From Desulfobacterales bacterium (GTDB taxonomy: Bacteria; Desulfobacterota; Desulfobacteria; Desulfobacterales; UBA11574): a stretch of DNA of 60,387 nucleotides. Shown here piece after piece: positions 1 through 60,387 of this stretch. The notes under the pieces are model-generated. The model was not told the DNA's origin, did not search any database, and was given only the letters and a program-made list of their open reading frames with translations. Location: assembly GCA_035529735.1 (NCBI GenBank), contig DATKWE010000107.1:1-60387 (forward strand). Reading direction: 5' to 3'. Numbering within the stretch: position 1 is the stretch's first letter; each line of letters begins with the position of its first letter. A program made the position numbers and the translations under genes.

Positions 1-26
1 CTGATCCCTGACCCCTGAAACCTGTT

Positions 27-245
27 TTAAAACCCGGTTGTGGGTCGTCTTTTCCCGAACAACGCTTCACAGGGCGCGTTTTTGGTGACATGTTTTTTAA
101 GATTCTTGCACCAGAGTGACTGAAAGGTGCGGCAGGACCCGTCCAGGGCGTCGAGTTTTGCAACGTCGGCATCTTCACAGCGCAGGTCGCACCATTTGAT
201 TTCATGGGTTGTAATTCCCGCATTCATATTCCCGGAATCTTTCAT
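27..245 (-). CDS. small Cys-rich hypothetical protein (72 aa)
   Basis: ORF lies 21 nt downstream of the thrS stop on the same strand, with GGAG about 12 nt upstream of the ATG. It has five Cys (KWCDLRC..GSC..LWC..APC). No family recognised. Confidence 0.45.
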   Translation of the reverse strand: MKDSGNMNAGITTHEIKWCDLRCEDADVAKLDALDGSCRTFQSLWCKNLKKHVTKNAPCEALFGKRRPTTGF

Positions 246-266
246 GTCAAATGTTCACTCCATCGG

Positions 267-2177
267 TCAGAAGATTTCAAGATCGAGCTTTCTTTGGCGG
301 ATGTGGGAAAGGACCCTGTCCAAAAACCCTTGGTGGGTAACTCCGAACCTGACGTTGCCGTCGAGGGTTCTGACGGAAAGATTTCCGGATTCTTTTTCTT
401 TTTTGCCCACTGTCAGGATCAGCGGAATTTGGTCCAGCTGTGCAGCTCGAACTTTTTTGTTCAGGCTTTCGGTTCGGCTGTCCACTTCTGTGCGAACCCC
501 GGCGGTTTCAAATTTTATTCTGACATCGTTTGCATAGGGCGCAAAATCATCGTTAATGGGGAGAATAACGGCCATGACAGGGGCCATCCACAGGGGAAAT
601 TTCCCTGCAAAATGTTCGATGAGAATACCAAAAAATCGTTCTATTGAGCCGTAGACCGTCCTGTGAATCATTATGGGGCGACGCTTTTCGTTATCCTTGT
701 CGATATAGAAAAGGTCGAATCTTTCAGGCAATGACATATCCAGTTGAACCGTTCCGCATTGCCAGGTCCGGCCCAGGGCATCTTTGATATGGAAGTCGAT
801 TTTGGGCCCGTAGAAAGCGCCGTCGCCTTCATTGATCTTGTATGCTTTGCCGTAAGTGTCAAGGGCTGCTTCCAGACCTTTGGTGGCCACTTCCCACTGG
901 GCATCGGTGCCGATGGATTTTTCCGGACGTGTGGATAGCTCCAGGTTGAATCCGAGGCCAAAGGTTTTGTAAATGCGTTCTTCCAGCTGCAATACACCCA
1001 GAATTTCATCCTGAATCTGCTCGGGCGTCATAAAAATGTGCGCATCGTCCTGGTGAAACGCCCGGACACGGAAAAGTCCGGACAAAACTCCGGAAAGCTC
1101 ATGACGATGAACCAACCCGATTTCGGATGCCCGGATCGGAAGATTCTTGTAAGAATGGGGTTTTGTTTGATACATCAGCATTCCGCCCGGGCAGTTCATC
1201 GGCTTTATTGCATTCGCATTGTCGTCGATGGTGGTGAAATACATGTTTTCCCGGTAATTGTCCCAGTGGCCGCTTTTTTCCCATAACGACCGCTGAAGTA
1301 GAATCGGGGTTTTGGTCTCCACATATCCGGCAGCCCGGTGTTCCTCTCTCCAGTAGTCCAAAAGGGCGTTCCAGACCACCATCCCGTTGGCATGAAAAAA
1401 GGGCATCCCCGGTGCTTCATCGTGAAAACTGAAAAGATCGAGGGCAATACCGATTTTGCGGTGATTTCTTTTTTTGGCCTCCTCAAGGAAATAGAGATAG
1501 TTATCCAGTTCTTTCTTGGTGAAAAATGCCGTGCCGTATATTCTCTGAAGCTGTGCCTTTGTCTGGTCTGCACGCCAGTATGCGCCGGATACTTTCATGA
1601 GCTTTACGGCTTTAATAAAACCGGCATGCGGAAGATGGGGGCCGCGGCATAAATCGGTAAAATCGTCGTGTTCATAAAAGGATATGCTCACATCTTCCAG
1701 TTCAATAATCATTTCGAGTTTATACGGCTCGTCTTTGTAAAATTCCAGTGCTTCGGATTTTGAGACGACACGCCGTCGAAAGGGGACTTTGGCCTTAATG
1801 GTCTTCTTCATTTCAGCTTCAATTTTTGCAAAATCATCTTCTGAAAGCGGCGGCATGTCTATGTCGTAATAAAATCCGTTTTCAACCGACGGGCCGATGG
1901 TCAACTTGGCGTCTTTGTAAAGATGCAAAATTGCCTGGGCCATGACATGGGCTGCGCTGTGGCGGAGGATTTCCAATGCTTCCGGGTCGTTGGTAGTGAT
2001 CAGCCTGACTCGGGAATCTTGGGTAATTTTCGTGTTTAAATCCATAAGCTTTGAATCGAGCTCCATGGCAACGCAATTTCGTGCCAGACCTTCCGAGATA
2101 CTCATGGCCACATCAAACCCCGTGGGATTGTTTTCAAAACCCTTTATATTACCATCAGGAAATGTTATATTGATCAT
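267..2177 (-). CDS. thrS: threonine--tRNA ligase
   Basis: 636 aa with an N-terminal TGS-like MINITFPDG start and an editing-domain HSAAHVMAQA motif. Class II core motifs (FRVRAFHQDDAHIF, GTVQLD) and a C-terminal anticodon-binding domain are present. AGGTGA RBS upstream. Confidence 0.97.
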   Translation of the reverse strand: MINITFPDGNIKGFENNPTGFDVAMSISEGLARNCVAMELDSKLMDLNTKITQDSRVRLITTNDPEALEILRHSAAHVMAQAILHLYKDAKLTIGPSVENGFYYDIDMPPLSEDDFAKIEAEMKKTIKAKVPFRRRVVSKSEALEFYKDEPYKLEMIIELEDVSISFYEHDDFTDLCRGPHLPHAGFIKAVKLMKVSGAYWRADQTKAQLQRIYGTAFFTKKELDNYLYFLEEAKKRNHRKIGIALDLFSFHDEAPGMPFFHANGMVVWNALLDYWREEHRAAGYVETKTPILLQRSLWEKSGHWDNYRENMYFTTIDDNANAIKPMNCPGGMLMYQTKPHSYKNLPIRASEIGLVHRHELSGVLSGLFRVRAFHQDDAHIFMTPEQIQDEILGVLQLEERIYKTFGLGFNLELSTRPEKSIGTDAQWEVATKGLEAALDTYGKAYKINEGDGAFYGPKIDFHIKDALGRTWQCGTVQLDMSLPERFDLFYIDKDNEKRRPIMIHRTVYGSIERFFGILIEHFAGKFPLWMAPVMAVILPINDDFAPYANDVRIKFETAGVRTEVDSRTESLNKKVRAAQLDQIPLILTVGKKEKESGNLSVRTLDGNVRFGVTHQGFLDRVLSHIRQRKLDLEIF

Positions 2178-2424
2178 TGCATTATCACCTAACCCGGATT
2201 ATCCGGAAATTCGAAACAATATCTAAATTATAGTGTAAAAAAATTTTAAACTCTTGGCAGAATAACGGCGTCAAACGCTTTTTTTATTTTGCATTGAATT
2301 TTACGCATCTGAAAATTCGGTTTTTTTATAAAAGAACTCGAATTTCAGAACCCGGAAACCATTTTTTCACGAATAAAGTAAACCAAATTAGAAAAAATAA
2401 CCCTGCGGGTCAAGGGAAATTTGA

Positions 2425-3561
2425 ATGGAAAACAACTATCAGATCGTAGATACAGCCGCCGGACTTGAAAAAGCGGTCAGCGCCCTTGAAAAAGAAAGCG
2501 TCATCGCCGTTGATCTGGAAGCGGACTCCATGTACCATTTTAAAGAAAAGGTCTGTTTGATTCAATTGGGTACGGAAAAAACATCGGTTGTGATTGATCC
2601 GTTACAGATTAGGAATTTTTCTCCCCTTAGTCCCCTTTTTTCTAATCCGGATATAAAAAAGATTTTTCACGGTGCGGATTATGACGTTCGAAGCCTTTAC
2701 CGGGATTTTAAAATTAAGATAAACAATCTTTTTGATACAGAGCTCGCCTGCAGGTTTCTGGGGATCAAAGAGACCGGTTTGAAAGCGGTATTGAAGATGT
2801 TTTTCAAGATAAATATCGATAAAAAATACCAGAAGAAAGACTGGTCCAAAAGGCCGTTGCCCGAGGAAATGATCGCGTATGCTTCAAAGGACGTGATCTA
2901 TCTTCTACCCCTTGCCAAGATACTGATCGATAAGCTTGAAAAAATAGACCGGCTGTCCTGGGTCCTTGAGGAATGTCATAATTTAAGCAAAGTTCGGCCA
3001 ATGTTGCCCGATGAAGAACCGCTGTTTTTAAAATTCAAAGGTGCCGGACGGCTCAGATCGAGAAGCCTCGTCGTACTCGAAGCCTTGTTGCAGTATAGAA
3101 AAAGTGTTGCAGAAAAAAAAGACAAGCCGTTGTTCAAAATTATTGGAAACGATTCGATTCTGAAGATCTCAACCGCCAGACCGCTAACGTTGGGTCGTTT
3201 AAAAGGCGTCAACGCATTGAGCGGCAGACAGATTTCCATGTACGGAAACGATTTGATTAAGGTGCTGGCCCGCGCTTTAAAAATAACAGAGCGTGAACTT
3301 CCGGTGTATCCTCGAAAAACGGTGTCGACAATGCCGTCTGAAGTATTGGAACGGATAAAAGTCCTTAAATCCTGGAGAGATTCAAAAGCCAGGGCATTGG
3401 ATATGGATCCCGGAATGCTTTGCAATAATGCGCTGATCACTGCAATTGCCGTCAAAAATCCTGAAGATAAAAAATCCATGGGAACCATCAAAGAAATGAA
3501 AAATTGGCAGAAGAGGGCCTTCGGCAGGGAGATCATAACGGTTTTAAAATCGAAAAGCTAG
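2425..3561 (+). CDS. rnd: ribonuclease D (DEDD 3'-5' exonuclease + HRDC)
   Basis: 378 aa with DEDDy motifs (VIAVDLEADS, KIFHGADYDV, YASKDVIYL) and an HRDC-like C-terminal half. Confidence 0.88.
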   Translation: MENNYQIVDTAAGLEKAVSALEKESVIAVDLEADSMYHFKEKVCLIQLGTEKTSVVIDPLQIRNFSPLSPLFSNPDIKKIFHGADYDVRSLYRDFKIKINNLFDTELACRFLGIKETGLKAVLKMFFKINIDKKYQKKDWSKRPLPEEMIAYASKDVIYLLPLAKILIDKLEKIDRLSWVLEECHNLSKVRPMLPDEEPLFLKFKGAGRLRSRSLVVLEALLQYRKSVAEKKDKPLFKIIGNDSILKISTARPLTLGRLKGVNALSGRQISMYGNDLIKVLARALKITERELPVYPRKTVSTMPSEVLERIKVLKSWRDSKARALDMDPGMLCNNALITAIAVKNPEDKKSMGTIKEMKNWQKRAFGREIITVLKSKS

Positions 3562-3785
3562 ATTTTCATCGTTTAGCGGTACATATCGATTCTCAACCAT
3601 TGAAATAAGACAAACGATTGATGAACTCCATGAATCCCCGGACCATTCACAGAAAACTCGTCGGTCGCATCAGCGTCACCGCATGTATTATAGTGCTTCT
3701 GTTCGGATTCGCTGATATTTCATTTCAATAATGGCGGATATTTGTAAAAAAACCTGCTGTTTTTTATGATAAAGGATGAAGTAAG

Positions 3786-4610
3786 ATGAAGGTTACGTTC
3801 TATGGCACCAGAGGAACCATGCCGGTGGCCGATCCGGATTATACCCAATTTGGCGGAAACACCGCGTGCATTCTAATAACTTTTAGTACCGGCAGGATTG
3901 CTATTCTGGATGCCGGTACGGGTATTAGAAAGTTGGGGAAGGATTTATTAAGCAGTTCTCATGAACAATTCGGCAATATCAGTATCATATTATCCCATAC
4001 CCATTGGGACCATATACAAGGCTTTCCATATTTCGAGCCGGCTTACGATCCTCGGCGGAAATTCACCATATCCATCTGTGGAAAAGAGCGGATGGGCAAA
4101 GACCTTGAGAGTCTTTTTTCGACACAAATGCAGAATGATTTCTTTCCGGTCCCCTTGGAAGAGATGGGTGCAAAATTTACCTTCTTGCAGCCGGATATCA
4201 CCACCTATGAGCACCCCAGCGGTATTAAACTTGCAGCGTCCAAGCACAGCCATCGTGGCGATGCTTATGGGTATCGTATTGAGGAAGGCGGAAAAACGTT
4301 AGTATATTGTACGGATGTCGAGCATAAGGATGGAATAGATCCCAACGTGGTGGCACTGTCCAAAAATGCCGATCTTCTCATTCATGACGCCCAATATACC
4401 CCTGATGAATTGAAGGTGAAGCGCGGGTGGGGTCACAGCAGCTGGGAGAAAGCCATAGCGGTAGCTGAACGCGCCGGGGTTAAAAAACTGGCGCTTTTTC
4501 ATCACGACCCGGAACATAACGATTCCTTTCTATCGAATATGGAAATAGAATGCCGGAAGTTTTTTGGAGACCTTTTTCTTGTAAGAGAAGGCGATGAAAT
4601 AGCATTGTAG
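3786..4610 (+). CDS. MBL-fold metallo-hydrolase
   Basis: 274 aa with the HxHxDH motif (SHTHWDHIQG) and a later HHD motif (LFHHDPEH). Confidence 0.85.
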   Translation: MKVTFYGTRGTMPVADPDYTQFGGNTACILITFSTGRIAILDAGTGIRKLGKDLLSSSHEQFGNISIILSHTHWDHIQGFPYFEPAYDPRRKFTISICGKERMGKDLESLFSTQMQNDFFPVPLEEMGAKFTFLQPDITTYEHPSGIKLAASKHSHRGDAYGYRIEEGGKTLVYCTDVEHKDGIDPNVVALSKNADLLIHDAQYTPDELKVKRGWGHSSWEKAIAVAERAGVKKLALFHHDPEHNDSFLSNMEIECRKFFGDLFLVREGDEIAL

Positions 4611-4639
4611 CACACTTTTTGACACACATTCTAAACTTT

Positions 4640-4659
4640 CGCTCAATTAGGGTTAAACG
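4640..4659 (+). repeat. CGCTCAATTAGGGTTAAACG motif copy A, 30 nt after the stop of the upstream + gene
   Basis: 19/20 identical to the reverse complement of 48235-48255. Shares the CGCTCAATT core with 13002 and 13620. Confidence 0.6.
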
Positions 4660-4792
4660 GGACAGCATTCTTTACCGTCGAAGATTTTCTACTTTTGCAG
4701 AGCTCCGGGAAGCTTTGAAAAACAACCGTTGAATAAAACCCGATGGTTTTAAGGGATTCCCTCCAATGCATCCGGGTTCATGAACCATGACA

Positions 4793-5797
4793 TCAACAGG
4801 TTTTGAGTTTCTCCCGGTATGCTTTGATCTTTTCGATGAATATCGGAACAAACTCACGGCAGTCGTCGACAATTCCGTAATCCACTTGTTCAAACACCGG
4901 AGATTTGGCATCGTTGTTGATGGCGACCATGACTTTTGCACCTGAAATGCCGACCATGTGCTGTAATTCCCCCGACAGGCCCACGCCGATATAGAGTTCC
5001 GGACTTACCATTTTTCCGCTCTGTCCGATCATGGTTTCAAGAGCAGCCCAGCCTTCATCAACGGCCGGTCGGGTAGCGCCCAAAGCAGCGTTCAGCACTT
5101 GGGCGAGATCGGCGATTTTACGCCATCCCGACAGATCACCGGCACCCGCACCACCGGCAACGATGATGGGTGCCGATTCAAGGTCCATACCTTCGGGTTC
5201 TTCACGAACGACCGTTAGGGTTTGAATCCGCCGCGGAATTTCCTTTGGAACCTCAATCGGGATAATTTCTCCTGTCCTGTTTTCATCCGGTTCGGGGTTC
5301 GGGAAAACCCCTGCCGCGATGGTTGCCATTTGGGGCCGTCTGTCCGGACAGATAATCGAGAGCAGTCCACCGTATGCAGGTATTCTGCTCTCTAAAACTT
5401 TATTGCCGTCTATCACCAGATCGATGCAGTGAGCCGTCAATCCCGTATCCAGCCTTGCCGCTATCAGGGGCGCCAGTTCTCTCCCCATGGAAGTGGAACC
5501 GATGAGTATGATTTCAGGCTGTTTTTCTTTGGCAAGTTTCTCGATAATTTCAGTATAAATTTCGGGTTGATAAACGGTCAGCTCCGGATCATTCCCCAGA
5601 TAGACGCGGTCTCCGCCTGCCGCAAACAATTGACGGGGGTGTTCTTCCATCCCATGACCCAAAAGTATGGCTTCCACCGTCGTATCCAGCGCGGTTGCCA
5701 ATTTTCGTCCGTGACCGATGAGCTGAAATGATACCGAAAGAATCCGGCAGTCGATCTGCTCGGCAATAACCCACACGGGTCCGCATGATTTTTCCAT
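4793..5797 (-). CDS. etfA: electron transfer flavoprotein subunit alpha
   Basis: 334 aa with the C-terminal FAD-binding signature PELYIGVGLSGELQHMVGISGAKVMVAINND. Follows etfB. Confidence 0.93.
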   Translation of the reverse strand: MEKSCGPVWVIAEQIDCRILSVSFQLIGHGRKLATALDTTVEAILLGHGMEEHPRQLFAAGGDRVYLGNDPELTVYQPEIYTEIIEKLAKEKQPEIILIGSTSMGRELAPLIAARLDTGLTAHCIDLVIDGNKVLESRIPAYGGLLSIICPDRRPQMATIAAGVFPNPEPDENRTGEIIPIEVPKEIPRRIQTLTVVREEPEGMDLESAPIIVAGGAGAGDLSGWRKIADLAQVLNAALGATRPAVDEGWAALETMIGQSGKMVSPELYIGVGLSGELQHMVGISGAKVMVAINNDAKSPVFEQVDYGIVDDCREFVPIFIEKIKAYREKLKTC

Positions 5798-5817
5798 TGC
5801 GCGTATCGATCCTTTCT

Positions 5818-6624
5818 TTAAATTACACCGGCATTAACCAGTCTCTGGACCAGTTGTTCGGCTTTTTCTTCCCGTTTGCCCTCGAGGATTTCAACCTTCC
5901 GTCTGCTGTCCATGGTTGCAATTGTCGACACAATGCTCGGGGAACCTTTCAACCCGACCGATTCTTCAGAGACACCCAGTTGTTGAATTCCCCACTGGGT
6001 AATTTCCTTTTTCCTGGCTTTAATAATTCCTGAAAAGCTGAGTCTTCGGGGCGTGTTCAACGCTCTGGTCACCGTAAAAACCGCCGGAATTTGTACCCGC
6101 ACCAGACGGTAACCGTTTTCAAGTTCGGCCTTTACCGTCCACCATTGACCATTGTATTCCACAATCTCTGTTATCCGTGTAACCACGGGTATTTTCAAGA
6201 AGGTGGCAATTTCCGGTCCGACCCATTCCGTGCTGCCGTCGCTGCTGGCCATTCCACAAAAAACCACGTCAAACGGGCCGATTTTTTCAATACCTTTGGC
6301 CAGGGTGTAGGCCGTGGCAAAGGCATCGGCACCGGCAAAAGCCCGGTCGGAAAGCAAAAAACCTCGATCGGCACCCAAGGCCAGACATTCCTTTACGATG
6401 TTACCTGCCTCGGGTGGACCCATGCTGAGCACTGAAATATGGGCATCAAACGCCTCTTTGAATTGAAGGGCCGCCTCCAGTGCATATTTGTCCAACGGAT
6501 TCAATACCATCGGAACATCACACCGCATGAGCGTCTTTGTGACCGGATCGATTTTTATGTTGCACGCCTCTTTTGGGTCCGGTACCGCTTTGACACAAAC
6601 AACGATTTTGAACATTGTATTCAT
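5818..6624 (-). CDS. etfB: electron transfer flavoprotein subunit beta
   Basis: 268 aa with an FKIVVCVKAVPD start typical of EtfB. Positioned between the acyl-CoA dehydrogenase and etfA. Confidence 0.93.
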   Translation of the reverse strand: MNTMFKIVVCVKAVPDPKEACNIKIDPVTKTLMRCDVPMVLNPLDKYALEAALQFKEAFDAHISVLSMGPPEAGNIVKECLALGADRGFLLSDRAFAGADAFATAYTLAKGIEKIGPFDVVFCGMASSDGSTEWVGPEIATFLKIPVVTRITEIVEYNGQWWTVKAELENGYRLVRVQIPAVFTVTRALNTPRRLSFSGIIKARKKEITQWGIQQLGVSEESVGLKGSPSIVSTIATMDSRRKVEILEGKREEKAEQLVQRLVNAGVI

Positions 6625-6685
6625 CCTATACCGAATCGGATAATCGAAGGATTTCTGGAAATATCTCCCTCAATTCCAAACTGTT

Positions 6686-7822
6686 TTATGAAAGGGTCCA
6701 ACGGGCGATAATGACTTTCATAATGTCGGATGTGCCTGCTGAGGGGCCCAAAACAAAGGAATCGCGCATATAGCGGGAAACCGCATACTCTTCCATGCAC
6801 CCATAGCCGCCGTGTATATCACAGGCCATTTTGGCCGCCCTTTGAGCGGCCTCTGTGGAGAAATACTTGGACACAGCAAATTCGTTGCTGGATCGCTCGC
6901 CCTTGTCCTGCATCGAAACGGCTCTATAACCCAGCAGGCGGCCTGCTTCCAAATCGATTTTCATGTCCGCCAGTTTGTTTTGGATCGTCTGTAACCTGCT
7001 GATCGGTTTCCCATAAAGAATCCGTTCGTTGGCAAACTTAATAGATTCTTCGAGACACGCAGCCTGAAGACCCAGCGCGCAGGCGGCCATGCCGCCTCTG
7101 CCGACGTCCCCGATGGCAGCCAGCGCAATCCCCAACCCCTTTCCTTCAACGCCAACCAGATTTTCTTTCGGAACCCGGCAATTTTCATAGGCCAACTCGC
7201 CGGTATTGCATCCGCGCATGCCGACTTTGTTCTCTTCATGGGTGGCTTTGAATCCTTCCATCCCCTTTTCCATAATGAAGGTCGAGAAGGCTTTGGGATT
7301 TTCATCGTCTTTTGCAAGAACGGTAATTGTGTCGGCAATATGGGAGTTGGTTATGAAGCATTTTCGGCCGTTGAGAATGTAGTCCTCACCGTCTTTTTTA
7401 TACGTTGAGCGTATGCCGGTGGGATCTGAACCGCCGGTGGCCTCCGTGACAGCGGTGGATGCCATCCGTTCTCCCGTTGCCAGGCTCGGTAAAAATTTCT
7501 TTTTCTGCGCATCGGTACCGAATTTCAAAATGGGTTCGATGCCCAATGCAAAAACTTGAAGCATCATTCCCGCTGCCACCGAAACCTTGCTGATTTCTTC
7601 GAGCGCGATAAATCGGGCGGTGTATCCCAGGCCCAGACCCCCGTATTCTTCCGGAATGGTCAATGCCATCATTTCAGCTTCCGCCATGGCTTTGACAAGG
7701 TCCTGACTGACCTTGCCGGTTTTTTCCATTTCAGGAATTTTTGGGGCAACCTGTGTTTCCGCAAATTCTTGAGCCGCTTTTCTGAACATTTCCTGTTCTT
7801 CTGTAAATGTAAAATCGATCAT
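6686..7822 (-). CDS. acyl-CoA dehydrogenase
   Basis: 378 aa with ACAD motifs (TEATGGSDP, GGYGCMEEYAVSRYMRD) and the N/M/C domain layout. Confidence 0.93.
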   Translation of the reverse strand: MIDFTFTEEQEMFRKAAQEFAETQVAPKIPEMEKTGKVSQDLVKAMAEAEMMALTIPEEYGGLGLGYTARFIALEEISKVSVAAGMMLQVFALGIEPILKFGTDAQKKKFLPSLATGERMASTAVTEATGGSDPTGIRSTYKKDGEDYILNGRKCFITNSHIADTITVLAKDDENPKAFSTFIMEKGMEGFKATHEENKVGMRGCNTGELAYENCRVPKENLVGVEGKGLGIALAAIGDVGRGGMAACALGLQAACLEESIKFANERILYGKPISRLQTIQNKLADMKIDLEAGRLLGYRAVSMQDKGERSSNEFAVSKYFSTEAAQRAAKMACDIHGGYGCMEEYAVSRYMRDSFVLGPSAGTSDIMKVIIARWTLS

Positions 7823-7823
7823 T

Positions 7824-8426
7824 TTAACTTACCTCCTTTAATGGCTTCATTCTTTCAAGGTAGTCGATCAGGGTGTTGATAGATCTATCCAAGTTGGCAT
7901 CAGACTTATCCACACCGTACATAACCGTAGCGCCCAACATCCCTGCAAACAGCATTTCGGTGATGGCCCTGGTATCCACATCGTTACTCAGTCCACCCGA
8001 TGCCTTGGCTTCATCCAGAAGCCTCTTGAGCAGGTGTTTAAGTCCTATAAACCCTTTATTCACTTCTCTGGATAAAAGGGGGCGCTGGTCGTTCAGTTCA
8101 ACGGAAAATGTAATGAAGATACACCCTCCGGGGAAATTCTCGGCATCTTTAAGATACCGGTCTCTGAAGTTTTCAAGAAATCTTTTTATTTTTCCGATCG
8201 GATTTACAATCTCATCCAGGCCGGAAAGATTCTTTTCACGCCAAATGTTACGCGCTTCATCCAGAGCCTGGAAGAAGAGTTCCTCTTTGCTCTTAAAATG
8301 ATTATAAAAACCGCCCTTTGATGTGCCTGCCGCTTCTAATATCTGACTCATTGAAGTGTTCAGGAAGCCGTTCAAGGAAAACAGCCTTAGCGATTCGTGT
8401 ATGATTTTTTTCTTAAGATCACTCAT
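7824..8426 (-). CDS. TetR/AcrR family transcriptional regulator
   Basis: 200 aa with an N-terminal HTH (GFLNTSMSQILEAAGTSKGGFYNHFKSKEELF). Its stop is 1 nt from the acyl-CoA dehydrogenase start. Confidence 0.9.
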   Translation of the reverse strand: MSDLKKKIIHESLRLFSLNGFLNTSMSQILEAAGTSKGGFYNHFKSKEELFFQALDEARNIWREKNLSGLDEIVNPIGKIKRFLENFRDRYLKDAENFPGGCIFITFSVELNDQRPLLSREVNKGFIGLKHLLKRLLDEAKASGGLSNDVDTRAITEMLFAGMLGATVMYGVDKSDANLDRSINTLIDYLERMKPLKEVS

Positions 8427-8449
8427 GATGCGGGTTCCTTCCGAGCAAT

Positions 8450-8469
8450 AAGACCGACCAGTCGGTCTT
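8450..8469. promoter_or_regulatory. perfect palindrome AAGACCGAC-ca-GTCGGTCTT, candidate TetR operator
   Basis: 9+9 bp perfect inverted repeat 24 bp upstream of the tetR-family start codon. Confidence 0.55.
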
Positions 8470-8738
8470 TGTTCATTCTTATTTTAGTGCCGCTGTTATG
8501 TCAATATTTTATTCAACCCTAAATGGGCGTAGACAAAACGGGAAAATGGAAGACCTATATATTTGTGATTTACAGAAACGACCTTTCAATGATACCGTCG
8601 ATTATATTGATATTTTACCGGTACAGACCATCTGTTCAAGTCCGGGACATTCGAGGAAACGCATCAAAAAATACGGATGAGTTTCCGGTTGCTCAGCCGA
8701 TTTACCGGCATTCATTTTTAGTATAGGAGGATTTGCCA

Positions 8739-9488
8739 ATGAGATGTCATGTGAAAAAGATATTATTATTCATCCCCTTTTTGTCAATGGTTTTTCCGAT
8801 GGTTTTAACCGCCCAAGAAAAGTTCGAGACCGATATCGTTAAAACATCCGCCGGCGACCTGGAAATCACCTTTATCGGCCATGGGACACTAATGCTCAAC
8901 CTTGGCGGGAAAATCATCCATGTCGATCCTTGGACCCGGCTGGCCGATTATTCCGAAATGCCCAAAGCCGATCTTATTCTGTTAACCCATGAGCACCAGG
9001 ACCATCTCGATCTGAACGCCATAGAGATTCTGCGCACCGAAAAAACCGATGTGGTGTTAACCCAGACCTGCTCAAGCCAGGTCAAAGGCGGGATCGTTAT
9101 GAACAATGGCGATGTTAGGGTCGTAAAAGGTTTAAAAATAGAAGCGGTGCCGGCATACAATGTTGTCCATATGCGGAGTAAAGGGGTTCCTTACCATCCA
9201 AAGGGCATGGGTAACGGTTATGTCATCACACTCGGAGATAAGCGGGTTTATGTGGCGGGTGATACGGAAAACACTCCGGAAATGACGATGTTAAAAGATA
9301 TCGATATCGCCTTTCTGCCCGTGAACCTGCCGTATACAATGACGCCGGAAATGGTTGCATCGGCGACAAAAACTTTTAAACCTAAAATACTCTATCCGTA
9401 TCACTATGGCGAAACAGATACGTCGAAAATCGTAGAATTGCTAAAGGATGTGAAGCAGACCGAGGTGCGTATTCGAAAGATGAAGTAA
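8739..9488 (+). CDS. secreted MBL-fold metallo-hydrolase
   Basis: GGAGG lies 8 nt before the ATG at 8739; the listed TTG at 8733 is too close to the RBS. Has a signal peptide (ILLFIPFLSMVFPMVLTAQ) and an HEHQDH motif. Confidence 0.85.
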   Translation: MRCHVKKILLFIPFLSMVFPMVLTAQEKFETDIVKTSAGDLEITFIGHGTLMLNLGGKIIHVDPWTRLADYSEMPKADLILLTHEHQDHLDLNAIEILRTEKTDVVLTQTCSSQVKGGIVMNNGDVRVVKGLKIEAVPAYNVVHMRSKGVPYHPKGMGNGYVITLGDKRVYVAGDTENTPEMTMLKDIDIAFLPVNLPYTMTPEMVASATKTFKPKILYPYHYGETDTSKIVELLKDVKQTEVRIRKMK

Positions 9489-9490
9489 TC

Positions 9491-10447
9491 ATGACTGGAA
9501 TCAGGCGTCGGTCCCCACACATCGTGTTTAAAATCGCCGGCCCGTCATCTAAAGATTTGGTTGCCTGGATGCAGGATATGATGGAAATATTATGCGAAAG
9601 TCTCACTCAAGACCAGGCGAATACCTATGGGTTGGTACTGGCCTCGTGCGGCCTGCCGTATTCCATGGTAAGATCCGGCAGCGGCTGGGAAATTTGGGTT
9701 GATGAGACGATCCACGCCAGAGCCCTGGATCTTGTGGCACAATACGATGCCGAGAATTCCCAACAGCCGCCGCTGGATGCCCAGAGAGCCCAGGAACACA
9801 ATAAAACGTATACGGGTATAGGGGTTTCCTTGTTTTTACTGGCATGCAATATGGCAGTCAATATGTTCGGTGGAATCGGAAAAATTGCCGGGAAATACGG
9901 CGCGTCTGCCTTTGATATTCTGAACGGAGACATATACCGGACCGTTACGTCCCTGATGCTCCACGCAGACACCCCGCATCTGGCCGGAAATATGGCCGGG
10001 ATTGCCATATTCGGGACTTGGGTTTGTAACATCACCGGTGCGGGTGTCGGCTGGCTGATGATACTTTTAACCGGAATTTTGGGGAACCTGGCCAATGCAG
10101 CCCTGTTTCAATACGGTCATAATTCAATCGGCGCATCGACGGCTGTATTTGGCGCTGTCGGCTTTCTGGCCGCATATCAGCTAGATCGGAAGATCAAAGT
10201 TGCCGACCAGCGCAAGAAGGCCTGGCTTCCCCTGGCCGGCGGTTTGGCGCTGCTGGCATTTCTGGGTTCAGGGGCCCACTCGGATCTCACGGCACACTTG
10301 TTCGGTTTTCTGGCGGGCATCTTTCTGGGACTTGTTTACGCCATGTATCTGCATCGCCTTTTGAAAAAGAGACATCAAACCTACTGTATGGCCGCCACCA
10401 TCGGTATCGTTATCTTCTCCTGGCTGTGGGCGTCTGATGTTCTCTAA
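9491..10447 (+). CDS. rhomboid family intramembrane serine protease
   Basis: 318 aa with a soluble N-terminal domain and then 6 TM segments. Catalytic motifs HLAGNMAG and GASTAVFGAVG are present. Confidence 0.85.
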   Translation: MTGIRRRSPHIVFKIAGPSSKDLVAWMQDMMEILCESLTQDQANTYGLVLASCGLPYSMVRSGSGWEIWVDETIHARALDLVAQYDAENSQQPPLDAQRAQEHNKTYTGIGVSLFLLACNMAVNMFGGIGKIAGKYGASAFDILNGDIYRTVTSLMLHADTPHLAGNMAGIAIFGTWVCNITGAGVGWLMILLTGILGNLANAALFQYGHNSIGASTAVFGAVGFLAAYQLDRKIKVADQRKKAWLPLAGGLALLAFLGSGAHSDLTAHLFGFLAGIFLGLVYAMYLHRLLKKRHQTYCMAATIGIVIFSWLWASDVL

Positions 10448-10496
10448 ATTCGAACCCCTTTATTGAAAGAATCACACGAACCATGGAGAAAAGACC

Positions 10497-11777
10497 TTGA
10501 GAGTCCTTTTGATATCCGCCAACACCGAAACCGTTAACATGCCGGTTTTGCCATTGGGATTGGGATGTGTGGCTACATCGGTACAGCGTGCAGGGTACCC
10601 GGTCAGGGTGTTAAATTTACAGGATCAAACTGAACCCCTGGCGGCCGTCCAAGAAATCGTCGAAGAATTCCCACCGGAGGTCATCGGAATCTCCGTCAGA
10701 AATATCGATGACCAGAACAGGGAACGCCCGATGTTTTATCTGGACTCCGTAAAAGAGATCGTATCGATTTGCCGCAATACGACCCGCGCTGTCATTGTTT
10801 TAGGGGGTGCGGGTTATAGTATTTTTCCGCAGTCCGCCCTGGATTACCTTGAAGCCGACCTGGGGATTCAGGGGGAAGGGGAAGCGGCGTTTCTTGAGCT
10901 TCTCCACAGGCTCCGAAATAAAATCGGACTCTCGGGAATTCCCGGCCTCCATTTTTTCCGTCATGGGATTCAAAACCCACCCAAGCGTATCGACAATTTG
11001 GCCGCCTATCCGCTGCCACTGCCCGGTACCCATATCCGGATTCCGGCCATGCTCGAAGAAGAAGAAATATGGTTTCCGGTTCAAACCCGCCGCGGATGTC
11101 CCATGGATTGTAATTATTGTTCAACCGCCAGTATTGAAGGACGAACCATTCGAAAATATCCGCCCGAAAAAGTTGTCGAGATGATTTCGCGATATGTCGA
11201 TGCCGGGTTTGATCGCTTTTTTTTCGTTGACAATACCTTTAATTTTCCGCCTTCCTATGCCAAAACGCTTTGTGACCGATTGATATCGGCAGATTTGAAG
11301 ATTATCTGGCGGTGTATCTTGTATCCCTGGAAGGTTGATGAGACGCTGGCGGAAAAAATGTCCCTGGCCGGCTGCAGAGAGGTCAGTTTTGGTTTTGAAA
11401 GCGGTTCAATAAAGATACTTCGAAACATGAACAAAAAATATGGTCCGGATGACGTGCGGAAGATTTCAGAACGACTGAAGGCGGTTGGCATCCATCGCAT
11501 GGGATTTTTGTTGCTGGGTGGACCCGGTGAGAGCAGGGAGACCGTTCTAGAAAGTCTGACTTTTGCCGACTCCTTGGCGTTGGAAGTTGTGAAAGTTACG
11601 ACCGGAATTCGAATTTATCCGCATACCTTGCTGGCCCGAACGGCCCTTGAAGCGGGATTGATTGAATCGGACGAGGATCTTCTTTTTCCGAAGTTTTATA
11701 TGGCAAAAGAGTTGGAAGGCTGGCTGGAACAGACTGTGGACGCCTGGATGGCGGGCCGCCCCAACTGGATCAAGTGA
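10497..11777 (+). CDS. B12-binding domain radical SAM protein
   Basis: 426 aa, TTG start. N-terminal cobalamin-binding-like fold (MRVLLISANTE..PLGLGCVAT) and a CxxxCxxC motif (CPMDCNYC). Confidence 0.87.
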   Translation: MRVLLISANTETVNMPVLPLGLGCVATSVQRAGYPVRVLNLQDQTEPLAAVQEIVEEFPPEVIGISVRNIDDQNRERPMFYLDSVKEIVSICRNTTRAVIVLGGAGYSIFPQSALDYLEADLGIQGEGEAAFLELLHRLRNKIGLSGIPGLHFFRHGIQNPPKRIDNLAAYPLPLPGTHIRIPAMLEEEEIWFPVQTRRGCPMDCNYCSTASIEGRTIRKYPPEKVVEMISRYVDAGFDRFFFVDNTFNFPPSYAKTLCDRLISADLKIIWRCILYPWKVDETLAEKMSLAGCREVSFGFESGSIKILRNMNKKYGPDDVRKISERLKAVGIHRMGFLLLGGPGESRETVLESLTFADSLALEVVKVTTGIRIYPHTLLARTALEAGLIESDEDLLFPKFYMAKELEGWLEQTVDAWMAGRPNWIK

Positions 11778-11840
11778 AACCCGGGCAGGTTTGGACGCGC
11801 CATTTCGCAACATTTAGAATCTTTGAAGCGATGGTATGAT

Positions 11841-12692
11841 TTAAAACACAATTCCCACATATCCCACAAAACTGGCGCCGGGATTTTTATCATAGCTGGT
11901 GGCATATGCTAGGGTTTCCGCTTGTTGTGCCCCGAGCTGTTTTGCAGCTGCAATGGCTGTTGCGGCCGCGCCGCTGCAGCAGGCATTCTGGTGGGTCATG
12001 CCTTCTTTAATGACTTTTTCGGGGTCCATGGCCAGCATGGCATCAATAACCCGTCGGTCATTTTTATTTCGGACCCAGTCCACCGCTGAAGGCCCCGTGC
12101 CCTGGGACATAAAGCCGTAATTCGGGCCGTAATGGGTAAGGTCCGTGGAACCGATGACTTTGACCTGAAGCCCCATCCGGGTTGACATGTCGGCGACAGC
12201 TTTCCCGATTTCAAGAGATTTTTTCGTCGGCGGCGCACCGATGGGAACGATTTTAGCGTCCTTAAAAAAATATTTAATAAAAGGGAGCTGAAGTTCGATG
12301 GTATTGTCCTGGGTAAAGCGATCCGCGGTCTCAATTTCAAATGTAAATTTTTCGGCCAGCTCACCCGCAAGTTGTTTTTCTATTTGTATGGCACCAAAAG
12401 GGGTCTCCCATGCACCGTCGGTCATAATATAGGCCGGGGAACCGCTATGGAGATGCATGCCGAAAATTACAAAAACATCCGGCGGATTTTCATCTTGAAG
12501 ACGGTGTATTACATTGCATGCGATGCTGCCTGAAAAAAACCATCCGGCATGGGGCACGATGCCGCCGGTTAAGGTTCTTTCCGAAATGGTTTCTGTGCCG
12601 TATTCTTTTAGGAATCCTTGGATCTCTTTCTCGCACGCCGAAGCATTGCCCGGGTACCAGCTTCCTGAAAAAATAGATTTTCTTATATTCAT
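11841..12692 (-). CDS. AmmeMemoRadiSam system protein B (Memo-like)
   Basis: 283 aa with the N-terminal FSGSWYPG signature and the His-rich Memo core (IVPHAGW, FGMHLHSG). Confidence 0.83.
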   Translation of the reverse strand: MNIRKSIFSGSWYPGNASACEKEIQGFLKEYGTETISERTLTGGIVPHAGWFFSGSIACNVIHRLQDENPPDVFVIFGMHLHSGSPAYIMTDGAWETPFGAIQIEKQLAGELAEKFTFEIETADRFTQDNTIELQLPFIKYFFKDAKIVPIGAPPTKKSLEIGKAVADMSTRMGLQVKVIGSTDLTHYGPNYGFMSQGTGPSAVDWVRNKNDRRVIDAMLAMDPEKVIKEGMTHQNACCSGAAATAIAAAKQLGAQQAETLAYATSYDKNPGASFVGYVGIVF

Positions 12693-12932
12693 GATAGCCG
12701 CCTCCCTTCTAACCTTTTAATTTGCCACATGGGGCTGAATAAGTCCAATATATTTTTACCTAAACTGAGCGTTTCAAATAGTGACAGGAATATAAAAAAT
12801 TAATAATTATAGATTAATATACATCACTAACATCGCTAATAGATCTCATCCAATAGGTGAATGTATTTATGCAAAAAAATGTCACCATTTGAAACCCTTC
12901 GGGATTGCCGATTTTACCGAATCTGCTGCGTT

Positions 12933-12973
12933 ATGAGACAGTTGCAGTAGCAGACTACGGCTGCATGTCTCAT
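12933..12973. other. 13-bp imperfect hairpin (ATGAGACA-gt-TGCAG / CTGCA-TGTCTCAT) in an AT-rich intergenic region
   Basis: Inverted repeat read directly from the sequence. No credible ORF covers it. Confidence 0.4.
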
Positions 12974-13001
12974 GCCTTGCATCTCCGGCAAATTCGACAA
13001 T

Positions 13002-13034
13002 CGCTCAATTTAGGTTTCACAAAGGGAATTGAGC
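13002..13034 (+). repeat. CGCTCAATT motif copy B, forming the hairpin GCTCAATT-N16-AATTGAGC
   Basis: 8-bp perfect inverted repeat built from the same core as 4640, 13620 and 48247. Confidence 0.55.
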
Positions 13035-13106
13035 CGGATTACAAACCCGTTAGGGTTAATTTGCCCCTTCTGTTTGATGTTTTTCGTGAGAAATTCGGGT
13101 TAGACC

Positions 13107-13136
13107 TTGACATGACAGGGGTATGATCACTATTTT
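13107..13136 (+). promoter_or_regulatory. candidate sigma-70 promoter TTGACA-N18-TATTTT
   Basis: Consensus -35 and a plausible -10 about 30 nt upstream of the thioesterase start. Confidence 0.4.
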
Positions 13137-13168
13137 TAACCAAAATTTATCCGGGTTGGGAGTTTTGA

Positions 13169-13588
13169 ATGCAATCAAATAAAATATTTTCCACCGACAT
13201 CGAAGTCAGGTTCCGTGACCTTGATGCCCTTGGACATGTTAATAATGCAGTTTTTTTTACATATTTTGAAGAAGGGCGAAAAAATTTTTCCAAAAAAATA
13301 TTTAAGGTTTCGGACCTTTCGGATTTTAGCTTTATCATGGCCCATATCCGCTGTGATTATCTGAAACCGATTAAATTTAATGGTCATATTACGCTTAAAA
13401 TGTGGGTCAAACACATCGGGAACCGAAGTTTTTCTTTTGAATATAAACTCATTGACTCTAAAGACGAATCGATGGTTTATGCCACCGGTGAATCGGTCCA
13501 GGTCTGTTATGATTACACAGCGGATACATCGATGGCGGTTACGGATAAGATGAGAGAAGCGATGGCTCAATATTTGATACAACCCTAA
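13169..13588 (+). CDS. acyl-CoA thioesterase, 4HBT/YbgC family
   Basis: 139 aa with the hotdog-fold N-terminus IEVRFRDLDALGHVNNAVFFTYFEEGR. Confidence 0.88.
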   Translation: MQSNKIFSTDIEVRFRDLDALGHVNNAVFFTYFEEGRKNFSKKIFKVSDLSDFSFIMAHIRCDYLKPIKFNGHITLKMWVKHIGNRSFSFEYKLIDSKDESMVYATGESVQVCYDYTADTSMAVTDKMREAMAQYLIQP

Positions 13589-13628
13589 TTGATCGTAAAC
13601 AAACCGGGACTTAGATTATCGCTCAATT
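13587..13628 (+). repeat. CGCTCAATT motif copy C (AATTGATCG-N24-CGCTCAATT inverted pair)
   Basis: Overlaps the thioesterase stop codon. The CGCTCAATT arm starts 32 nt after the stop. Confidence 0.5.
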
Positions 13629-13662
13629 GGGGACCAAGGAAATCCAGATTAGGAGGTTTTTC

Positions 13663-13857
13663 ATGCCCATATATGAATATCAATGTGAACAGTGTCACCA
13701 TTGTTTTGAGGTGCTTGTTTTCAGCAGTGATGATGAAAAGGCAACCTGCCCTGAATGTTCTCACAGCCGGGTAAAGCGGCTTTTAAGTTCCACGTGTTTT
13801 ATCGGCAGTTCCGGCGGCAGCGGTTGCAGCAAAAGTGCGCCGAAAGGTTTCTCATGA
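13663..13857 (+). CDS. FmdB-family zinc-ribbon protein
   Basis: MPIYEYQCEQC...CPEC signature. AGGAGG lies 6 nt upstream of the ATG at 13663, so the listed ORF start at 13627 is an upstream extension. Confidence 0.8.
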   Translation: MPIYEYQCEQCHHCFEVLVFSSDDEKATCPECSHSRVKRLLSSTCFIGSSGGSGCSKSAPKGFS

Positions 13858-13946
13858 GCCAGATAGTTCCTAGTGGCGGTCGGCCGCTAAAGAGATGAGA
13901 CTTCCCAGGACTATGATTTAGATCTGGGTTCAAACAGCCATTTTTC

Positions 13947-13975
13947 TTGACAGGTCAAAAAAGAGGTGTTAACAG
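13947..13975 (+). promoter_or_regulatory. candidate promoter for tRNA-Val (TTGACA-N17-TAACAG)
   Basis: Consensus -35 with a weak -10, ending 15 nt before the tRNA 5' end. Confidence 0.35.
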
Positions 13976-13989
13976 ATTTTTGAACATAC

Positions 13990-14064
13990 AGGCACGTAGC
14001 TCAGGGGGAGAGCGCTACCTTGACACGGTAGAGGTCGTTGGTTCAAATCCAATCGTGCCTACCA
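13990..14064 (+). tRNA. tRNA-Val (anticodon GAC), CCA encoded
   Basis: Hand-folded cloverleaf: acceptor AGGCACG/CGTGCCT, D arm GCTC-AGGGGGA-GAGC, anticodon arm CTACC-TTGACAC-GGTAG, T arm GTTGG-TTCAAAT-CCAAT, discriminator A, then CCA. Confidence 0.9.
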
Positions 14065-14080
14065 TTTTGAACAAGATTTT

Positions 14081-14109
14081 AGGGCTGAATATCATTTGGC
14101 CCTTTTTTA
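14081..14109 (+). terminator. weak intrinsic terminator after tRNA-Val
   Basis: AGGGC-N13-GCCCT stem followed by TTTTTT. Confidence 0.35.
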
Positions 14110-14400
14110 TTTGTTTTGGGAAAAATTTTAAAATTCTTATCTGATTCAATACGTCATTGGACTGCAACAGCGAACGGATCTTAGGGTCATATTTTAACGC
14201 ATCACCGCTTGAAACGCTGGATCCCCAAATGATCAGATATCGCTCACAAAAGACTTTTTACGAGTTTGTCAATATTAAAAACGTTTAAATAATAGATAGT
14301 TAAAACACATTGATTGTTTTTCGACCATCCAAAAGCGTCACCGAAGCGCCCTCGTGTTTTCCGGAATATCCACACCACACCCCAAACATGTAAAATATAT

Positions 14401-14417
14401 CCACTTTACTCCACTTA
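14401..14417 (-). promoter_or_regulatory. upstream pair of MraZ-box-like direct repeats (AAAGTGG-agt-AAGTGG on the minus strand)
   Basis: CCACTTT at 14401 and CCACTTA at 14411, giving a 10-bp period. Orientation is opposite to the proximal pair. Confidence 0.4.
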
Positions 14418-14490
14418 ATATTTGATGTAATATTTTCCTTTAACATTTATAAATTATTATATAAAAATATAATATATTTATTTATTTTTC

Positions 14491-14519
14491 TTGACATTTA
14501 TCGAAAAATGTACTTTTAA
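14491..14519 (+). promoter_or_regulatory. candidate Pmra promoter (TTGACA-N17-TTTTAA)
   Basis: Consensus -35 inside an extremely AT-rich 125-bp tract. The -10 is weak. Confidence 0.4.
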
Positions 14520-14524
14520 ACAAA

Positions 14525-14541
14525 AAAGTGGATTAAAGTGG
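14525..14541 (+). promoter_or_regulatory. proximal MraZ-box pair AAAGTGG-att-AAAGTGG
   Basis: Exact 7-mer direct repeat with a 10-bp period between the putative promoter and the mraZ ATG. Confidence 0.5.
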
Positions 14542-14557
14542 ATAACTCTGGAGAAAT

Positions 14558-15004
14558 ATGTTTCGAGGAAGCTCATTTCATACCATCGATACCAAAGGAC
14601 GCATCATCGTTCCTGCCAGATTCCGTGACATGATTAAAGCAGACGGCTCATATGGCGTCATGCTTTCCAGGATGGATTCGGGGCTTGTGGCCTATACCTA
14701 TGACGGGTGGCGAAAAATCGAGAGCCGCATATTGTCCCTTGCCGAGAAAAGCGAGAGTATGCGCCGATTCAGAAGAGTTTTTATCGGCGGATCGTTTGAA
14801 TGTCCCTGCGACAAACAGGATCGTGTTTTGATACCGCAGAACTTGAGAGAATATGCGGGGTTAGACAGAGAAATCGTACTGGTCGGCGTTCTCGATCATT
14901 TTGAAATATGGTCACGGGAAAATTGGGACCAAGAGAATATGCATCTGGAAAAGGATATGAAAAAGGAGGATGTAAGAAACGAAATCGCAAAATTAGGGCT
15001 CTAA
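14558..15004 (+). CDS. mraZ: transcriptional regulator MraZ
   Basis: 148 aa, starts MFRGSSFHTIDTKGRIIVPARFR, with duplicated SpoVT/AbrB-like halves. First gene of the dcw cluster. Confidence 0.95.
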   Translation: MFRGSSFHTIDTKGRIIVPARFRDMIKADGSYGVMLSRMDSGLVAYTYDGWRKIESRILSLAEKSESMRRFRRVFIGGSFECPCDKQDRVLIPQNLREYAGLDREIVLVGVLDHFEIWSRENWDQENMHLEKDMKKEDVRNEIAKLGL

Positions 15005-15008
15005 TTGT

Positions 15009-15947
15009 ATGTCGTTCAAACATACCCCTGTAATGCTTCATGAAGTGCTCCGCTATCTGAACTGCAGACCCGGAAAAATCTATGTTGATTGTACCCTTGG
15101 AGGCTCGGGACATGCCAGGGCAATATGCAAAAAAATCATGCCGGATGGCGTCTTTATCGGCATCGATCAAGATATAGATGCCGTCCAACACGCAAAAAAA
15201 GTGTTAGAACCATTGGACTTAAGCGTCCACATCTTTCACGGAAACTTTATATATCTTCCTGATTTTCTTGAACAGTTAAATATAAGATGGGTGGACGGGA
15301 TTCTCCTTGATCTTGGGGTTTCACTTGATCAGATCGAATCAAGCGGTCGTGGTTTCAGTTTTAAAAGGGATGAACCGCTTGATATGCGGATGAGCACAGC
15401 GGCGAACACAACAGCGGAAGATTTAGTCAACCGGACGGCGGAAAATAGCCTCAGGAAAATATTTCAGGAATACGGAGAAGAACGCTGGTCCGCACAAATC
15501 GCAAGAAAAATAGTTCAGCAGCGGAAGGGCAAACCCATAAGGTCCAGCAAACATCTGGCCCGGATTGTGTGCGATGCTATTCCAAAGCCCGCACTGTTTA
15601 ATCAAAAAATTCATCCGGCAACACGGGTTTTCATGGCGCTTAGAATTGCTGTAAACAAGGAGCTTGAAATGCTCGATTTATTCATGAAAAACGTTGCGGA
15701 TCTCCTCACTCCCAAAGGTCGTCTCTGTATTCTATCTTTCCACTCCCTTGAAGACCGAATTGTAAAACATCGATTAAAAGCTTTGGAAAAATCGTGTGTG
15801 TGTCCACCCGATTTTCCCAAATGTGTCTGTGATCAAAGATCGGTCATTCGCTTACTGACAAAAAAGATCGTTCGTCCCACAAAAGACGAAATTGCAAGAA
15901 ATCCCATGGCAAGAAGTACAAAATTGAGAGCAGCGGAAAAGATATAA
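15009..15947 (+). CDS. rsmH: 16S rRNA (cytosine1402-N4)-methyltransferase
   Basis: 312 aa with HTPVML, DCTLGGSGH and DLGVS motifs. Confidence 0.95.
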   Translation: MSFKHTPVMLHEVLRYLNCRPGKIYVDCTLGGSGHARAICKKIMPDGVFIGIDQDIDAVQHAKKVLEPLDLSVHIFHGNFIYLPDFLEQLNIRWVDGILLDLGVSLDQIESSGRGFSFKRDEPLDMRMSTAANTTAEDLVNRTAENSLRKIFQEYGEERWSAQIARKIVQQRKGKPIRSSKHLARIVCDAIPKPALFNQKIHPATRVFMALRIAVNKELEMLDLFMKNVADLLTPKGRLCILSFHSLEDRIVKHRLKALEKSCVCPPDFPKCVCDQRSVIRLLTKKIVRPTKDEIARNPMARSTKLRAAEKI

Positions 15948-16243
15948 TGGCCCGGAAAACACGAGAAAAAACAGGCGATATGAAACTCACGGGAATCTGG
16001 ATTGTTTTCATGACCGTATTTATTGCTGAACTTTTCCTATATACGTGGTGCCGTGTCAACTGTATCGGGGTCGGCTACGAAATTTCAAAGGAGACCCAAA
16101 AACAGCATGAACTTGTGGCCTTGGAGACCAACTTTAAGATTGAGCTGGCAAGCTTAAAATCACCGGAACGAATCTCAAAAATTGCAAAAAACCAACTTGG
16201 CCTGGTAACGCCCTCTCAAAAACAGACGATTGTTATTCCATGA
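15947..16243 (+). CDS. ftsL: cell division protein FtsL-like
   Basis: 98 aa with a single TM segment plus a coiled coil. TAATG overlap with rsmH, in the canonical position before ftsI. Confidence 0.7.
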   Translation: MARKTREKTGDMKLTGIWIVFMTVFIAELFLYTWCRVNCIGVGYEISKETQKQHELVALETNFKIELASLKSPERISKIAKNQLGLVTPSQKQTIVIP

Positions 16244-16310
16244 TATCTAAAAACCGTATCATACTAAATTCTCGGATGTATGAATTTTCGATACACGACA
16301 CTATGTTAAT

Positions 16311-18041
16311 ATGAAACAGATAAAATTTCGCGTGATCATCGTTGGGATTGTCTTTACACTCTTTTTTACCATTATTGGTGCCAAAGCGATGTATCTTCAG
16401 ATTTTTTGCCGTTCCTGGCTGTCCGAGAAAGCCGCAAACCAGTATGAAGTGTCTTTAAAATCTTCTGGAAAACGCGGAACAATCTACGATAGAAACCTAA
16501 GGGAAATGGCCGTCAGTATCGATGTTACCTCTATTGCCGCACACCCGCCACAAATAAAAAACCCGAAGGCGGCAGCAGAATCACTTGCGGAGGCGCTGAA
16601 AATCAACCGTAATGTGCTTGCCAAAAGACTTACTTCTGAAAAAAAGTTTGTATGGATTAAAAGAAAAGTAACCCCAAAGGAGGCCGAAATCGTCCGGAAT
16701 CTTAACATCGACGGCCTCGTTTTTTTAAGCGAACATAAGCGTTTTTATCCCAACAAAACACTCGCCTCCCAGCTCATTGGATTTACCGATATTGACGATA
16801 ACGGCCTGGAAGGGATCGAATTTTATTGCAACGATGATCTCAAGGGGGCTGATTCCCGATATACGGTTTTAAGGGATGCTCACGGTCGTGGATTTGAGGC
16901 TGAAAACATAACCGGTTCAGATTCCATCGGAAAAAATCTTGTTCTCACCATTGACAGCAACATCCAATACATTGCTGAAAAAACCCTCGCCGAAACTGTG
17001 ACAAAATTTTCGGCAAAATCCGGAATGGCCGTTGTGATGGCCACCGGCACCGGCGCCGTATTGGCGCTGGCACATTTTCCTTTTTTAAATCCCAATGCCT
17101 TAAATGAGTTCGACCAGGAGCTTTGGCGGAACCGGGTTATCACCGATCCGTTTGAACCGGGTTCAACCATGAAGATCTTTAGTGCCGCAGCGGCCATAGA
17201 GTCCGGCAGCAGCTCGCCGAACAGTATCTTTTATTGCGAAAACGGTGCGTATCGGGTGGGCAGACACGTTGTTCACGACACCCACGAGTATGGATGGCTT
17301 TCTCTGCAGCAGATTATTAAATATTCGAGCAATATCGGCGCCATCAAATTCAGCACAAAAACAGGGTCTGAATCTCTATTCAGAACACTGCGCAATTTCG
17401 GTTTCGGAACAAAAACCGGAATAGACTGTCCCGGAGAAACCGCCGGCAGCCTGGCATCTTTCAAAAAGTGGACAAAAATCGACGCCGGCACCATATCCTT
17501 CGGACAGGGGATATCGGTTTCAGCATTGCAGCTCATCGCTGCGACGTCTGCCATTGCGAACAAAGGGATTTTCATGAAGCCCTATGTTGTTCAGGCCATT
17601 ACCGATCAAAATGGACGCCTCATAAAAAGCTTTGCCCCAAGTAAAGGGCGGCGGGTAATTTCAGAAAAAACCGCCGAAACCTTAACCCGGATCATGCAGA
17701 CCGTCACCACCGAAGGCGGCACCGGTGTCAATGCTGCACTTGAGGGGTATTCCGTTTGCGGCAAAACAGGAACAGCACAGAAAATCGGTAAAAACGGCGC
17801 GTATGCGAACGGGAAATATGTATCGTCTTTTGTCGGCTTTGTACCTTCAGAACACCCGAAGGTTGCAATTTTGGTGGTCATTGACGAGCCTAAAGGGCAG
17901 CATTACGGGGGTACCGTTGCGGCACCGGGATTTAGAAATATTGCTCAGAAAACTCTGGCCTATATGAACATATCACCCAAAAGCAAAACAGACGGACTCA
18001 TCGTCTCACTGGGGAGCAAGACCAAAGCGTGCAGCTTTTGA
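16311..18041 (+). CDS. ftsI: peptidoglycan D,D-transpeptidase FtsI (PBP3-like)
   Basis: 576 aa with an N-terminal TM segment, a PBP dimerisation domain, and the STMK, SSN and KTGT motifs. Confidence 0.93.
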   Translation: MKQIKFRVIIVGIVFTLFFTIIGAKAMYLQIFCRSWLSEKAANQYEVSLKSSGKRGTIYDRNLREMAVSIDVTSIAAHPPQIKNPKAAAESLAEALKINRNVLAKRLTSEKKFVWIKRKVTPKEAEIVRNLNIDGLVFLSEHKRFYPNKTLASQLIGFTDIDDNGLEGIEFYCNDDLKGADSRYTVLRDAHGRGFEAENITGSDSIGKNLVLTIDSNIQYIAEKTLAETVTKFSAKSGMAVVMATGTGAVLALAHFPFLNPNALNEFDQELWRNRVITDPFEPGSTMKIFSAAAAIESGSSSPNSIFYCENGAYRVGRHVVHDTHEYGWLSLQQIIKYSSNIGAIKFSTKTGSESLFRTLRNFGFGTKTGIDCPGETAGSLASFKKWTKIDAGTISFGQGISVSALQLIAATSAIANKGIFMKPYVVQAITDQNGRLIKSFAPSKGRRVISEKTAETLTRIMQTVTTEGGTGVNAALEGYSVCGKTGTAQKIGKNGAYANGKYVSSFVGFVPSEHPKVAILVVIDEPKGQHYGGTVAAPGFRNIAQKTLAYMNISPKSKTDGLIVSLGSKTKACSF

Positions 18042-21000
18042 ATTTATTAAAAACTGTCCATCCAGTAAAATTTCACGGAATACGGGCGAAATCCGGCGAA
18101 GCGATTACGGATACCCGGAACACTGAACACCATGCCTCGGACCCTGAAATAGGTTCCATTCATTACCGGGCACAGGATGTTGAGCCGGGGGGACTGTTTG
18201 TTGCCATAAAAGGTCTTGTGGCAGATGGACATGACTTTATCGATGACGCACTGTCAAGAGGCGCATCCGCAATTGTTACCCAGAAACCCGTCAACAGAGA
18301 ATCCGTAATTGTTGAGGTTGAAAATACCCGAAGAGCCCTTGCGACGATATCCGGCAGGTTTTATTCGAATCCGTCGGAAAAACTCTTTTTAATCGGTATC
18401 ACCGGCACCAACGGCAAAACAACGACGGCATTTTTAATTGAGCAGATTCTTTCACAAGCCGGTATCAATGTGGGTGTCATCGGAACCCTAAATTACCGTT
18501 ATTCGGGAAAGACCTTTCAAAATCCGATAACAACGCCCGAATCATTGGATCTTCAGAAGATACTGGCACAAATGCTTGAAGAAGGGATCACCCATGTTGT
18601 CATGGAGGTCTCTTCACATGCACTGGATCTGGACCGGGTGTACAACTGTAAATTCGATTTGGCGGTCTTTACCAATCTGACCCAGGACCATCTTGATTAT
18701 CACAAAGATATGGCGTCCTACTGGTCTTGTAAAAAAAAGCTTTTTACAGAAATCCTTGGGCCCAAATCGGGCAATGACCGGGCAATGGCCGTGATAAATC
18801 ACAATGATGAAAAAGGAAGACAGCTGATCCGTATGCTCGAAACAAGATCGGGTGAAATTTCTGTTCTCTCCACAGGTTTTTCGGACAAAACCAGTATATG
18901 TGCCGAGAGATTCGACCACAACCTTACCGGAATTTCGGGCAGAATTTCTACGCCTGAAGGATTTTTAGAGATCAAATCCAGCCTGGTGGGACAACATAAT
19001 TTGGAAAACATTCTCTGTGCTACCGGTGTCGGCATTGCCCTCGGGGTTTCATTGGACATTATCAAAGACGCCATTGAATCGGTGGGCGTCGTACCCGGCC
19101 GTCTTGAAGCTATTTCAAATGACGACAACCGGTTTGTATATGTCGATTATGCCCACACACCGGATGCGCTTGAAAATGTGCTGTCCACGCTACGATCATC
19201 GGCTCCGGGTCGACTCATCTGCGTATTTGGCTGCGGCGGCAATCGGGACAGGGCCAAGCGGCCGCAGATGGGTGAAATCGCCGGGAGGCTTTCTGATCTT
19301 GTCATTGTTACGTCGGATAATCCAAGAACTGAACCGCCCATGGAAATCATCGATCAGATTCTGGATGGAACAAAAAATCTGCCGTTGCACCTCTATACCC
19401 CATCAGATCTGAACAAAGGGTTTCAAAAAAAAGGGTGCGGTGTCGAGCCCGACCGAAGAAACGCCATACAGCTGGCAATTACGGCCTCCAGGCCCAAAGA
19501 TACGGTTCTGATCGCGGGCAAAGGGAACGAAACCTATCAAATCATCGGGGATCAGACCCTTTCTTTTGATGACAGAGAAGAAGCGGCAAAAGCACTCTCA
19601 ATGATCGACGGTCAAGGTTCTGCCCACAAATTTCAGGGGTTTTCGGAACTTCAAACCGCCAACCCGAAGTCCGGAACCCTCAAACCGATTCCGTGGGCCG
19701 TTGCTGAAATTCTCAAAGCCACCGGCGGAGAACTTTTTTGCGGTGATTCCAATGACACGTTTGCCGGGGTCTCCATCGACTCGCGCAGGATATCTGTTGA
19801 AGACCTCTTTATCGCAATCAAAGGCGACGTTCATGACGGACACCGTTTTATTGAGGATGTCCTGAAAAAAGGCGTCGGCGGACTTCTGATCGAAAAAAAT
19901 AGAACCCACAAACTGCCTGAACGGAGATTGTTAAAACCCGGGATCACCTGTATCACGGTAAATGACACCGGCAAAGCATTGGCCGACCTTGCGGCATTTA
20001 ACAGAAAACGTACCCATGTGTCGGTGATCGCCATAACCGGTTCAAACGGAAAGACCAGCACCCGAAACATGACAACAGGCGTCGTTTCCCGTCGTTTTTG
20101 TACATTGTCGACCCAAGGGAATTTAAACAACGAAATCGGGCTTCCCCTGACCCTGCTGAATCTTAACAGACACCATCGGTGGGCTGTTTTGGAACTGGGC
20201 ATGAACAGACCCGGAGAAATTGAACGGCTCGCCCAAATCTGTTTGCCGGATTTAGGGGTTATTACAAATATCGGTCCTGCACATCTTGAAGGGTTGGGCT
20301 CCCTTGATGCCGTCATGCAAGCCAAAGGTGAACTGCTGGGAAAAATTAAACCGGAAGGTACGGCGGTTCTCAATGCAGATGATCCCAGACTTTTGAAACT
20401 GGCGGATACAACCTCCAGAAATGTTTTGCTCTTCGGCGTTTCGGCAGATGCTGCAATCCGGGCCGAATCTATCCAGAAAAAAACGTCGGGACTTTCTTTT
20501 GTCCTGGTGCTCCCCGACGAACGGATCCGGGTGGATCTTAAAACGCCGGCTGTTTTCATGGTTTCCAATGCCCTGGCAGCAGCGGCCGTGGGCCATATTT
20601 TGGGGCTAACTGCCGGTGAAATCAAGGCGGGTCTGGAAGATTTTAAACCGGTTCCGGGGCGGATGAACATCCTTAAAACCGGCAAAGGGGTCCATATCAT
20701 CGACGATACCTATAATGCCAATCCGGGTTCAATGGAGGCCGCCATAAAGACCCTTAAGTCATTAAAGGGACAGCGCAGGGGAATCCTCATTTTAGGCGAC
20801 ATGCTTGAACTTGGGGAACATGCCGAGTCTTTGCACCGCGAGATGGGTTCCAAAGCTGCCAGGTCCGGTATCGAAAGGATTTATGCAACCGGCGATTACG
20901 CCGAAAATGTCGTGACCGGTGCATTGGATGAACATATGGATTCCGGTGATATTTTCAAAGGTACCCGGGAAGAAATCCTGGAGGACATCATCGACCGGCT

Positions 21001-21091
21001 CGATGCCGGCGATTGGATTCTGGTGAAGGGGTCCAGGGGAATGGCCATGGAAAAGGTTGTTGAGGGACTGCTTCGCTGGGCCGGCCATTAA
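18029..21091 (+). CDS. murE/murF: fused MurE (meso-DAP-adding ligase) / MurF (D-Ala-D-Ala-adding ligase)
   Basis: A single 1020-aa ORF. The first half carries GITGTNGKTT, the DNPR motif of DAP-adding MurE, and an end near ..EEAAKAL. The second half restarts with a MurF N-domain (VSIDSRRISVEDLFIAIKGDVHDGH) and a second P-loop (AITGSNGKTS). Confidence 0.92.
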   Translation: MQLLNLLKTVHPVKFHGIRAKSGEAITDTRNTEHHASDPEIGSIHYRAQDVEPGGLFVAIKGLVADGHDFIDDALSRGASAIVTQKPVNRESVIVEVENTRRALATISGRFYSNPSEKLFLIGITGTNGKTTTAFLIEQILSQAGINVGVIGTLNYRYSGKTFQNPITTPESLDLQKILAQMLEEGITHVVMEVSSHALDLDRVYNCKFDLAVFTNLTQDHLDYHKDMASYWSCKKKLFTEILGPKSGNDRAMAVINHNDEKGRQLIRMLETRSGEISVLSTGFSDKTSICAERFDHNLTGISGRISTPEGFLEIKSSLVGQHNLENILCATGVGIALGVSLDIIKDAIESVGVVPGRLEAISNDDNRFVYVDYAHTPDALENVLSTLRSSAPGRLICVFGCGGNRDRAKRPQMGEIAGRLSDLVIVTSDNPRTEPPMEIIDQILDGTKNLPLHLYTPSDLNKGFQKKGCGVEPDRRNAIQLAITASRPKDTVLIAGKGNETYQIIGDQTLSFDDREEAAKALSMIDGQGSAHKFQGFSELQTANPKSGTLKPIPWAVAEILKATGGELFCGDSNDTFAGVSIDSRRISVEDLFIAIKGDVHDGHRFIEDVLKKGVGGLLIEKNRTHKLPERRLLKPGITCITVNDTGKALADLAAFNRKRTHVSVIAITGSNGKTSTRNMTTGVVSRRFCTLSTQGNLNNEIGLPLTLLNLNRHHRWAVLELGMNRPGEIERLAQICLPDLGVITNIGPAHLEGLGSLDAVMQAKGELLGKIKPEGTAVLNADDPRLLKLADTTSRNVLLFGVSADAAIRAESIQKKTSGLSFVLVLPDERIRVDLKTPAVFMVSNALAAAAVGHILGLTAGEIKAGLEDFKPVPGRMNILKTGKGVHIIDDTYNANPGSMEAAIKTLKSLKGQRRGILILGDMLELGEHAESLHREMGSKAARSGIERIYATGDYAENVVTGALDEHMDSGDIFKGTREEILEDIIDRLDAGDWILVKGSRGMAMEKVVEGLLRWAGH

Positions 21092-21148
21092 AATGAATGT
21101 AATATTTTAATTTTTTCAAAACATTATCGCTTCAAGCATAATTAAAAA

Positions 21149-22228
21149 ATGATATATCATCTACTATTTCCGCTTCATAAAACCATATCGGTTTTTAATG
21201 TATTCCGGTACATTACTTTCCGGACGATCTATGCCAGTTTGACGGCTTTTTTAATCTGCTTTTTGCTGGGGCCTTGGGTTATTCGAAAACTGAGCTATAT
21301 GCAGATCGGGCAGTATATCAGGGATGACGGTCCGGAAACACACCAAAAAAAGGCCGGGACGCCGACCATGGGCGGGACGCTGATCATTTTTTCAATCATT
21401 GTTTCCACCCTGTTATGGACCAATTTAACCAATTATTTTGTTTGGATCGTCCTTCTGGTGACGGTGGGTTATGGCGCTATCGGTTTTGCTGATGACTACC
21501 TCATGCTGATCAAGAAGCAGAGCAAGGGGTTAAATGTTCGAAACAAATTTCTGCTACAGACGATTCTGGCAATTGCTACGGGGATTCTGGTCTACACGGT
21601 TCCGGACTTTTCCACCCGGGTGACCGTTCCGTTTTTTAAAAATATATCACCCGATCTCGGATGGGGATATATATTGTTTGCTGCATTTGTCATCATCGGC
21701 ACCTCAAATGCAGTCAATATCACCGACGGGCTTGATGGTCTTGCCATCGGACCTTTTATCATCGCTTCAGCTGCATATATGGTTTTTGCCTATGTGGCAG
21801 GGCACTTCAAGATCGCCAATTATCTGCAGATCAGTTATGTTGCAGGGAGTGGGGAGATTGCCGTCTTCTGCGGAGCGATGGCCGGATCAGGCCTGGGTTT
21901 TTTGTGGTTCAATTCATATCCCGCACAAATTTTCATGGGTGATGTGGGCTCGCTGGCCCTGGGTGCAGCCATCGGCACCGTGGCGGTTATCACCAAACAG
22001 GAGATACTGCTGGCCCTGGTGGGCGGGCTCTTTGTTATTGAAACGCTGTCTGTGATTTTTCAGGTCGGTTTTTTCAAAATGACCAACGGCCGCAGGATTT
22101 TTCGAATGGCTCCGCTTCACCACCATTTTGAACTCAAAGGATGGGCTGAACCCAAGGTCATTGTTCGATTCTGGATCATCGCAATTGCACTGGCGCTGAT
22201 TTCCATGAGTACGCTGAAACTGAGATAA
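21149..22228 (+). CDS. mraY: phospho-N-acetylmuramoyl-pentapeptide transferase
   Basis: 359 aa polytopic membrane protein with [23 protein letters not shown] and HHHFE motifs. Confidence 0.96.
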
Positions 22229-22298
22229 AGATGAAGATAATACGCTGTCGGTAATAATGCACAACCCGTAATCTATAACCTATAACCTGCTTAATTTC

Positions 22299-23699
22299 AT
22301 GGATCTTGCAAAAAAAAACATTCTTATCGTCGGTCTTGGCATATCCGGTATGGCGGCGGCGCGATTTGCCAAAAACAGGGGTGCATCCGTTACCGTAACC
22401 GACATTGCCGAAGGAAAAACTCTGGGATCCAATCTGGCTGCAGTGCAAAAAATGGGCGTTAAACTGGAACTGGGCCGGCATAACATTGAAACCTTCGAAC
22501 ATGCCGATATCATTGTTGTAAGCCCAGGGGTTCCCCATACCATCTTGCCCATAGAACGGGCCAAAGAAAAAGGAATTCCGGTATGGGGAGAGCTCGAGTT
22601 TGCTTCACGATTCATCCGGGAGCCTGTTATCGCCATATCCGGCACCAATGGGAAGACGACAACAACACGGCTTTTGGGGCGCATGCTCGAAAACTCAGGA
22701 TTTAAAATTTTTGTGGGCGGAAATATCGGCAATCCTTTGATCGATTATGCGGACACGGGCGGAACGGCCGACATGGTTGTCGCGGAAGTCAGCAGTTTTC
22801 AGCTCGATACCATCGATACATTCAGGCCTCGCGTGAGTGTTCTGCTGAATATCCGTGACGATCATCTCGACCGGTATCCGGATTTTGAGTCTTATGCCAG
22901 GTCCAAAGGCCGGATTTTTGAAAACCAACAAGAAGATGATACCGCAGTGCTAAACGGCTCTGATCCGGTCGTTTGTTCGATCAGCAAAACACTTAGGACC
23001 CGGAAACTGCCCTTTTATCATCAGGGCAATTCTCATGCACACAACCGGGAATATGCAATTATCGGCCGAATCAATGGACAAAAATCGCATTCAATCAAAA
23101 TTTTCACCCAAGAGAACCCGGACGCCGTTCTTGACCTTTCAAAGGTAAATCTCATGGGCCGGCACAATATGGAAAACGTAGCGGCTGCATCGTTGGCAGC
23201 CCTGGCTGCCGGCGGTACTTTAGAAGGGGTCCAATCCGGGTTAAACGATTTTAAAGGCCTTTCCCATCGACTGGAATATATAAAAACCATAAATGACGTC
23301 CGATTTTATGATGATTCAAAAGGTACAAACATCGACGCAGTGGCCAGAGCACTCGAAGTCTTCAGGAACCCGGTGGTCCTCATTATGGGCGGGCGTGATA
23401 AAGGCGGAGACTTTAAACAATTGCGGGGACTGGTGCAGCAACGTGTAAAAAAACTGATCGTCATGGGCGAGGCGAGGGATGAGATAAAATCGGTTCTTGA
23501 AGATACGTGCAAGGCGGACGTGCCAACGGCATCCACAATGGAAGAAGCGGTCCGTTGTGCATTTCTATCTGCGGTGCCCGGGGATATCGTGCTGTTATCT
23601 CCCGGTTGTTCGAGCTTTGACATGTACAACAGTTATGCGGAGCGGGGGGAAGCTTTCTGTACGGCCGTCGAAAACCTTACACGGACAAGCCGGGAATAA
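22299..23699 (+). CDS. murD: UDP-N-acetylmuramoylalanine--D-glutamate ligase
   Basis: 466 aa with an N-terminal Rossmann fold (VGLGISG), the P-loop GTNGKTTT, and the dcw position. Confidence 0.95.
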   Translation: MDLAKKNILIVGLGISGMAAARFAKNRGASVTVTDIAEGKTLGSNLAAVQKMGVKLELGRHNIETFEHADIIVVSPGVPHTILPIERAKEKGIPVWGELEFASRFIREPVIAISGTNGKTTTTRLLGRMLENSGFKIFVGGNIGNPLIDYADTGGTADMVVAEVSSFQLDTIDTFRPRVSVLLNIRDDHLDRYPDFESYARSKGRIFENQQEDDTAVLNGSDPVVCSISKTLRTRKLPFYHQGNSHAHNREYAIIGRINGQKSHSIKIFTQENPDAVLDLSKVNLMGRHNMENVAAASLAALAAGGTLEGVQSGLNDFKGLSHRLEYIKTINDVRFYDDSKGTNIDAVARALEVFRNPVVLIMGGRDKGGDFKQLRGLVQQRVKKLIVMGEARDEIKSVLEDTCKADVPTASTMEEAVRCAFLSAVPGDIVLLSPGCSSFDMYNSYAERGEAFCTAVENLTRTSRE

Positions 23700-23704
23700 A
23701 AATA

Positions 23705-24889
23705 ATGGCCGCAACGGCACAAAAAGGAACTAAGAAAAAAAGCATGACCCGTGACAATCAGAACATCCAGAAAGTTCTAAAACCGCCGCTCCAATATGAT
23801 ATCGCGCTTTTGTTTCCGGTCCTGTTCCTGGTGGGCATCGGAATTGTCATGGTCTACAGCGCAAGTTCGGCCCTGGCCCTGAAAAAGTTCGGCACGAGTT
23901 ATTATTTTTTAAAAAAACAGTCGATTTTTGCACTGTTGGGTATTGTTGCACTGGTGGTCAGCTACCATATACCCTACCGGGTTTTTCGTTCTTTGACATA
24001 TCCGTTGCTTATCCTGGCCTTTATATTCCTTATTGCGATTCTGGTTTCCGGGTTCGGCTATTCGGCAGGCGGTGCAACGCGATGGTTTCGTGTGGAAAGT
24101 ATTACATTTCAGCCTTCTGAATTCGCCCGCTTTGCACTGGTGATCTATCTGGCATATTCAATGAATAAAAAAAAGGATAGAATCAAGGAGTTCAAGGTCG
24201 GTTTTCTACCCCACATTTTGCTCCTTGGCATGTTTTCGGTTCTGATCATTTTACAGCCTGACTTCGGTTCGGTGGTTATTCTGGGTGCGATTACATGGAT
24301 AATGCTTTTTATCGGGGGGGTTCGAATTTCACATTTACTGGGATCATTGGCCGTGGCAACCCCCATTGTCTACTATTTAATGGTCAGTGCTGATTATCGA
24401 ATTGAGCGTATCATATCTTTCCTGAATCCTTGGCAGTATTCAGCAGATAAAGGTTACCAGATTGTCCATTCTCTTTTGGCTTTCGGTACAGGAGGGATCT
24501 GGGGTACCGGCATCGGCGGCGGCTATCAGAAGCTGTTTTACCTTCCTGAACCCCACACCGATTTCATCTTTTCGGTCATCGGAGAGGAACTCGGTCTTTT
24601 GGGCGTTTTGATTATCCTTGGGTTTTATACCCTAATCTTATGGCGGGGGGTATCGATTGCCAGAAACAGCAAGGATGTTTTCGGATCATTGGTGGCCATT
24701 GGCCTGACAACGGCAATGGGCCTGCAGGTGTGTATTAACATGGGCGTTGCCCTCGGACTCCTGCCCACCAAGGGGCTTACGCTGCCATTTTTGAGCTATG
24801 GCGGCACATCCCTTTTGATCAATATGGTATCCATCGGGCTGCTGATGAATATCGGGGCCTCTAAAAGAATGCCCAAAGCTGAAAGTTGA
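23705..24889 (+). CDS. ftsW: peptidoglycan glycosyltransferase FtsW (SEDS family)
   Basis: 394 aa with about 10 TM segments, SEDS motifs (QPSEFARFAL, PTKGLTLPFLSYGGTS), and the dcw position. Confidence 0.94.
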   Translation: MAATAQKGTKKKSMTRDNQNIQKVLKPPLQYDIALLFPVLFLVGIGIVMVYSASSALALKKFGTSYYFLKKQSIFALLGIVALVVSYHIPYRVFRSLTYPLLILAFIFLIAILVSGFGYSAGGATRWFRVESITFQPSEFARFALVIYLAYSMNKKKDRIKEFKVGFLPHILLLGMFSVLIILQPDFGSVVILGAITWIMLFIGGVRISHLLGSLAVATPIVYYLMVSADYRIERIISFLNPWQYSADKGYQIVHSLLAFGTGGIWGTGIGGGYQKLFYLPEPHTDFIFSVIGEELGLLGVLIILGFYTLILWRGVSIARNSKDVFGSLVAIGLTTAMGLQVCINMGVALGLLPTKGLTLPFLSYGGTSLLINMVSIGLLMNIGASKRMPKAES

Positions 24890-24928
24890 GATGACGTATT
24901 ATTTTAGGCGGTTGAAGAAAGTTGTCGC

Positions 24929-24964
24929 ATTCAGACAATCCGGTTTTTAGCGGATTATCTGAAT
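24929..24964. other. strong hairpin ATTCAGA-ca-ATCCG / CGGAT-ta-TCTGAAT between ftsW and murG
   Basis: 12 paired bases with an 8-nt loop and no T-run. Followed at 24993-25007 by the palindrome GACGCGT-G-ACGCGTC. Confidence 0.5.
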
Positions 24965-25027
24965 TCTGGGTGGACGCGCTGCACTTTCAAAAGACGCGTG
25001 ACGCGTCATAAAAAGCAAACGGCAGTT

Positions 25028-26203
25028 ATGGTTCAGGGCGATAAGAAACGAAAGAAAAGAAGAAACTTCGGCGCGGTTCGAAATGCTTCAAGGGCGTTGC
25101 GCATCGTTATCGCCGGTGGCGGGACCGGCGGTCATCTCTTCCCGGGGATTGCCATTGCTCAGGAATTTTTGGCCAGAAACCCGGAAAACACTGTCTTATT
25201 CGTTGGTACCGAACGACCCTTTGAAATTTCGATTTTGTCAGAAACAGGGTTTAAACATCAATCTATTACCGCTGAAGGCTTCAAGGGGCGGGGGTTTTGG
25301 AATCAGATCGTGTCGATCTCAAAAATACCCATAGGCGTCATTGAATCTATTCTGATTCTCAAACGCTTCAAGGCCGATTTGGTGGTGGGTGTGGGCGGCT
25401 ATTCCGCCGGACCCCTTGTGACGGGCGCATGGCTCCTGGGGATTAACATTGTCCTGCATGAACAAAATATTCTGCCCGGAATTACCAACCGGATTCTATC
25501 GCGTTTTGCGGACCGGATATATGTCTCGTTCAACGAAACAAAAGCCGGCTTGAACCCTAAAAAAATACGGGTTACCGGAAACCCTGTGCGCAAAGAAATT
25601 CTCCAATTCGCAAGGAAGCAGAAAGATGTCCACATGGCGGATTCAGGGCAGCGGCGGCAGTTCACGATCCTGATACTCGGCGGGAGCCAGGGGGCTCACC
25701 GTATAAACATGGCAGTTTTGGAAGCCATTGAATGTATCGATGATAAAGAAGCTTACTTGTTCGTGCATCAGACCGGGGCACACGATGAAATCCGGGTAAA
25801 AAGTGTTTACAGGGAACAGGGCGTTCCCTGCGAAGTCCAGGCCTTTTTTAAAGATATGGCCCGACAGTATCAAAAAGCCGATCTGATCATATGCCGGGCA
25901 GGAGCGACCACTGTGGCAGAAGTCAAAGCTATTGAGAAGGGCGTCATTTTCATACCGTTTCCTTTTGCTGCGGATGACCACCAGGTGCTAAACGCACGTT
26001 CTTTGGTCGACGCAGGGGCTGCCGAAATGATCCTTGAAAAGGATCTCAGCGGTAAAGCCCTTGCAGAGCGAATTTATTTTTATGCCGCCAACCCGGATGA
26101 CCTTCATCGGATGGCATCCCGGGCCGGGGATCTTGGCCGAGTTGACGCGGCAGCGGCGATTGTCGATGACTGTTACAGATTGATTGCTTCATCAGATCGC
26201 TGA
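25028..26203 (+). CDS. murG: undecaprenyldiphospho-muramoylpentapeptide beta-N-acetylglucosaminyltransferase
   Basis: GGGTGGHLFPGIA motif and GT28 C-terminal domain. The start is uncertain: ATG at 25028 or GTG at 24998, with no clear RBS for either. Confidence 0.92.
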   Translation: MVQGDKKRKKRRNFGAVRNASRALRIVIAGGGTGGHLFPGIAIAQEFLARNPENTVLFVGTERPFEISILSETGFKHQSITAEGFKGRGFWNQIVSISKIPIGVIESILILKRFKADLVVGVGGYSAGPLVTGAWLLGINIVLHEQNILPGITNRILSRFADRIYVSFNETKAGLNPKKIRVTGNPVRKEILQFARKQKDVHMADSGQRRQFTILILGGSQGAHRINMAVLEAIECIDDKEAYLFVHQTGAHDEIRVKSVYREQGVPCEVQAFFKDMARQYQKADLIICRAGATTVAEVKAIEKGVIFIPFPFAADDHQVLNARSLVDAGAAEMILEKDLSGKALAERIYFYAANPDDLHRMASRAGDLGRVDAAAAIVDDCYRLIASSDR

Positions 26204-26286
26204 ATTGCTTATTGGCTGAAACCATTGAACCTTTAATGAATCAGCGATTTAACCAATCAACCAATTAACTATTTAACCAACTATCC

Positions 26287-27660
26287 ATGTTTCTTAAAAA
26301 ATATCATATCCACTTTGTTGGAATCGGCGGTATCGGCATGAGCGGAATTGCCGAACTCCTTCTCAATCTCGGCTATAAGGTGTCCGGATCTGACATCAGT
26401 GCTTCAGACATTACCCGGCGGCTGGAACGCCTCGGAGGTATTATATTTGAAGGTCATTCCAAAGAACAAATCAGGGGGGCTGATGTTGTTGTCACTTCGT
26501 CGGCGGTGGGCCCGGAAAATCCTGAAGTTGTGGCCGCAGGCCGAGCGTCGATCCCGGTAATCCCCCGGGCGGAGATGCTGGCGGAACTGATGCGCTTGAA
26601 GTACAGTGTGGCGATTGCCGGCGCTCACGGAAAAACATCGACTACGTCGATTGTCGCCTCTGTGCTGGGTAAAGGGGGGCTTGACCCTACGGTCGTTATC
26701 GGCGGGAAACTAAAAAGTATCGATTCCAATGCCCTCCTTGGCGAGGGGGATTATATCGTGGCCGAAGCCGATGAAAGCGACGGTTCTTTTCTTAAAATGT
26801 CCCCCACCATCGCGGTGGTGACGAATATCGATCGAGAGCATCTCGATTATTATCGAGACTTGGATCACATCAAAGAAGTCTTTATGAGCTTTATTGACAA
26901 AATACCTTTTTACGGTCTGGCGGTTCTTTGTCTGGACGATGAGTCGATCCAGTCGCTTATCCCGAACATTCATAAACGGTTTGCGACCTATGGAATGACT
27001 ACTCAAGCCGATTTCCAGGCCAAAGATGTGGCTTTTGAAGGGTTGCAAAGCAGGTTCAAGGTGTATCATCTTGGAACGTTACTCGGAGAGATCTTGCTGA
27101 ACCTCCCGGGCCTTCATAATGTTTACAATTCCCTGGCAAGTATCGCGGTGGGCATTGAACTCGATATTCCTTTTGAAGTTATAAAATCGGCGCTTCAAAC
27201 TGCGGAAGGTGTTCAACGGCGGCTGGAAATTAAGGGTGAAAAAAAAGGGGTTACGGTGATCGACGATTACGGGCATCATCCTACGGAGATCAAGACCACC
27301 CTGCATGCCGCAAGGGAATGCTGGCCGGGCAGACGGATTGTGGTGGTGTTCCAACCCCACCGCTACAGCAGAACCCAGGCACTTTTTGATGACTTCACCC
27401 GTTCATTCTATCAGTCGGACCTGCTGGTGGTTCTTCCCATCTATGCAGCCGGAGAAGAAAAGATAAAAGGGGTAGAAGGGCATGCTCTGTTTGAAGGAAT
27501 CCAGCGCCACGGCCACAGAGACGTCGTTTATATGCAAAATTTTGAAACGGCGGTTACGCATCTGAAAAACGTTTTAGCCCCAAACGATATTATGATCACT
27601 CTGGGTGCCGGAGATGTTTGGAAAGTCGGGGAAATGGTGCTTGATGAATTGTCAATATAG
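26287..27660 (+). CDS. murC: UDP-N-acetylmuramate--L-alanine ligase
   Basis: 457 aa with HFVGIGGIGMSGIA, GAHGKTSTT and DDYGHHP motifs. Confidence 0.95.
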   Translation: MFLKKYHIHFVGIGGIGMSGIAELLLNLGYKVSGSDISASDITRRLERLGGIIFEGHSKEQIRGADVVVTSSAVGPENPEVVAAGRASIPVIPRAEMLAELMRLKYSVAIAGAHGKTSTTSIVASVLGKGGLDPTVVIGGKLKSIDSNALLGEGDYIVAEADESDGSFLKMSPTIAVVTNIDREHLDYYRDLDHIKEVFMSFIDKIPFYGLAVLCLDDESIQSLIPNIHKRFATYGMTTQADFQAKDVAFEGLQSRFKVYHLGTLLGEILLNLPGLHNVYNSLASIAVGIELDIPFEVIKSALQTAEGVQRRLEIKGEKKGVTVIDDYGHHPTEIKTTLHAARECWPGRRIVVVFQPHRYSRTQALFDDFTRSFYQSDLLVVLPIYAAGEEKIKGVEGHALFEGIQRHGHRDVVYMQNFETAVTHLKNVLAPNDIMITLGAGDVWKVGEMVLDELSI

Positions 27661-27688
27661 ACGTGTTGCAACACCGTCAATATTCGGG

Positions 27689-28663
27689 ATGCAACCAGAG
27701 GACATACCGTTTATGGCCCTTGATTCTGATCGCATAAAATGGCTTGAAAACCGGTTCGGAGACACCGTCAAATTTTGCGAACCCATGTCCGGACATACAT
27801 CATTGCGTGTCGGGGGGCCGGCAGAAGCTTTGGTGACGCCTGAAAACCTTGAAGATCTTAAAGCGCTGGTGGAATGGTCATGGAACAACGGACTTTCCTA
27901 TCTGATCATCGGCGAAGGCACCAATCTTCTGGTCAAGGACGGCGGCATCAAGGGAATTGTTATCGTGTTGACAAAATGTCTGAAGACCATCGTTCAGACA
28001 GGCATGGAAGCCGATGGCCTTATCGTTAGCGCCTCGGCAAGTGTCCGCATGCGATCCCTTTGCGCGTATGCACTGAAACAGGGCCTTGAAGGAATGAATT
28101 TTGCCCTGGGCATTCCAGGGACGGTTGGCGGAGGGATTATAATGAATGCCGGGACCTCCCATGGCGCCATGGAAAACGTCCTTGAATCCATCACCGTATT
28201 GCTGCCTACGGGTCGGACCCGAAGAATTCGGCGGGAACAGCTCGATTTTTCTTACAGAACGCTTTCATGGAACAGTGAGCTAACCGATGGTCATCGCGCA
28301 CAAACGGTTATATTAGACGGCTGCTTCTGTCTGCGTCCTTCGGATTCAGAAAAACTCAAAAAAGAGGCGCGAACAATTTTAAAAACACGCTGGAAAAAAC
28401 AGCCCATGGGCTGGCCAAGTGCAGGATGTTTTTTTAAAAATCCCTCGTCCGGGAAAACAGCGGGCCAACTTATTGAGATGGCCGGCCTAAAAGGAAAATC
28501 CATCGGCGGGGCAGAAATTTCATCCAAGCATGCCAATTTTTTTATAAACCGGCACAACGCATCGGCCGCAGACTTTCTGGCATTGATGGAACTGGCTGAA
28601 GAGACCGTATCAAACAAGTTCAACATTGACCTTAAAAGAGAGGTTAAGATTGTTGGGACGTAA
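27689..28663 (+). CDS. murB: UDP-N-acetylenolpyruvoylglucosamine reductase
   Basis: FAD-binding PCMH domain (SLRVGGPAE, GEGTNLL) and the C-terminal GAEISSKHANF motif. The listed start at 27605 overlaps murC by 56 nt. ATG at 27689 (or 27713/27644) is more plausible. Confidence 0.88.
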   Translation: MQPEDIPFMALDSDRIKWLENRFGDTVKFCEPMSGHTSLRVGGPAEALVTPENLEDLKALVEWSWNNGLSYLIIGEGTNLLVKDGGIKGIVIVLTKCLKTIVQTGMEADGLIVSASASVRMRSLCAYALKQGLEGMNFALGIPGTVGGGIIMNAGTSHGAMENVLESITVLLPTGRTRRIRREQLDFSYRTLSWNSELTDGHRAQTVILDGCFCLRPSDSEKLKKEARTILKTRWKKQPMGWPSAGCFFKNPSSGKTAGQLIEMAGLKGKSIGGAEISSKHANFFINRHNASAADFLALMELAEETVSNKFNIDLKREVKIVGT

Positions 28664-29504
28664 AGGCATCCGGAAAAATTATTACAAAAACAGTGCTGCC
28701 AGAAAGCGCAATAACATTATAACGCGCGTTATTTTCAGCATAAAAACAGCGACTGTCGGGACAATTTTGCTGTTGGTCAGCTTTCTTTTTATTTTTACCT
28801 ACGACGTTATAACCCAGTGCGATTATTTCAAGGCTGAAAGTCTGACGGTCGCCGGCGCTCATCGGCTCACAGAGGAACAGGTTTTGCAGCAGAGCCAGAT
28901 AACTAAAGGTATAAACATTCTTTCAGTAAATCTTTCAAGGGTTAGAAAGCGGCTCCTGGCACATTCATGGATCGAGGAGGCTGAAGTCAGCAGGGAACTT
29001 CCCACAGGAATCAGTATCAGAATAAAAGAGCAGCAGCCCCTCGCCATTTTAGACCTGGGTCGAAAATTTATCATCAATATCCATGGAGAGGTATTCAAAG
29101 AAATGGATGCCTCGGACCATTGCCGCCTGCCGGTTATTCGTGGGCTTGAATTTTCAGACATCAATGTACGGGGTGAATCCCGGAGCGTCCCTTTTAATGC
29201 GGTAATGACAATCTTAGCGCTGGGGAAAAAACCTGAAAGTGTTCTTCCCTGCAGGTTAATAAAAAAAATCAGTGTGGATCGAGAAATGGGTCTCACAATT
29301 TACGCGTTCGACCGCATCAAAGCCATAAAAATCGGGTACGATGATTATCCGAATAAGTATGAAATGCTCAAAAATGTGCTTTTTTATCTAAAAAAGAATG
29401 GAAGTTTTTCACACCTCGAATCCATTGATCTCAACAATTTAAATCGTATCGTAGTTAATCCTGCGAAAATAGAATCTGCTGCCGTAGGCCATAAGGAGGT
29501 TTAG
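28650..29504 (+). CDS. ftsQ: cell division protein FtsQ
   Basis: Single TM segment followed by POTRA and FtsQ domains. GAGAGG RBS lies 6 nt before the TTG at 28650; the maximal ORF starts at 28626 inside murB. Confidence 0.82.
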   Translation: MLGRKGIRKNYYKNSAARKRNNIITRVIFSIKTATVGTILLLVSFLFIFTYDVITQCDYFKAESLTVAGAHRLTEEQVLQQSQITKGINILSVNLSRVRKRLLAHSWIEEAEVSRELPTGISIRIKEQQPLAILDLGRKFIINIHGEVFKEMDASDHCRLPVIRGLEFSDINVRGESRSVPFNAVMTILALGKKPESVLPCRLIKKISVDREMGLTIYAFDRIKAIKIGYDDYPNKYEMLKNVLFYLKKNGSFSHLESIDLNNLNRIVVNPAKIESAAVGHKEV

Positions 29505-29505
29505 A

Positions 29506-30732
29506 ATGCAGGGACAGGAAAATATTATCGTCGGTCTTGATATTGGAACGACTAAAATTTGTGCCGTGGTCGGTGAAAAGACGGGAGATAAAATAAACGT
29601 CATCGGTATCGGAACACATCCTTCCATCGGGCTTCGGAAAGGCGTAGTGGTCAATATTGAATCCACCGTAGAATCGATACAAAAGGCGGTTGAAGAGGCG
29701 GAACTTATGGCGGGCTGTGAAATTTCATCGGTATACGCCGGAATCGCAGGCGGTCATATAACAGGGTTTAACAGTCGCGGAATCGTCGCCATTAAAGGGT
29801 CGGAAGTTATCCAGCAAGACGTGGACCGTGTTATCGATGCCGCACGTGCCGTCGCAATCCCCATGGATCGTGAAGTCATCCACGTGATTCCTCAGGAATT
29901 TATCATCGACGAGCAGGGCGGGATCCAGAATCCTGTGGGCATGTCCGGCGTAAGGCTGGAAGCTAAGATCCATATCGTGACCGGCGCTGTAACGTCTGCC
30001 CATAATATTGTGAAATGTGCAAACCGCTCAGGTCTTGATGTCTGTGATATTGTCTTGGAGCCGCTGGCTTCAGGTGAAGCCGTGCTCACCGACGAGGAGA
30101 AAGATGTGGGCACGGCACTTATAGACCTCGGCGGCGGAACGAGTGATCTTGCAATTTTTTCAGGGAAAAACATCAAGCACACCTTTGTTCTGGCCCTCGG
30201 TGGCAGCAATCTGACCAACGATATCAGCATCGGCCTGCGTGCATCCATGGCTGAAGCCGAAAAGATCAAGAGAAAATATGGCACCTGTGTTGCCATGAGC
30301 ATCAGTTCCGAAGAAACCATTGAAGTTCCCGGTATGGGCGGACGCAAACCCAGGAAGCTGCCAAGGCAGATCCTCGGTGAGATACTGGAACCTCGTGTGG
30401 AAGAGATTTTCACGCTGATAAAACGGGAAATCTTTCGTGCCGGAATGGATAAAGTTGTTACTTCCGGTGTAGTTTTAACCGGCGGGTCATCTCTGCTGGA
30501 AGGGGTAACGGATATTGCAGAGACGGTTTTCGATCTTCCCAGTCGGCTGGGCACGCCCAGGGGGATCAGCGGTCTTACGGATGTCGTCAATAATCCCATG
30601 TATGCGACAGCCGTCGGGCTCGTACTGTACGGTGCCAGAATTCAGCCCAAAAAGAAATTCAGGATTCGTGACTCAAATATTTTCAACCTTGTCATGATCC
30701 GGATGAAACGGTGGTTCAAGGAGGTCATCTGA
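29506..30732 (+). CDS. ftsA: cell division protein FtsA
   Basis: 408 aa with an actin-like ATPase fold (GLDIGTTKICAVVGE, DLGGGTSD) and a C-terminal amphipathic helix. Confidence 0.95.
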   Translation: MQGQENIIVGLDIGTTKICAVVGEKTGDKINVIGIGTHPSIGLRKGVVVNIESTVESIQKAVEEAELMAGCEISSVYAGIAGGHITGFNSRGIVAIKGSEVIQQDVDRVIDAARAVAIPMDREVIHVIPQEFIIDEQGGIQNPVGMSGVRLEAKIHIVTGAVTSAHNIVKCANRSGLDVCDIVLEPLASGEAVLTDEEKDVGTALIDLGGGTSDLAIFSGKNIKHTFVLALGGSNLTNDISIGLRASMAEAEKIKRKYGTCVAMSISSEETIEVPGMGGRKPRKLPRQILGEILEPRVEEIFTLIKREIFRAGMDKVVTSGVVLTGGSSLLEGVTDIAETVFDLPSRLGTPRGISGLTDVVNNPMYATAVGLVLYGARIQPKKKFRIRDSNIFNLVMIRMKRWFKEVI

Positions 30733-30802
30733 ACGGAGCTTTTAACGTATGTTCATCAAGGATAGAGGATAAAACCAAATATTGTAACAGGAGGTGGGGG
30801 AA

Positions 30803-31984
30803 ATGACGTTTACGTTAGTAGAAAACGACAATTATGCAAAAATCAAAGTTATCGGAGTTGGGGGAGCCGGCGGGAACGCGATCAACAACATGATCGATTC
30901 CGAGCTCCAGGGGGTAAATTTTATCGTTGCCAACACAGATTCCCAAGCCCTTGGAATCTCAAAGGCATCGATCAAAATTCAGATCGGTGAGCAGCTTACC
31001 CAGGGGCTTGGGGCCGGCGCCAACCCTCAAATCGGGAGGGAAGCGGCGCTGGAAAATTCGGAAGCCATAAAAAGTGCGCTGGAAGGCAGCCATATGGTGT
31101 TCATCACTGCAGGATTTGGCGGTGGAACCGGAACCGGCGCTGCGCCGGTGATTGCTGAAATCTGCAAAGAAATGGATGTGCTGACGGTTGCTGTGGTGAC
31201 AAAGCCTTTTTCATTTGAAGGCGGCAAAAGGGCCAAACAGGCCGAAGAAGGGATCAATGCTCTCAGAAAAGTTGCGGATACCGTCATCACGATACCCAAT
31301 GACAGACTGAGGGGCCTTGCTTCCAAAAATGCCAGAATGATCGATATGTTCAAGAAAGCCGATGAGGTTCTGCTCCATTCTGTCAAAGGCATCACCGATC
31401 TTATCATGATACCGGGACTGATCAATCTCGACTTTGCCGATGTTAAAACCATCATGTCCAAAGCCGGAATGGCCATTATGGGCATTGGTATCGCTAGAGG
31501 GGATAACCGCGCTATCGAGGCCGCCGAGCGTGCCATATCCCATCCGCTTCTTGAAGATATCTCCATTTCCGGAGCCAAGGGCGTTTTAATGAACATAACC
31601 AGTAACAGCGATTTGACCATGGAAGAAATGACCGAGGCTTCCGATCGGATATACAAAGAAGTCGGAAAAGATGCCGATATTATCTGGGGAACCGCCGTAG
31701 AAGACAGCATCGGTGATGAGATTCGTGTTACGGTCATTGCAACCGGAATCAATTCGGGTCCCGAAACCGGGATTAAAAATGAGCTCAGAGGCAAAGTCAG
31801 AGATATCACGATAGATGATTTGAACGATGCCGTAGATTATGATGAGCCGACGTTCATCCGCCGTAAACACGCGGTGGGTGAGTCGAGCGGTGCGACCTAC
31901 AGGGGATACAAGGGAATTGTCATCGACAATGCCGACCTCAGTGACCTTGATGTGCCGACATTTTTACGTAAAAAGGCAGACTAG
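30803..31984 (+). CDS. ftsZ: cell division protein FtsZ
   Basis: Tubulin signature GGGTGTGAAPV and the C-terminal peptide DLDVPTFLRKKAD. AGGAGG lies 8 nt before the ATG at 30803; the listed GTG at 30794 overlaps the RBS. Confidence 0.97.
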   Translation: MTFTLVENDNYAKIKVIGVGGAGGNAINNMIDSELQGVNFIVANTDSQALGISKASIKIQIGEQLTQGLGAGANPQIGREAALENSEAIKSALEGSHMVFITAGFGGGTGTGAAPVIAEICKEMDVLTVAVVTKPFSFEGGKRAKQAEEGINALRKVADTVITIPNDRLRGLASKNARMIDMFKKADEVLLHSVKGITDLIMIPGLINLDFADVKTIMSKAGMAIMGIGIARGDNRAIEAAERAISHPLLEDISISGAKGVLMNITSNSDLTMEEMTEASDRIYKEVGKDADIIWGTAVEDSIGDEIRVTVIATGINSGPETGIKNELRGKVRDITIDDLNDAVDYDEPTFIRRKHAVGESSGATYRGYKGIVIDNADLSDLDVPTFLRKKAD

Positions 31985-32059
31985 CTAACGAAAACGGGCG
32001 CATGATAACAACGGTTGGATGCCGATGAACGATAAAAATTCAGAAACGTCTGATAGCCA

Positions 32060-33808
32060 ATGGCAGGGAAAACTGAAAGATTTCAAAAAAAATTTGCCGA
32101 TCCGGAAATCGGTGCGATCCGCAAACGATGGGAAGGTCGCATCAAAGTTGCATTGGTATATCCCAACACCTATCATGTGGGAATGTCCAATCTCGGTTTT
32201 CAGGCGGTATACGAATTAATCAATAAGATTGAGCACGTCGTATGCGAACGCTCTTTTTTACCGAAAACTACCGGGAAAAAAGCAGATCGCATACTTACCG
32301 TGGAGTCCGGAAATCCAATTTCAAATTTCGACATCATTGCTTTTTCGGTCTCATTTGAAAATGACTATCCCAACCTCCTCACAATTCTCGATAAAGCAGG
32401 CCTCCCCCTGCTGTCTGATGACAGAGGAACCCCCCACCCCCTGGTGATTGCAGGGGGAGTTGCTTTATTATTAAATCCGGAGCCTTTGGCTCCGTTTATC
32501 GATTGTTTTCTGATGGGTGAAGCCGAAGCCATTCTGCCACGGTTTTTTGACACGGTTTCACCGGATGTTCTGGCTCAGAAAAGGAGATCGTGTTTAAAAA
32601 CCCTCGCCGGCGAAGTCCCCGGTATCTATGTTCCGACATTTTACAGAGCATCTTACCATTCGGACGGGACGCTGTGTGCATTTGAACCGGTATCCGACGT
32701 TCCGGCTAAAGTTGAACGCCAATATGTGGAAGATATCTCCCAGATTCCTATCTGCAGTAAAATCGTAACCCCGAACACCATCTTTGACAGTACATTTCTC
32801 ATTGAAGTCAGCAGAGGATGTCCCCATGGCTGCAGATTCTGCAGCACAGGATTTATTTACAGACCTCCGCGATTCAGAACCTTTTCACTTCTGGAGAAAT
32901 GCATGCAGAAGGGGGCGTTGATTACAGACAAAATTGGACTGGTGGGCGCTGCGGTTTCGGATCTTCCCGACCTAAACAAGCTTTGCCGCCAGAGCCTTGA
33001 AAAGGATATCCGAATATCCTTCAGCTCCCTGAGAGCCGATGCTTTTACACCTGAACTCCTTTCAGTCCTAAGGAAAAGCAGCGTCAAAACCGCAACCATC
33101 GCTCCGGAAGTTGGAACAGAACGTCTGCGCAGGGTGATTAATAAGGGTTTCACTGAAATAGATATTCTCGATGCCACCGAGGTACTGGTCGCCGGCGGTA
33201 TCCCCAACCTAAAACTGTATTTCATGATCGGTCTTCCCACCGAAACCATGGATGACATTGAAGCCATTGTTACCCTGTGTAAAAAGATAAAACACAGATT
33301 CCTCGAATCGAGCAGGGTCAGGAAACACATGGGGGAGATCACCGTCAGTCTCAGCAGTTTTGTCCCCAAACCGTTCACGCCGTTTCAATGGGTCGTACTG
33401 GATGATATTCATTTGCTAAAAGAAAAGATAAAAAAGATAAGGGGCGGCCTTAAGAGAGTGGCAAACATCCGCCTGCACGCGGATATTCCTCGCTGGGCTT
33501 ACATTCAGGCGCTGTTGTCACGCGGAGACCGAAACACTGCACAAATATTGTGGCTTGCGAATAAAAATCAAGGGAACTGGCCCAAGACACTCAAATCCTC
33601 TCCTGTAAATCCTGATTTTTATGTTCACAGGGAACGTCCTTTAGATGAATTGTTTCCCTGGGACTTTATCGATCATGGCATCCGCAAGTCTTTTCTCAAA
33701 AAGGAATACAAAAGAGCCTTGCAGGGGAAAACCTCCCCCCCATGTCCTATGGAATCCTGTCATATCTGTGGGGTGTGTAAAGAGAAGGGCAATTCGAGCT
33801 GCGCTTAA
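32060..33808 (+). CDS. B12-binding-like radical SAM protein (TIGR03960-type, uncharacterised)
   Basis: 582 aa with an N-terminal VALVYPNTYHVGMSNLGFQ signature and a CPHGCRFC radical SAM cluster motif. Confidence 0.85.
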   Translation: MAGKTERFQKKFADPEIGAIRKRWEGRIKVALVYPNTYHVGMSNLGFQAVYELINKIEHVVCERSFLPKTTGKKADRILTVESGNPISNFDIIAFSVSFENDYPNLLTILDKAGLPLLSDDRGTPHPLVIAGGVALLLNPEPLAPFIDCFLMGEAEAILPRFFDTVSPDVLAQKRRSCLKTLAGEVPGIYVPTFYRASYHSDGTLCAFEPVSDVPAKVERQYVEDISQIPICSKIVTPNTIFDSTFLIEVSRGCPHGCRFCSTGFIYRPPRFRTFSLLEKCMQKGALITDKIGLVGAAVSDLPDLNKLCRQSLEKDIRISFSSLRADAFTPELLSVLRKSSVKTATIAPEVGTERLRRVINKGFTEIDILDATEVLVAGGIPNLKLYFMIGLPTETMDDIEAIVTLCKKIKHRFLESSRVRKHMGEITVSLSSFVPKPFTPFQWVVLDDIHLLKEKIKKIRGGLKRVANIRLHADIPRWAYIQALLSRGDRNTAQILWLANKNQGNWPKTLKSSPVNPDFYVHRERPLDELFPWDFIDHGIRKSFLKKEYKRALQGKTSPPCPMESCHICGVCKEKGNSSCA

Positions 33809-34048
33809 AGGCTCACTCATCCTCCCGACATGGGCCTTTCTGAAAGGGACCGGGAATCCGATGCCGATCACCCCGGGCGTCTATGAATGGCCCTCTTTTA
33901 CACCTGTATGGATCTGAATTTATCATCCCGGTTGAGGCAGAATTCATTGGCAATGTATCCGTGATGAAAACCGGCGGTGTTCCTAAACTTCAAAAATCTC
34001 TCTCCCGAATGCTTTGAAATGGCGTCTGATGAATTACATTGTCGTATA

Positions 34049-34068
34049 CCCCGTCCCTTGCGGTGGGG
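34049..34068. repeat. REP-like G/C-clamped hairpin CCCCGTCCCTTGCGGTGGGG
   Basis: Related to 39148-39172 and 40211-40232, with a shared GGGGAG(C)TTCA tail. Abuts the PilZ stop codon. Confidence 0.5.
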
Positions 34069-34071
34069 AGT

Positions 34072-34410
34072 TCATCTACTTAAAATTTTAACCAAGTTTA
34101 TTACAAATGATAGGATTTTTTCCTTGGTTTCAAGGAAGTGAATTCCAGTTCGAAACATTCTTGAATCATCAGGCAGGCTGTAGACGATATTGCCTTTAAC
34201 TTGGATTAATTCATCTTCTATGCCGATAATAATCAGAAGAATATATTTCGATTCAATCTGTTTATGCGTTTCTAATAGAATCCCTTCTTGACTTATATTG
34301 ATACTTCTTCCAATCCCTTGTGTCGTTTCGTTGCCGCGATGGTCTATACAAACATAAGATATGAGGCTGCTTGTATTGACTCTCGAATGCTTTCTTCTAT
34401 CTGTTATCAT
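34072..34410 (-). CDS. PilZ domain protein
   Basis: 112 aa with RRKHSR (RxxxR) and NISQEG (D/NxSxxG) c-di-GMP-binding motifs. Its start overlaps the kinase stop by 14 nt. Confidence 0.8.
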   Translation of the reverse strand: MITDRRKHSRVNTSSLISYVCIDHRGNETTQGIGRSINISQEGILLETHKQIESKYILLIIIGIEDELIQVKGNIVYSLPDDSRMFRTGIHFLETKEKILSFVINLVKILSR

Positions 34411-36229
34411 CGCTCAAAATCTCTCGTATTTTTTGTGACAGGGTTCTCATGTTAAAAGGTTTCTGAATAAAACCATTACAACCTCGGTCCAATATCTCAC
34501 TTGCCTGGCCAGTTAGACTGTAACCACTTGAAAGAAGTACTTTCACTTCAGAATCAATTTTCTTTAAGGTGTCATACGTCTCGCCGCCACCTATATCGGG
34601 CATAATCATATCCAGGATAACTAAATCTATTTTATCTTTATTTGCTTTATAAACCTCAATGGCCTCGTAGCCGTTCATGGCTTCGAGTACGGTGTAGCCA
34701 AATTTATTTAGCAACGCAACACCCACCTCAATGACCATTTCTTCATCGTCGACGAGAAGGATGGTTTCGTTTCCCGCTAAAATCCGTTCAGAAATCTCCA
34801 TAGTTTGGTGGATCGGTTCATCTGACGCAGGCAGATAAATGCTGAAATTGGTTCCCTGCTCTTTCTTGGAATCAACATCAATATATCCGCCATGTCCTTT
34901 GATAATTCCATATACAGATGCCAAACCAAGCCCTGTGCCCCGGCCCATCTCCTTGGTTGTAAAAAACGGCTCAAAAATGCGGTCGGCGGTTTTTTCATCC
35001 ATGCCCGTACCATTATCGATTACATTCAATAAAATATATTGGCCGGGCTTGGGATTATAGGGTTTATCCTTCATTCCTTTGTGGGTAACATTCATGGTCT
35101 TTAAAAAAAGATCTCCACCATCAGGCATGGCAGCAGCAGCATTGATATAAAGATTCAGCAGAACCTGCTCGATCTGAGATTCGTCCACTTTTATGGAAAA
35201 GAGGTCTTCGGAAAGCTTCCTGTAAATCGTGATATCCTTTCTTGTCCTGCCAAAAGTCATAGAGGAGCTTTGTACAACTTGATTTAGATTTATCGGTCTG
35301 ATCTCATAGCTCCCTTTCCTTGCGAATCCAAGAAGCTGGCTGGTCAGGTGGGATCCACTTTCAATAAGTTTTTCAATATTTTTCAGCTTTTCACAATGTG
35401 GATGAGTGGCGTCGATCTCATATAAAAGCAGAGAAATATTCCCCAGCATACCCATCATCAGATTGTTAAAATCATGGGCAATGCCGCCCGCCAGCGTTCC
35501 AATGGTGCCCATCCGTTCAATAAATTTTAGCTGGGATTCAAATTTTTTCTTTTCTGAAATATTTCGAAGAATAAAAAGGTTACCGGCAGGCTGGCCGTCG
35601 TGGTCGTTATAACGTGAAGCACTTATGCTGACATCTATTAAATGTCCGTCTCTGGTGTAACGGGTGGTTTCCAAACCGTGGCAGGGTGTCCCTTTTTCTA
35701 CAAGATCCCTGATCACGACCCGAGTGGATTCCCGCTCAGATTCCGGGAGAAAAGGGATCTCTTTTCCTTTCACGTCCTCCAAGGTCCAGCCAAATATTCG
35801 GGAGAACGCAGGGCTTATATACCGGACGCTTCCTTCCATGTCATAGATAACTATGGCATCAGCAGATGAATGCAGAAGAGAACGATACACTTCTTTTGAT
35901 CTTTTTGATTCCGCATAAAGCTCCCTGTACTTTTCTTCGCTTTCCATTAAGGCTTCTTCCATCCGCTTGCGTTCAGCCAGTTCTTTTTGAAGGTTCCTGT
36001 TGGCTGATGAAAGGATCGTTGCCTCCATTTTTTCTGAAAAATACACCGAACAAAGGGCTAAAAACCCGACAAATAAAAAGATAAGATGAAGATACTCTGG
36101 ATAGTCCAGGGGTTTAGCATTTATTCTGTTTATGCTTGCGATCGTCTCCCACTCAATAAAAGCTCCCAAAACAAAAAACATTGCCGCAACCGTAAAAAGA
36201 TATATATTCGAAAATCTTATCTTTCTCAT
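34397..36229 (-). CDS. hybrid sensor histidine kinase (2 TM, PAS, HisKA, HATPase_c, REC)
   Basis: 610 aa with H-box IAHDFNNLM, an N box, DNGTGMD and GTGLGLASVYG motifs, and a C-terminal receiver (ILLVDDEE..DLVILDMIMP..KPF). Confidence 0.92.
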   Translation of the reverse strand: MRKIRFSNIYLFTVAAMFFVLGAFIEWETIASINRINAKPLDYPEYLHLIFLFVGFLALCSVYFSEKMEATILSSANRNLQKELAERKRMEEALMESEEKYRELYAESKRSKEVYRSLLHSSADAIVIYDMEGSVRYISPAFSRIFGWTLEDVKGKEIPFLPESERESTRVVIRDLVEKGTPCHGLETTRYTRDGHLIDVSISASRYNDHDGQPAGNLFILRNISEKKKFESQLKFIERMGTIGTLAGGIAHDFNNLMMGMLGNISLLLYEIDATHPHCEKLKNIEKLIESGSHLTSQLLGFARKGSYEIRPINLNQVVQSSSMTFGRTRKDITIYRKLSEDLFSIKVDESQIEQVLLNLYINAAAAMPDGGDLFLKTMNVTHKGMKDKPYNPKPGQYILLNVIDNGTGMDEKTADRIFEPFFTTKEMGRGTGLGLASVYGIIKGHGGYIDVDSKKEQGTNFSIYLPASDEPIHQTMEISERILAGNETILLVDDEEMVIEVGVALLNKFGYTVLEAMNGYEAIEVYKANKDKIDLVILDMIMPDIGGGETYDTLKKIDSEVKVLLSSGYSLTGQASEILDRGCNGFIQKPFNMRTLSQKIREILSDDNR

Positions 36230-36460
36230 CCACGCTGCCTTTAATCGTTTTTTTTTAAACCATATTGAATGTCCGATGAAGATTATTTGTAATTTGTTTT
36301 TTTTGAATCATCTTCTTTTCGATCCCCATCCCTATGTCTGCATTCAGGCCATGCGGCCAGGATCCATGCCATGGCGTTGTTAGAAAAGCAATCATCAGTG
36401 TTATGGGGTTTTGGATTGGATTGGCGGTGGACATGAAGGGCTTAATCTGTCCCGCACTTT

Positions 36461-36946
36461 TTAATGTTTTTTGGCGTGGCAACATTTGTTTTCTTTTTCT
36501 AAGATGTAATATTTTTGTCCAGCAAGGCTGGCAGCCTGCACACATATCCGCTGATTTTTCTGATTGACCTCGACCAGGTGAACCAGTATGTGGGTCAGCT
36601 GTTTGACCGAGAATGGTTTCGGGATAAACGCATGGACTCCGACCCGCGATAATTCAGAACTCAGCTTTTCGTCGCTATAAGTCGCCATAAGTATTTTTAA
36701 AATATGCGACGGACGGTTGCCCACCAACTTGAAGAATTCCAGGCCGTTCATATCCGAAAGCCTGAAATCACAAATGATGATGTCAAAACGTTCCTCTTTG
36801 AGGGCTTGGAGCCCTTGTTCGGCATTTTTACAAACCCGCAAATAACAATCCTTGTTTTTAAAGACCATGCTCAAAGCGTTTCGGATCATGGCATCATCGT
36901 CAACGAGAACGGTTTTCACGTCTTTTAATTTGGTGAAGGATTTCAT
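36461..36946 (-). CDS. single-domain response regulator with a short Cys-containing tail
   Basis: 161 aa with REC motifs (VLVDDD, DIIICDFRLSDMNG, KPF) and a 35-aa C-terminal extension. Confidence 0.86.
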   Translation of the reverse strand: MKSFTKLKDVKTVLVDDDAMIRNALSMVFKNKDCYLRVCKNAEQGLQALKEERFDIIICDFRLSDMNGLEFFKLVGNRPSHILKILMATYSDEKLSSELSRVGVHAFIPKPFSVKQLTHILVHLVEVNQKNQRICVQAASLAGQKYYILEKENKCCHAKKH

Positions 36947-37108
36947 ATTGTCCCGTTCCTTTTCAGAATGCTAAAATTCAATGCTATGATTTTCCTTTGA
37001 TTTAACGCGCCATATTTTTTGCGCACTGCCACCGACCCCTTGCGGACGCTTATCCAAACTAATTTCTAAAAAAATATGGGTCTTCTTTTAGGATTTCATG
37101 CGCGCAAG

Positions 37109-37137
37109 TTGACAATAAGTTTATATAATTATATAAC
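37109..37137 (+). promoter_or_regulatory. near-consensus TTGACA-N17-TATAAC on the + strand, overlapping a 16-bp AT palindrome
   Basis: Points antisense into the 3' end of the PAS-LuxR gene. TTATATAATTATATAA at 37121-37136 is a perfect palindrome. Confidence 0.3.
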
Positions 37138-37183
37138 AATTGCCAGACAAGTAAATAGTGTATTATGGGGTGTATAATGGTTG

Positions 37184-38845
37184 TTAATTATAACCATTAT
37201 CCAGAGCTAAAAGGTGGGTTCTTAGATTCGATTTTTTGTCTTTCAAATTGAGTTTCTTTCTCATACTTTTCCGGTGGCCGGAGACCGTTTCAGGGGAAGA
37301 GTTTAATAGATCAGCGATCTCTTTTGTGCGAAAGCCCTGTTTTACAAGGTCCGCCACTTGAAGCTCCGTAGGCGTAAAATTCAGATACTTGTGGGACAGC
37401 TTGTGTGCAAATGGTGAAAGAATATCTTCTATGTTTGACTGAATGATTTCTACAAAAATCTCCTGTCTATCATTAAGCGTTGTCTTTTCAAGCTTTACAA
37501 TATACGGTATAATTAAATTTTGAATATTCATCAGAACTTTCTCTTCAAGCACCTTCTTGTCTTCATCTCTTTTTTCCAGTAAAATCTTTAAAGCCGAGTT
37601 CAATTCCTCAAGACGCAGGTTTTTTCTTGCTAATTCTATTTCTCCTTCTTTGAGTGCCCTCTCAACTTTTTTCTCGTTGGTAACATCCCGTCCGCATCCC
37701 ACTGTTCCAATCATATCATTATTTTCATTGAGAAACGGCGCCTTATGGACATCCAACACAAGATGTTTATTCCTGACAAATCCCTCCTGGAGAATACGGC
37801 AGGCAACTTTCCTTTCTTGGATAATGGCGTCGGAATTAACACATATTTCGCCAAAGGTGTTTTCATATCCGGCATTCCGTTCCTGTTCGGCAATGAACAT
37901 ATCTGTCATGCCAATGGCCCTATCCGGACAATCACACATTATCAGTTTGTCGCACATGGCTTGGTTGACGAACATATATCTCCCATCCATATCTTTCGCC
38001 CATATCAGATCCGGCATATTATCTGCCATGAGCCGCATTAGCTTGTACAGACGATGGTATTTTTCCTCGCTATCCCGCACCGCCTGTTCAGCTCGCTTAC
38101 GCTTGCTGTTGTCATGAATAATCGAATATAGAAGTTCTCTGCCATGTACCTTGATGGGTCCGCTGAACACCTCGACATCACGGATTTCGCCGTTTGCCAG
38201 AAGGTGCTGAAAATAAAATACTCGGCGCTGTTCCGTCTTCGCTTTTTCCATCTCCTGAAACACTTGTTCGTCCGAAAGCGTATTGATATCTGTAATCTTT
38301 TTGCCGGTAAGCCTTTCAAAGCTCCAGCCATAGAAGGCGACAGCTGCCGGGTTGGCATCGACGATATCGGCATTCTCCGGATCTATGAGGAGCATCACGG
38401 AGTGGTTGTTCTTGAAAAGGCTCCGGTACCGTTCTTCACTCTCTCTAAGTGCCTGTTCAACTTTTTTGCGATCGGTGATATCCATAATCATTCCGGATAT
38501 GGTATCTCCTTCAAGAACCGCACTTAAAAGTATATTTTTTGTTTCACCGGATTTTGTAAACGCTTCAAATTCGAAATCCTTAAGGCTGCCCGATTCATTC
38601 AGAGATTGTATCAAAACCTTTCTGTCTTCGGCATGCTTATATCGAACAATGGCGCCTTCTAACAGCATTTCTTCCGGGGACTCAAACCCAAAGATCGTTG
38701 CCGACGCTTCGTTTACATAGAAAATATCGCCTTTGATACTGGTCTGATAAATCCCCACAAGAGAGGTATTGAGAAGATTTCGGTATTTATTATCTGATTC
38801 TTTAACCTGTTGTTCCAAATCTTCATAGCTTGGTTTATGGGCCAT
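37184..38845 (-). CDS. multi-PAS LuxR-family transcriptional regulator
   Basis: 553 aa with three PAS-like repeats, a coiled coil, and a C-terminal GerE/LuxR HTH (LTPTELQVADLVKQGFRTKEIADLLNSSPETVSGHRKSM). Confidence 0.9.
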   Translation of the reverse strand: MAHKPSYEDLEQQVKESDNKYRNLLNTSLVGIYQTSIKGDIFYVNEASATIFGFESPEEMLLEGAIVRYKHAEDRKVLIQSLNESGSLKDFEFEAFTKSGETKNILLSAVLEGDTISGMIMDITDRKKVEQALRESEERYRSLFKNNHSVMLLIDPENADIVDANPAAVAFYGWSFERLTGKKITDINTLSDEQVFQEMEKAKTEQRRVFYFQHLLANGEIRDVEVFSGPIKVHGRELLYSIIHDNSKRKRAEQAVRDSEEKYHRLYKLMRLMADNMPDLIWAKDMDGRYMFVNQAMCDKLIMCDCPDRAIGMTDMFIAEQERNAGYENTFGEICVNSDAIIQERKVACRILQEGFVRNKHLVLDVHKAPFLNENNDMIGTVGCGRDVTNEKKVERALKEGEIELARKNLRLEELNSALKILLEKRDEDKKVLEEKVLMNIQNLIIPYIVKLEKTTLNDRQEIFVEIIQSNIEDILSPFAHKLSHKYLNFTPTELQVADLVKQGFRTKEIADLLNSSPETVSGHRKSMRKKLNLKDKKSNLRTHLLALDNGYN

Positions 38846-39136
38846 TAAAAATTCCTCCGGTTGGCAGTTTGAGTTTGCTTCAAGGAGACGGCACCCTTCC
38901 GGGGTGAAATCAGATTTTAATCCGCCGGGTCGGGATTCTTTATTTGTTGTGGTGTCGGCAGGGAATTTTGAGCATAAAACTCAATATGTTGCGTGTCTGT
39001 CAAACTCTGGAAAAGTCTATAATGCATGCTATATACCCTAATAGCTCCAAATTCAACAATTCATTTATTGAACTAAACGGGTTGGGGGCGGGGTGAACTG
39101 CAACAGCTCGGCCAGCTGAATTTCGGGGATTCAACA

Positions 39137-39172
39137 GGGAATGCGCATTCCCCGCAGCTTGGTGTGGGGGAG
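39137..39172. repeat. REP-like element: palindrome GGGAATGCGCATTCCC overlapping the hairpin TTCCCCGCAGCTTGGTGTGGGGGAG
   Basis: 16-bp perfect palindrome plus a CCCCGCAGCTTG..GGGG hairpin. Same family as 34049 and 40211. Confidence 0.55.
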
Positions 39173-39246
39173 CTTCAATGGAAAGATTGTAATGCTCGAA
39201 GCTTCATTTAGGCATATAATTTTTATTGAAATAAAATCATAAATCT

Positions 39247-39777
39247 TCACTTGAGGGTGTAGTTCTGGAGAAAAAAATCCAACTGGGATATCTGGTGTGG
39301 GGTCAATTCCTCAAACTGCAAACCTTGTTGCTTACTTTTTAAGAGGTTTGATGAGGGCTTCCTGACTGCCTGGGAAACCCAAACAGTATTAGCAGGGACC
39401 TTCTTCAAATAAAAACCATCTTGAACAAATAATATATCCAAATCAAACAATTTGTTATATTCGTCTTCGCCATCAATATAACAATAAACAAGCCCACCTT
39501 TGCTGATGTTAATGATTTGACCCATTTGGATAGTAGCAATGGAACCCTCATTCATGGGCATATCCGGAGCCTGTTCCTCATTTTCAGACGATGTTTTGAT
39601 CATTGCAGCAACTGCACCGCGTTTAACTTTGAATCGATGATGCTTCCTGCGCTCAATGAATTCTTTTCTGTTGTCCATAGCAGAATATTCTGATGTTGAA
39701 AAAACATCATTCGGCAATCTCATAGTATTTGATAGAAGGTTTGCGGAATCGCCCATAAATTTTATATTTTCCATCAT
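39247..39777 (-). CDS. PilZ domain protein
   Basis: 176 aa with RRKHHR and NISKGG motifs plus N- and C-terminal extensions. Confidence 0.75.
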   Translation of the reverse strand: MMENIKFMGDSANLLSNTMRLPNDVFSTSEYSAMDNRKEFIERRKHHRFKVKRGAVAAMIKTSSENEEQAPDMPMNEGSIATIQMGQIINISKGGLVYCYIDGEDEYNKLFDLDILFVQDGFYLKKVPANTVWVSQAVRKPSSNLLKSKQQGLQFEELTPHQISQLDFFLQNYTLK

Positions 39778-40044
39778 GGTACAGTCTCCTGGATGTCAAT
39801 CCTGTAAATTAATACATTGGACCAACAAGTTATCTCCGGTTCATAGCGTTGTCAGCGCTTTTTGGCAAAATACTCAAAAATTACTCAGGGGGAAGTTTTG
39901 AATAAAAACTCTAATACAATTTTCATGCCAGATGGAGCATTTTTTGTTTCGATTTTCTGAAATACGTTACGCCTTAATTTCACAGGGAATTATACGACTT
40001 TATTGAATGGATGTGGAATGTTGTCGGGAAGACGGGGAACAAAA

Positions 40045-40085
40045 ATGCACAGAAAAATGTGCACTATGCACAGTTTTCTGTGCAT
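40045..40085. promoter_or_regulatory. 41-bp nested palindrome carrying four TGCACA/TGTGCA hexamers
   Basis: ATGCACAGAAAA...TTTTCTGTGCAT forms perfect 12-bp arms enclosing TGTGCA-cta-TGCACA. Lies in the divergent intergenic region between the PilZ and YkgJ-like genes. Confidence 0.5.
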
Positions 40086-40210
40086 AGTGATTCGGATGTA
40101 TCGGTTAGGGTAAACTTAGATTTAAACCCGTGTGGGGTCGTCTTCGTCCATTGGCAAATGAATAAAACAATGATAATAGGTAATCGTATTTGAACGGCAG
40201 CAGCGAGCGC

Positions 40211-40232
40211 CTCCCCGCAGCTTGATGGGGGA
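40211..40232. repeat. REP-like hairpin CTCCCCGCAGCTTGATGGGGGA
   Basis: Shares CCCCGCAGCTTG with 39151. Confidence 0.5.
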
Positions 40233-40322
40233 AAGACAAGCAAATATTAAAATGGATAAAATTTCTTACCGTCGCTGCGAAGCACGGCCAAGGGGGGAAT
40301 CCGTGGATTAATTCTCGAAAAT

Positions 40323-40994
40323 ATGTTTCGAGCTGAACACCTTAAAAAAAATATGAATTCATATCAGATAGAGCAGGCAGAAGCACTGGATATGGTCTGT
40401 CGTTACCTTGGGACGATTTCCGATCAGGAGCGGTTGGCGCTGTTGTCACAAATTTCTGATTATCTGCTGTTCCGGGACGCGGTGGACGCATTTCTTCGTG
40501 AGCACTTTGAAAACACATGCACCCAAAAGTGTTATCAGAGCAAGGGCAGTGCCTGTTGTTCGCGTGAAGGCATCATTACATTTTTCGGAGATGTTGTGAT
40601 CAACGTACTGGTATCTGGCGAAGCGGAGATCAAAGGTTTGGCGACGGTGCTCCAAACACCCAACACCGGATTTAAATGCATCTACCTGGGCGGGCAAGGC
40701 TGTATGTGGCGGATTAAGCCGATTGTTTGCGGGATGTTTCTCTGCGAGCAGGCAAAGAAAGAAGTGTTCGGATTAAAACCTTGGGCCGATAAATTATGGC
40801 AGGAATTGAAGCGGCGGGAGAAATTGTACCGGTGGCCTGACCGACCGGTCCTTTTTGATGGTCTTGAACGTTATTTTATGGACACGGGATATTCCTCTCC
40901 CCTTATGTACCTGCATAACAGCCCGGGGCTGTTACGAGTAAAACAACAAAAAAAGAAAGATAAAAGTAATTTTTCAGAAAAAACAAAAAGATAG
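40323..40994 (+). CDS. YkgJ-family (CxxCxxCC-type) cysteine-cluster protein
   Basis: 223 aa with CTQKC..GSACC and KCIYLGGQGCMWRIKPIVCGMFLC, resembling the zinc/iron-chelating YkgJ signature. The start could instead be the M at 40353. Confidence 0.65.
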   Translation: MFRAEHLKKNMNSYQIEQAEALDMVCRYLGTISDQERLALLSQISDYLLFRDAVDAFLREHFENTCTQKCYQSKGSACCSREGIITFFGDVVINVLVSGEAEIKGLATVLQTPNTGFKCIYLGGQGCMWRIKPIVCGMFLCEQAKKEVFGLKPWADKLWQELKRREKLYRWPDRPVLFDGLERYFMDTGYSSPLMYLHNSPGLLRVKQQKKKDKSNFSEKTKR

Positions 40995-41184
40995 GATTTA
41001 TTTTCAGGATTCAATAAATGAAGTAACGACAGTGAAAAAGCTGTAAATAGAGAGATGTCTTCTACAATTTGATGACGAATAAGGTCAAATCCATTTCACG
41101 GGGTTTGCTTTTTTACTTGTTGCTGGAAATTGTGCGATATGTTTATTATCATGGCTGCTCAAAAATACTTTCGGCATTTTAAAA

Positions 41185-42618
41185 TCATATCGCCGGGCGG
41201 TTTTTTGTCCTAAAGTTTTCTTTCTGCAACCCCAGCCGTTTCATCTTGTTATATAACGCCCGGGTATGGATCCCTGCAATCTTGGCTGCCAGGCCTACCC
41301 GCCCCATGGTTTCCTTCAGCACCATTTCAAGGTACAAACGCTCCGCCTGATCCACCACCTCTTGGCACACCTCCGGAAGTGTCTTATTCTTCCAAGATTC
41401 CATCACCATTTCATCAGGATTAACGAGTCCCTTTGATAATGGCGCAGGTTCATGAAAGATATAAGGTAAATCTTTCAGTGAAATTTTTTCGGTCTGGCAC
41501 AAAAGCATGGCCCGCTCAATCACGTTCATCAGTTCCCGAATATTACCGGGCCATGCATACTGGCATAGGGCTTTCATCGCTGCTTCTGTCACCTCTATGA
41601 CATCCTTGCCGATCTTTTGCTGGTAAAGTTCAATGAACCGATGGGTCATGGCGGGAATATCTTCTCTATGCTTCCGAAGCGGCGGAAGGGTAAGCATAAT
41701 CACGCTGAGGCGGTAATAAAGATCTTTACGAAAGTTTCCGTTTTCTACAAGATCTTCCAGGTTCTGATTGGTCGCTGCAATAACACGTATATCAACCCAG
41801 AGGGGCCGCTCGCTTCCCAGCGGCTGCACTTCATAATCTTGGAGAACGCGCAGTAGTTTGGCTTGAAGGTGAAGGGGCATTTCGCCGATTTCGTCCAAAA
41901 AAATGGTGCCGTCATGGGCCATTTCAAAAGCCCCCCGTCGGGATCGGATAGCACCGGTAAACGCTCCCTGCTCATGTCCGAAAAGCTCGCTTTCCAGAAG
42001 ATGTTCGGGCAACGCTACCGTGTTTACGGCGACAAACGGCCCGGCGGATCGAGGACTTTCAGAATGAATGGCCTTGGCCAGGTGCTCTTTGCCGACGCCG
42101 GTTTCTCCCAAGAGCAGCAGCGGAGAATTGCTGGGAATGATTTTCCAGACCTCTTCCATAAAGATCTGCATGGACTTGCTTTCTGAAGTAAAATCAATGA
42201 TTTTTGGAGATGTATGGCCTCTTGCATTCAAGCGGTTTTTCTGAACGAACTGGCGTCGGGATTCCACGGTGGATTCGATAGCCTCAATCAAGCTCTTTCT
42301 GGATATGCCGCTATACAGCACCACATCCGCGCCGGCGGCCACCAGTTTGGCGTGCTCCTCGGATGAATCACTGTCATGAAGGACAACCGTGGTCGGCGTT
42401 TCGGGTAGTTCATTGAGCATTGAAATGCTGTATTCGGTTTTGGGAGGAATGAGTGATTCACTGATGACAATGATATCACCGCAGCTACGGATCACATTCT
42501 GCCATGAAGTCTTCACGTGACTGTAGTTTTCGACTCGAATGTCGGCCTCTTGAAAACGCCCTTCCACGTATGTTTGCAGGCTTTTGTTCCTGATCGCCAA
42601 AACCAACCGAATCAGCAT
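41185..42618 (-). CDS. sigma-54-dependent transcriptional activator (NtrC-type, atypical receiver)
   Basis: 477 aa with AAA+ Walker A GETGVGKE, GAFTGA, ESELFGHE and a C-terminal Fis-type HTH. The N-terminal CheY-like domain lacks the acidic DD pair (LAIRN). Confidence 0.93.
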   Translation of the reverse strand: MLIRLVLAIRNKSLQTYVEGRFQEADIRVENYSHVKTSWQNVIRSCGDIIVISESLIPPKTEYSISMLNELPETPTTVVLHDSDSSEEHAKLVAAGADVVLYSGISRKSLIEAIESTVESRRQFVQKNRLNARGHTSPKIIDFTSESKSMQIFMEEVWKIIPSNSPLLLLGETGVGKEHLAKAIHSESPRSAGPFVAVNTVALPEHLLESELFGHEQGAFTGAIRSRRGAFEMAHDGTIFLDEIGEMPLHLQAKLLRVLQDYEVQPLGSERPLWVDIRVIAATNQNLEDLVENGNFRKDLYYRLSVIMLTLPPLRKHREDIPAMTHRFIELYQQKIGKDVIEVTEAAMKALCQYAWPGNIRELMNVIERAMLLCQTEKISLKDLPYIFHEPAPLSKGLVNPDEMVMESWKNKTLPEVCQEVVDQAERLYLEMVLKETMGRVGLAAKIAGIHTRALYNKMKRLGLQKENFRTKNRPAI

Positions 42619-42827
42619 GGGGTCGATCTCCTAATAAAAGAATTCAAATACCGATTTTTAATCCTTCATATGATATTGGGTCACGGTTTTCAAGTATATT
42701 CTTTAATATTTTAATTTATTAATAAAACCGTTTAGTTGGATTGTTTTTCAGCATGTCAAAAGACATTTTTGGGGCAAACAGGCATCATCGAAGAATGATT
42801 TAAGGGAATTATGCCGGCCAATATTTC

Positions 42828-42900
42828 AGCATATTAATGCTTATAATTGTTTTTTGAGAATAATATTGCTCATTTTTATTAAAATCGGCATATTAATGCC
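42828..42900. promoter_or_regulatory. two 14-bp dyads AGCATATTAATGCT and GGCATATTAATGCC, candidate enhancer (UAS) sites
   Basis: An identical 12-mer GCATATTAATGC occurs at 42829 and 42888, 59 bp apart centre to centre, 93-152 bp upstream of the -24 element. Confidence 0.45.
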
Positions 42901-42984
42901 TAATTTTATGGGCCGTTTAAGATTTCTGTCGAAAAACTTATAAATTAATCAATAATTACTATCCGTTATCCGCATTTGTGGTGT

Positions 42985-43000
42985 TGGCATAAAATATGCT
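42985..43000 (+). promoter_or_regulatory. sigma-54 promoter TGGCATaaaataTGCT (-24 GG / -12 GC)
   Basis: GG at 42986-87 and GC at 42998-99 have the exact consensus spacing (GG-N10-GC). Lies about 100 nt upstream of the 43101 ATG and divergent from the activator gene. Confidence 0.7.
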
Positions 43001-43100
43001 TGAGCATTATCGATTTTGATGTCGAAAAAAATCCGCGTTTGGGTCGATTACGAACTTAACATGGTAAGAAAAAAATTAGAATAAAAGGAGAAATCTTTTA

Positions 43101-43526
43101 ATGAATCAAGTTGTGATGATAAAAAATCCTTTAGAATCAGAGTCCATTGAGCAGGTGTTGGCGCCGGATCTTCAGCCGTTCTGGGGGATCGCTTCTGCCA
43201 TCGATATTTACAACTGCGACCCGGATAAAATCCGGGACGATAAAACCATTCGCAGATTCGTGGTCGAGTTGTGTCATTTCATCGAAATGAAACGTTTCGG
43301 GGAGACCCAGGTCGTCCACTTCGGTGAAGACGAACGCGTAGCAGGCTATTCGATGGTTCAGCTGATCGAAACTTCTCTAATTTCCGCCCATTTTGCCAAT
43401 CTCACCGATACAACCTATCTGGATGTATTCAGCTGCAAGGCTTATGATCCGGAAAAGGTCCGGAGTTTTGCCCAAGACTTTTTCGGCGGAAGCCACAGCA
43501 TTCTAAACGTAACCTTGAGGCGGTAA
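43101..43526 (+). CDS. S-adenosylmethionine decarboxylase-like (SpeH/SpeD-fold, pyruvoyl-type) protein
   Basis: 141 aa. By-eye alignment to class-1 AdoMetDC: GYSMVQLIETSLISAHF...DVFSCKAYDP versus the ..ISESHLTIHTWPE..FTCG pattern. AGGAG RBS upstream. Confidence 0.75.
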   Translation: MNQVVMIKNPLESESIEQVLAPDLQPFWGIASAIDIYNCDPDKIRDDKTIRRFVVELCHFIEMKRFGETQVVHFGEDERVAGYSMVQLIETSLISAHFANLTDTTYLDVFSCKAYDPEKVRSFAQDFFGGSHSILNVTLRR

Positions 43527-43527
43527 T

Positions 43528-44496
43528 ATGGATACGGTGCGCGTATTTCAAGATCCTGATGTTTGCCGTGAGCTCTGGGAACGATTTTGGCCAAAGGCGT
43601 GTATTTTCGATCTGTGGCCGGTTAGAGCCTGTTTTATGAAACACTACCAGCGCCCGCCTTTTTTTATGTTGGCGGACGGAGGTCACTGGGAATCTCGTCT
43701 TTTGGCCCTCTCCTGGATCGAAGAGGAAGGGGTCTTCGGACACTTCCCGGGAGAAACATGGCAGGGAAAAACTTGGCTCGAGCAGAATAAAATCACCGGG
43801 ACCGGAAGACAATCCCTTCAAACCCTGGTGGACAACTTGCCGGAAAAATGTTTCATTCGTTATATCGACGGTGATTTTCTTCCCGCTTGGGATACCACTG
43901 TTTCCATAGATGAGATCGGATACCTCTTTTTTCCGAAACAGCATAACTTTTCATTTGAAAACTACAAGAACGTGTTTCCAAGAAAATCCCGCAAGAAGAT
44001 CGATCGGGAAATAAATCAACTTCATGCTCAAAAAGTCGAATTTCGTCACAACCATATGGCCGATATAAACCGGATGTTTGAGATGAACCTTTCGGCTTTC
44101 GGAGAAACGTCATACTTCCATGACCGCCGGTTTTTCAATGCTTTTGTCGATCTTATCACCTTGCTGGATCAAAAGAATCTTCTTCGGGTGACGTCGGTAA
44201 TCATCGGCGGCCGCTTGGCTGCCGTGGATGTGGGCGCCCTATGGAAAAACACCTATACGGTCATGGCCGGCGGTACAGATCCCGACTTTCCCGGCGTTGC
44301 CAAACTGATCAATTTTCATCATATCGAATGGGCATGTCGCCAGCGCCTGGCAGTCGTAGATTTTCTCTGTGGCGATTTCAACTGGAAGACGAAATTCCGT
44401 TTGCACCCGCGTCCCTTATATAAGATGTGCTCACCGGAAGTTGATGCCGCAGCCGAATTTCATGCCAAAGAGAGGATGCTGGGCTGTGCCGTCTGA
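43528..44496 (+). CDS. FemAB/CelD-like GNAT-fold acyltransferase (Acetyltransf_6-type)
   Basis: 322 aa. The C-terminal half (IIGGRLAAVDVGALWKNTYTVMAGGTDPDF..VAKLINFHHIEWACRQRLAVVDFLCGDFNWKTKF) matches the BioF2-like/CelD acetyltransferase pattern. 1-nt gap after the upstream stop. Confidence 0.7.
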   Translation: MDTVRVFQDPDVCRELWERFWPKACIFDLWPVRACFMKHYQRPPFFMLADGGHWESRLLALSWIEEEGVFGHFPGETWQGKTWLEQNKITGTGRQSLQTLVDNLPEKCFIRYIDGDFLPAWDTTVSIDEIGYLFFPKQHNFSFENYKNVFPRKSRKKIDREINQLHAQKVEFRHNHMADINRMFEMNLSAFGETSYFHDRRFFNAFVDLITLLDQKNLLRVTSVIIGGRLAAVDVGALWKNTYTVMAGGTDPDFPGVAKLINFHHIEWACRQRLAVVDFLCGDFNWKTKFRLHPRPLYKMCSPEVDAAAEFHAKERMLGCAV

Positions 44497-45757
44497 GACT
44501 CGTTTGATAGTGGTGGGCACGACCCCTGACTATATTGACTGGATCCGGCGGACATGTCCGCAAAGAGCCCTTTTCATCACGGACCCAACCGTTCGATCCA
44601 ATGCAAGGGAGCCTGCCCCCGCAAATCATGAGGAGGTCCAATGCGAACTGGCCGATAGCGAACAGGTCCGGAAGGCGGTGACACGTCACTTGCAACATTG
44701 GGGGATACGGGTGAACGGCGTCGCCTGCTTTGATTGCGAATCAATGGCCTTGGCTGCTTTGCTTGCTCAGGATTTTTCCGCAACTTTTCCGTCTCCATCC
44801 GCCGTAAACAACTGCCGGGACAAGCTCATTTCAAAAATCCTCTGGCAGCAGAACGGAATCCGTTGCCCTCGAATCGCGCCGGTCCGGCACGTGGAAGATG
44901 CGACAGCTTTTCTTTCAACCCTGGGGGGGGATTGCGTTCTCAAGCCGCTTTCCGGCAGTGGCAGCGAACTGGTTTTTCACTGCAGAACCGAACAAGAATG
45001 TCGCCGGGCATTCACCGTCATTCAAGACGGTCTGCAACAGCGAAAAAATAACCGCCTCTACAGCGGGGTTTCCGGAGATTCGCCCCCAATAATTGTCGAA
45101 GAGTTCGTCGATGCTCCTGAGTTTAGCTGTGATTTTTTGATGGATGATGATGAGGTTACCCTTATCCGCCTGGCGCGAAAAATCCCTTCATCTGACGGAC
45201 CGTTCGGCACCACCATGGGGTATGTGCTTGTCGACACCCTGCCTCAAGGAATCGATCTTGGAAGATTTTGTCGATATCTGGCCCAGGGAGCCGGGGCTCT
45301 TGGAATCGACAGATCCATCTGTATGGCCGATTTTATGGTGCACAGCGGGGAAATTATTCTCCTTGAAATTGCCCCCCGACCGGGAGGTGACTGTCTTCCG
45401 GCGCTGATCCGCAGCGCACTTCAATTGGATATCCTCGCCCTGACCCTTGACGTGGCCCAGAAGCGCCCGCTGCGCATCGGCCCGTTTCGGCCGTCCCAGC
45501 CCTTTGTGGGTTTGCGTATCCATGCCCGACAGGGCGGTATTTTCAGACGCATCAACTGTGAGGCTGTGAAAGGGAACCCGCGGATAAAAGAAATCAATGT
45601 CGTGCGGCACCCCGGTGATATCATCCGCATGCCTCCCGAAGATTACGATTCTTTCCTTCTGGGAAACATCATTTTCACTCCCGAAAACGGGATGGATCTC
45701 AGGAGCGAGTGCAGCCGGATCTTGGACGGCCTGGCCGTGGAGATTGAATCACCATGA
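44486..45757 (+). CDS. ATP-grasp domain ligase
   Basis: Pre-ATP-grasp Rossmann start RLIVVGTTPDY, then CVLKPLSGSGSELVF, IVEEFV and ILLEIAPRPGGD motifs. The start is GTG at 44486 (GAGG 10 nt upstream) or ATG at 44462. The listed 44369 start overlaps the upstream gene by 128 nt. Confidence 0.83.
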   Translation: MPSETRLIVVGTTPDYIDWIRRTCPQRALFITDPTVRSNAREPAPANHEEVQCELADSEQVRKAVTRHLQHWGIRVNGVACFDCESMALAALLAQDFSATFPSPSAVNNCRDKLISKILWQQNGIRCPRIAPVRHVEDATAFLSTLGGDCVLKPLSGSGSELVFHCRTEQECRRAFTVIQDGLQQRKNNRLYSGVSGDSPPIIVEEFVDAPEFSCDFLMDDDEVTLIRLARKIPSSDGPFGTTMGYVLVDTLPQGIDLGRFCRYLAQGAGALGIDRSICMADFMVHSGEIILLEIAPRPGGDCLPALIRSALQLDILALTLDVAQKRPLRIGPFRPSQPFVGLRIHARQGGIFRRINCEAVKGNPRIKEINVVRHPGDIIRMPPEDYDSFLLGNIIFTPENGMDLRSECSRILDGLAVEIESP

Positions 45758-47052
45758 CTCACGTAACACCACAAAACGATGACACATCCATGCCTTCTGA
45801 AGAGATGCCGCTCCTTCCGCCCGATGAACTGATTCCCTTTGTCGAGTATTATTTCAGTCGTCGGGAAGCCTATCTACAACAGCTCAGGAATCACACCGCT
45901 TTCTTATACGTATTAGAGCCAAACGTATTGATTCGGCGGGCCGATCAGTTTCAGAAAGCGTTTCGCCGCGTGCTGCCCGACTCGGCCTTCTATTATGCCG
46001 TCAAAAGCAACAATCATCCCGAAGTCGCTCGAACCCTTCTGAAATCAGGATTCGGACTGGATGTGTCCAGCGGTTTGGAGTTGCAGATGGCCCTCGATCT
46101 TAACGCCCGAGAGATTGTTTTCAGCGGACCCGGTAAAACGCCCGAGGAGCTGGAGTTGGCTGCACGAAACAGCAGCCGGGTGACAGTACTTCTGGACAGT
46201 TTCAACGAACTGCATCGATTGGAAAAGGTTGCCGCATCCATAAAAACAAAGGTGCGCGCCGGTGTGCGACTGACCACCAATCCCAACGGCTTGTGGCGAA
46301 AGTTCGGAGTACCGCCGGATCAATTCCTCGAATTCTGGCGAATTGCTCGGACATGCCCCCATGTATCTCTAAAAGGAATTCAGTTTCATACCAGCTGGAA
46401 TCTAACGGCGACGTCCCAAACGGATTACATCGGCTTTTTGGGCAAGTTGCTGTCCGGGATGCCGGATAAACTTAACGAGAACCTGACATTTATCGACGTT
46501 GGCGGCGGGTACTGGCCGAAGCAAGGCGAATGGCTTCATCCCCCAGCAGGGCCACAAGAGATGCTTCAGAAGATGGGGCACCGTACCCCCGATGTATCAA
46601 AGGCTCACTACCGATGTCCCGCCGAACCCATTGAAGTTTTTGCTCAAAAAATCGGCCAGGCGATACAACGCCATATCTTTCCCTTGACGGCGTGCAGAAT
46701 TTTCTTTGAACCCGGCCGCTGGATCTGCAACGATTCAATGCACCTGCTAATGACCGTAGTCGACCAAAAGGGAACGGATCTGGTCATCACGGATGCCGGC
46801 ACGAACGCCATCGGCTGGGAACGTTTTGAAACCGATTATTTTCCCGTCCTGAATTTGACGCGGCCGGCCGTGACAGAAAAGCCCTGCTACATTCTCGGCT
46901 CTTTGTGCACCCCTCATGACGTATGGGGATTCAGCTATTTCGGCCAAGACATACGCGTTGGCGACGTGCTCATGATTCCGACCCAGGGCGCGTATACTTA
47001 CAGCCTTCGGCAGAATTTCATTAAACCTATCCCCAAGGTCGTGATCCTGTAG
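45754..47052 (+). CDS. type-III-fold PLP-dependent decarboxylase (Orn/DAP/Arg decarboxylase family 2)
   Basis: 432 aa with FYYAVKSNNHPEV (PLP lysine), DVGGGY, EPGRW and GSLCTPHDVWG motifs. ATGA start/stop overlap with the ATP-grasp gene. Confidence 0.9.
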   Translation: MTHVTPQNDDTSMPSEEMPLLPPDELIPFVEYYFSRREAYLQQLRNHTAFLYVLEPNVLIRRADQFQKAFRRVLPDSAFYYAVKSNNHPEVARTLLKSGFGLDVSSGLELQMALDLNAREIVFSGPGKTPEELELAARNSSRVTVLLDSFNELHRLEKVAASIKTKVRAGVRLTTNPNGLWRKFGVPPDQFLEFWRIARTCPHVSLKGIQFHTSWNLTATSQTDYIGFLGKLLSGMPDKLNENLTFIDVGGGYWPKQGEWLHPPAGPQEMLQKMGHRTPDVSKAHYRCPAEPIEVFAQKIGQAIQRHIFPLTACRIFFEPGRWICNDSMHLLMTVVDQKGTDLVITDAGTNAIGWERFETDYFPVLNLTRPAVTEKPCYILGSLCTPHDVWGFSYFGQDIRVGDVLMIPTQGAYTYSLRQNFIKPIPKVVIL

Positions 47053-47086
47053 ACGGCACGCCGCGGGGTAACACGGAGTGCCCCGA

Positions 47087-48113
47087 CTAAACCCGGTAAA
47101 CCATAAGGTTTTCATTGCGGCCTTTCACCCGGGTTGGGGGGAGGGGGATCAGGCCATAGTCTTGGGTGAGATGCTGGGTGGTCTGATGGCTGATTAAAAT
47201 ATCATCATCGTATTTTTTACACAAATCAGCCACCCGAGATGCCACGTTGACGGTGTCACCGACCAGACAGTAGGTCTGACGTTCCGTCGACCCGACGACA
47301 CCGGCCAGGGCGGGGCCCGAGTGTATGCCGATACCGTGGCGAAACGGGAATTGTTCAAGACCCTGAAACCTGGCGTTCAATTCCGTCAAGGCCCGGCGCA
47401 TTTCCAATGCGGCCTGGACAGCCTTGTCCGGATGATGATCATCCTGAAAGGGCGCGCCAAAGACGGCCTCTATCTCATCACCCACGTACTGGAGAACCAC
47501 CCCGTCGAACCGGTGTATTATATCGGTCATGGACGAATAGTACTCATTGATCCGGGCGAACACCACCTGGGGGTGATTCTGTTCGGCAAAACTGGTGAAG
47601 TTGCGCAGGTCCGAAAAAAGCAAGGTCACATCTTTCATCTCGCCGTCCATCTTAATCCGGTCGCTCAAGATCAGTTCGGCCACTGAAGGGTGAACATGCC
47701 GCCCGAAGGCGTCTTCAACCTTCTGGCGCATCATCTTCAATGTCAAGTGGGTTTTGACCCGTGCCTGGACAATGGGGGGGCTGAAAGGCTTGGTGATGTA
47801 ATCCACGGCCCCGATCTCCAACCCTTTGGTTTCGTCTGATTCATCGGATTTGGCCGTAACGAAGATGATGGGAATGTCCCGGGTTTGGGGATCGGCTTTG
47901 AGTCGGCGGCAGACCTCGTACCCGTCCATGTCCGGCATCATAACATCCAGTAGAATTAGATCGGGACGGCTCGTTTTGATATCTTCCAGGGCCGATTCGC
48001 CATCCATGGCCACACTGACCTTATAATGGTCCGCGAGTGTTTCCTACCAGAATATCGATATTGGCTTCAGTATCGTCGACGACCATTATCCTCATGTTGG
48101 AAAAATCAGACAT
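47087..48113 (-). pseudogene. response-regulator receiver / class III nucleotidyl cyclase, interrupted by a 1-nt frameshift
   Basis: The 308-aa ORF starts mid-REC domain. Upstream, MSDFSNMRIMVVDDTEANIDILV runs in the +1 frame and stops after GNTRGPL. Deleting one G of the GG (plus-strand CC at 48043-48044) restores ..[19 protein letters not shown]... The cyclase domain has [17 protein letters not shown] and GDTVNVASR motifs. Confidence 0.8.
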
Positions 48114-48234
48114 ATCCCGATTCCTAACGTTCTAATTCCTCGATGATTTGCGATATCAATTCTTGGGCGGTTTTAATTATTATTCAGCGCCGGTGTTTAA
48201 ATTTAAGGTGGAAAACAATGAAGCAAAGAAAAGA

Positions 48235-48255
48235 GCGTTTAAGCCTAATTGAGCG
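48235..48255 (-). repeat. CGCTCAATTAGGCTTAAACG motif copy D, 29 nt after the lipA stop
   Basis: Reverse complement of the plus-strand sequence cgtttaagcctaattgagcg. 19/20 identical to copy A. Confidence 0.6.
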
Positions 48256-48283
48256 TAAACAAAATGGGATTGTATTAAAAGAT

Positions 48284-49177
48284 TTATATCTCATCTATAG
48301 AAGCGGTTTGAAAGAGTTTTTTGGCCTGATAAGAACTGCGTACCAACGGACCGCTTGCAACTTCTGTAAAACCCATATCAAGGGCGATTTTACGCCAGTC
48401 GGAAAATTCTTCCGGTGGTACAAAGCGGTCAACCGACAGGTGCGCTTTGGTGGGTTGAAGGTATTGACCCAGGGTCAGCAATCGGCACCCCGCCTCAAAA
48501 AGATCTTCAAGTGTGTTATGGATTTCTTCGGGAAGTTCTCCAAGGCCGAGCATTAGGCCCGACTTTGTTATGACTTTGGGACTGTCAGTGACCACCTGTT
48601 TTAAAAGGTCGAGGGAACGCCGGTAGATTCCTTCCGGCCGGACGGCGGCATAAAGACGTCGAACGGTCTCTATGTTATGATTCAATACATTGGGGTGCGT
48701 CTGTACAATACTTTTAACCGCATCTTCATCCCCTTGGAAGTCAGGAATTAACAACTCGATTCGAACATCCGGAACCCTCTTCCGGATCTCATTTACAGTC
48801 CGGACAAAAAATGAGGCGCCGCCGCCAGGAAGATCGTCCCGGGTCACCGAAGTGATGACCGCATAGTCTATCTGCAGATTTTGAACGGTTCCGGCAATCC
48901 TGGCAGGCTCATCGGGATCCGGAGGGCTGTCCGGGCCGTGGGCGACTGCGCAGAATCGACAATTGCGCGTGCAGCGATCGCCCATAATCATGAAGGTCGC
49001 GGTTTTTTGGGAAAAACACTCCCATATATTGGGGCATTGCGCCGCCTGACAAACGGTATGAATTTGTTCTTTGTTTAACCGGGCGCTGAACTCTTCGTGG
49101 ACGGATCCTGACGGAAGCCTCTGTTTGAGCCAGGAGGGTTTTTTAAGCCGCTTGTTTGATTTTTGGCGCTGAATCAT
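48284..49177 (-). CDS. lipA: lipoyl synthase
   Basis: CPNIWEC (auxiliary cluster) and CTRNCRFC (radical SAM) motifs. ATG at 49177 with GAGG 5 nt upstream; an alternative start at 49201 overlaps lipB. Confidence 0.93.
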   Translation of the reverse strand: MIQRQKSNKRLKKPSWLKQRLPSGSVHEEFSARLNKEQIHTVCQAAQCPNIWECFSQKTATFMIMGDRCTRNCRFCAVAHGPDSPPDPDEPARIAGTVQNLQIDYAVITSVTRDDLPGGGASFFVRTVNEIRKRVPDVRIELLIPDFQGDEDAVKSIVQTHPNVLNHNIETVRRLYAAVRPEGIYRRSLDLLKQVVTDSPKVITKSGLMLGLGELPEEIHNTLEDLFEAGCRLLTLGQYLQPTKAHLSVDRFVPPEEFSDWRKIALDMGFTEVASGPLVRSSYQAKKLFQTASIDEI

Positions 49178-49179
49178 TG

Positions 49180-49917
49180 CTACCTCGACAGCGGCAAACA
49201 AAAGGGGTCTGTTTCCCTGAATTTTAGAAGGTAATCCAGTTCCGACAGATCTGTCATCACCAGATCAAATCCGAAAAAAGATTCATAATGATGCCGAACG
49301 GCCTTGCGCACTTCGTGCATGGATATTTTCTGAGAAAGTTCCTGCTTCATGGAAGTGACGCCGACATCCTGAAGGCCGCATGGATGTATCCAATCAAAAG
49401 GTTTCAGCGATAGGTTGACGTTCAAGGCAAAACCGTGAAAGCAGACGGCCCGTCGAACAGAGATGCCGACGCTTCCGAGTTTATGGTTTGAAACCCAGAT
49501 TCCTCTGTTGACAGATTTTCTTTCGGCCTTTATTCCCCAGTCTGAAGCCACCCGGATCATGATATCTTCAAGACCTTCAACGTACTCTATGACTTTCAAC
49601 CCGGCTTTGTTCAGGTCGATGATGGGGTATACCACCAACTGGCCCGGCCCGTGAAACGTGATGTCGCCGCCCCGTTCCACCCGGATAACCGGAATTTCCA
49701 TTTTTTCAAGAAAATCTTGGGGCACCTTCAAGTTCTTAAGGGCACCTTTTCGACCCAAAGAAAAAACAGGCGGATGCTCAAGGATTAATACAACGTCACT
49801 TTCAATGACGTTGTTGTGTCTGGCGCACACAAGATCCCGCTGCAGATTCAGCGCTTTTCTGTATTCTAATTGGGGCAGATCCACACAGAGACACCGTTGA
49901 TCTCTAAGGCCGGGCAT
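49180..49917 (-). CDS. lipB: lipoyl(octanoyl) transferase
   Basis: 245 aa with RGGDITFHGPGQLV, the KLGSVGI lysine motif and the PCG cysteine motif. Confidence 0.93.
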   Translation of the reverse strand: MPGLRDQRCLCVDLPQLEYRKALNLQRDLVCARHNNVIESDVVLILEHPPVFSLGRKGALKNLKVPQDFLEKMEIPVIRVERGGDITFHGPGQLVVYPIIDLNKAGLKVIEYVEGLEDIMIRVASDWGIKAERKSVNRGIWVSNHKLGSVGISVRRAVCFHGFALNVNLSLKPFDWIHPCGLQDVGVTSMKQELSQKISMHEVRKAVRHHYESFFGFDLVMTDLSELDYLLKFRETDPFCLPLSR

Positions 49918-49940
49918 TAATGATCTTCCTTAATCCGGAT

Positions 49941-50213
49941 TTAAATTATTTTGGTCGGGGGTTCACCCTTTGCCATGAGCACAATATCCCTTGGATTGCA
50001 GAGCTGCTTGGGCAGTTCTGCCACCCGTCCGCAGGATATGCAAACAAAATTAATATGTTGCAGTTTTGGTTTGCATATATGCCTGGGGTCTTTGTCTGCT
50101 TGACCGCAGTGCTCACAAACATACGCTTCCGTCAATTCCACCGGATCACACAGATGACCGGAATCCTTCTTTACCGTCCCACAACTTTTACATATATGAA
50201 TATCATTTCCCAT
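49941..50213 (-). CDS. small protein with three tandem 25-aa C-x2-C-G-x9-C-x-P repeats
   Basis: 90 aa from the ATG at 50213 (AGGAA RBS). The listed 114-aa ORF has an unlikely N-terminal extension. Nine Cys lie at an exact 25-residue period (C8/33/58, C11/36/61, C22/47/72). The stop is 23 nt from the lipB start. Confidence 0.7.
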   Translation of the reverse strand: MGNDIHICKSCGTVKKDSGHLCDPVELTEAYVCEHCGQADKDPRHICKPKLQHINFVCISCGRVAELPKQLCNPRDIVLMAKGEPPTKII

Positions 50214-50429
50214 AATAGATTTCCTTTCTAAAAAAAATACATATTGAGCAACTCTTGAACGTTGCCATCCTAATAAATAGATCAAAATTTATGCCAACTG
50301 CAGAATGAATTGGATTGGGAAAAAAATAATATGATATATCAATAAGTTATGGTTTGAATGTGGATTTATTAAGAGACAGATGTAGGGTCATAAGATTTTT
50401 GTGATACAGTTTTATGATACAATACTGTT

Positions 50430-51773
50430 TCAAAATATAGATGATATCCCCTTTCTCCGGCGATACAGCCGTGCAATGGTATCCGGTGGGATTCCCATGT
50501 AATAGGCGATGATAATGAGCTGGTTGATCAGGGTCGTTTTCAGGATTCCGAAGTTTTGCCATCGCCGGGACGATGTTAAAACCGATGCGGATACCGTGAT
50601 GATTTCTCCTTTTTTTCGTAATCGCCGGATCAGCTCAAAATCTTCCATGATCGGAAAATCGGAAAATCCTCCCGCCGCATGAAAAACCCTGGACAGCATA
50701 AAAATCGCTTGATCACCGTAAGGTGTTCTCAGGCATCGGGAGCGCCAGTTTGCAATGCGCTCGATGAGCCGAAGCGCCGGGGTCGGGGCATCGATGCGCA
50801 GCTCGAAGGCTCCGGCGGCGATGCCGGGTCGGGCTAAACTGCGGAGGACGAGCCGGTCAAAACTTTTCGGCAGCCGTGTATCTGCATGGAGAAAAAGCAG
50901 CACATCCCCGGTAGCTTCAGCGGCCCCCCGGTTCATTTGTTTAGACCGTGGGGGCAAAACGTTGATCACTTTTGCTCCGAGTGATTGGGCGATCGACACG
51001 GTATTGTCTCGACTGCCTCCGTCTGCGACAATGACCTGTATGTTGTTTTCATGGCCGATACTCAAAAGGGTTTCAGCAATGTTGTCGGCTTCGTTGAGGG
51101 CCGGTATGATCACCGAAATGTTTCCGGGTATGAAATCATGATGGTTCAGAATTTGGGAACGTTTCCAGATCGACAGATCTTCAGGCTGATCCACATCTTC
51201 CAGTTCATCAACAAGGGAAAAGCTCAATCCAAGGCCTTTTGCAACGTCTAAGGTTTTACGCAGAACATCACGCCTTCCCCAGGTTATCCCGGAAAATAGA
51301 TGGTCCATGGCCGATGAAAGTGAAGCGCTTTGTAACCCGATTAAATAATATCCCCCGTCTTTGGCCGGACCGATCACCATGTTTTTCTGTTTCAGGGTGT
51401 CAAACGCTGTTTGAATGACAGTGTCTGTTATATCCGGAATATCCGTGCCGATAAGAACCGCTGCGTCCGCCCCGGATCGAAAGGCATCCTCAAAGGCACG
51501 TTTCATTCGCAGTCCCAGATGGCCGATACCCTGGGGCTGGTAATCGAGATCCGGACCGAGCCAGTTTTTCATTAAATGTTCATTGCCGCCGTCATAACAG
51601 ATCTCAATGGTTAACGCGTTTGATGTTGATAATCGCTTTAACTGAGCCAGGGTATGTTCGGTCATTTTGCGATGGAGATCTGCAGAACCTTTTGCTCCGA
51701 GCACCGGAATGAGCCGGGTCTTGGTTGTTCCCGTTTCCGGATAGCGGGTGAAGACAATCAGCTTTTTTTTCAC
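50430..51773 (-). CDS. fusion of a TIGR04282-like (DUF2064) transferase and a TIGR04283-like family-2 glycosyltransferase
   Basis: 447 aa. The N-terminal half has LIVFTRYPETGTTKTRLIPVLG, typical of DUF2064. The C-terminal half has VIIPALNEADNI..VADGGSRDNT..RSKQMNRGA..LFLHADTRLP..TPYGDQAIF..IMEDFEL. Confidence 0.83.
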   Translation of the reverse strand: MKKKLIVFTRYPETGTTKTRLIPVLGAKGSADLHRKMTEHTLAQLKRLSTSNALTIEICYDGGNEHLMKNWLGPDLDYQPQGIGHLGLRMKRAFEDAFRSGADAAVLIGTDIPDITDTVIQTAFDTLKQKNMVIGPAKDGGYYLIGLQSASLSSAMDHLFSGITWGRRDVLRKTLDVAKGLGLSFSLVDELEDVDQPEDLSIWKRSQILNHHDFIPGNISVIIPALNEADNIAETLLSIGHENNIQVIVADGGSRDNTVSIAQSLGAKVINVLPPRSKQMNRGAAEATGDVLLFLHADTRLPKSFDRLVLRSLARPGIAAGAFELRIDAPTPALRLIERIANWRSRCLRTPYGDQAIFMLSRVFHAAGGFSDFPIMEDFELIRRLRKKGEIITVSASVLTSSRRWQNFGILKTTLINQLIIIAYYMGIPPDTIARLYRRRKGISSIF

Positions 51774-51951
51774 TTAGCAGTCACTTCGTATTTATTTTGG
51801 TGTTTTTTGTGGCAAAACTTTTTTTCGCCACTAAGAAAGAATAACACAATAAAAATTTTTCGTGCCTTTGTGCCTTGGTGGCAAACATTTCTTGGTTCCG
51901 GCTTGTCCGGATTCGGTTTATCCCCGGTGATAATTCTCCGGCTGCGAAGCT

Positions 51952-52641
51952 TCATTTTTCTTCTCCTTTAAATTTTTTGATGATCTTGGGAATAAACAAC
52001 GAGAAGATAAAGAGCCCGATGGAGAAGAAAACCTTAAAAGATATCAGTTCTCCCCAGTTGCCGGAGGCCCATATTTCTTTAAGGGTGCCGATAAAAAAGG
52101 TGAAGATAAACGTGCCGACGATAATACCCAGACCGGTTCCCGCAAAATAGTCCCAGAATCGGACTTTGGTCAGCCCCATGCCGAAGTTCATGGGCGTGAA
52201 CGGGAAATAAACGAGGCGAAGATACAAGACGGTGGCAAATCCGTTACGCTCGATGGCATCGTCATATTTTTTCAGTTTGTCGCCGATCAGTGTTGCGGCA
52301 AATTCTCTTCCCAGAATCCGTCCGATAAAGAAGGCGCCGCTTGAACCCATCATGGCCCCGATCCATACATATAAAAATCCCCAGTAGGCGCCGAATATGG
52401 CGGCGCCCAGGCCTGTCAGCAACGTGCCGGGGAGAAAAAGGCAGACCCCCACAGCATAGATCGCCATGTATACCACCGGCGCCCATAAACCGGCGGTTTC
52501 AAGAAAACGGCCCAGCGCATCGGCCGTAAGATAATTCTTGACCGGTGTAAAACGAATCAAGAAAATTGCTCCGACAATAAAGGCCCCGAAAATAATCGCC
52601 TTGAACATTGCTTTGGATGTTTTTTGGGTCTGCATTTTCAA
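51952..52641 (-). CDS. TVP38/TMEM64 (DedA-related) family membrane protein
   Basis: 229 aa with about 5 TM segments and LPGTLLTGLGAAIFG and YFPFTPMNFGMGLT motifs. Confidence 0.87.
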   Translation of the reverse strand: MKMQTQKTSKAMFKAIIFGAFIVGAIFLIRFTPVKNYLTADALGRFLETAGLWAPVVYMAIYAVGVCLFLPGTLLTGLGAAIFGAYWGFLYVWIGAMMGSSGAFFIGRILGREFAATLIGDKLKKYDDAIERNGFATVLYLRLVYFPFTPMNFGMGLTKVRFWDYFAGTGLGIIVGTFIFTFFIGTLKEIWASGNWGELISFKVFFSIGLFIFSLFIPKIIKKFKGEEK

Positions 52642-52818
52642 ATTCTTACATAAAGTTTTCCCATTGACAAATGAAAAAAAAGCAACTCGATTTTCGAATT
52701 CCCTGTTTTAGCAGTGAAGGTGTATTGCCGTGTGTTTTCTGAAAGGCGATATGAAAATTGCCGCTTCAAGGTTCATATTGTTTTGAAAAAAATATATGGC
52801 GATGGGCCATTTTCATAG

Positions 52819-52839
52819 AAATTCATTTAAAATGAATTT
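52819..52839. promoter_or_regulatory. 21-bp perfect palindrome AAATTCATTT-a-AAATGAATTT, candidate operator
   Basis: 10+10 perfect inverted repeat in a divergent intergenic region. A TTGACA-N18-TACAAA promoter-like element follows at 52868-52897. Confidence 0.4.
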
Positions 52840-53017
52840 ACCCAAGGGATATTGGCTAAAAAGAATCTTGACACCCAAAGTGCCGTAAGTCTACAAAAAG
52901 AAATATCCGATCTCAGAGTCCGGATCGATCAAAAACGGATCGAACATATGATTGAAATGCGGAAAATTAATCCCTTAGACCTTCAGCCCTGATTAATTTG
53001 TCAAGGACGTCTCTAAC

Positions 53018-53752
53018 GTGAGAATTTTCATAATCCTATTTATAACAGCCGTTCAAATCATATCCCCTTCGCCTTGCCTCCAGGCTCAAGATATTATCGA
53101 TGTCGGTAAATTTTCGACTGCTGAACCGGGTGAAACGTTGCCCGAAGGATGGCAGCCTTTGACATTTAAAAAGATTACGTCCCATACCCGGTATTCTCTG
53201 GTAAAAGACGGCGATTCGGTGGTCGTCAAAGCCGTCAGCGAAGCATCCGCTTCAGGGTTAATCCGTAATATCAGGATTGATCCCCAAAAGTATCCGATTA
53301 TACAGTGGCGCTGGAAGGTAACGAATGTTTACAAAAACAGTGATGTCACACAAAAGGATGGAGATGATTACCCGGCCAGAATTTATATTACATTTGAGTA
53401 TGATCCCGGCAAAATCGGGTTCTTCGACAAGATAAAATATAATTTGATCAAACAATTTTATGGTGAATATCCCCCTATCGGTGCGATTAATTACATCTGG
53501 GCGAGCAAAGCTCCGATAGGGACCATCGCTCCGAATCCGTATACGGAGCGGACCAAAATGATTGTTGTCGAAAGCGGAAAAAAAGAACTCGATACGTGGA
53601 TTACCGAAGAACGCAATATATTGGACGACTTTGTTGCCGCATTTGGCGGAACACCGCCGATGATATCGGGAATCGGCATCATGACGGATTCGGATAATAC
53701 CCAAGAGTCCGCCACCGCTTTTTACGGAGACATTCTGCTCAAGCAAAAATAA
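53018..53752 (+). CDS. DUF3047 domain protein (secreted)
   Basis: 244 aa, GTG start, with a signal peptide. Motifs recalled for DUF3047: YSLVKDGDSVVVKAVSEASASGL, DDYPARIYITFEYD, INYIWAS. Confidence 0.75.
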   Translation: MRIFIILFITAVQIISPSPCLQAQDIIDVGKFSTAEPGETLPEGWQPLTFKKITSHTRYSLVKDGDSVVVKAVSEASASGLIRNIRIDPQKYPIIQWRWKVTNVYKNSDVTQKDGDDYPARIYITFEYDPGKIGFFDKIKYNLIKQFYGEYPPIGAINYIWASKAPIGTIAPNPYTERTKMIVVESGKKELDTWITEERNILDDFVAAFGGTPPMISGIGIMTDSDNTQESATAFYGDILLKQK

Positions 53753-53756
53753 CGGT

Positions 53757-54482
53757 TTGATTGTACCGCTCTTTAAAATGTTACAGACCATAAAACGATT
53801 TATAAAGCGCAAATCCAAAGCCCCGGACGATGCAATTCTATCCATTCCCGATCAGATCGAATCCTGGCGAACCGCCAATCGAAAAATGGCATGGGGTATC
53901 GAAGAGGCCGAGTTCGATCGGATTGGAACACCGCCCCAATTAACGGACAAATACCGGCGTGACGGGTTTGTCGGTGTAATTCTTTCTTACGGCTTCGGCC
54001 ATGACGGTCGCGGCCATGCCGATGCGGTTCTTTCCGGCAGATTGGCCTGGGAATATGCGTGTAAACGTCGGGGGGTTAAGACATGGCAGTGTGAGAGTAT
54101 TCATTTTGACAGATCCGACCATTTTCGCTTGCGCCCGGAAGCGCCGCCCAGACCCAAGGGCTTCTATTTTTCAAAGATCCAGACCGGTGAAAGATACCGG
54201 AATTTGAAGGTGTCTCAACTTCTACGGAAACTGGATGACGAAACCTGCTGCGGCCCGGAAGGGATTCAGCTTTTAACCGTCACGCATACCCATTTTACGG
54301 GAATGATGAACGATCGGAAAATGCCGTTTATGGCATTTGCAGATTACGATGTGGCGCCGCACGGGTACAATGATTTCTTCGATGCTTTGCAGATGTTCTG
54401 CAGTCAGGGTATTCTGGGGCTGGGTATCGGAAATGTGGATCGCAATTATCCTTTTTTCGGAATCCCCACCCTGCGTTTTTAA
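53757..54482 (+). CDS. hypothetical protein (241 aa), no family recognised
   Basis: The ORF starts 4 nt after the DUF3047 stop (TTG at 53757, or ATG at 53778) and shows coding-like composition. No RBS is evident. Confidence 0.6.
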   Translation: MIVPLFKMLQTIKRFIKRKSKAPDDAILSIPDQIESWRTANRKMAWGIEEAEFDRIGTPPQLTDKYRRDGFVGVILSYGFGHDGRGHADAVLSGRLAWEYACKRRGVKTWQCESIHFDRSDHFRLRPEAPPRPKGFYFSKIQTGERYRNLKVSQLLRKLDDETCCGPEGIQLLTVTHTHFTGMMNDRKMPFMAFADYDVAPHGYNDFFDALQMFCSQGILGLGIGNVDRNYPFFGIPTLRF

Positions 54483-54635
54483 CCCGGATTTTCCCCAAAT
54501 TTGTGTTGAGATCAATTATATGATCCAGGATTTATATAAATATGTTAGAATCATCTCCAAAAGAGTTGGTGATTCTATAAGGATTCGGGGATTCAAGAGC
54601 TCCAGTGAAATACTGAAAATTGTGGGAGAGGAGAA

Positions 54636-55757
54636 ATGAAAAAGCCGGTTTACAAAAATCTTTTCAAACCTTTGAAGCTGGATGGTCTGAGATTGAAAAA
54701 TCGTATTACGATGGCACCGTTATATCTGGGCTATGCCGCTTCGGGGGGAAGGATATCCCCGCTGTTGCTTTACTATTACAAAGAAATGGCGCAAAGCGGG
54801 GCAGCAATGATTATGGTCGAAAATTCAAGTATAACGTCGAACGGGAGCGGATCACCTCGAACCATAAGATGTGACCACAATCGATACTTAAACGGCCTTG
54901 AAGTGCTTGCCAATACCATAAAAAATGAAAAGAGCCTTGCCGGCCTTCAGATTAATCATGCCGGACGATTTGCCCATGTTTCAGAGCCGGTGGCACCCTC
55001 AGTGGTTCCGGCATTTGGGAAATCCCCCCGGGCGCTGACCAAAAGGGATATGACAACCATCCAGAAACAGTATGCCAATGCTGCTTTAAGAGTAAAAAAA
55101 GCAGGATTTGATCTCGTAGAGCTTCATGGAGGGACCGGCTACCTCCTTGCCCAGTTTGTCTCACCAAGGACCAATCAGCGGACCGACGCTTACGGCGGGT
55201 CGATTGAAAATCGTATCAAATTTCCCATCGAAGTTTTAAAACGGGTTAAAGATACCGTAGGAAATTTTCCGGTTGGGTATCGCTTTCTGGTCGATGAGTG
55301 GCTTCCGGACGGTCTTAAGGCCAAAGAATCCATCGTTCTGGCTAAAGGCCTGGAGAAAGAGGGGGTTGCCTATATATCGACCATGGGCGGGACTTATGAA
55401 TCTTTTTTTCTACCGGAAATCATCAACAAGGTCAAAAGGCCCGGTTACATGGTATCCTTGGCCGCAACTGTCAAAAAGGCGGTGGGAGTCCCTGTGATTG
55501 CGGCCGGGCGAATTTCAACTCCGGCAAAGGCGGAGTCTATTTTGCAGAAAAAAAGTGCGGATCTTATCGGATTGGCCCGTATGTTATGGGTCGATCCGGA
55601 ATGGCCGAAAAAGGCCCGGAAAGGAGATGATCGATCAATCCTGAAATGCAATCCTAAATGTGATGCGTGTCAGCAACTGGTTATACAGGGGAAGCCGGCC
55701 TACTGTCCAAGATGGAGCAAGGAAAAACGGGCGGCATATCGTGAGCTGTTTCAATAA
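54636..55757 (+). CDS. NADH:flavin oxidoreductase, Old Yellow Enzyme family, with a C-terminal Cys motif
   Basis: 373 aa with a TIM-barrel OYE pattern (MAPLYLGY, QINHAGR, ELHGGTGYLLAQFVSPRTNQRTD), a C-terminal CNPKCDACQQ..CP motif and a GGAGAGGAG RBS. Confidence 0.9.
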   Translation: MKKPVYKNLFKPLKLDGLRLKNRITMAPLYLGYAASGGRISPLLLYYYKEMAQSGAAMIMVENSSITSNGSGSPRTIRCDHNRYLNGLEVLANTIKNEKSLAGLQINHAGRFAHVSEPVAPSVVPAFGKSPRALTKRDMTTIQKQYANAALRVKKAGFDLVELHGGTGYLLAQFVSPRTNQRTDAYGGSIENRIKFPIEVLKRVKDTVGNFPVGYRFLVDEWLPDGLKAKESIVLAKGLEKEGVAYISTMGGTYESFFLPEIINKVKRPGYMVSLAATVKKAVGVPVIAAGRISTPAKAESILQKKSADLIGLARMLWVDPEWPKKARKGDDRSILKCNPKCDACQQLVIQGKPAYCPRWSKEKRAAYRELFQ

Positions 55758-55848
55758 ATAAGAAACGGTATGAAACTTGGATTTTAAATTGTGGTGCCTT
55801 ATCCACAAAACCAGACGCGACATCATAAACCTGTATGCCGGTTTTAGG

Positions 55849-55878
55849 TAGTGTCCATTCTTGAATGAATCGACACTA
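55849..55878. other. hairpin TAGTGTC-CATTC-tt-GAATG-aatc-GACACTA
   Basis: 7+5 paired bases. The arms resemble the palindrome at the hicA start (TAGTGT/ACACTA). Confidence 0.4.
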
Positions 55879-56015
55879 TGTATAAATCCTTTAATCTAAT
55901 CCGCATGTGCCTGTTCTGTACGAATCGAATTTTGTTTTTTCCTTATTACGTGACGAACCAGATACAATCTTTAACGTTAAACTGCTAATCGAGAAGGAAG
56001 ATAGTAGGAAGTAGT

Positions 56016-56759
56016 ATGCGAACATATATATTTTGCCATAAGAAAGCCTCCACCAGAGAGGATGCTTGGCCACTATGGCTGATGAAGCGCTTTCCTACCT
56101 CAAGCACCTCTCGTATGGATGCAGAGCGCGGTGGACAAAAACTCGGAAGCTGGCGTATGGCAAAACCGAAATTACCACTGAAGGGGCTCTGTGCCACGTG
56201 CAATAATGGCTGGATGAGCAGACTTGAAAACGAAGCCAAGCCTGTTCTGGAATTTATGTTTGATGACAAACTGAAAGACATAGACGCATCAAGCCAATCA
56301 ACGCTCGCACGTTGGGCGGTAAAAACAGCTATGGTTCTTGAGTGTATCAATCCAGATAGGACTTGGTTTTACTCCGTTGACGAGCGTCAACTGATGCGCG
56401 CTACGCAATCTCTTCCGCCACGCACGTCAGTGTGGATTGGCAAATGTATCAACCAACCAAACATTTATAGTGCGGCAAAAGATCTCCGGACCACACCAGA
56501 TGATGGTGGAATCCATGCGTATTCTACTACAATGGCCTTTGGTTCTCTCGCGTTTCAGATTGTGAGCCTCAAAACTCCTGCAACAATCCCTGAAAATGTC
56601 ACTCTGACTTATGATGTCACTGAGGGGCCTTGGGGCCAAACCCTACTTCAGGTGTGGCCAATCACCCAAGAATCAGTGGGGTGGCCACCGCATTACGGTC
56701 TTAATAGTGAATTTGGGCTGGATGCGCTCACTGAGCGGTTAAGTCCTATAACACGCTGA
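56016..56759 (+). CDS. hypothetical protein (247 aa) with an N-terminal C..EDxWPxWL / CxxCNxGW Cys motif
   Basis: AGGAAG RBS 4-5 nt upstream. No family recognised; the motif arrangement is reminiscent of a degenerate HNH/zinc-finger module. First unit of the cassette-like islet. Confidence 0.7.
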   Translation: MRTYIFCHKKASTREDAWPLWLMKRFPTSSTSRMDAERGGQKLGSWRMAKPKLPLKGLCATCNNGWMSRLENEAKPVLEFMFDDKLKDIDASSQSTLARWAVKTAMVLECINPDRTWFYSVDERQLMRATQSLPPRTSVWIGKCINQPNIYSAAKDLRTTPDDGGIHAYSTTMAFGSLAFQIVSLKTPATIPENVTLTYDVTEGPWGQTLLQVWPITQESVGWPPHYGLNSEFGLDALTERLSPITR

Positions 56760-56855
56760 GCCGGGGCGGTTATGTTGGCCGTTTAACATCGCAGTTCAGC
56801 GGACAACCAGGGTCGGGGGATTTTGACTATCTGAGCGAAATTTAAAAGATTGCTT

Positions 56856-56906
56856 TTTTAACAAGGTCAGTGGAAGCCATGGCTGCCCCTGACCGCAGCG
56901 TTATCC
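56856..56906 (+). repeat. attC-like element E1 (TTTTAAC-aa-imperfect stem-gcagc-GTTATCC)
   Basis: Stem GGTCAGTGGAAGC/GCTGCCCCTGACC has 11 bp plus two mismatches. It is flanked by RYYYAAC-like and GTTRRRY-like boxes. Confidence 0.45.
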
Positions 56907-56919
56907 GGCGGGAAAAAAT

Positions 56920-57336
56920 TTAGGCAGATATATCGGACTGGATAGATTGGATAGCATTCTGTGCGGCATGAACTAAGAATGACGATCTGGACATACCGCG
57001 TTTTTTAGCAGCGGCATCAATCTGTTTTAACGTCATTTCAGGCACGGTAACATTCACTCTGACCGTACGGGGTTTGGCATCAGGTACCGAAACGACCAAA
57101 TAAGCGATCGCATTGGCGTAATCGGGATCGCCCATGATTTCTTCGAGCCTGGATGGAACAGGCAATTGTTCGCCGTCTTCGAGCATGCCCTGGATATGAA
57201 GGGTGAGAGCCTCCTGAGCCATATCCTTGGCTTCATCGATATTTTTTCCAGCGGTGATGCATCCGGGAAAGTCCGGAAACGATACGCCGAAATCTGATTT
57301 GGCTTCTTTATGAACGATAGCAATATAGTTTGCCAT
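56920..57336 (-). CDS. hicB: HicB-family antitoxin with a C-terminal ribbon-helix-helix
   Basis: 138 aa with an N-terminal HicB fold (YIAIVHKEAKSDFGVSFPDFPGCITAG) and a CopG-like tail (LKQIDAAAKKRGMSRSSFLVHAA). Confidence 0.9.
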   Translation of the reverse strand: MANYIAIVHKEAKSDFGVSFPDFPGCITAGKNIDEAKDMAQEALTLHIQGMLEDGEQLPVPSRLEEIMGDPDYANAIAYLVVSVPDAKPRTVRVNVTVPEMTLKQIDAAAKKRGMSRSSFLVHAAQNAIQSIQSDISA

Positions 57337-57345
57337 GGTAATACC

Positions 57346-57534
57346 TCAACTAAATTTGATACCTGACCGGCGTTCGATGCTTTTTAGTGTGCCAATCGGT
57401 ATATCCTTTTTTGGGTGTGGAACAGTGACACGCCCTTTCCGTTCCGGATGCCGGAATTGTGTGTGAGAGCCGACTTTTGCAATTTCGTACCACCCATTTT
57501 GTTTGAGTATTTTTAGAATTTTTCGGCTATCCAT
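57346..57534 (-). CDS. hicA: HicA-family mRNA interferase toxin
   Basis: 62 aa from the ATG at 57534, containing KILKQNGWYEIAKVGSHTQFRHP. The listed GTG at 57549 adds five unlikely residues. Confidence 0.9.
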   Translation of the reverse strand: MDSRKILKILKQNGWYEIAKVGSHTQFRHPERKGRVTVPHPKKDIPIGTLKSIERRSGIKFS

Positions 57535-57557
57535 AGTGTGTATTAACACACACTATG
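57532..57557. promoter_or_regulatory. palindrome CATAGTGTG-N8-CACACTATG overlapping the hicA start codon, candidate HicB operator
   Basis: 9+9 perfect inverted repeat. TTGACA (minus strand, 57566-57571) lies upstream. Confidence 0.5.
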
Positions 57558-57585
57558 TTATGTTTTGTCAATATTTATAATTTGC

Positions 57586-57649
57586 GGATAACCTTGCGTT
57601 TTCAGTCGGACGCGTCTAAAGCCGCGCCGTTGAGGCGCCCGGTTATACC
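57586..57649 (+). repeat. attC-like element E2 (GGATAAC-spacer-bulged stem-spacer-GGTTATACC)
   Basis: TTTCAG[T]CGG[A]CGCG pairs with CGCGCCGTTGAGG: 13 pairs with two single-base bulges on the 5' arm. Unpaired spacers of 6-7 nt lie next to both core boxes. Confidence 0.5.
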
Positions 57650-57753
57650 TAAACCGGCAGAGCCAAAAATATAGCCGATAGATAGTTGCATAATATCTTG
57701 TGAAAACATGACAGCATATTGGTTGTAACATACTAATTATAGGAGTCTTAATA

Positions 57754-58608
57754 ATGGAAGATCGGAAATGGATGACAACTTCTGCCGGCGTAAAAATGCC
57801 ACGGATTATTTACGGCACGGCCTGGAAAAAGGACCGCACGGCAGACCTGGTTGTGAAAGCCATCCAGGCCGGATTTAGGGGGATTGATACCGCCTGCCAA
57901 CCGATACACTATAACGAGCCACTGGTAGGAGCAGCGCTTCACAGACTGAAAGATCATGGTATCGAACGTGAGGCCTTGTTCCTACAAACCAAATTCACCC
58001 CACTTTCAGGCCAGGATCTAAGACAAGTGCCATACGATAAGAATTCCCCTGTTGAGTTGCAGGTTGCCCAATCTTTTGAGGCATCGAAAAAAAACCTGCA
58101 AACAGAATATGTGGATTCTCTAATACTTCATTCACCAATGGCACCCCACGCGCTTTTGATGAAGGCATGGAATGCAATGGAAAAAATTCAAAAAACTGGG
58201 GGAGCGCTTCAATTGGGAATCAGCAACTGTTACGATACTGAAGTGATTAGGTCACTCTATGCCGATGCCAACGTGAAGCCGGCGGTTGTACAAAATCGGT
58301 TTTATCAGGAAACGGGGTATGATGCAGACTTGCGTCACTGGTGCTCTGATCATGGGGTTATTTACCAGAGTTTTTGGACCCTTACTGCAAATCCTCATAT
58401 TTTATCCAGCAAAATCGTTCGAACCGTTGCTCAGAAGTATAAAAAAACAGAAGCGCAAATCTTTTTTCGATATCTCAGCCTATCTGGTATCGTGCCGCTT
58501 ACCGGAACGTCTTCTGAGCAGCACATGACAGAAGACCTCAGCATCTTTGATTTTGAGCTTTCTTCTGAGGATTTAAACAATGTGAGTCTCCTGCTAAATC
58601 AGGTATAA
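57754..58608 (+). CDS. aldo/keto reductase
   Basis: 284 aa with AKR motifs (GTAWK, GFRGIDTA, LILHSP) and an AGGAG RBS. Confidence 0.92.
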   Translation: MEDRKWMTTSAGVKMPRIIYGTAWKKDRTADLVVKAIQAGFRGIDTACQPIHYNEPLVGAALHRLKDHGIEREALFLQTKFTPLSGQDLRQVPYDKNSPVELQVAQSFEASKKNLQTEYVDSLILHSPMAPHALLMKAWNAMEKIQKTGGALQLGISNCYDTEVIRSLYADANVKPAVVQNRFYQETGYDADLRHWCSDHGVIYQSFWTLTANPHILSSKIVRTVAQKYKKTEAQIFFRYLSLSGIVPLTGTSSEQHMTEDLSIFDFELSSEDLNNVSLLLNQV

Positions 58609-58684
58609 CCTCTAAGGATTGACACGACATGAAAGGTCGTTTTCAATCGGTGAATTCAAGTTGCAAGTGCACCCCGAATAGAAA
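58602..58684 (+). repeat. degenerate attC-like element E3 starting with GGTATAACC
   Basis: The 9-mer is the exact reverse complement of GGTTATACC at 57641. It shares CGTTTTCA(A/G)TCGG with E2 and contains stems TTGAcACGAC/GTCGTttTCAA and TTTCAATCGG/CCGAATAGAAA. No clear GTTRRRY end. Confidence 0.3.
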
Positions 58685-58803
58685 CTAATAATTTGATGGG
58701 CGTACCCTTAATAAACGGGCGAACACCATGCTCGCGTCCACGAAAATTAAGTCTTGACTTACGGTCTGAATTTAGTACCATATAGGGACCGGAGGTGATA
58801 AAA

Positions 58804-59085
58804 ATGAATATTACAAGTGATATAAGGTCTGTTACCTATCTTAAGTCAAAGGCGGCCGATTTGCTTAATCAAATCAACGAAACCCATCGTCCCGTAATAA
58901 TAACACAGAATGGAGAACCAAGAGGTGTGCTTCAAGACCCTAAAAGTTATGAAAATATGCGTAATGCAATCGGCATATTGAAGTTGGTCTCACAGGGTGA
59001 ATCCGATATTAAAAATGGTAAGGCCAAGTCACAGGAGGATGTATTCAAAGATATTGAAAACTCACTGAAAGAAAAGCTTAAATGA
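58804..59085 (+). CDS. Phd/YefM-family antitoxin
   Basis: GGAGG lies 8 nt before the ATG at 58804. Contains SVTYLKSKAADLLNQINETHRPVIITQNGEPRGVL, and its ATGA stop overlaps the toxin start. Confidence 0.88.
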   Translation: MNITSDIRSVTYLKSKAADLLNQINETHRPVIITQNGEPRGVLQDPKSYENMRNAIGILKLVSQGESDIKNGKAKSQEDVFKDIENSLKEKLK

Positions 59086-59420
59086 GTGACAACTACCAAA
59101 TTGAATGGTCTCGTGTTGCAGAAAATGATTTGAAGGGAATTATCGAATATATTGCAGAAGACAGCCCCGCCAATGCATTAAAACTTCTAAAAAAGATCAA
59201 ACAAAAAGCATCCGGGCTCTACACCCTTCCTGAACGAGGCCGCATAGTGCCGGAGCTTCAAGATCAAGGCATATTTATATATCGTGAATTAATTATCACT
59301 CCCTGGAGAATTATATTCAGAATATCAGAAATGAAGGTTTATGTTTTGTCTGTTTTGGATGCGAGGCAGAACGTTGAAGATATCCTGTTGAACAGATTGA
59401 TTTATCCTGAATTAGGCTAA
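59082..59420 (+). CDS. RelE/ParE-family toxin
   Basis: 112 aa with the typical IEWSRVAENDLKGIIEYIA..PERGRIVPEL..YRELIITPWRIIFRI pattern. Confidence 0.87.
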   Translation: MSDNYQIEWSRVAENDLKGIIEYIAEDSPANALKLLKKIKQKASGLYTLPERGRIVPELQDQGIFIYRELIITPWRIIFRISEMKVYVLSVLDARQNVEDILLNRLIYPELG

Positions 59421-59427
59421 CGAAGCA

Positions 59428-59754
59428 ATGATTATGCCTGAGCGATTCGTCAGTGAAGTCATCAGACCTGTGGTTGCCACATGTGACACCTCGCGCATGG
59501 CAGCCGGGGAGCCTGGACTCCCGCGTGAGTTCGTGTGGCGAGGTCGAACCATTAAGATTGCGGCTGTACTGCGCACCTGGCGTGAAACCGGGAAATGTCG
59601 CCACGGCAGTTCCGAGTTATATGTTCGCAAGCACTGGTTCGAGGTCGCCACGACCTCCAACAGCACGATGAAAATCTATTTCGATAGGCAGCCTCGCGGT
59701 GGACGCAAGAGGGATAGATGGTGGCTTTTAACCATTTGTGAGTCAGAGGAATAA
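59428..59754 (+). CDS. DUF6504-like hypothetical protein
   Basis: 108 aa. REFVWRGRTIKI..YVRKHWFEV..IYFDRQ..WWLL resembles the DUF6504 pattern as I recall it. Starts 7 nt after the relE-like stop. Confidence 0.6.
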   Translation: MIMPERFVSEVIRPVVATCDTSRMAAGEPGLPREFVWRGRTIKIAAVLRTWRETGKCRHGSSELYVRKHWFEVATTSNSTMKIYFDRQPRGGRKRDRWWLLTICESEE

Positions 59755-59868
59755 ATTTCCAAAAATTAGACGGATTATGGTCGAGTGTTCGTCGTTGCCG
59801 GGAATCTGAACACCGGCGCGAAAAAACGCGCCAGAAATCATCTTTAAAAAGAGAAGTAAGGAGAATTC

Positions 59869-60198
59869 ATGGGGAAAAAATACACTATAGTAGACGGGAT
59901 GGAGTTGTTAAAAGAGCAACTACCCAACGTGGCGAACGCCTTCGGAGTCCTTCGTGACGAAGCGACCAAAGACGGCGTATTGAGTGCCAGAACCAAGAGA
60001 TTGATGATGGTAGCGGTTTCAGTGGCGCAGCGCTGCGAACCTTGCATCCGAACACATGTAAAGGCGGCTGTTGAAATGGGGGTGTCCCGTACAGAAATCC
60101 TGGAAGCAACGGGAATCTCTATTCTGATGGCGGGAGGTCCTGCCATTGCTTATACTTCAACGGTTGTTTTGGAAGTCCTTGATGAAATGGGCGTTTGA
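59869..60198 (+). CDS. carboxymuconolactone decarboxylase (AhpD-like) family protein
   Basis: 109 aa containing TKRLMMVAVSVAQRCEPCIRTHV (CxxC) and an AAGGAG RBS. Confidence 0.87.
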   Translation: MGKKYTIVDGMELLKEQLPNVANAFGVLRDEATKDGVLSARTKRLMMVAVSVAQRCEPCIRTHVKAAVEMGVSRTEILEATGISILMAGGPAIAYTSTVVLEVLDEMGV

Positions 60199-60260
60199 AA
60201 GAAACAGAAGATCGAAAAGGCAAAAAAAAAGGGCCCTTATGCAAATAAGGAAATTATAAA

Positions 60261-60387
60261 ATGATAAACGTAATTGCATCAATACACATTAAAGAAGGTC
60301 GATTATCAGAGTTTGTTGAGATTTTCAAATCCAATATTCCAAATGTTCTTGAAGAGAAGGGATGTATAGAGTATGTGCCAACCATTG
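60261..60387 (+). CDS. partial ABM-domain (antibiotic biosynthesis monooxygenase-like) protein, 3' end outside the window
   Basis: MINVIASIHIKEGRLSEFVEIF..EEKGCIEYVP matches the ABM/quinol monooxygenase N-terminal pattern. AAGGA RBS upstream. Truncated by the window edge. Confidence 0.5.
   Translation, partial: MINVIASIHIKEGRLSEFVEIFKSNIPNVLEEKGCIEYVPTI

Follow-up and report, generated by a model that had tools for sequence, protein, structure and literature searches.

Among proteins of solved structure, the PLP decarboxylase that we describe here is best matched by FigC, SbnH and BtrK, and all three decarboxylate amino acids that are conjugated through their side chains. For members of this clade other than DAP or D-ornithine decarboxylases, a role in specialised metabolism has been argued to be more likely (PMC7857480). 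Among pyruvoyl enzymes, the C-terminal domains of the SpeD1SpeD2 proteins compared here have been assayed and decarboxylate L-ornithine but not L-Arg or L-Lys, and the Ser, His and Cys counterparts of S63/H68/C83 of T. maritima AdoMetDC are essential residues (PMC10407285).

The window, i.e., the whole stretch of 60,387 nucleotides that was analysed, encodes relatives of both kinds of enzyme within four tightly packed + strand genes (43101-47052, by an ORF check of the window), with a divergent activator gene beside them (Table 1). We read this module as a dedicated activator, a sigma-54 promoter and an operon that would ligate, decarboxylate and aminoacylate to make an amide-linked, N-acylated or aminoacylated putrescine-type metabolite, and we give this reading about an even chance of being right. 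Re-reading the ORFs returned the junctions reported in an earlier, sequence-only reading: the TAA stop of the SpeD-like gene (43524-43526) is followed by the single base 43527 and then by the GNAT ATG at 43528, the GNAT gene ends with TGA at 44494-44496 and overlaps the ATP-grasp gene at 44486-44496, and an ATGA at 45754-45757 forms the junction with the PLP decarboxylase gene. The ATP-grasp gene has a possible GTG start at 44486, with a ribosome-binding site GAGAGGA at 44469-44475, and alternative in-frame starts at ATG 44462 and ATG 44444, and the decarboxylase gene has an alternative start at 45790. Start calls differ between gene callers even among identical metagenome copies (ATP-grasp protein, 423, 431 or 437 aa; decarboxylase, 432 or 420 aa), so the exact overlaps depend on the start chosen; the packing is tight under every choice.

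Table 1. Features of the cassette and its divergent activator gene, in window coordinates
Feature	Position	Strand	Details
sigma-54 enhancer-binding activator gene	41185..42618	-	477 aa; PF00158; divergent; atypical N-terminal receiver-like domain
distal dyad GCATATTAATGC	42829..42840	.	exact 12-bp palindrome; candidate activator-binding site
proximal dyad GCATATTAATGC	42888..42899	.	identical to distal copy; 98 bp upstream of GG of -24 element
sigma-54-type -24/-12 element TGGCATAAAATATGCT	42985..43000	+	sole TGGCAY-N5-WTGCW match in window
AGGAG ribosome-binding site	43086..43090	+	read from sequence; 10 nt before ATG 43101
pyruvoyl decarboxylase gene, SpeDC-type (probable)	43101..43526	+	141 aa; PF02675; accessory gene
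tandem-GNAT, FemX-like transferase gene	43528..44496	+	322 aa; PF13480; core gene
ATP-grasp gene, L-amino-acid-ligase-type	44486..45757	+	423 aa from GTG 44486; PF13535; core gene
PLP decarboxylase gene, alanine-racemase-fold	45754..47052	+	432 aa; PF02784 + PF00278; core gene

All four family calls made by eye in that reading scored above the Pfam gathering thresholds in our HMM search, with 76 bits for PF02675 in the SpeD-like protein, 81 bits for PF13480 (the FemAB/CelD-like family) in the GNAT protein, 51 bits for PF13535 in the ATP-grasp protein, and 95 and 30 bits for PF02784 and PF00278 in the PLP decarboxylase. We found no characterised pathway matching the cassette, and the NCBIfam results agree with the earlier claim that there is none: the PLP decarboxylase falls far below the cut-offs of lysA (its best match, 131 against 298), FslC (95 against 500) and TIGR03099 (82 against 478), the SpeD-like protein matches only the AdoMetDC equivalog (SAM_DCase; 28.5 bits, cut-off 75.65), and the GNAT protein matches no NCBIfam model, TIGR03019 included.

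The operon recurs in hundreds of sulfate-reducer genomes. We compared 81 loci, most of them in metagenome-assembled genomes of Desulfobacterales, and the order GNAT, ATP-grasp, PLP decarboxylase, together with a divergent homologue of the activator (53-97% identity), is kept in about 72 of them. These loci come from Desulfobacterales, other Thermodesulfobacteriota, Nitrospirota, Planctomycetota, Spirochaetota and Verrucomicrobiota, and no neighbouring family outside the cassette is widely conserved across the 81. The conserved unit is thus the activator, the promoter with its phased dyads, and the three enzyme genes. The proposal that four genes co-occur as a unit therefore stands for the co-occurrence but not for the membership, since 51 of the 81 loci have the SpeD-like gene, which is an accessory of the cassette, and one has a decayed remnant of it. 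Proximity to the end of the dcw cluster was seen only for the window's cassette and that of locus L003.

The regulatory region is conserved along with the genes. The consensus TGGCAY-N5-WTGCW occurs once on both strands of the 60 kb, against 0.2 matches expected, and exact copies of GCATATTAATGC occur in the window only at the two dyad positions; when one mismatch is tolerated, chance predicts 0.4 matches to this motif, and 7 of 100 shuffles contain two or more. Of 71 related intergenic regions, 66 have a GGYA-N7-TGC element ahead of the first gene, and in 60 of 68 loci GYA-N6-TRC dyads precede this element, mostly at distances of about 100 and 130 bp, with the proximal type about 98-103 bp from the -24 element in most of them. 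These elements recur across related loci, and the -24/-12 element and the two identical dyads picked out by eye, which are present as described together with the AGGAG, are more than chance occurrences. The divergent enhancer-binding protein would bind the phased dyads and open the -24/-12 promoter.

This protein, which had already been seen as the likely cognate activator and which the conservation above bears out, carries PF00158 (226 bits), AAA_lid_14 and HTH_8 domains, and reaches no NCBIfam equivalog at its cut-off (308 against 503 for the PEP-CTERM response regulator TIGR02915). Its N-terminal region gave no Response_reg match at E<=0.01 in Pfam. In a family alignment read by eye, Glu54 occupies the position of the phospho-acceptor Asp (74% of 72 homologues have E there), with the N-terminal acidic pair missing, so that the receiver-like domain looks non-phosphorylatable. 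Since, in addition, no kinase gene is conserved within the 10-kb flanks of the cassette, the activator's signal is probably not a phosphorelay; the inducing signal, including the nitrogen or stress signal suggested earlier, is one that we infer.

The first gene is named 'S-adenosylmethionine decarboxylase' in public annotations. Its product retains the motif spacing of S63/H68/C83 of T. maritima AdoMetDC (IETS|LISAHF...DVFSC), which is kept in 51 family members, and is 53-66% identical to the ornithine decarboxylase-active C-terminal domains of the SpeD1SpeD2 proteins of Ca. Omnitrophica and D. phosphitoxidans, where the D. phosphitoxidans reference sequence was rebuilt from an OCR'd figure (59% with the uncorrected text) and the Omnitrophica line was intact (53%). 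This close relatedness to assayed ornithine decarboxylases is established, as are the gene families and the conservation of module and promoter, and it sharpens the earlier AdoMetDC/SpeH-fold call, correct as to family, to what is probably a SpeDC-type pyruvoyl L-ornithine decarboxylase.

These comparisons also bear on whether the genes have a joint product at all. A lysA-type DAP decarboxylase, a polyamine SpeD or ODC, and an unrelated ligase and acetyltransferase could be primary-metabolism genes that are adjacent by chance, as might be suggested by the top NCBIfam matches, lysA for the fourth gene and AdoMetDC alone for the first, and by the public name of the latter. We consider this very improbable: both matches lie far under their cut-offs, gene order, tight spacing, activator and promoter are conserved across phyla whereas flanking genes are not, and the cassette is not linked to an aminopropyltransferase gene or any other polyamine gene. 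Furthermore, the cassette decarboxylase has a CTPHD loop (the loops seen directly being CTPHD, CTPED, CTPKD and CMQHD only), whereas DAP decarboxylases have CESGD.

In the pathway that we prefer, whose step order, substrates, acyl donor and product we infer, the ATP-grasp enzyme would first couple a carboxylate to an amine using ATP, in a link that keeps one alpha-amino-acid centre free, i.e., an acyl or aminoacyl group on the side-chain amine of ornithine, or the side-chain carboxyl of Glu or Asp on putrescine. The family profile places this enzyme closest to L-amino acid ligases, which join free amino acids (PDB matches: 4DIM, 1.5e-26; L-amino acid ligase BL00235, 1.2e-24; L-amino acid ligase 4WD3, 1.6e-11; BacD, 2e-11). 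Weak matches to D-Ala-D-Ala ligases occur in NCBIfam and the PDB, and no graspetide ligase is among the PDB matches listed. The PLP decarboxylase, a FigC/SbnH/BtrK-like enzyme, would then strip the alpha-carboxylate of the conjugate to give a new primary amine. The FemX/Sbb17-like tandem GNAT would acylate an amine, most likely with an aminoacyl group from aminoacyl-tRNA. Where present, the pyruvoyl ornithine decarboxylase would supply free putrescine. The metabolite would be small, nitrogen-rich and amide-linked, built on ornithine or putrescine, and the module self-contained.

The family assignment of the GNAT protein as FemAB/CelD-like held, and its AlphaFold2 model (mean pLDDT 82) refines it, in that the predicted fold resembles aminoacyl-tRNA-dependent amide-forming transferases. 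The top 22 Foldseek PDB matches are all such transferases save 2hqy, a protein of unknown function, and those to Sbb17/Sba18, FemX and MprF/aaPGS have E-values of 1e-11 to 1e-7 with moderate query TM-scores (0.47-0.59). Since the TM-scores are moderate and acyl-CoA-using tandem GNATs also match, with E near 1e-7, the acyl donor could be of either kind. The family is small (583 representatives among 1.84 billion). A natural fusion of GNAT and ATP-grasp of 752 aa exists (P0250).

Two of these similarities, FemX and MprF among the best structural matches in a FemAB/CelD-like family and the weak D-Ala-D-Ala ligase matches, would also suit remodelling of the cell envelope. In such a scheme, a precursor of peptidoglycan or polysaccharide would receive an amino acid from the FemAB-like protein, the ATP-grasp enzyme would work as a D-Ala-D-Ala-type ligase, and the decarboxylases would provide or generate a diamine (putrescine, cadaverine or lysine) for envelope attachment. 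The analogue would be the FemAB-like and decarboxylase genes beside exosortase A loci, towards which the partial TIGR03099 match of 82 bits and TIGR02915, one among many activator matches, could point, and the dcw cluster end is nearby in the window's lineage. We regard this explanation as improbable, because TIGR03099 and TIGR02915 are far from their cut-offs and TIGR03019 is without a match, because the cassette has no conserved exosortase, glycosyltransferase, flippase or Mur neighbour, and because the dcw proximity was seen in two loci only.

The statement that the operon lacks a precursor peptide and an exporter holds for the window, which encodes no exporter gene and, in a six-frame HMM search of all 60 kb (best E 5.6), no match to the small ORF found elsewhere, but not for related loci. 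In 34 of the 81, a conserved small charged ORF of 50-85 aa opens the operon, separating the sigma-54 promoter from the first enzyme gene; it evolves under coding selection, with 1749 differences at third codon positions but 562 at first and 653 at second positions, and has the core K(K/R)SGKR(S/F)HR.KT.K(D/E)(D/E).W, whose T.K...W(E/D) part we take to recall the microviridin core TxKYPSDWE(D/E). In addition, a C39-like peptidase (PF13529), which the window lacks, is present in 18 loci and is the fifth operon gene in 12, of which 11 have the small ORF, and MFS or ABC exporter-type transporter genes lie beside the trio in two activator-less loci examined.

The small ORF and the peptidase keep alive an alternative in which the target of the enzymes would be a peptide or small protein of ribosomal origin, with the small ORF as substrate or scaffold. 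Residues would be added to it or cross-linked on it by the ATP-grasp and GNAT enzymes, the PLP enzyme would take the carboxylate from an appended residue, and release or trimming of the product would fall to the C39-like peptidase, with precedents in graspetide, scaffold-peptide and amino-group-carrier chemistry and with the window's peptide gene elsewhere in the genome. FemX-like folds include protein aminoacyl-transferases, which fits this alternative too. We nevertheless judge it unlikely: 47 of the 81 loci, the window among them, are without the small ORF, several with leaders of just 48-90 nt, too short for it; the ATP-grasp profile favours the free-amino-acid ligases (1e-24 to 1e-11) over RimK/LysX-type entries (only 8e-7 to 3e-3); and a tail that ranges from 2 to 25 residues after the conserved Trp speaks against a fixed acceptor at the C-terminus such as LysW or a RimK substrate has. 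Among close relatives of the window, the C39 gene is convergent and adjoins a radical-SAM gene and ftsZ, and so may lie outside the cassette there.

Several points count against the putrescine-type metabolite that we prefer: the small ORF and the peptidase suit a peptide-directed pathway at least as well, the window encodes no exporter, and a conjugate-decarboxylating pathway leaves the need for a free-ornithine decarboxylase unexplained. A further such point is that the PLP decarboxylase family profile groups with FigC/FslC (129 bits), BtrK (120) and SbnH (120) in the PDB by scores that are only 3-12 bits above the best true DAP decarboxylase (117). The invariant C385-T-P-(H388)-D389 loop aligns with BtrK CTPED, SbnH CTPKD and FigC CMQHD, and the loop His is common to FigC and the cassette decarboxylase. 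At the H388 position, FigC H357 and SbnH K347 touch the acyl moiety of the substrate (PMC7857480). The earlier analogy to ligation and decarboxylation by BtrJ/BtrK is strengthened by these profile and loop comparisons with BtrK, FigC and SbnH and by the same study.

Using an alignment of the second cassette protein (GNAT) with its homologues to scan one genome per species, we observe relatives of this protein in at least 321 of 185,579 species-representative genomes, mostly those of marine and sediment sulfate reducers. We fetched 80 of these loci with 10-kb flanks, and all counts out of 81 include the window. The loci come mainly from metagenome-assembled genomes of Desulfobacterales or other Thermodesulfobacteriota, with one locus each from Pirellulales, Treponemataceae and Verrucomicrobiota, two from Nitrospirae/Nitrospiraceae, and two from cultured carriers, Desulfosarcina alkanivorans PL12 and Desulfogranum marinum DSM 2058. 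Gene counts by tblastn and all-against-all ORF clustering (see the table) demonstrated that the order of the cassette genes is constant and that the activator gene is divergent every time, with absences of cassette genes falling mostly at contig ends. The view that the four genes form a co-conserved unit, raised in the sequence-only reading, holds for the GNAT, ATP-grasp and PLP decarboxylase genes together with the activator, but the SpeD-like gene is optional. For example, in one related locus (L031, about 9780-9990, + strand) a 69-aa ORF fuses the two termini of the SpeD-like protein with the catalytic core gone, i.e., a decayed remnant showing that this accessory gene has been lost there. 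Beyond the cassette, no real gene family is common to more than 18 of the 81 loci, so the flanks are unrelated and the module travels as activator plus operon. With this pattern of conservation, it is very improbable that we are looking at unrelated housekeeping genes that are merely adjacent.

The ORF map and the sequence agree with the genes, junctions and elements described for the window from sequence alone, and all four family calls score above their Pfam gathering thresholds. The first and second genes are separated at 43524-43530 by a TAA stop, a single base and an ATG; the TGA stop of the second gene (44494-44496) overlaps the GTG at 44486, which has a GAGAGGA ribosome-binding site 10 nt 5′ of it; and the third and fourth genes share an ATGA at 45754-45757, each as previously described. 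Alternative in-frame ATG starts for the third gene are present at 44462 and 44444, and gene callers place the start of the fourth gene at 45754 or 45790 in identical metagenome copies. Since start choice varies, the exact overlaps are uncertain, while the tight packing of the genes is certain. The AGGAG ribosome-binding site of the first gene is present at 43086-43090, as had been noted.

Upstream of this operon, TGGCATAAAATATGCT is the sole match to TGGCAY-N5-WTGCW in the 60-kb window, where 0.2 would be expected, and the two GCATATTAATGC dyads lie 98 and 157 bp from it. The sequence features of a sigma-54 operon are all in place, i.e., a GG-N10-GC element, an adjacent gene for an AAA+ activator and upstream dyads. 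These features recur in the related loci: a GGYA-N7-TGC element is located 5′ of the first gene in 66 of 71 loci, and GYA-N6-TRC dyads are located 5′ of this element in 60 of 68, most commonly at distances of roughly 100 and 130 bp and in many cases additionally at roughly 280 and 330 bp. We class the GCATATTAATGC dyads as the local form of this conserved site, and the comparative evidence for predicted control of the cassette by sigma-54 and its activator is strong. An IHF site was also considered and rejected, with the window and all but 5 of 68 loci lacking the strict consensus between dyads and promoter. Rfam searches of the leader and intergenic region returned neither a riboswitch nor another RNA family, and their only match at gathering threshold in the window was a tRNA. 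No intrinsic terminator was predicted 3′ of 47052, and terminator-like and sigma-70-like matches around the cassette occur at chance level.

Residues 1-130 of the activator are receiver-like, with a Glu at the position of the phospho-acceptor Asp in 74% of 72 homologues and without the N-terminal acidic pair in the family alignment (both by eye). Pfam reports no Response_reg match in this protein, and no histidine kinase is conserved near the cassette in the 10-kb flanks of the 81 loci. The N-terminal domain of the activator therefore looks like a pseudo-receiver that would not be phosphorylatable. The nitrogen- or stress-type signal suggested in the sequence-only reading found no support in these analyses.

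Positions of the features in the window and in related loci, with the number of loci (out of 81) that carry each cassette gene
Feature	Sequence	Position	Strand	Loci (of 81)	Remarks
tRNA gene	window	13990-14061	+		ordinary context
murB-ftsQ-ftsA-ftsZ (dcw end) and radical-SAM gene	window	27605-33808	+
Activator gene	window	41185-42618	-	73	477 aa; divergent; sigma-54 enhancer-binding protein (Pfam)
GCATATTAATGC dyad	window	42829 and 42888			exactly two copies
TGGCATAAAATATGCT -24/-12 element	window	42985-43000			GG-N10-GC spacing, as in sigma-54 promoters
First gene (SpeD-like)	window	43101-43526	+	51	141 aa; ORF map
Second gene (GNAT)	window	43528-44496	+	81	322 aa; ORF map
Third gene (ATP-grasp)	window	44369/44486-45757	+	74	ORF map
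Fourth gene (PLP decarboxylase)	window	45754-47052	+	72	432 aa; ORF map
Lipoyl synthase and lipoyl(octanoyl) transferase (lipA-lipB)	window	48284-49917	-		ordinary context
DUF2064-glycosyltransferase-2 fusion protein	window	50430-51773	-		ordinary context
Small ORF	L040	9722-9955	+		absent from the window
C39-like peptidase	L040	13575-14291	+
C39-like peptidase	L003	13518-14243	-
C39-like peptidase	L060	7652-8389	+
C39-like peptidase	L080	16264-17004	-
Transporter gene	L047	8636-9925	+
Transporter gene	L077	51-2246	+
Transporter gene	L077	4573-6228	+

The window belongs to an uncultured Desulfobacterales lineage, with identical copies of the second gene on six metagenome contigs, and its cassette is flanked by the end of the dcw cluster on one side and lipA-lipB on the other, with signalling genes around it. 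The radical-SAM protein encoded after ftsZ has 582 aa and a Radical_SAM_N2 domain. The block from murB to the radical-SAM gene also adjoins the cassette in the close relative L003 (14289-20957, - strand), where it lies on the opposite flank and is inverted, which points to a local rearrangement. A reading in which the cassette modifies the cell envelope, considered alongside this dcw setting and the unrelated flanks of the other loci, is one that we regard as improbable. A response regulator fused to an adenylate/guanylate cyclase domain is encoded convergently 34 nt from the cassette end (47087-48013, - strand), and a PilZ-domain protein is encoded upstream (39247-39777, - strand); both genes adjoin the cassette solely in the closest relative, L036, and in the identical metagenome copies, and are outside the conserved module. 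A 223-aa Cys-rich ORF (40323-40994, + strand), with 67-91% identity in L003, L004, L006 and L036, has no Pfam or NCBIfam match. G+C content is 53-54% at 44001-48000, i.e., over the ATP-grasp, PLP decarboxylase and convergent cyclase genes, and 44-48% in the surrounding DNA.

The product of the first gene matches PF02675 with 76 bits but fails the AdoMetDC equivalog TIGR03330 (class 1b SpeD; 28.5 bits versus a cut-off of 75.65). This family is highly conserved, with IETS-LISAHF...DVFSC kept in 51 members, and the motif of the first gene (S, H at +5, C at +20) matches the spacing of Ser63/His68/Cys83, which are essential for self-processing and catalysis, Ser63 being the pyruvoyl precursor (PMC10407285). 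SpeDC proteins are neofunctionalized AdoMetDC homologues that act as pyruvoyl-dependent L-ornithine decarboxylases (Li et al. 2023, PMC10407285). Supplementary Figure S5 of the same study contains SpeD1SpeD2 fusions of Desulfotignum phosphitoxidans and Ca. Omnitrophica, both of whose C-terminal domains are L-ornithine decarboxylases (kcat/Km 3600 and 600 per M per s) listed in the activity table as inactive on L-arginine and L-lysine (PMC10407285). The first gene is 53% identical to the Omnitrophica C-terminal domain over 79 aa, and 59% identical to the D. phosphitoxidans domain in the raw OCR text, or 66% with four OCR-dropped letters restored by hand. In addition to the Ser/His/Cys processing and catalytic residues, it has by eye Gln, Thr, Phe and Tyr in the SpeDC-diagnostic order described in the study (PMC10407285). 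A PDB search with the single SpeD-like sequence returned nothing meaningful. On these residues and identities, we call the first gene a predicted SpeDC-type pyruvoyl ornithine decarboxylase making putrescine. Published SpeDC genes adjoin polyamine genes (speD/speE, casdh/casdc, hss), whereas the first gene is part of a sigma-54 operon with GNAT, ATP-grasp and predicted clade-2 decarboxylase genes.

The third gene encodes an intact ATP-grasp domain, with PF13535 above cut-off, and in a search of the PDB with the family profile its best solved relatives were L-amino acid ligases that join free amino acids: BL00235 (3VOT) at 1.2e-24, a second L-amino acid ligase (4WD3) at 1.6e-11 and BacD at 2e-11, with the structural-genomics protein 4DIM at 1.5e-26. 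RimK/LysX-type entries reached merely 8e-7 to 3e-3, no graspetide ligase was among the PDB matches listed, and Pfam gave no RimK match. These profile matches class the third gene as a predicted L-amino-acid-ligase-type ATP-grasp. A single-sequence AlphaFold2 model of this protein was unusable (pLDDT 38). The cassette of L080, a Nitrospiraceae locus, has no ATP-grasp gene of the usual type; genes for an N-formylglutamate amidohydrolase-like protein, a GCS2 carboxylate-amine ligase, an RLAN-RimK-type ATP-grasp and a C39-like peptidase lie convergent to it (12865-17004, - strand), and this cluster may be a different ligase set for the same module.

The fourth gene has the motif set usual in alanine-racemase-fold decarboxylases (by eye: AVKSN, HTSWN, GGGYW, EPGRW, CTPHD, GAYTYS), and scores far under the cut-offs of lysA, FslC, TIGR03099, speA and nspC, for example 131 bits versus 297.9 for LysA (TIGR01048) and 95 versus 500 for FslC (NF041039, N-citrylornithine decarboxylase). 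Against the PDB, the decarboxylase profile gave 129 bits with FigC/FslC and 120 each with BtrK and SbnH, with the best true DAP decarboxylase a small margin behind at 117 (profile scores). FigC/FslC decarboxylates N-citrylornithine, BtrK glutamate thioesterified to a carrier protein and SbnH N-citryl-diaminopropionate. All three are counted, with AcsE and MccE, among the clade-2 enzymes of this fold that act on conjugates. The invariant loop C385-T-P-H388-D389 aligns with CTPED in BtrK, CTPKD in SbnH and CMQHD in FigC, and by eye CTPHD stands in place of the CESGD loop that follows the catalytic Cys of DAP decarboxylases. At this loop position, FigC H357 and SbnH K347 contact the acyl part of the substrate, and clade-2 enzymes other than DAP and D-ornithine decarboxylases are argued to be more likely part of specialized metabolism (PMC7857480).

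For the second gene, we found no NCBIfam model match, and a family-profile search of the PDB gave no significant sequence relative. An AlphaFold2 model built with 23 sequences (pLDDT 82) has a tandem-GNAT architecture, and in a Foldseek search of the PDB ranks 1-22 were all aminoacyl-tRNA-dependent transferases, namely the streptothricin-type peptide synthases Sbb17/Sba18, FemX and MprF/aaPGS, except for 2hqy, a protein without an assigned function; acyl-CoA tandem GNATs match next and more weakly. The protein thus has the tandem-GNAT fold of FemX, Sbb17/Sba18 and MprF/aaPGS, but TM-scores are moderate (0.47-0.59) and identity to these transferases is merely 8-14%. VlmA is another aminoacyl-tRNA-dependent amide-forming transferase with the FemX fold. 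In this model the fold class, a FemABX-like tandem GNAT, is clear, and aminoacyl-tRNA is possibly the donor. The family is small, with 583 representatives (E<=1e-3) among 1.84 billion proteins. One of these (P0250, 752 aa) contains an Acetyltransf_6 domain followed by ATP-grasp in one polypeptide, with LAL_C2 at 28.9 bits, just below the 29.4 cut-off, and may represent naturally fused second and third genes, or else a sequencing frameshift. A distant relative, P0290, lies in an archaeal context beside an Lhr-type helicase and was set aside as uninformative.

Based on the logic shared by FigA/FigC, by the ligase step before SbnH and by BtrJ/BtrK, in which a ligase blocks the side chain of an amino acid and a clade-2 PLP enzyme then strips the alpha-carboxylate, we propose a scheme for the cassette. 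The ATP-grasp enzyme would either acylate the delta-amine of ornithine, an option compatible with the 30 loci that lack the first gene, since free putrescine is not required, or join the side-chain carboxyl of Glu or Asp to putrescine supplied by the first gene. Decarboxylation would uncover a new primary amine on the conjugate, and the FemX-like enzyme would transfer an acyl group, probably an aminoacyl one, to an amine. We infer the step order, the substrates and the donor from these parallels. The general statement that the product is an N-acyl or aminoacyl putrescine-type amide is one in which our confidence is evenly balanced. The amide-linked amine or amino-acid conjugate proposed in the sequence-only reading is partly supported and refined, with the family calls holding and the conserved unit now being the activator plus three enzymes. 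In the two activator-less loci examined, one from Treponemataceae (L047) and one from Verrucomicrobiota (L077), an MFS or ABC exporter-type gene directly flanks the enzymes, which fits a small exported or imported molecule.

Should the putrescine-type amide reading hold, a dedicated route to an ornithine- or putrescine-based amide metabolite, under tight regulation, would be common to hundreds of species. The cassette would then provide the first role beyond core polyamine synthesis for the pyruvoyl ornithine decarboxylases, which were discovered only recently, an ATP-grasp-based addition to a ligate-then-decarboxylate family hitherto made up of siderophores and butirosin, and a new role for a FemX-like transferase that may depend on tRNA. 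With its regulator, the module takes up only about 5.9 kb, and two cultured strains carry related versions of the cassette, neither with the exact gene set of the window, so that the reading is directly testable.

Many of the related loci contain a further gene that bears on whether these enzymes instead act on a ribosomally made peptide. A small ORF of 50-85 aa opens the operon behind the sigma-54 promoter in 34 of the 81 loci, some of which have the SpeD-like gene and some not; examples are L040, and also L013, L017, L019, L025, L028, L035, L038, L041, L055 (D. alkanivorans PL12), L057, L074, L079 and others. The sequence-only reading had noted no precursor peptide, which is true of the window but not of these relatives. 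The small ORF is very charged, with an acidic N-terminus, a basic C-terminus and the core K(K/R)SGKR(S/F)HR.KT.K(D/E)(D/E).W, and differences between its copies concentrate at third codon positions (1749, versus 562 and 653 at the other two), which indicates that it is translated. It matches no Pfam family, and a homologue search returned four proteins, one labelled in its source as ‘nitrogen fixation protein FixH’, which looks like a mislabel. In addition, a stand-alone C39-like cysteine peptidase gene (PF13529/PF03412) lies directly 3′ of the cassette in 18 of 81 loci, the window not among them; it is the fifth operon gene in 12, of which 11 also have the small ORF, and is convergent in six, namely the five closest relatives of the window (L002-L006) and L080.

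Although this arrangement looks like that of a peptide-directed pathway, the small ORF does not occur in 47 of 81 loci, in some of which the leader would not accommodate it, nor anywhere in the window, its C-terminal tail is variable, and the ATP-grasp is not of the peptide-modifying RimK/MdnC type; in L003 the C39 gene is convergent and adjoins the radical-SAM gene and ftsZ. We consider such a pathway unlikely as the general mechanism. A LysW-like carrier role for the small ORF was rejected, since its C-terminus after the conserved Trp is variable, and the peptidase was rejected as a core part on its absence from the window and its convergent position in L003. A broader reading, which we offer tentatively and hold to be doubtful, is that the module makes an undescribed aminoacylated or peptidyl diamine, with the small-ORF/C39 lineages building or attaching this moiety on a ribosomal peptide. 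Such a product would be, for example, an amide analogue of spermidine or homospermidine with an amino-acid cap from aminoacyl-tRNA, and the enzyme combination would be one unseen in any characterized pathway. If true, one sigma-54 module links small-molecule polyamine chemistry with peptide-scaffolded biosynthesis. The remaining probability falls to explanations outside the putrescine-type amide and its three rivals, i.e., a peptide substrate, envelope modification and chance adjacency.

We found the gene combination of the cassette in none of the curated family models, solved-structure annotations or searchable literature, and the literature searched held nothing relevant on SpeDC in other contexts or on graspetide clusters with decarboxylases. 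Since its proteins score below the respective cut-offs, the cassette is not a lysA, FslC, AdoMetDC or exosortase-associated member. It resembles the exosortase A-associated TIGR03019/TIGR03099 systems in the uncharacterized pairing of FemAB-like and DAP-decarboxylase-like genes and in having a sigma-54 activator as regulator, but TIGR03099 scores 82 bits versus 478, TIGR03019 has no match at E<=0.01, and no exosortase or PEP-CTERM genes are conserved beside the cassette in the 81 loci. The exosortase A-associated ligase is AMP-forming, not ATP-grasp. Microviridin-type graspetide clusters share an ATP-grasp and a GNAT with the cassette and, in some relatives, a small ORF, whose core loosely resembles the microviridin core, and a C39-like peptidase. 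The ATP-grasp of the window is, however, of the free-amino-acid-ligase type, not RimK/MdnC, its GNAT is a FemX-like tandem-domain protein, and the precursor-like ORF occurs neither in the window nor in most of the 81 loci; to our knowledge, decarboxylases are not part of graspetide clusters.

Closer parallels are found in butirosin biosynthesis (BtrI/BtrJ/BtrK/BtrH), where an ATP-grasp ligase and a clade-2 PLP decarboxylase are followed by acyl transfer, and BtrK is the second-best solved relative of the fourth gene, with a CTP.D loop in both. The substrate of BtrJ/BtrK is thioesterified to the 87-aa carrier BtrI, whereas an acyl carrier protein is neither encoded in the window, as had been noted for the operon, nor conserved across the 81 loci; where related loci have the small ORF, it contains by eye neither a Cys nor a phosphopantetheine-type motif, and the transferase of the window is a tandem GNAT, not BtrH-like. 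The rhizoferrin (FigA/FigC, Francisella) and staphyloferrin B (SbnH) pathways likewise ligate first and then decarboxylate the conjugated amino acid, and FigC is the best solved relative of the window decarboxylase; in both enzymes a His follows the catalytic Cys at a distance of three residues. Carried out with an alanine-racemase-fold PLP enzyme, this order yields a putrescine-type amide without free putrescine (PMC7857480). These pathways use an NIS synthetase and citrate, in contrast to the L-amino-acid-ligase-type ATP-grasp predicted here, and have no FemX-like transferase, pyruvoyl ornithine decarboxylase or sigma-54 control. By analogy, the nearest functional counterparts of the cassette would be the ligate-then-decarboxylate modules for rhizoferrin, staphyloferrin B and butirosin, from which it differs in the type of its ligase, in its added FemX-like transferase and predicted pyruvoyl ornithine decarboxylase, and in its dedicated sigma-54 activator.

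Follow-up and report, generated by a model that had tools for sequence, protein, structure and literature searches.

Gene content downstream of the OYE gene

The window, that is, the whole 60,387-nt stretch analysed here, ends in a series of small gene units on a Desulfobacterales chromosome. This islet lies at a strain-variable spot directly 3' of an OYE gene (PF00724), which ends 219 nt before the first core, upstream of cassette 1. In all 30+ relatives, similarity is lost exactly at the OYE stop codon, and from that codon onward the relatives differ in gene content. A strictly conserved and syntenic islet, listed in the initial annotation as an observation that would speak against mobile cassettes, is therefore not what the relatives contain. 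Their variable region holds no attC site except one (L050:15633-15691).

The first core, GTTAAAC (55976-55982, + strand), is the left boundary of cassette 1, with G55976 and T55977 flanking the crossover. The DNA around it is not attC; the core lies within the palindrome TTTAACGTTAAA (55970-55981) and is the 7/7 reverse complement of the R'' core GTTTAAC at 56781. One homologous locus (L177) carries the identical GTTAAAC as the R' of a preceding attC. Cassette 1 (55977-56900, + strand, 924 bp) consists of a leader of about 39-40 nt, an ORF of 247 aa (56016-56759, + strand) and the site attC-1. The uncharacterised 247-aa protein had no match in Pfam, NCBIfam or PADLOC. It had been described as an orphan; instead, it belongs to a recurrent cassette-borne family with at least 217 homologues, each of about 247 aa and all labelled "hypothetical". 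attC sites follow the homologous ORFs in L175, L176, L177 and L179, and an HNH gene lies between ORF and attC in L178. Compared with L175, cassette 1 displayed about 85% identity inside and unrelated sequence beyond both ends, the similarity beginning at GTTA.ACTG and stopping at GCAGCGTTAT.

attC-1 (56781-56906, + strand, 126 nt) is assigned to a long sediment family by attC models and by its family members. It opens with R'' GTTTAAC (56781-56787), the spacer ATCGC and the L'' arm (56793-56813), continues through a centre made of an AT-rich loop and an arm B, and closes with the L' arm (56876-56894), the spacer GCAGC and R' GTTATCC (56900-56906). The element E1 of the initial annotation (56856-56906) covers only the 3' 51 nt of this site; the R'' proposed for it, TTTTAAC, pairs 6/7 with the core at 55976 and gives way to the true R'', GTTTAAC, which pairs 7/7. 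A reading of E1 as a self-contained 51-nt attC or a terminator was ruled out by a homologous 129-nt element after the ABM gene in contig L005 and by the metagenome family described below, which put the unit at about 127 nt.

Cassette 2 (56901-57642, + strand, 742 bp) comprises a reverse-oriented hicBA pair with its own promoter and operator, followed by attC E2. Its first six nucleotides, TTATCC, are the complement of GGATAA in the R'' of E2. The pair consists of the hicB antitoxin (56920-57336, - strand; PF15919, 2.6e-37) and the hicA toxin (57346-57549, - strand; PF07927, 7.3e-21), and a palindrome over the hicA start (57532-57557) is likely the operator. E2 (57586-57648, + strand, 63 nt) is of a short class, with R'' GGATAAC, the spacers CTTGC and GCCCG, and R' GTTATAC. 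Its imperfect stem carries a bulged T and a bulged A, shows slight degradation (CCGCTG to CCGTTG) and fits the attC geometry only with G-T pairs. The unit sizes of 924 and 742 bp and the leader of about 40 nt had been given correctly at the outset.

A hicAB module 97% identical in protein occurs in L185-L194 together with a homologous attC, and the window resembles this unit only as far as the GTT in each of the two flanking R' cores. L189 carries one cassette more than L188, and its insertion point is precisely G/TTAGCC (the slash marks the crossover). Gene and attC thus travel as a unit bounded at G/TT, as seen for cassette 1 against L175 and L177 and for cassette 2 against L188 and L189.

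attC models, the sediment family and core complementarity

The attC scores reported here come from surrogate models rather than from the model of IntegronFinder. R1 is a canonical attC model derived from 15 class-1 cassettes, and it recovered held-out attCs; R3 is a covariance model built solely from sediment integron arrays, with the window left out of training; a further HMM was made from 32 short sediment attCs. attC-1 is the best attC-model match in the whole 60-kb window on both strands. It ranks first with R1 (16.1 bits, E=0.1) and reaches 29.3 bits with R3 (E=1.3e-4), and its alignments to both covariance models span all model positions. E2 is the top window match of the short-attC HMM, at full length (E=0.12), and the second-best window match of the surrogate R3 (12.6 bits, E of about 1; E=7.5 with R1). 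Its homologue at L188:1189-1250 scores E=8e-6 with the short-attC HMM. A lack of significant attC-model matches had been named as grounds for rejection; with these surrogates, matches exist at the E-values given. An Rfam scan of the window returned a single tRNA and no attC match.

A metagenome scan with a 19-base motif of attC-1 found at least 119 stretches, of which 80 were taken as loci. These loci yielded 54 distinct full-length members of the long family, with R'' and R' cores that are variable and often self-complementary. Members of about 127 nt, which are frequent in sediment metagenomes, form same-strand arrays at a spacing of 0.4-3 kb, and the canonical model gave 72 matches in 257 kb of family loci versus 2 in 441 kb of related genome DNA. 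In L071, an integrase that passes TIGR02249 (412 bits; cutoff 265) is followed by at least 12 attCs, which range from 55 to 130 nt; same-strand arrays likewise adjoin an integron integrase in L114, L062/L132 and L058. Among 45 family members, 91% of the L-helix cells are paired; T16 and A24 are bulged, and one pair shows GC/AU compensation. attC-1 is 71% identical to the consensus of these members, and its stem has three to four more mismatches than the family consensus.

The imperfect hairpins noted by the initial annotation are real (fold z -1.9 to -2.9; -2.1/-2.7 for the DNA fold of E2). The minimum-energy fold of attC-1 consists of local hairpins and is not the long-range attC fold. Within the long attC, arm B duplicates the 5' arm and pairs locally with the 3' arm in a competing hairpin; it could, although this is improbable, be a folding switch that tunes recombination.

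All of the motifs first reported for the islet were recovered in place: TTTTAAC (56856-56862), GTTATCC (56900-56906), GGATAAC (57586-57592), GTTAAAC (55976-55982), GGTTATACC (57641-57649), GGTATAACC (58602-58610) and the palindrome. The complementarities of 7/7, 9/9 and 6/7 between them are exact as claimed. By themselves such pairs are weak evidence, because 9.4% of all GTTNNNN in the window have their reverse complement 300-1500 nt downstream. Here they stand above chance because the partner positions are fixed independently by the attC models, whose top two matches in the window are 56781-56906 and E2, and because the similarity to other cassette copies breaks at those same cores. The first TTRRRY is complementary to the cassette's own R'' (7/7) in both cassette 1 and cassette 2. 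At both ends of attC-1 and E2, the R'' and R' cores match RYYYAAC and GTTRRRY; E3, the element of the third position, matches at R'' only and fails this test.

The third position and the right end of the window

The third position is occupied by an aldo/keto reductase gene (57754-58608, + strand; PF00248), with a cassette start TTATAC at 57643. This gene travels widely: homologues at 87-92% identity number in the thousands and lie in unrelated contexts. Elsewhere, the gene is followed by R''..R' mini-elements of 40-42 nt scoring 12-14 bits. Y1-transposase genes also occur near reductase homologues.

E3 (58603-58648, + strand) consists of an R''-like GTATAAC over the reductase stop codon, followed by the opening 43 nt of a distinct high-copy repeat. 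The repeat part is made of the spacer CTCTA and a hairpin, is truncated at 58648 and lacks an R'. E3 matched none of the attC models. No R' lies at a workable spacing: GTTGCAA at 58660 sits 11 nt after the stem, and no TTGCAAC partner was found downstream of it. The initial annotation was right to call E3 degenerate and its GTT box unconvincing, but wrong or incomplete in listing it among the attC-like elements, since E3 is no usable attC but a cut-off copy of another repeat that is present in high copy. At 58629, metagenome contig depth is about 1700 against about 70, and contigs have loose ends before 58604-58607 and behind 58648. At this position, the attC of the reductase is replaced by the truncated repeat.

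The islet does not stop at 58684, as had been proposed, but continues to the end of the window, from the 55976 boundary on; this includes a 1.6-kb stretch without attC. The stretch holds phd-parE (58795-59420), a DUF6504 gene (59428-59754) and a CMD-family gene (59869-60198), all assigned by Pfam, on the + strand, small and cassette-like. No attC was found with the attC models in 58650-60236, including the parE/DUF6504, DUF6504/CMD and CMD/ABM gaps. A further cassette begins at 60237 (60237-60387, + strand) with TTATGC (60237-60242); its ABM gene starts at 60261 and is cut by the window end. TTATGC is the 6/6 complement of GCATAA in the R'' GCATAAC that lies over the ABM stop codon in L005 (939-945), and the base preceding it is C, not G.

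In L005, a long-family attC follows the ABM gene (939-1065; R3, 21.6 bits). Contigs that are 100% identical up to the ABM R'' differ beyond it: after GCATAAC-CT, some carry the E3-type repeat, whereas the long attC stands there in a contig with 100% identity over 946 nt. This genome may therefore lack the second long attC. Fuller copies of the E3-type repeat follow ABM in L001, L003 and L004, and the module always begins at the AAC of an R''-like core (...AAC-CTCTA-AGGATTGACACGAC). The repeat is absent from the 80 integron-array loci, and its family may be REP-like rather than attC. We regard it as improbable that the E3-type module is a third attC-like family able to replace another attC at the R'' core. 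If this were true, one ORF would be joined anew to different attC bodies through exchange at R'' and not R', which would have implications for how genes come by their attC sites, an open question. Contigs of four runs aligned over the islet had no joint at any attC core. A few contig joints over the islet lie away from the cores, each in a single contig.

A cassette islet without a nearby integrase

Searches by tblastn with IntI1 and the integrase of the L071 sediment array found no integrase in the 55 kb left of the islet, in the approximately 2.7 kb of window right of E2, or in the 1.9 kb added by L005. None was found by tblastn in L001, L004 and L005, and the relatives' loci contain no intI, the only recombinases being generic tyrosine recombinases in L021. 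The early observation that neither intI nor attI is visible is thus borne out within the window. In a complete integron, intI, attI and Pc precede the first cassette; here there is no IntI-like ORF or fragment, and Pc is absent from the islet.

We consider it very likely that the window, from 55977 to its right end, holds a CALIN: a short array of integron cassettes, partly decayed and with no integron integrase nearby. The array contains two real + strand attC sites, 56781-56906 of the long family and 57586-57648 of the short class, and two complete cassettes bounded at G/TT, one with the 247-aa ORF and one with inverted hicBA. For these two units, the proposal of cassettes without a local integrase is upheld by the model scores, the association with integrons, the boundaries, the variability of the locus and the lack of intI and attI. 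Points that weigh against the array are the E-values of attC-1 with R1 and of E2 by itself, the local-hairpin fold and additional stem mismatches of attC-1, the presence of hicBA without E1 or E2 in the relative L026, the missing R' of E3, the attC-free stretch 58650-60236 and the differing sequence behind ABM. CALINs (PMC4889954; IntegronFinder 2.0, PMC9024848) have at least two same-strand attC sites less than 4 kb apart and lack an integron integrase in the surrounding 4 kb (or 10 kb). In the islet, the two + strand sites are separated by the interval from 56906, where attC-1 ends, to 57586, the first base of E2, and integrase is lacking over the whole stretch searched. Few cassettes, accessory or uncharacterised functions and no recognisable intI pseudogene are further likenesses. 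The islet differs from CALINs in its partial decay, with one attC truncated and 1.6 kb of small genes without attC, and in its mixture of 126-nt and 63-nt sites, called here by surrogate models and not by the reference software.

Sedentary chromosomal integrons can have long attC sites, such as the Vibrio cholerae repeats of about 120-130 nt. The islet shares with them a long (about 127 nt) family-conserved attC and toxin-antitoxin cassettes with their own promoters, some of them reverse-oriented, within an array. It differs in lacking integrase, attI and Pc; the sediment arrays of its long family are heterogeneous in site length, and the middle of the long site combines an unpaired AT-rich segment with an arm that duplicates the 5' arm.

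Generic intergenic REP-like repeats or bidirectional terminators, with core complementarities arising by chance, would account for the local hairpin of E1 between convergent genes, for the frequency of 7/7 GTT..AAC links in the window and for the truly high-copy 5' module of E3, with Y1-transposase genes near the reductase homologues. REP/BIME elements resemble those of the islet in being short, imperfectly palindromic and placed behind stop codons. In contrast, neither the long element nor E2 is dispersed; their inverse cores vary, and each moves together with a gene as one unit. No further copy of either was found in the remaining 55 kb of the window or across 441 kb of sequence from relatives, so the genome-wide distribution named beforehand as a refutation is not seen for them. 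The long family forms arrays beside integron integrases, and whole-cassette similarity breaks at the G/TT cores. This reading is already refuted for attC-1 and E2, and for the islet it is extremely improbable. It is also highly improbable that the islet forms the far end of a complete integron with its intI and attI beyond the stretch examined. The window does end inside the array, at a place where metagenome contigs break, but the orientation of the attC sites puts intI and attI to the left, a side occupied by the OYE gene and 55 kb of ordinary genes in which no ORF resembles IntI, and to the right L005 has a radical-SAM gene and no integrase.

Single cassettes can also be inserted at genomic GWT sites (SALIN/attG; bioRxiv 10.1101/2022.09.11.507474). 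Separate insertions of this type into an older variable island with hicBA, attC-1 being the only functional site, seem unlikely. In favour of them, cassette 1 begins at a GTT in ordinary, non-attC DNA, the homologous cassette in L175 stands alone between two chromosomal genes of housekeeping type, one relative (L026) has hicBA at the corresponding locus without E1 or E2, and C, not G, precedes the ABM boundary. Against this, cassette 1 is joined core to core with a second cassette: R' of attC-1 is the exact complement of the E2 R'', and R' of E2 that of the next R'', the chaining expected of adjoining cassettes. In addition, the combination of hicBA and an E2-type attC recurs as a conserved unit within another array. 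Any attG insertion is putative here.

Under the array reading and the established integron model, the cassettes would have been inserted by an IntI provided from another source. Each attC would fold in its bottom strand, with R''/R' and L''/L' pairing and the bulged bases marking the strand, and IntI would exchange strands between G and TT. The first cassette, abutting ordinary DNA at GTTAAAC, would fit either a genomic GWT (attG-type) insertion or loss of the upstream part, and without a local IntI the array would be frozen. If IntI were supplied, only hicBA could exit, as a 742-bp circle, because it alone sits between two attC sites; cassette 1 and the reductase could not, because the former has no upstream attC and the latter no R'. 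The 247-aa ORF may be read through from the OYE gene, the sole basis for this being that a simple consensus scan lists no + strand terminator-like site between the two. Meanwhile, hicBA and phd-parE, with their own promoters, probably help to keep the islet in place.

CALINs are an already known element type, and the present islet does not alter how integrons are understood. It demonstrates that core complementarity, read without tools, can reveal a genuine cassette array in an uncultured lineage of sulfate reducers. The islet also documents a CALIN in decay, with one excisable cassette, one stranded first cassette and one lost attC. Finally, a common attC family of about 127 nt and a widespread 247-aa cassette protein link this chromosome to a large sediment integron pool.

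An attC site and its family in integrase-linked arrays

Downstream of the OYE flavin oxidoreductase gene (54636-55757, + strand, Pfam), the initial annotation had described gene cassettes with three attC-like elements: E1 (56856-56906), E2 (57586-57649) and E3 (58602-58684). The motifs, sizes and complementarities it claimed were all found in place, and the imperfect hairpins fold somewhat better than shuffled sequences (z -1.5 to -2.9). Core complementarity by itself is weak evidence, since 9.4% of the GTTNNNN motifs in the window are followed by their own reverse complement at a distance of 300-1500 nt. The case for cassettes therefore rests on independent evidence from models, arrays and boundaries. 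Definitions, such as that of CALIN (a cluster of attC sites without a nearby integron integrase, IntI), were taken from PMC4889954.

Model R1, trained on 15 attCs of class-1 integron cassettes from plasmids, recovers attCs kept out of training, among them that of estX (24 bits) and that of an unannotated cassette (41 bits). With filters off, its best match on both strands of the whole window was 56781-56906(+), covering all model positions (16.1 bits, E=0.1), with E2 ranking fourth (8.9 bits). R1 also gave two matches in related genome loci (441 kb) and 72 in metagenome loci (257 kb), the latter including members of the long family described below at 15-31 bits. In the metagenome loci, attCs are arrayed on one strand with a spacing of 0.4-3 kb, and several of these arrays have an integrase in divergent position. 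The integrase of array locus L071 scores 412 bits against NCBIfam TIGR02249 'integron integrase' (cutoff 265), has 47% identity to IntI1, and precedes a run of at least 12 attCs, each right behind one ORF, with one long-family site among short ones. Model R3, trained on the 72 metagenome matches with the window left out, scored 56781-56906 at 29.3 bits (E=1.3e-4), the second-best match being E2 (12.6 bits, E about 1). E1 is only the tail of this 126-nt attC (attC-1). Its R'' is not TTTTAAC, credited with a 6/7 match to 55976, but GTTTAAC at 56781, which complements GTTAAAC at 55976 in 7/7 positions.

In metagenome contig L005, the spacer 3' of the ABM gene contains an element alignable along its full length with 56781-56906. 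Both share xxxTAAC, 5 nt, AGTTCA..GACA.CCAGGG and an AT-rich stretch in the 5' part, and GTGGAAG.C.TGGCTG.CCCTGAC, 5 nt, GTTAxxC in the 3' part. A 19-base motif taken from the attC-1 3' arm was searched for in JGI metagenome contigs; at least 119 stretches matched, 80 were turned into loci, and these yielded 54 distinct full-length members of one family of ~127 nt. Identity to the family consensus is 71% for attC-1 (65-90% across the family), and the R''/R' cores vary among members, often being self-complementary. Across 45 aligned members, pairing in the 19-pair L helix reaches 91%, many pair types occur at core positions 1-4, and one stem pair covaries (GC 36, AU 5), which supports a helix between the 3' arm and the distant 5' arm. 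All members, attC-1 included, have three related arms (56793-56813, 56865-56882 and 56876-56894). The internal arm, a repeat of the 5' arm, can pair locally with the 3' arm, forming the E1 hairpin, which competes with the long-range attC fold; the minimum-energy fold of attC-1 is the local one.

Two cassettes and their boundaries

The 247-aa ORF (56016-56759, +; no Pfam family) has at least 217 homologues, none of them named. The homologues in L175 and L176, at 82% protein identity, each stand alone with a 127-nt attC between thioesterase and methyltransferase genes, and in L177 and L179 the homologue has attCs on either side. The alignment with L175 runs from GTTA(A/C)ACTG (window 55976) to GCAGCGTTAT (window 56904), with unrelated flanks at both ends, and a GTTAAAC identical to that of the window is the R' of the preceding attC in L177. 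Because of these limits and this R', 55977-56900 is a discrete cassette. The protein family (P0001-P0120) is widespread, ~247 aa long and repeatedly cassette-borne, with Cys pairs (CHKK..., CATCNNGW) conserved close to the N-terminus and no match in Pfam, NCBIfam or PADLOC. Group II intron reverse-transcriptase genes (L177:2067-3407, 5363-6715 and 8334-8744) lie among the attCs around the L177 homologue, which fits attC-targeting introns.

The next unit carries hicB (56920-57336) and hicA (57346-57549), both on the - strand and identified by Pfam. For an HMM trained on 32 short sediment-array attCs, the top match in the whole window was 57586-57648(+), full length (E=0.12), in keeping with the description of E2 as attC-like. 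An E2 homologue travels with hicAB elsewhere. HicB homologues at ≥93% identity number in the thousands. In loci L185-L194, a 97%-identical hicAB located between TrmO and flavodoxin-type genes keeps the E2 homologue alongside (E=8e-6), with a second short attC on the other side of hicAB (E=1.6e-9) and an attC-like match 3' of TrmO (E=5e-3); as in the window, hicAB is encoded on one strand and all of these sites lie on the other. Similarity to the window ends at a GTT on both sides, that of E2's R' on the right (GTTATAC vs GTTCGCC) and that of the preceding R' on the left (GCAGCGTTATCC vs AGGGCGTTAGCC). L189 differs from L188 in having one methyltransferase cassette more, placed precisely at G|TTAGCC. 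The conserved hicAB with its E2 homologue, the limits at GTT cores and this insertion show that 56901-57642 is a real cassette. E2 itself reads as a mildly degraded attC copy, one stem C having become T to give a G-T pair. In the relative L026, hicBA is 88% identical across 56911-57575 and lacks both flanking elements. A likely HicB operator is the 26-nt palindrome with perfect arms (57532-57557, CATAGTGTGTATTAACACACACTATG) that overlaps the start of hicA; both L026 and L188 conserve it.

E3 and the right end of the islet

The aldo/keto reductase gene (57754-58608, +, Pfam) had been proposed as a unit closed by E3. All homologues of the reductase gene end in the conserved GGTATAACC. These homologues occur in many unrelated contexts. 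R''..R' mini-elements of 40-42 nt (12-14 bits), shorter than any usual attC, lie 3' of the homologues at L180:4850-4889 and L181:4850-4891, and a degenerate attC-like site precedes the latter homologue (L181:3785-3847).

E3 was rightly called degenerate and devoid of a convincing GTT box: R1, R3 and every other attC model run on the window left it unmatched. When contigs from four public runs were mapped over the islet, depth spiked at 58606-58648 (about 1700 vs about 70 in run X1), and contig contexts part ways just 5' of 58604-07 and just 3' of 58648. Across the four metagenomes the repeat has ~25 times the contig depth of the genome. Fuller copies lie 3' of the ABM stop codon (L001:10695-10755, L003:3796-3856, L004:2655-2713), with a 57-nt form GCATAAC-CTCTA-AGGATTGACACGAC-CTGCAAG-GTCGTATTCAATC-CATT-GTTCAAG, so E3 is a truncated copy without R'. 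In every copy the hairpin repeat begins with the AAC of an R''-like core and the bases before it vary, as would suit a third attC family; however, ~15 bases beyond its GTT are conserved across copies and the repeat was not found in the 80 array loci, both of which speak against attC. It may be either such a family or a REP-like element.

Further along the + strand, Pfam identifies phd-parE (58795-59420), DUF6504 (59428-59754), a CMD-family gene (59869-60198) and an ABM-family gene (from 60261, cut by the window end). TTATGC at 60237 is the complement of GCATAA in the R'' overlapping the ABM stop codon, which marks 60237 as a cassette-type left boundary of an ABM cassette, the preceding base being C, not G. 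Metagenome contigs L001-L006 have the layout of the window at 99.7-99.9% identity, and L005 reaches 1.9 kb beyond its right end. L005 and L001 are 100% identical over 946 nt and part immediately behind GCATAACCT, at the stop codon of ABM (L005:939, L001:10693). After the ABM R'', L005 continues into the long attC and a radical-SAM gene, and L001, L003 and L004 into the E3-type repeat and then the contig end.

Probable insertion site and proposed origin of the islet

The nearest OYE genes (93-95% protein identity) are from Desulfobacterales MAGs, including Desulfobacteraceae Eth-SRB1 and Eth-SRB2. Similarity to the window is lost at 55757-55760, right at the OYE stop codon, in every relative compared (L018-L053), and the content 3' of it varies from relative to relative. 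Six close relatives share ~33 nt after the stop (ATGTTAACAATCCATTTAAGTAGAAATGGGGAT, a small hairpin), each diverging thereafter, and in L018 a 52-nt match picks up again 6.3 kb downstream in window terms. The site looks like a strain-level insertion hot spot. A tRNA gene (13990-14061) is the sole Rfam match in the window. In another MAG (L019:1497-2218), a PRiA4_ORF3-like gene leads straight into a hicA fragment, with hicB absent; this junction, away from any attC core, reflects either a deletion or a join made in assembly. One strong attC (L050:15633-15691(-); R3, 37 bits) lies ~5 kb from an OYE fragment in a different Desulfobacterales MAG.

As the initial annotation had noted for intI, two different queries found no IntI-like sequence in the window or its extensions. 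In Eth-SRB1, weak tyrosine-recombinase matches (L021:6241-8610, spanning ~2.4 kb, 23-33% to IntI1) lie ~1.4-3.8 kb upstream of OYE; their identity is not integron-type, and no attC was found around them.

The region is a CALIN. It comprises two genuine attCs and two demonstrated cassettes, followed by a reductase that has lost its attC, an attC-free stretch and the start of the ABM cassette. Insertion at secondary sites is a described route (bioRxiv 10.1101/2022.09.11.507474). On the established integron model, the cassettes would have been inserted by an integrase acting in trans and the array would be frozen at present, with hicBA as the only unit that would still stand between two attCs.
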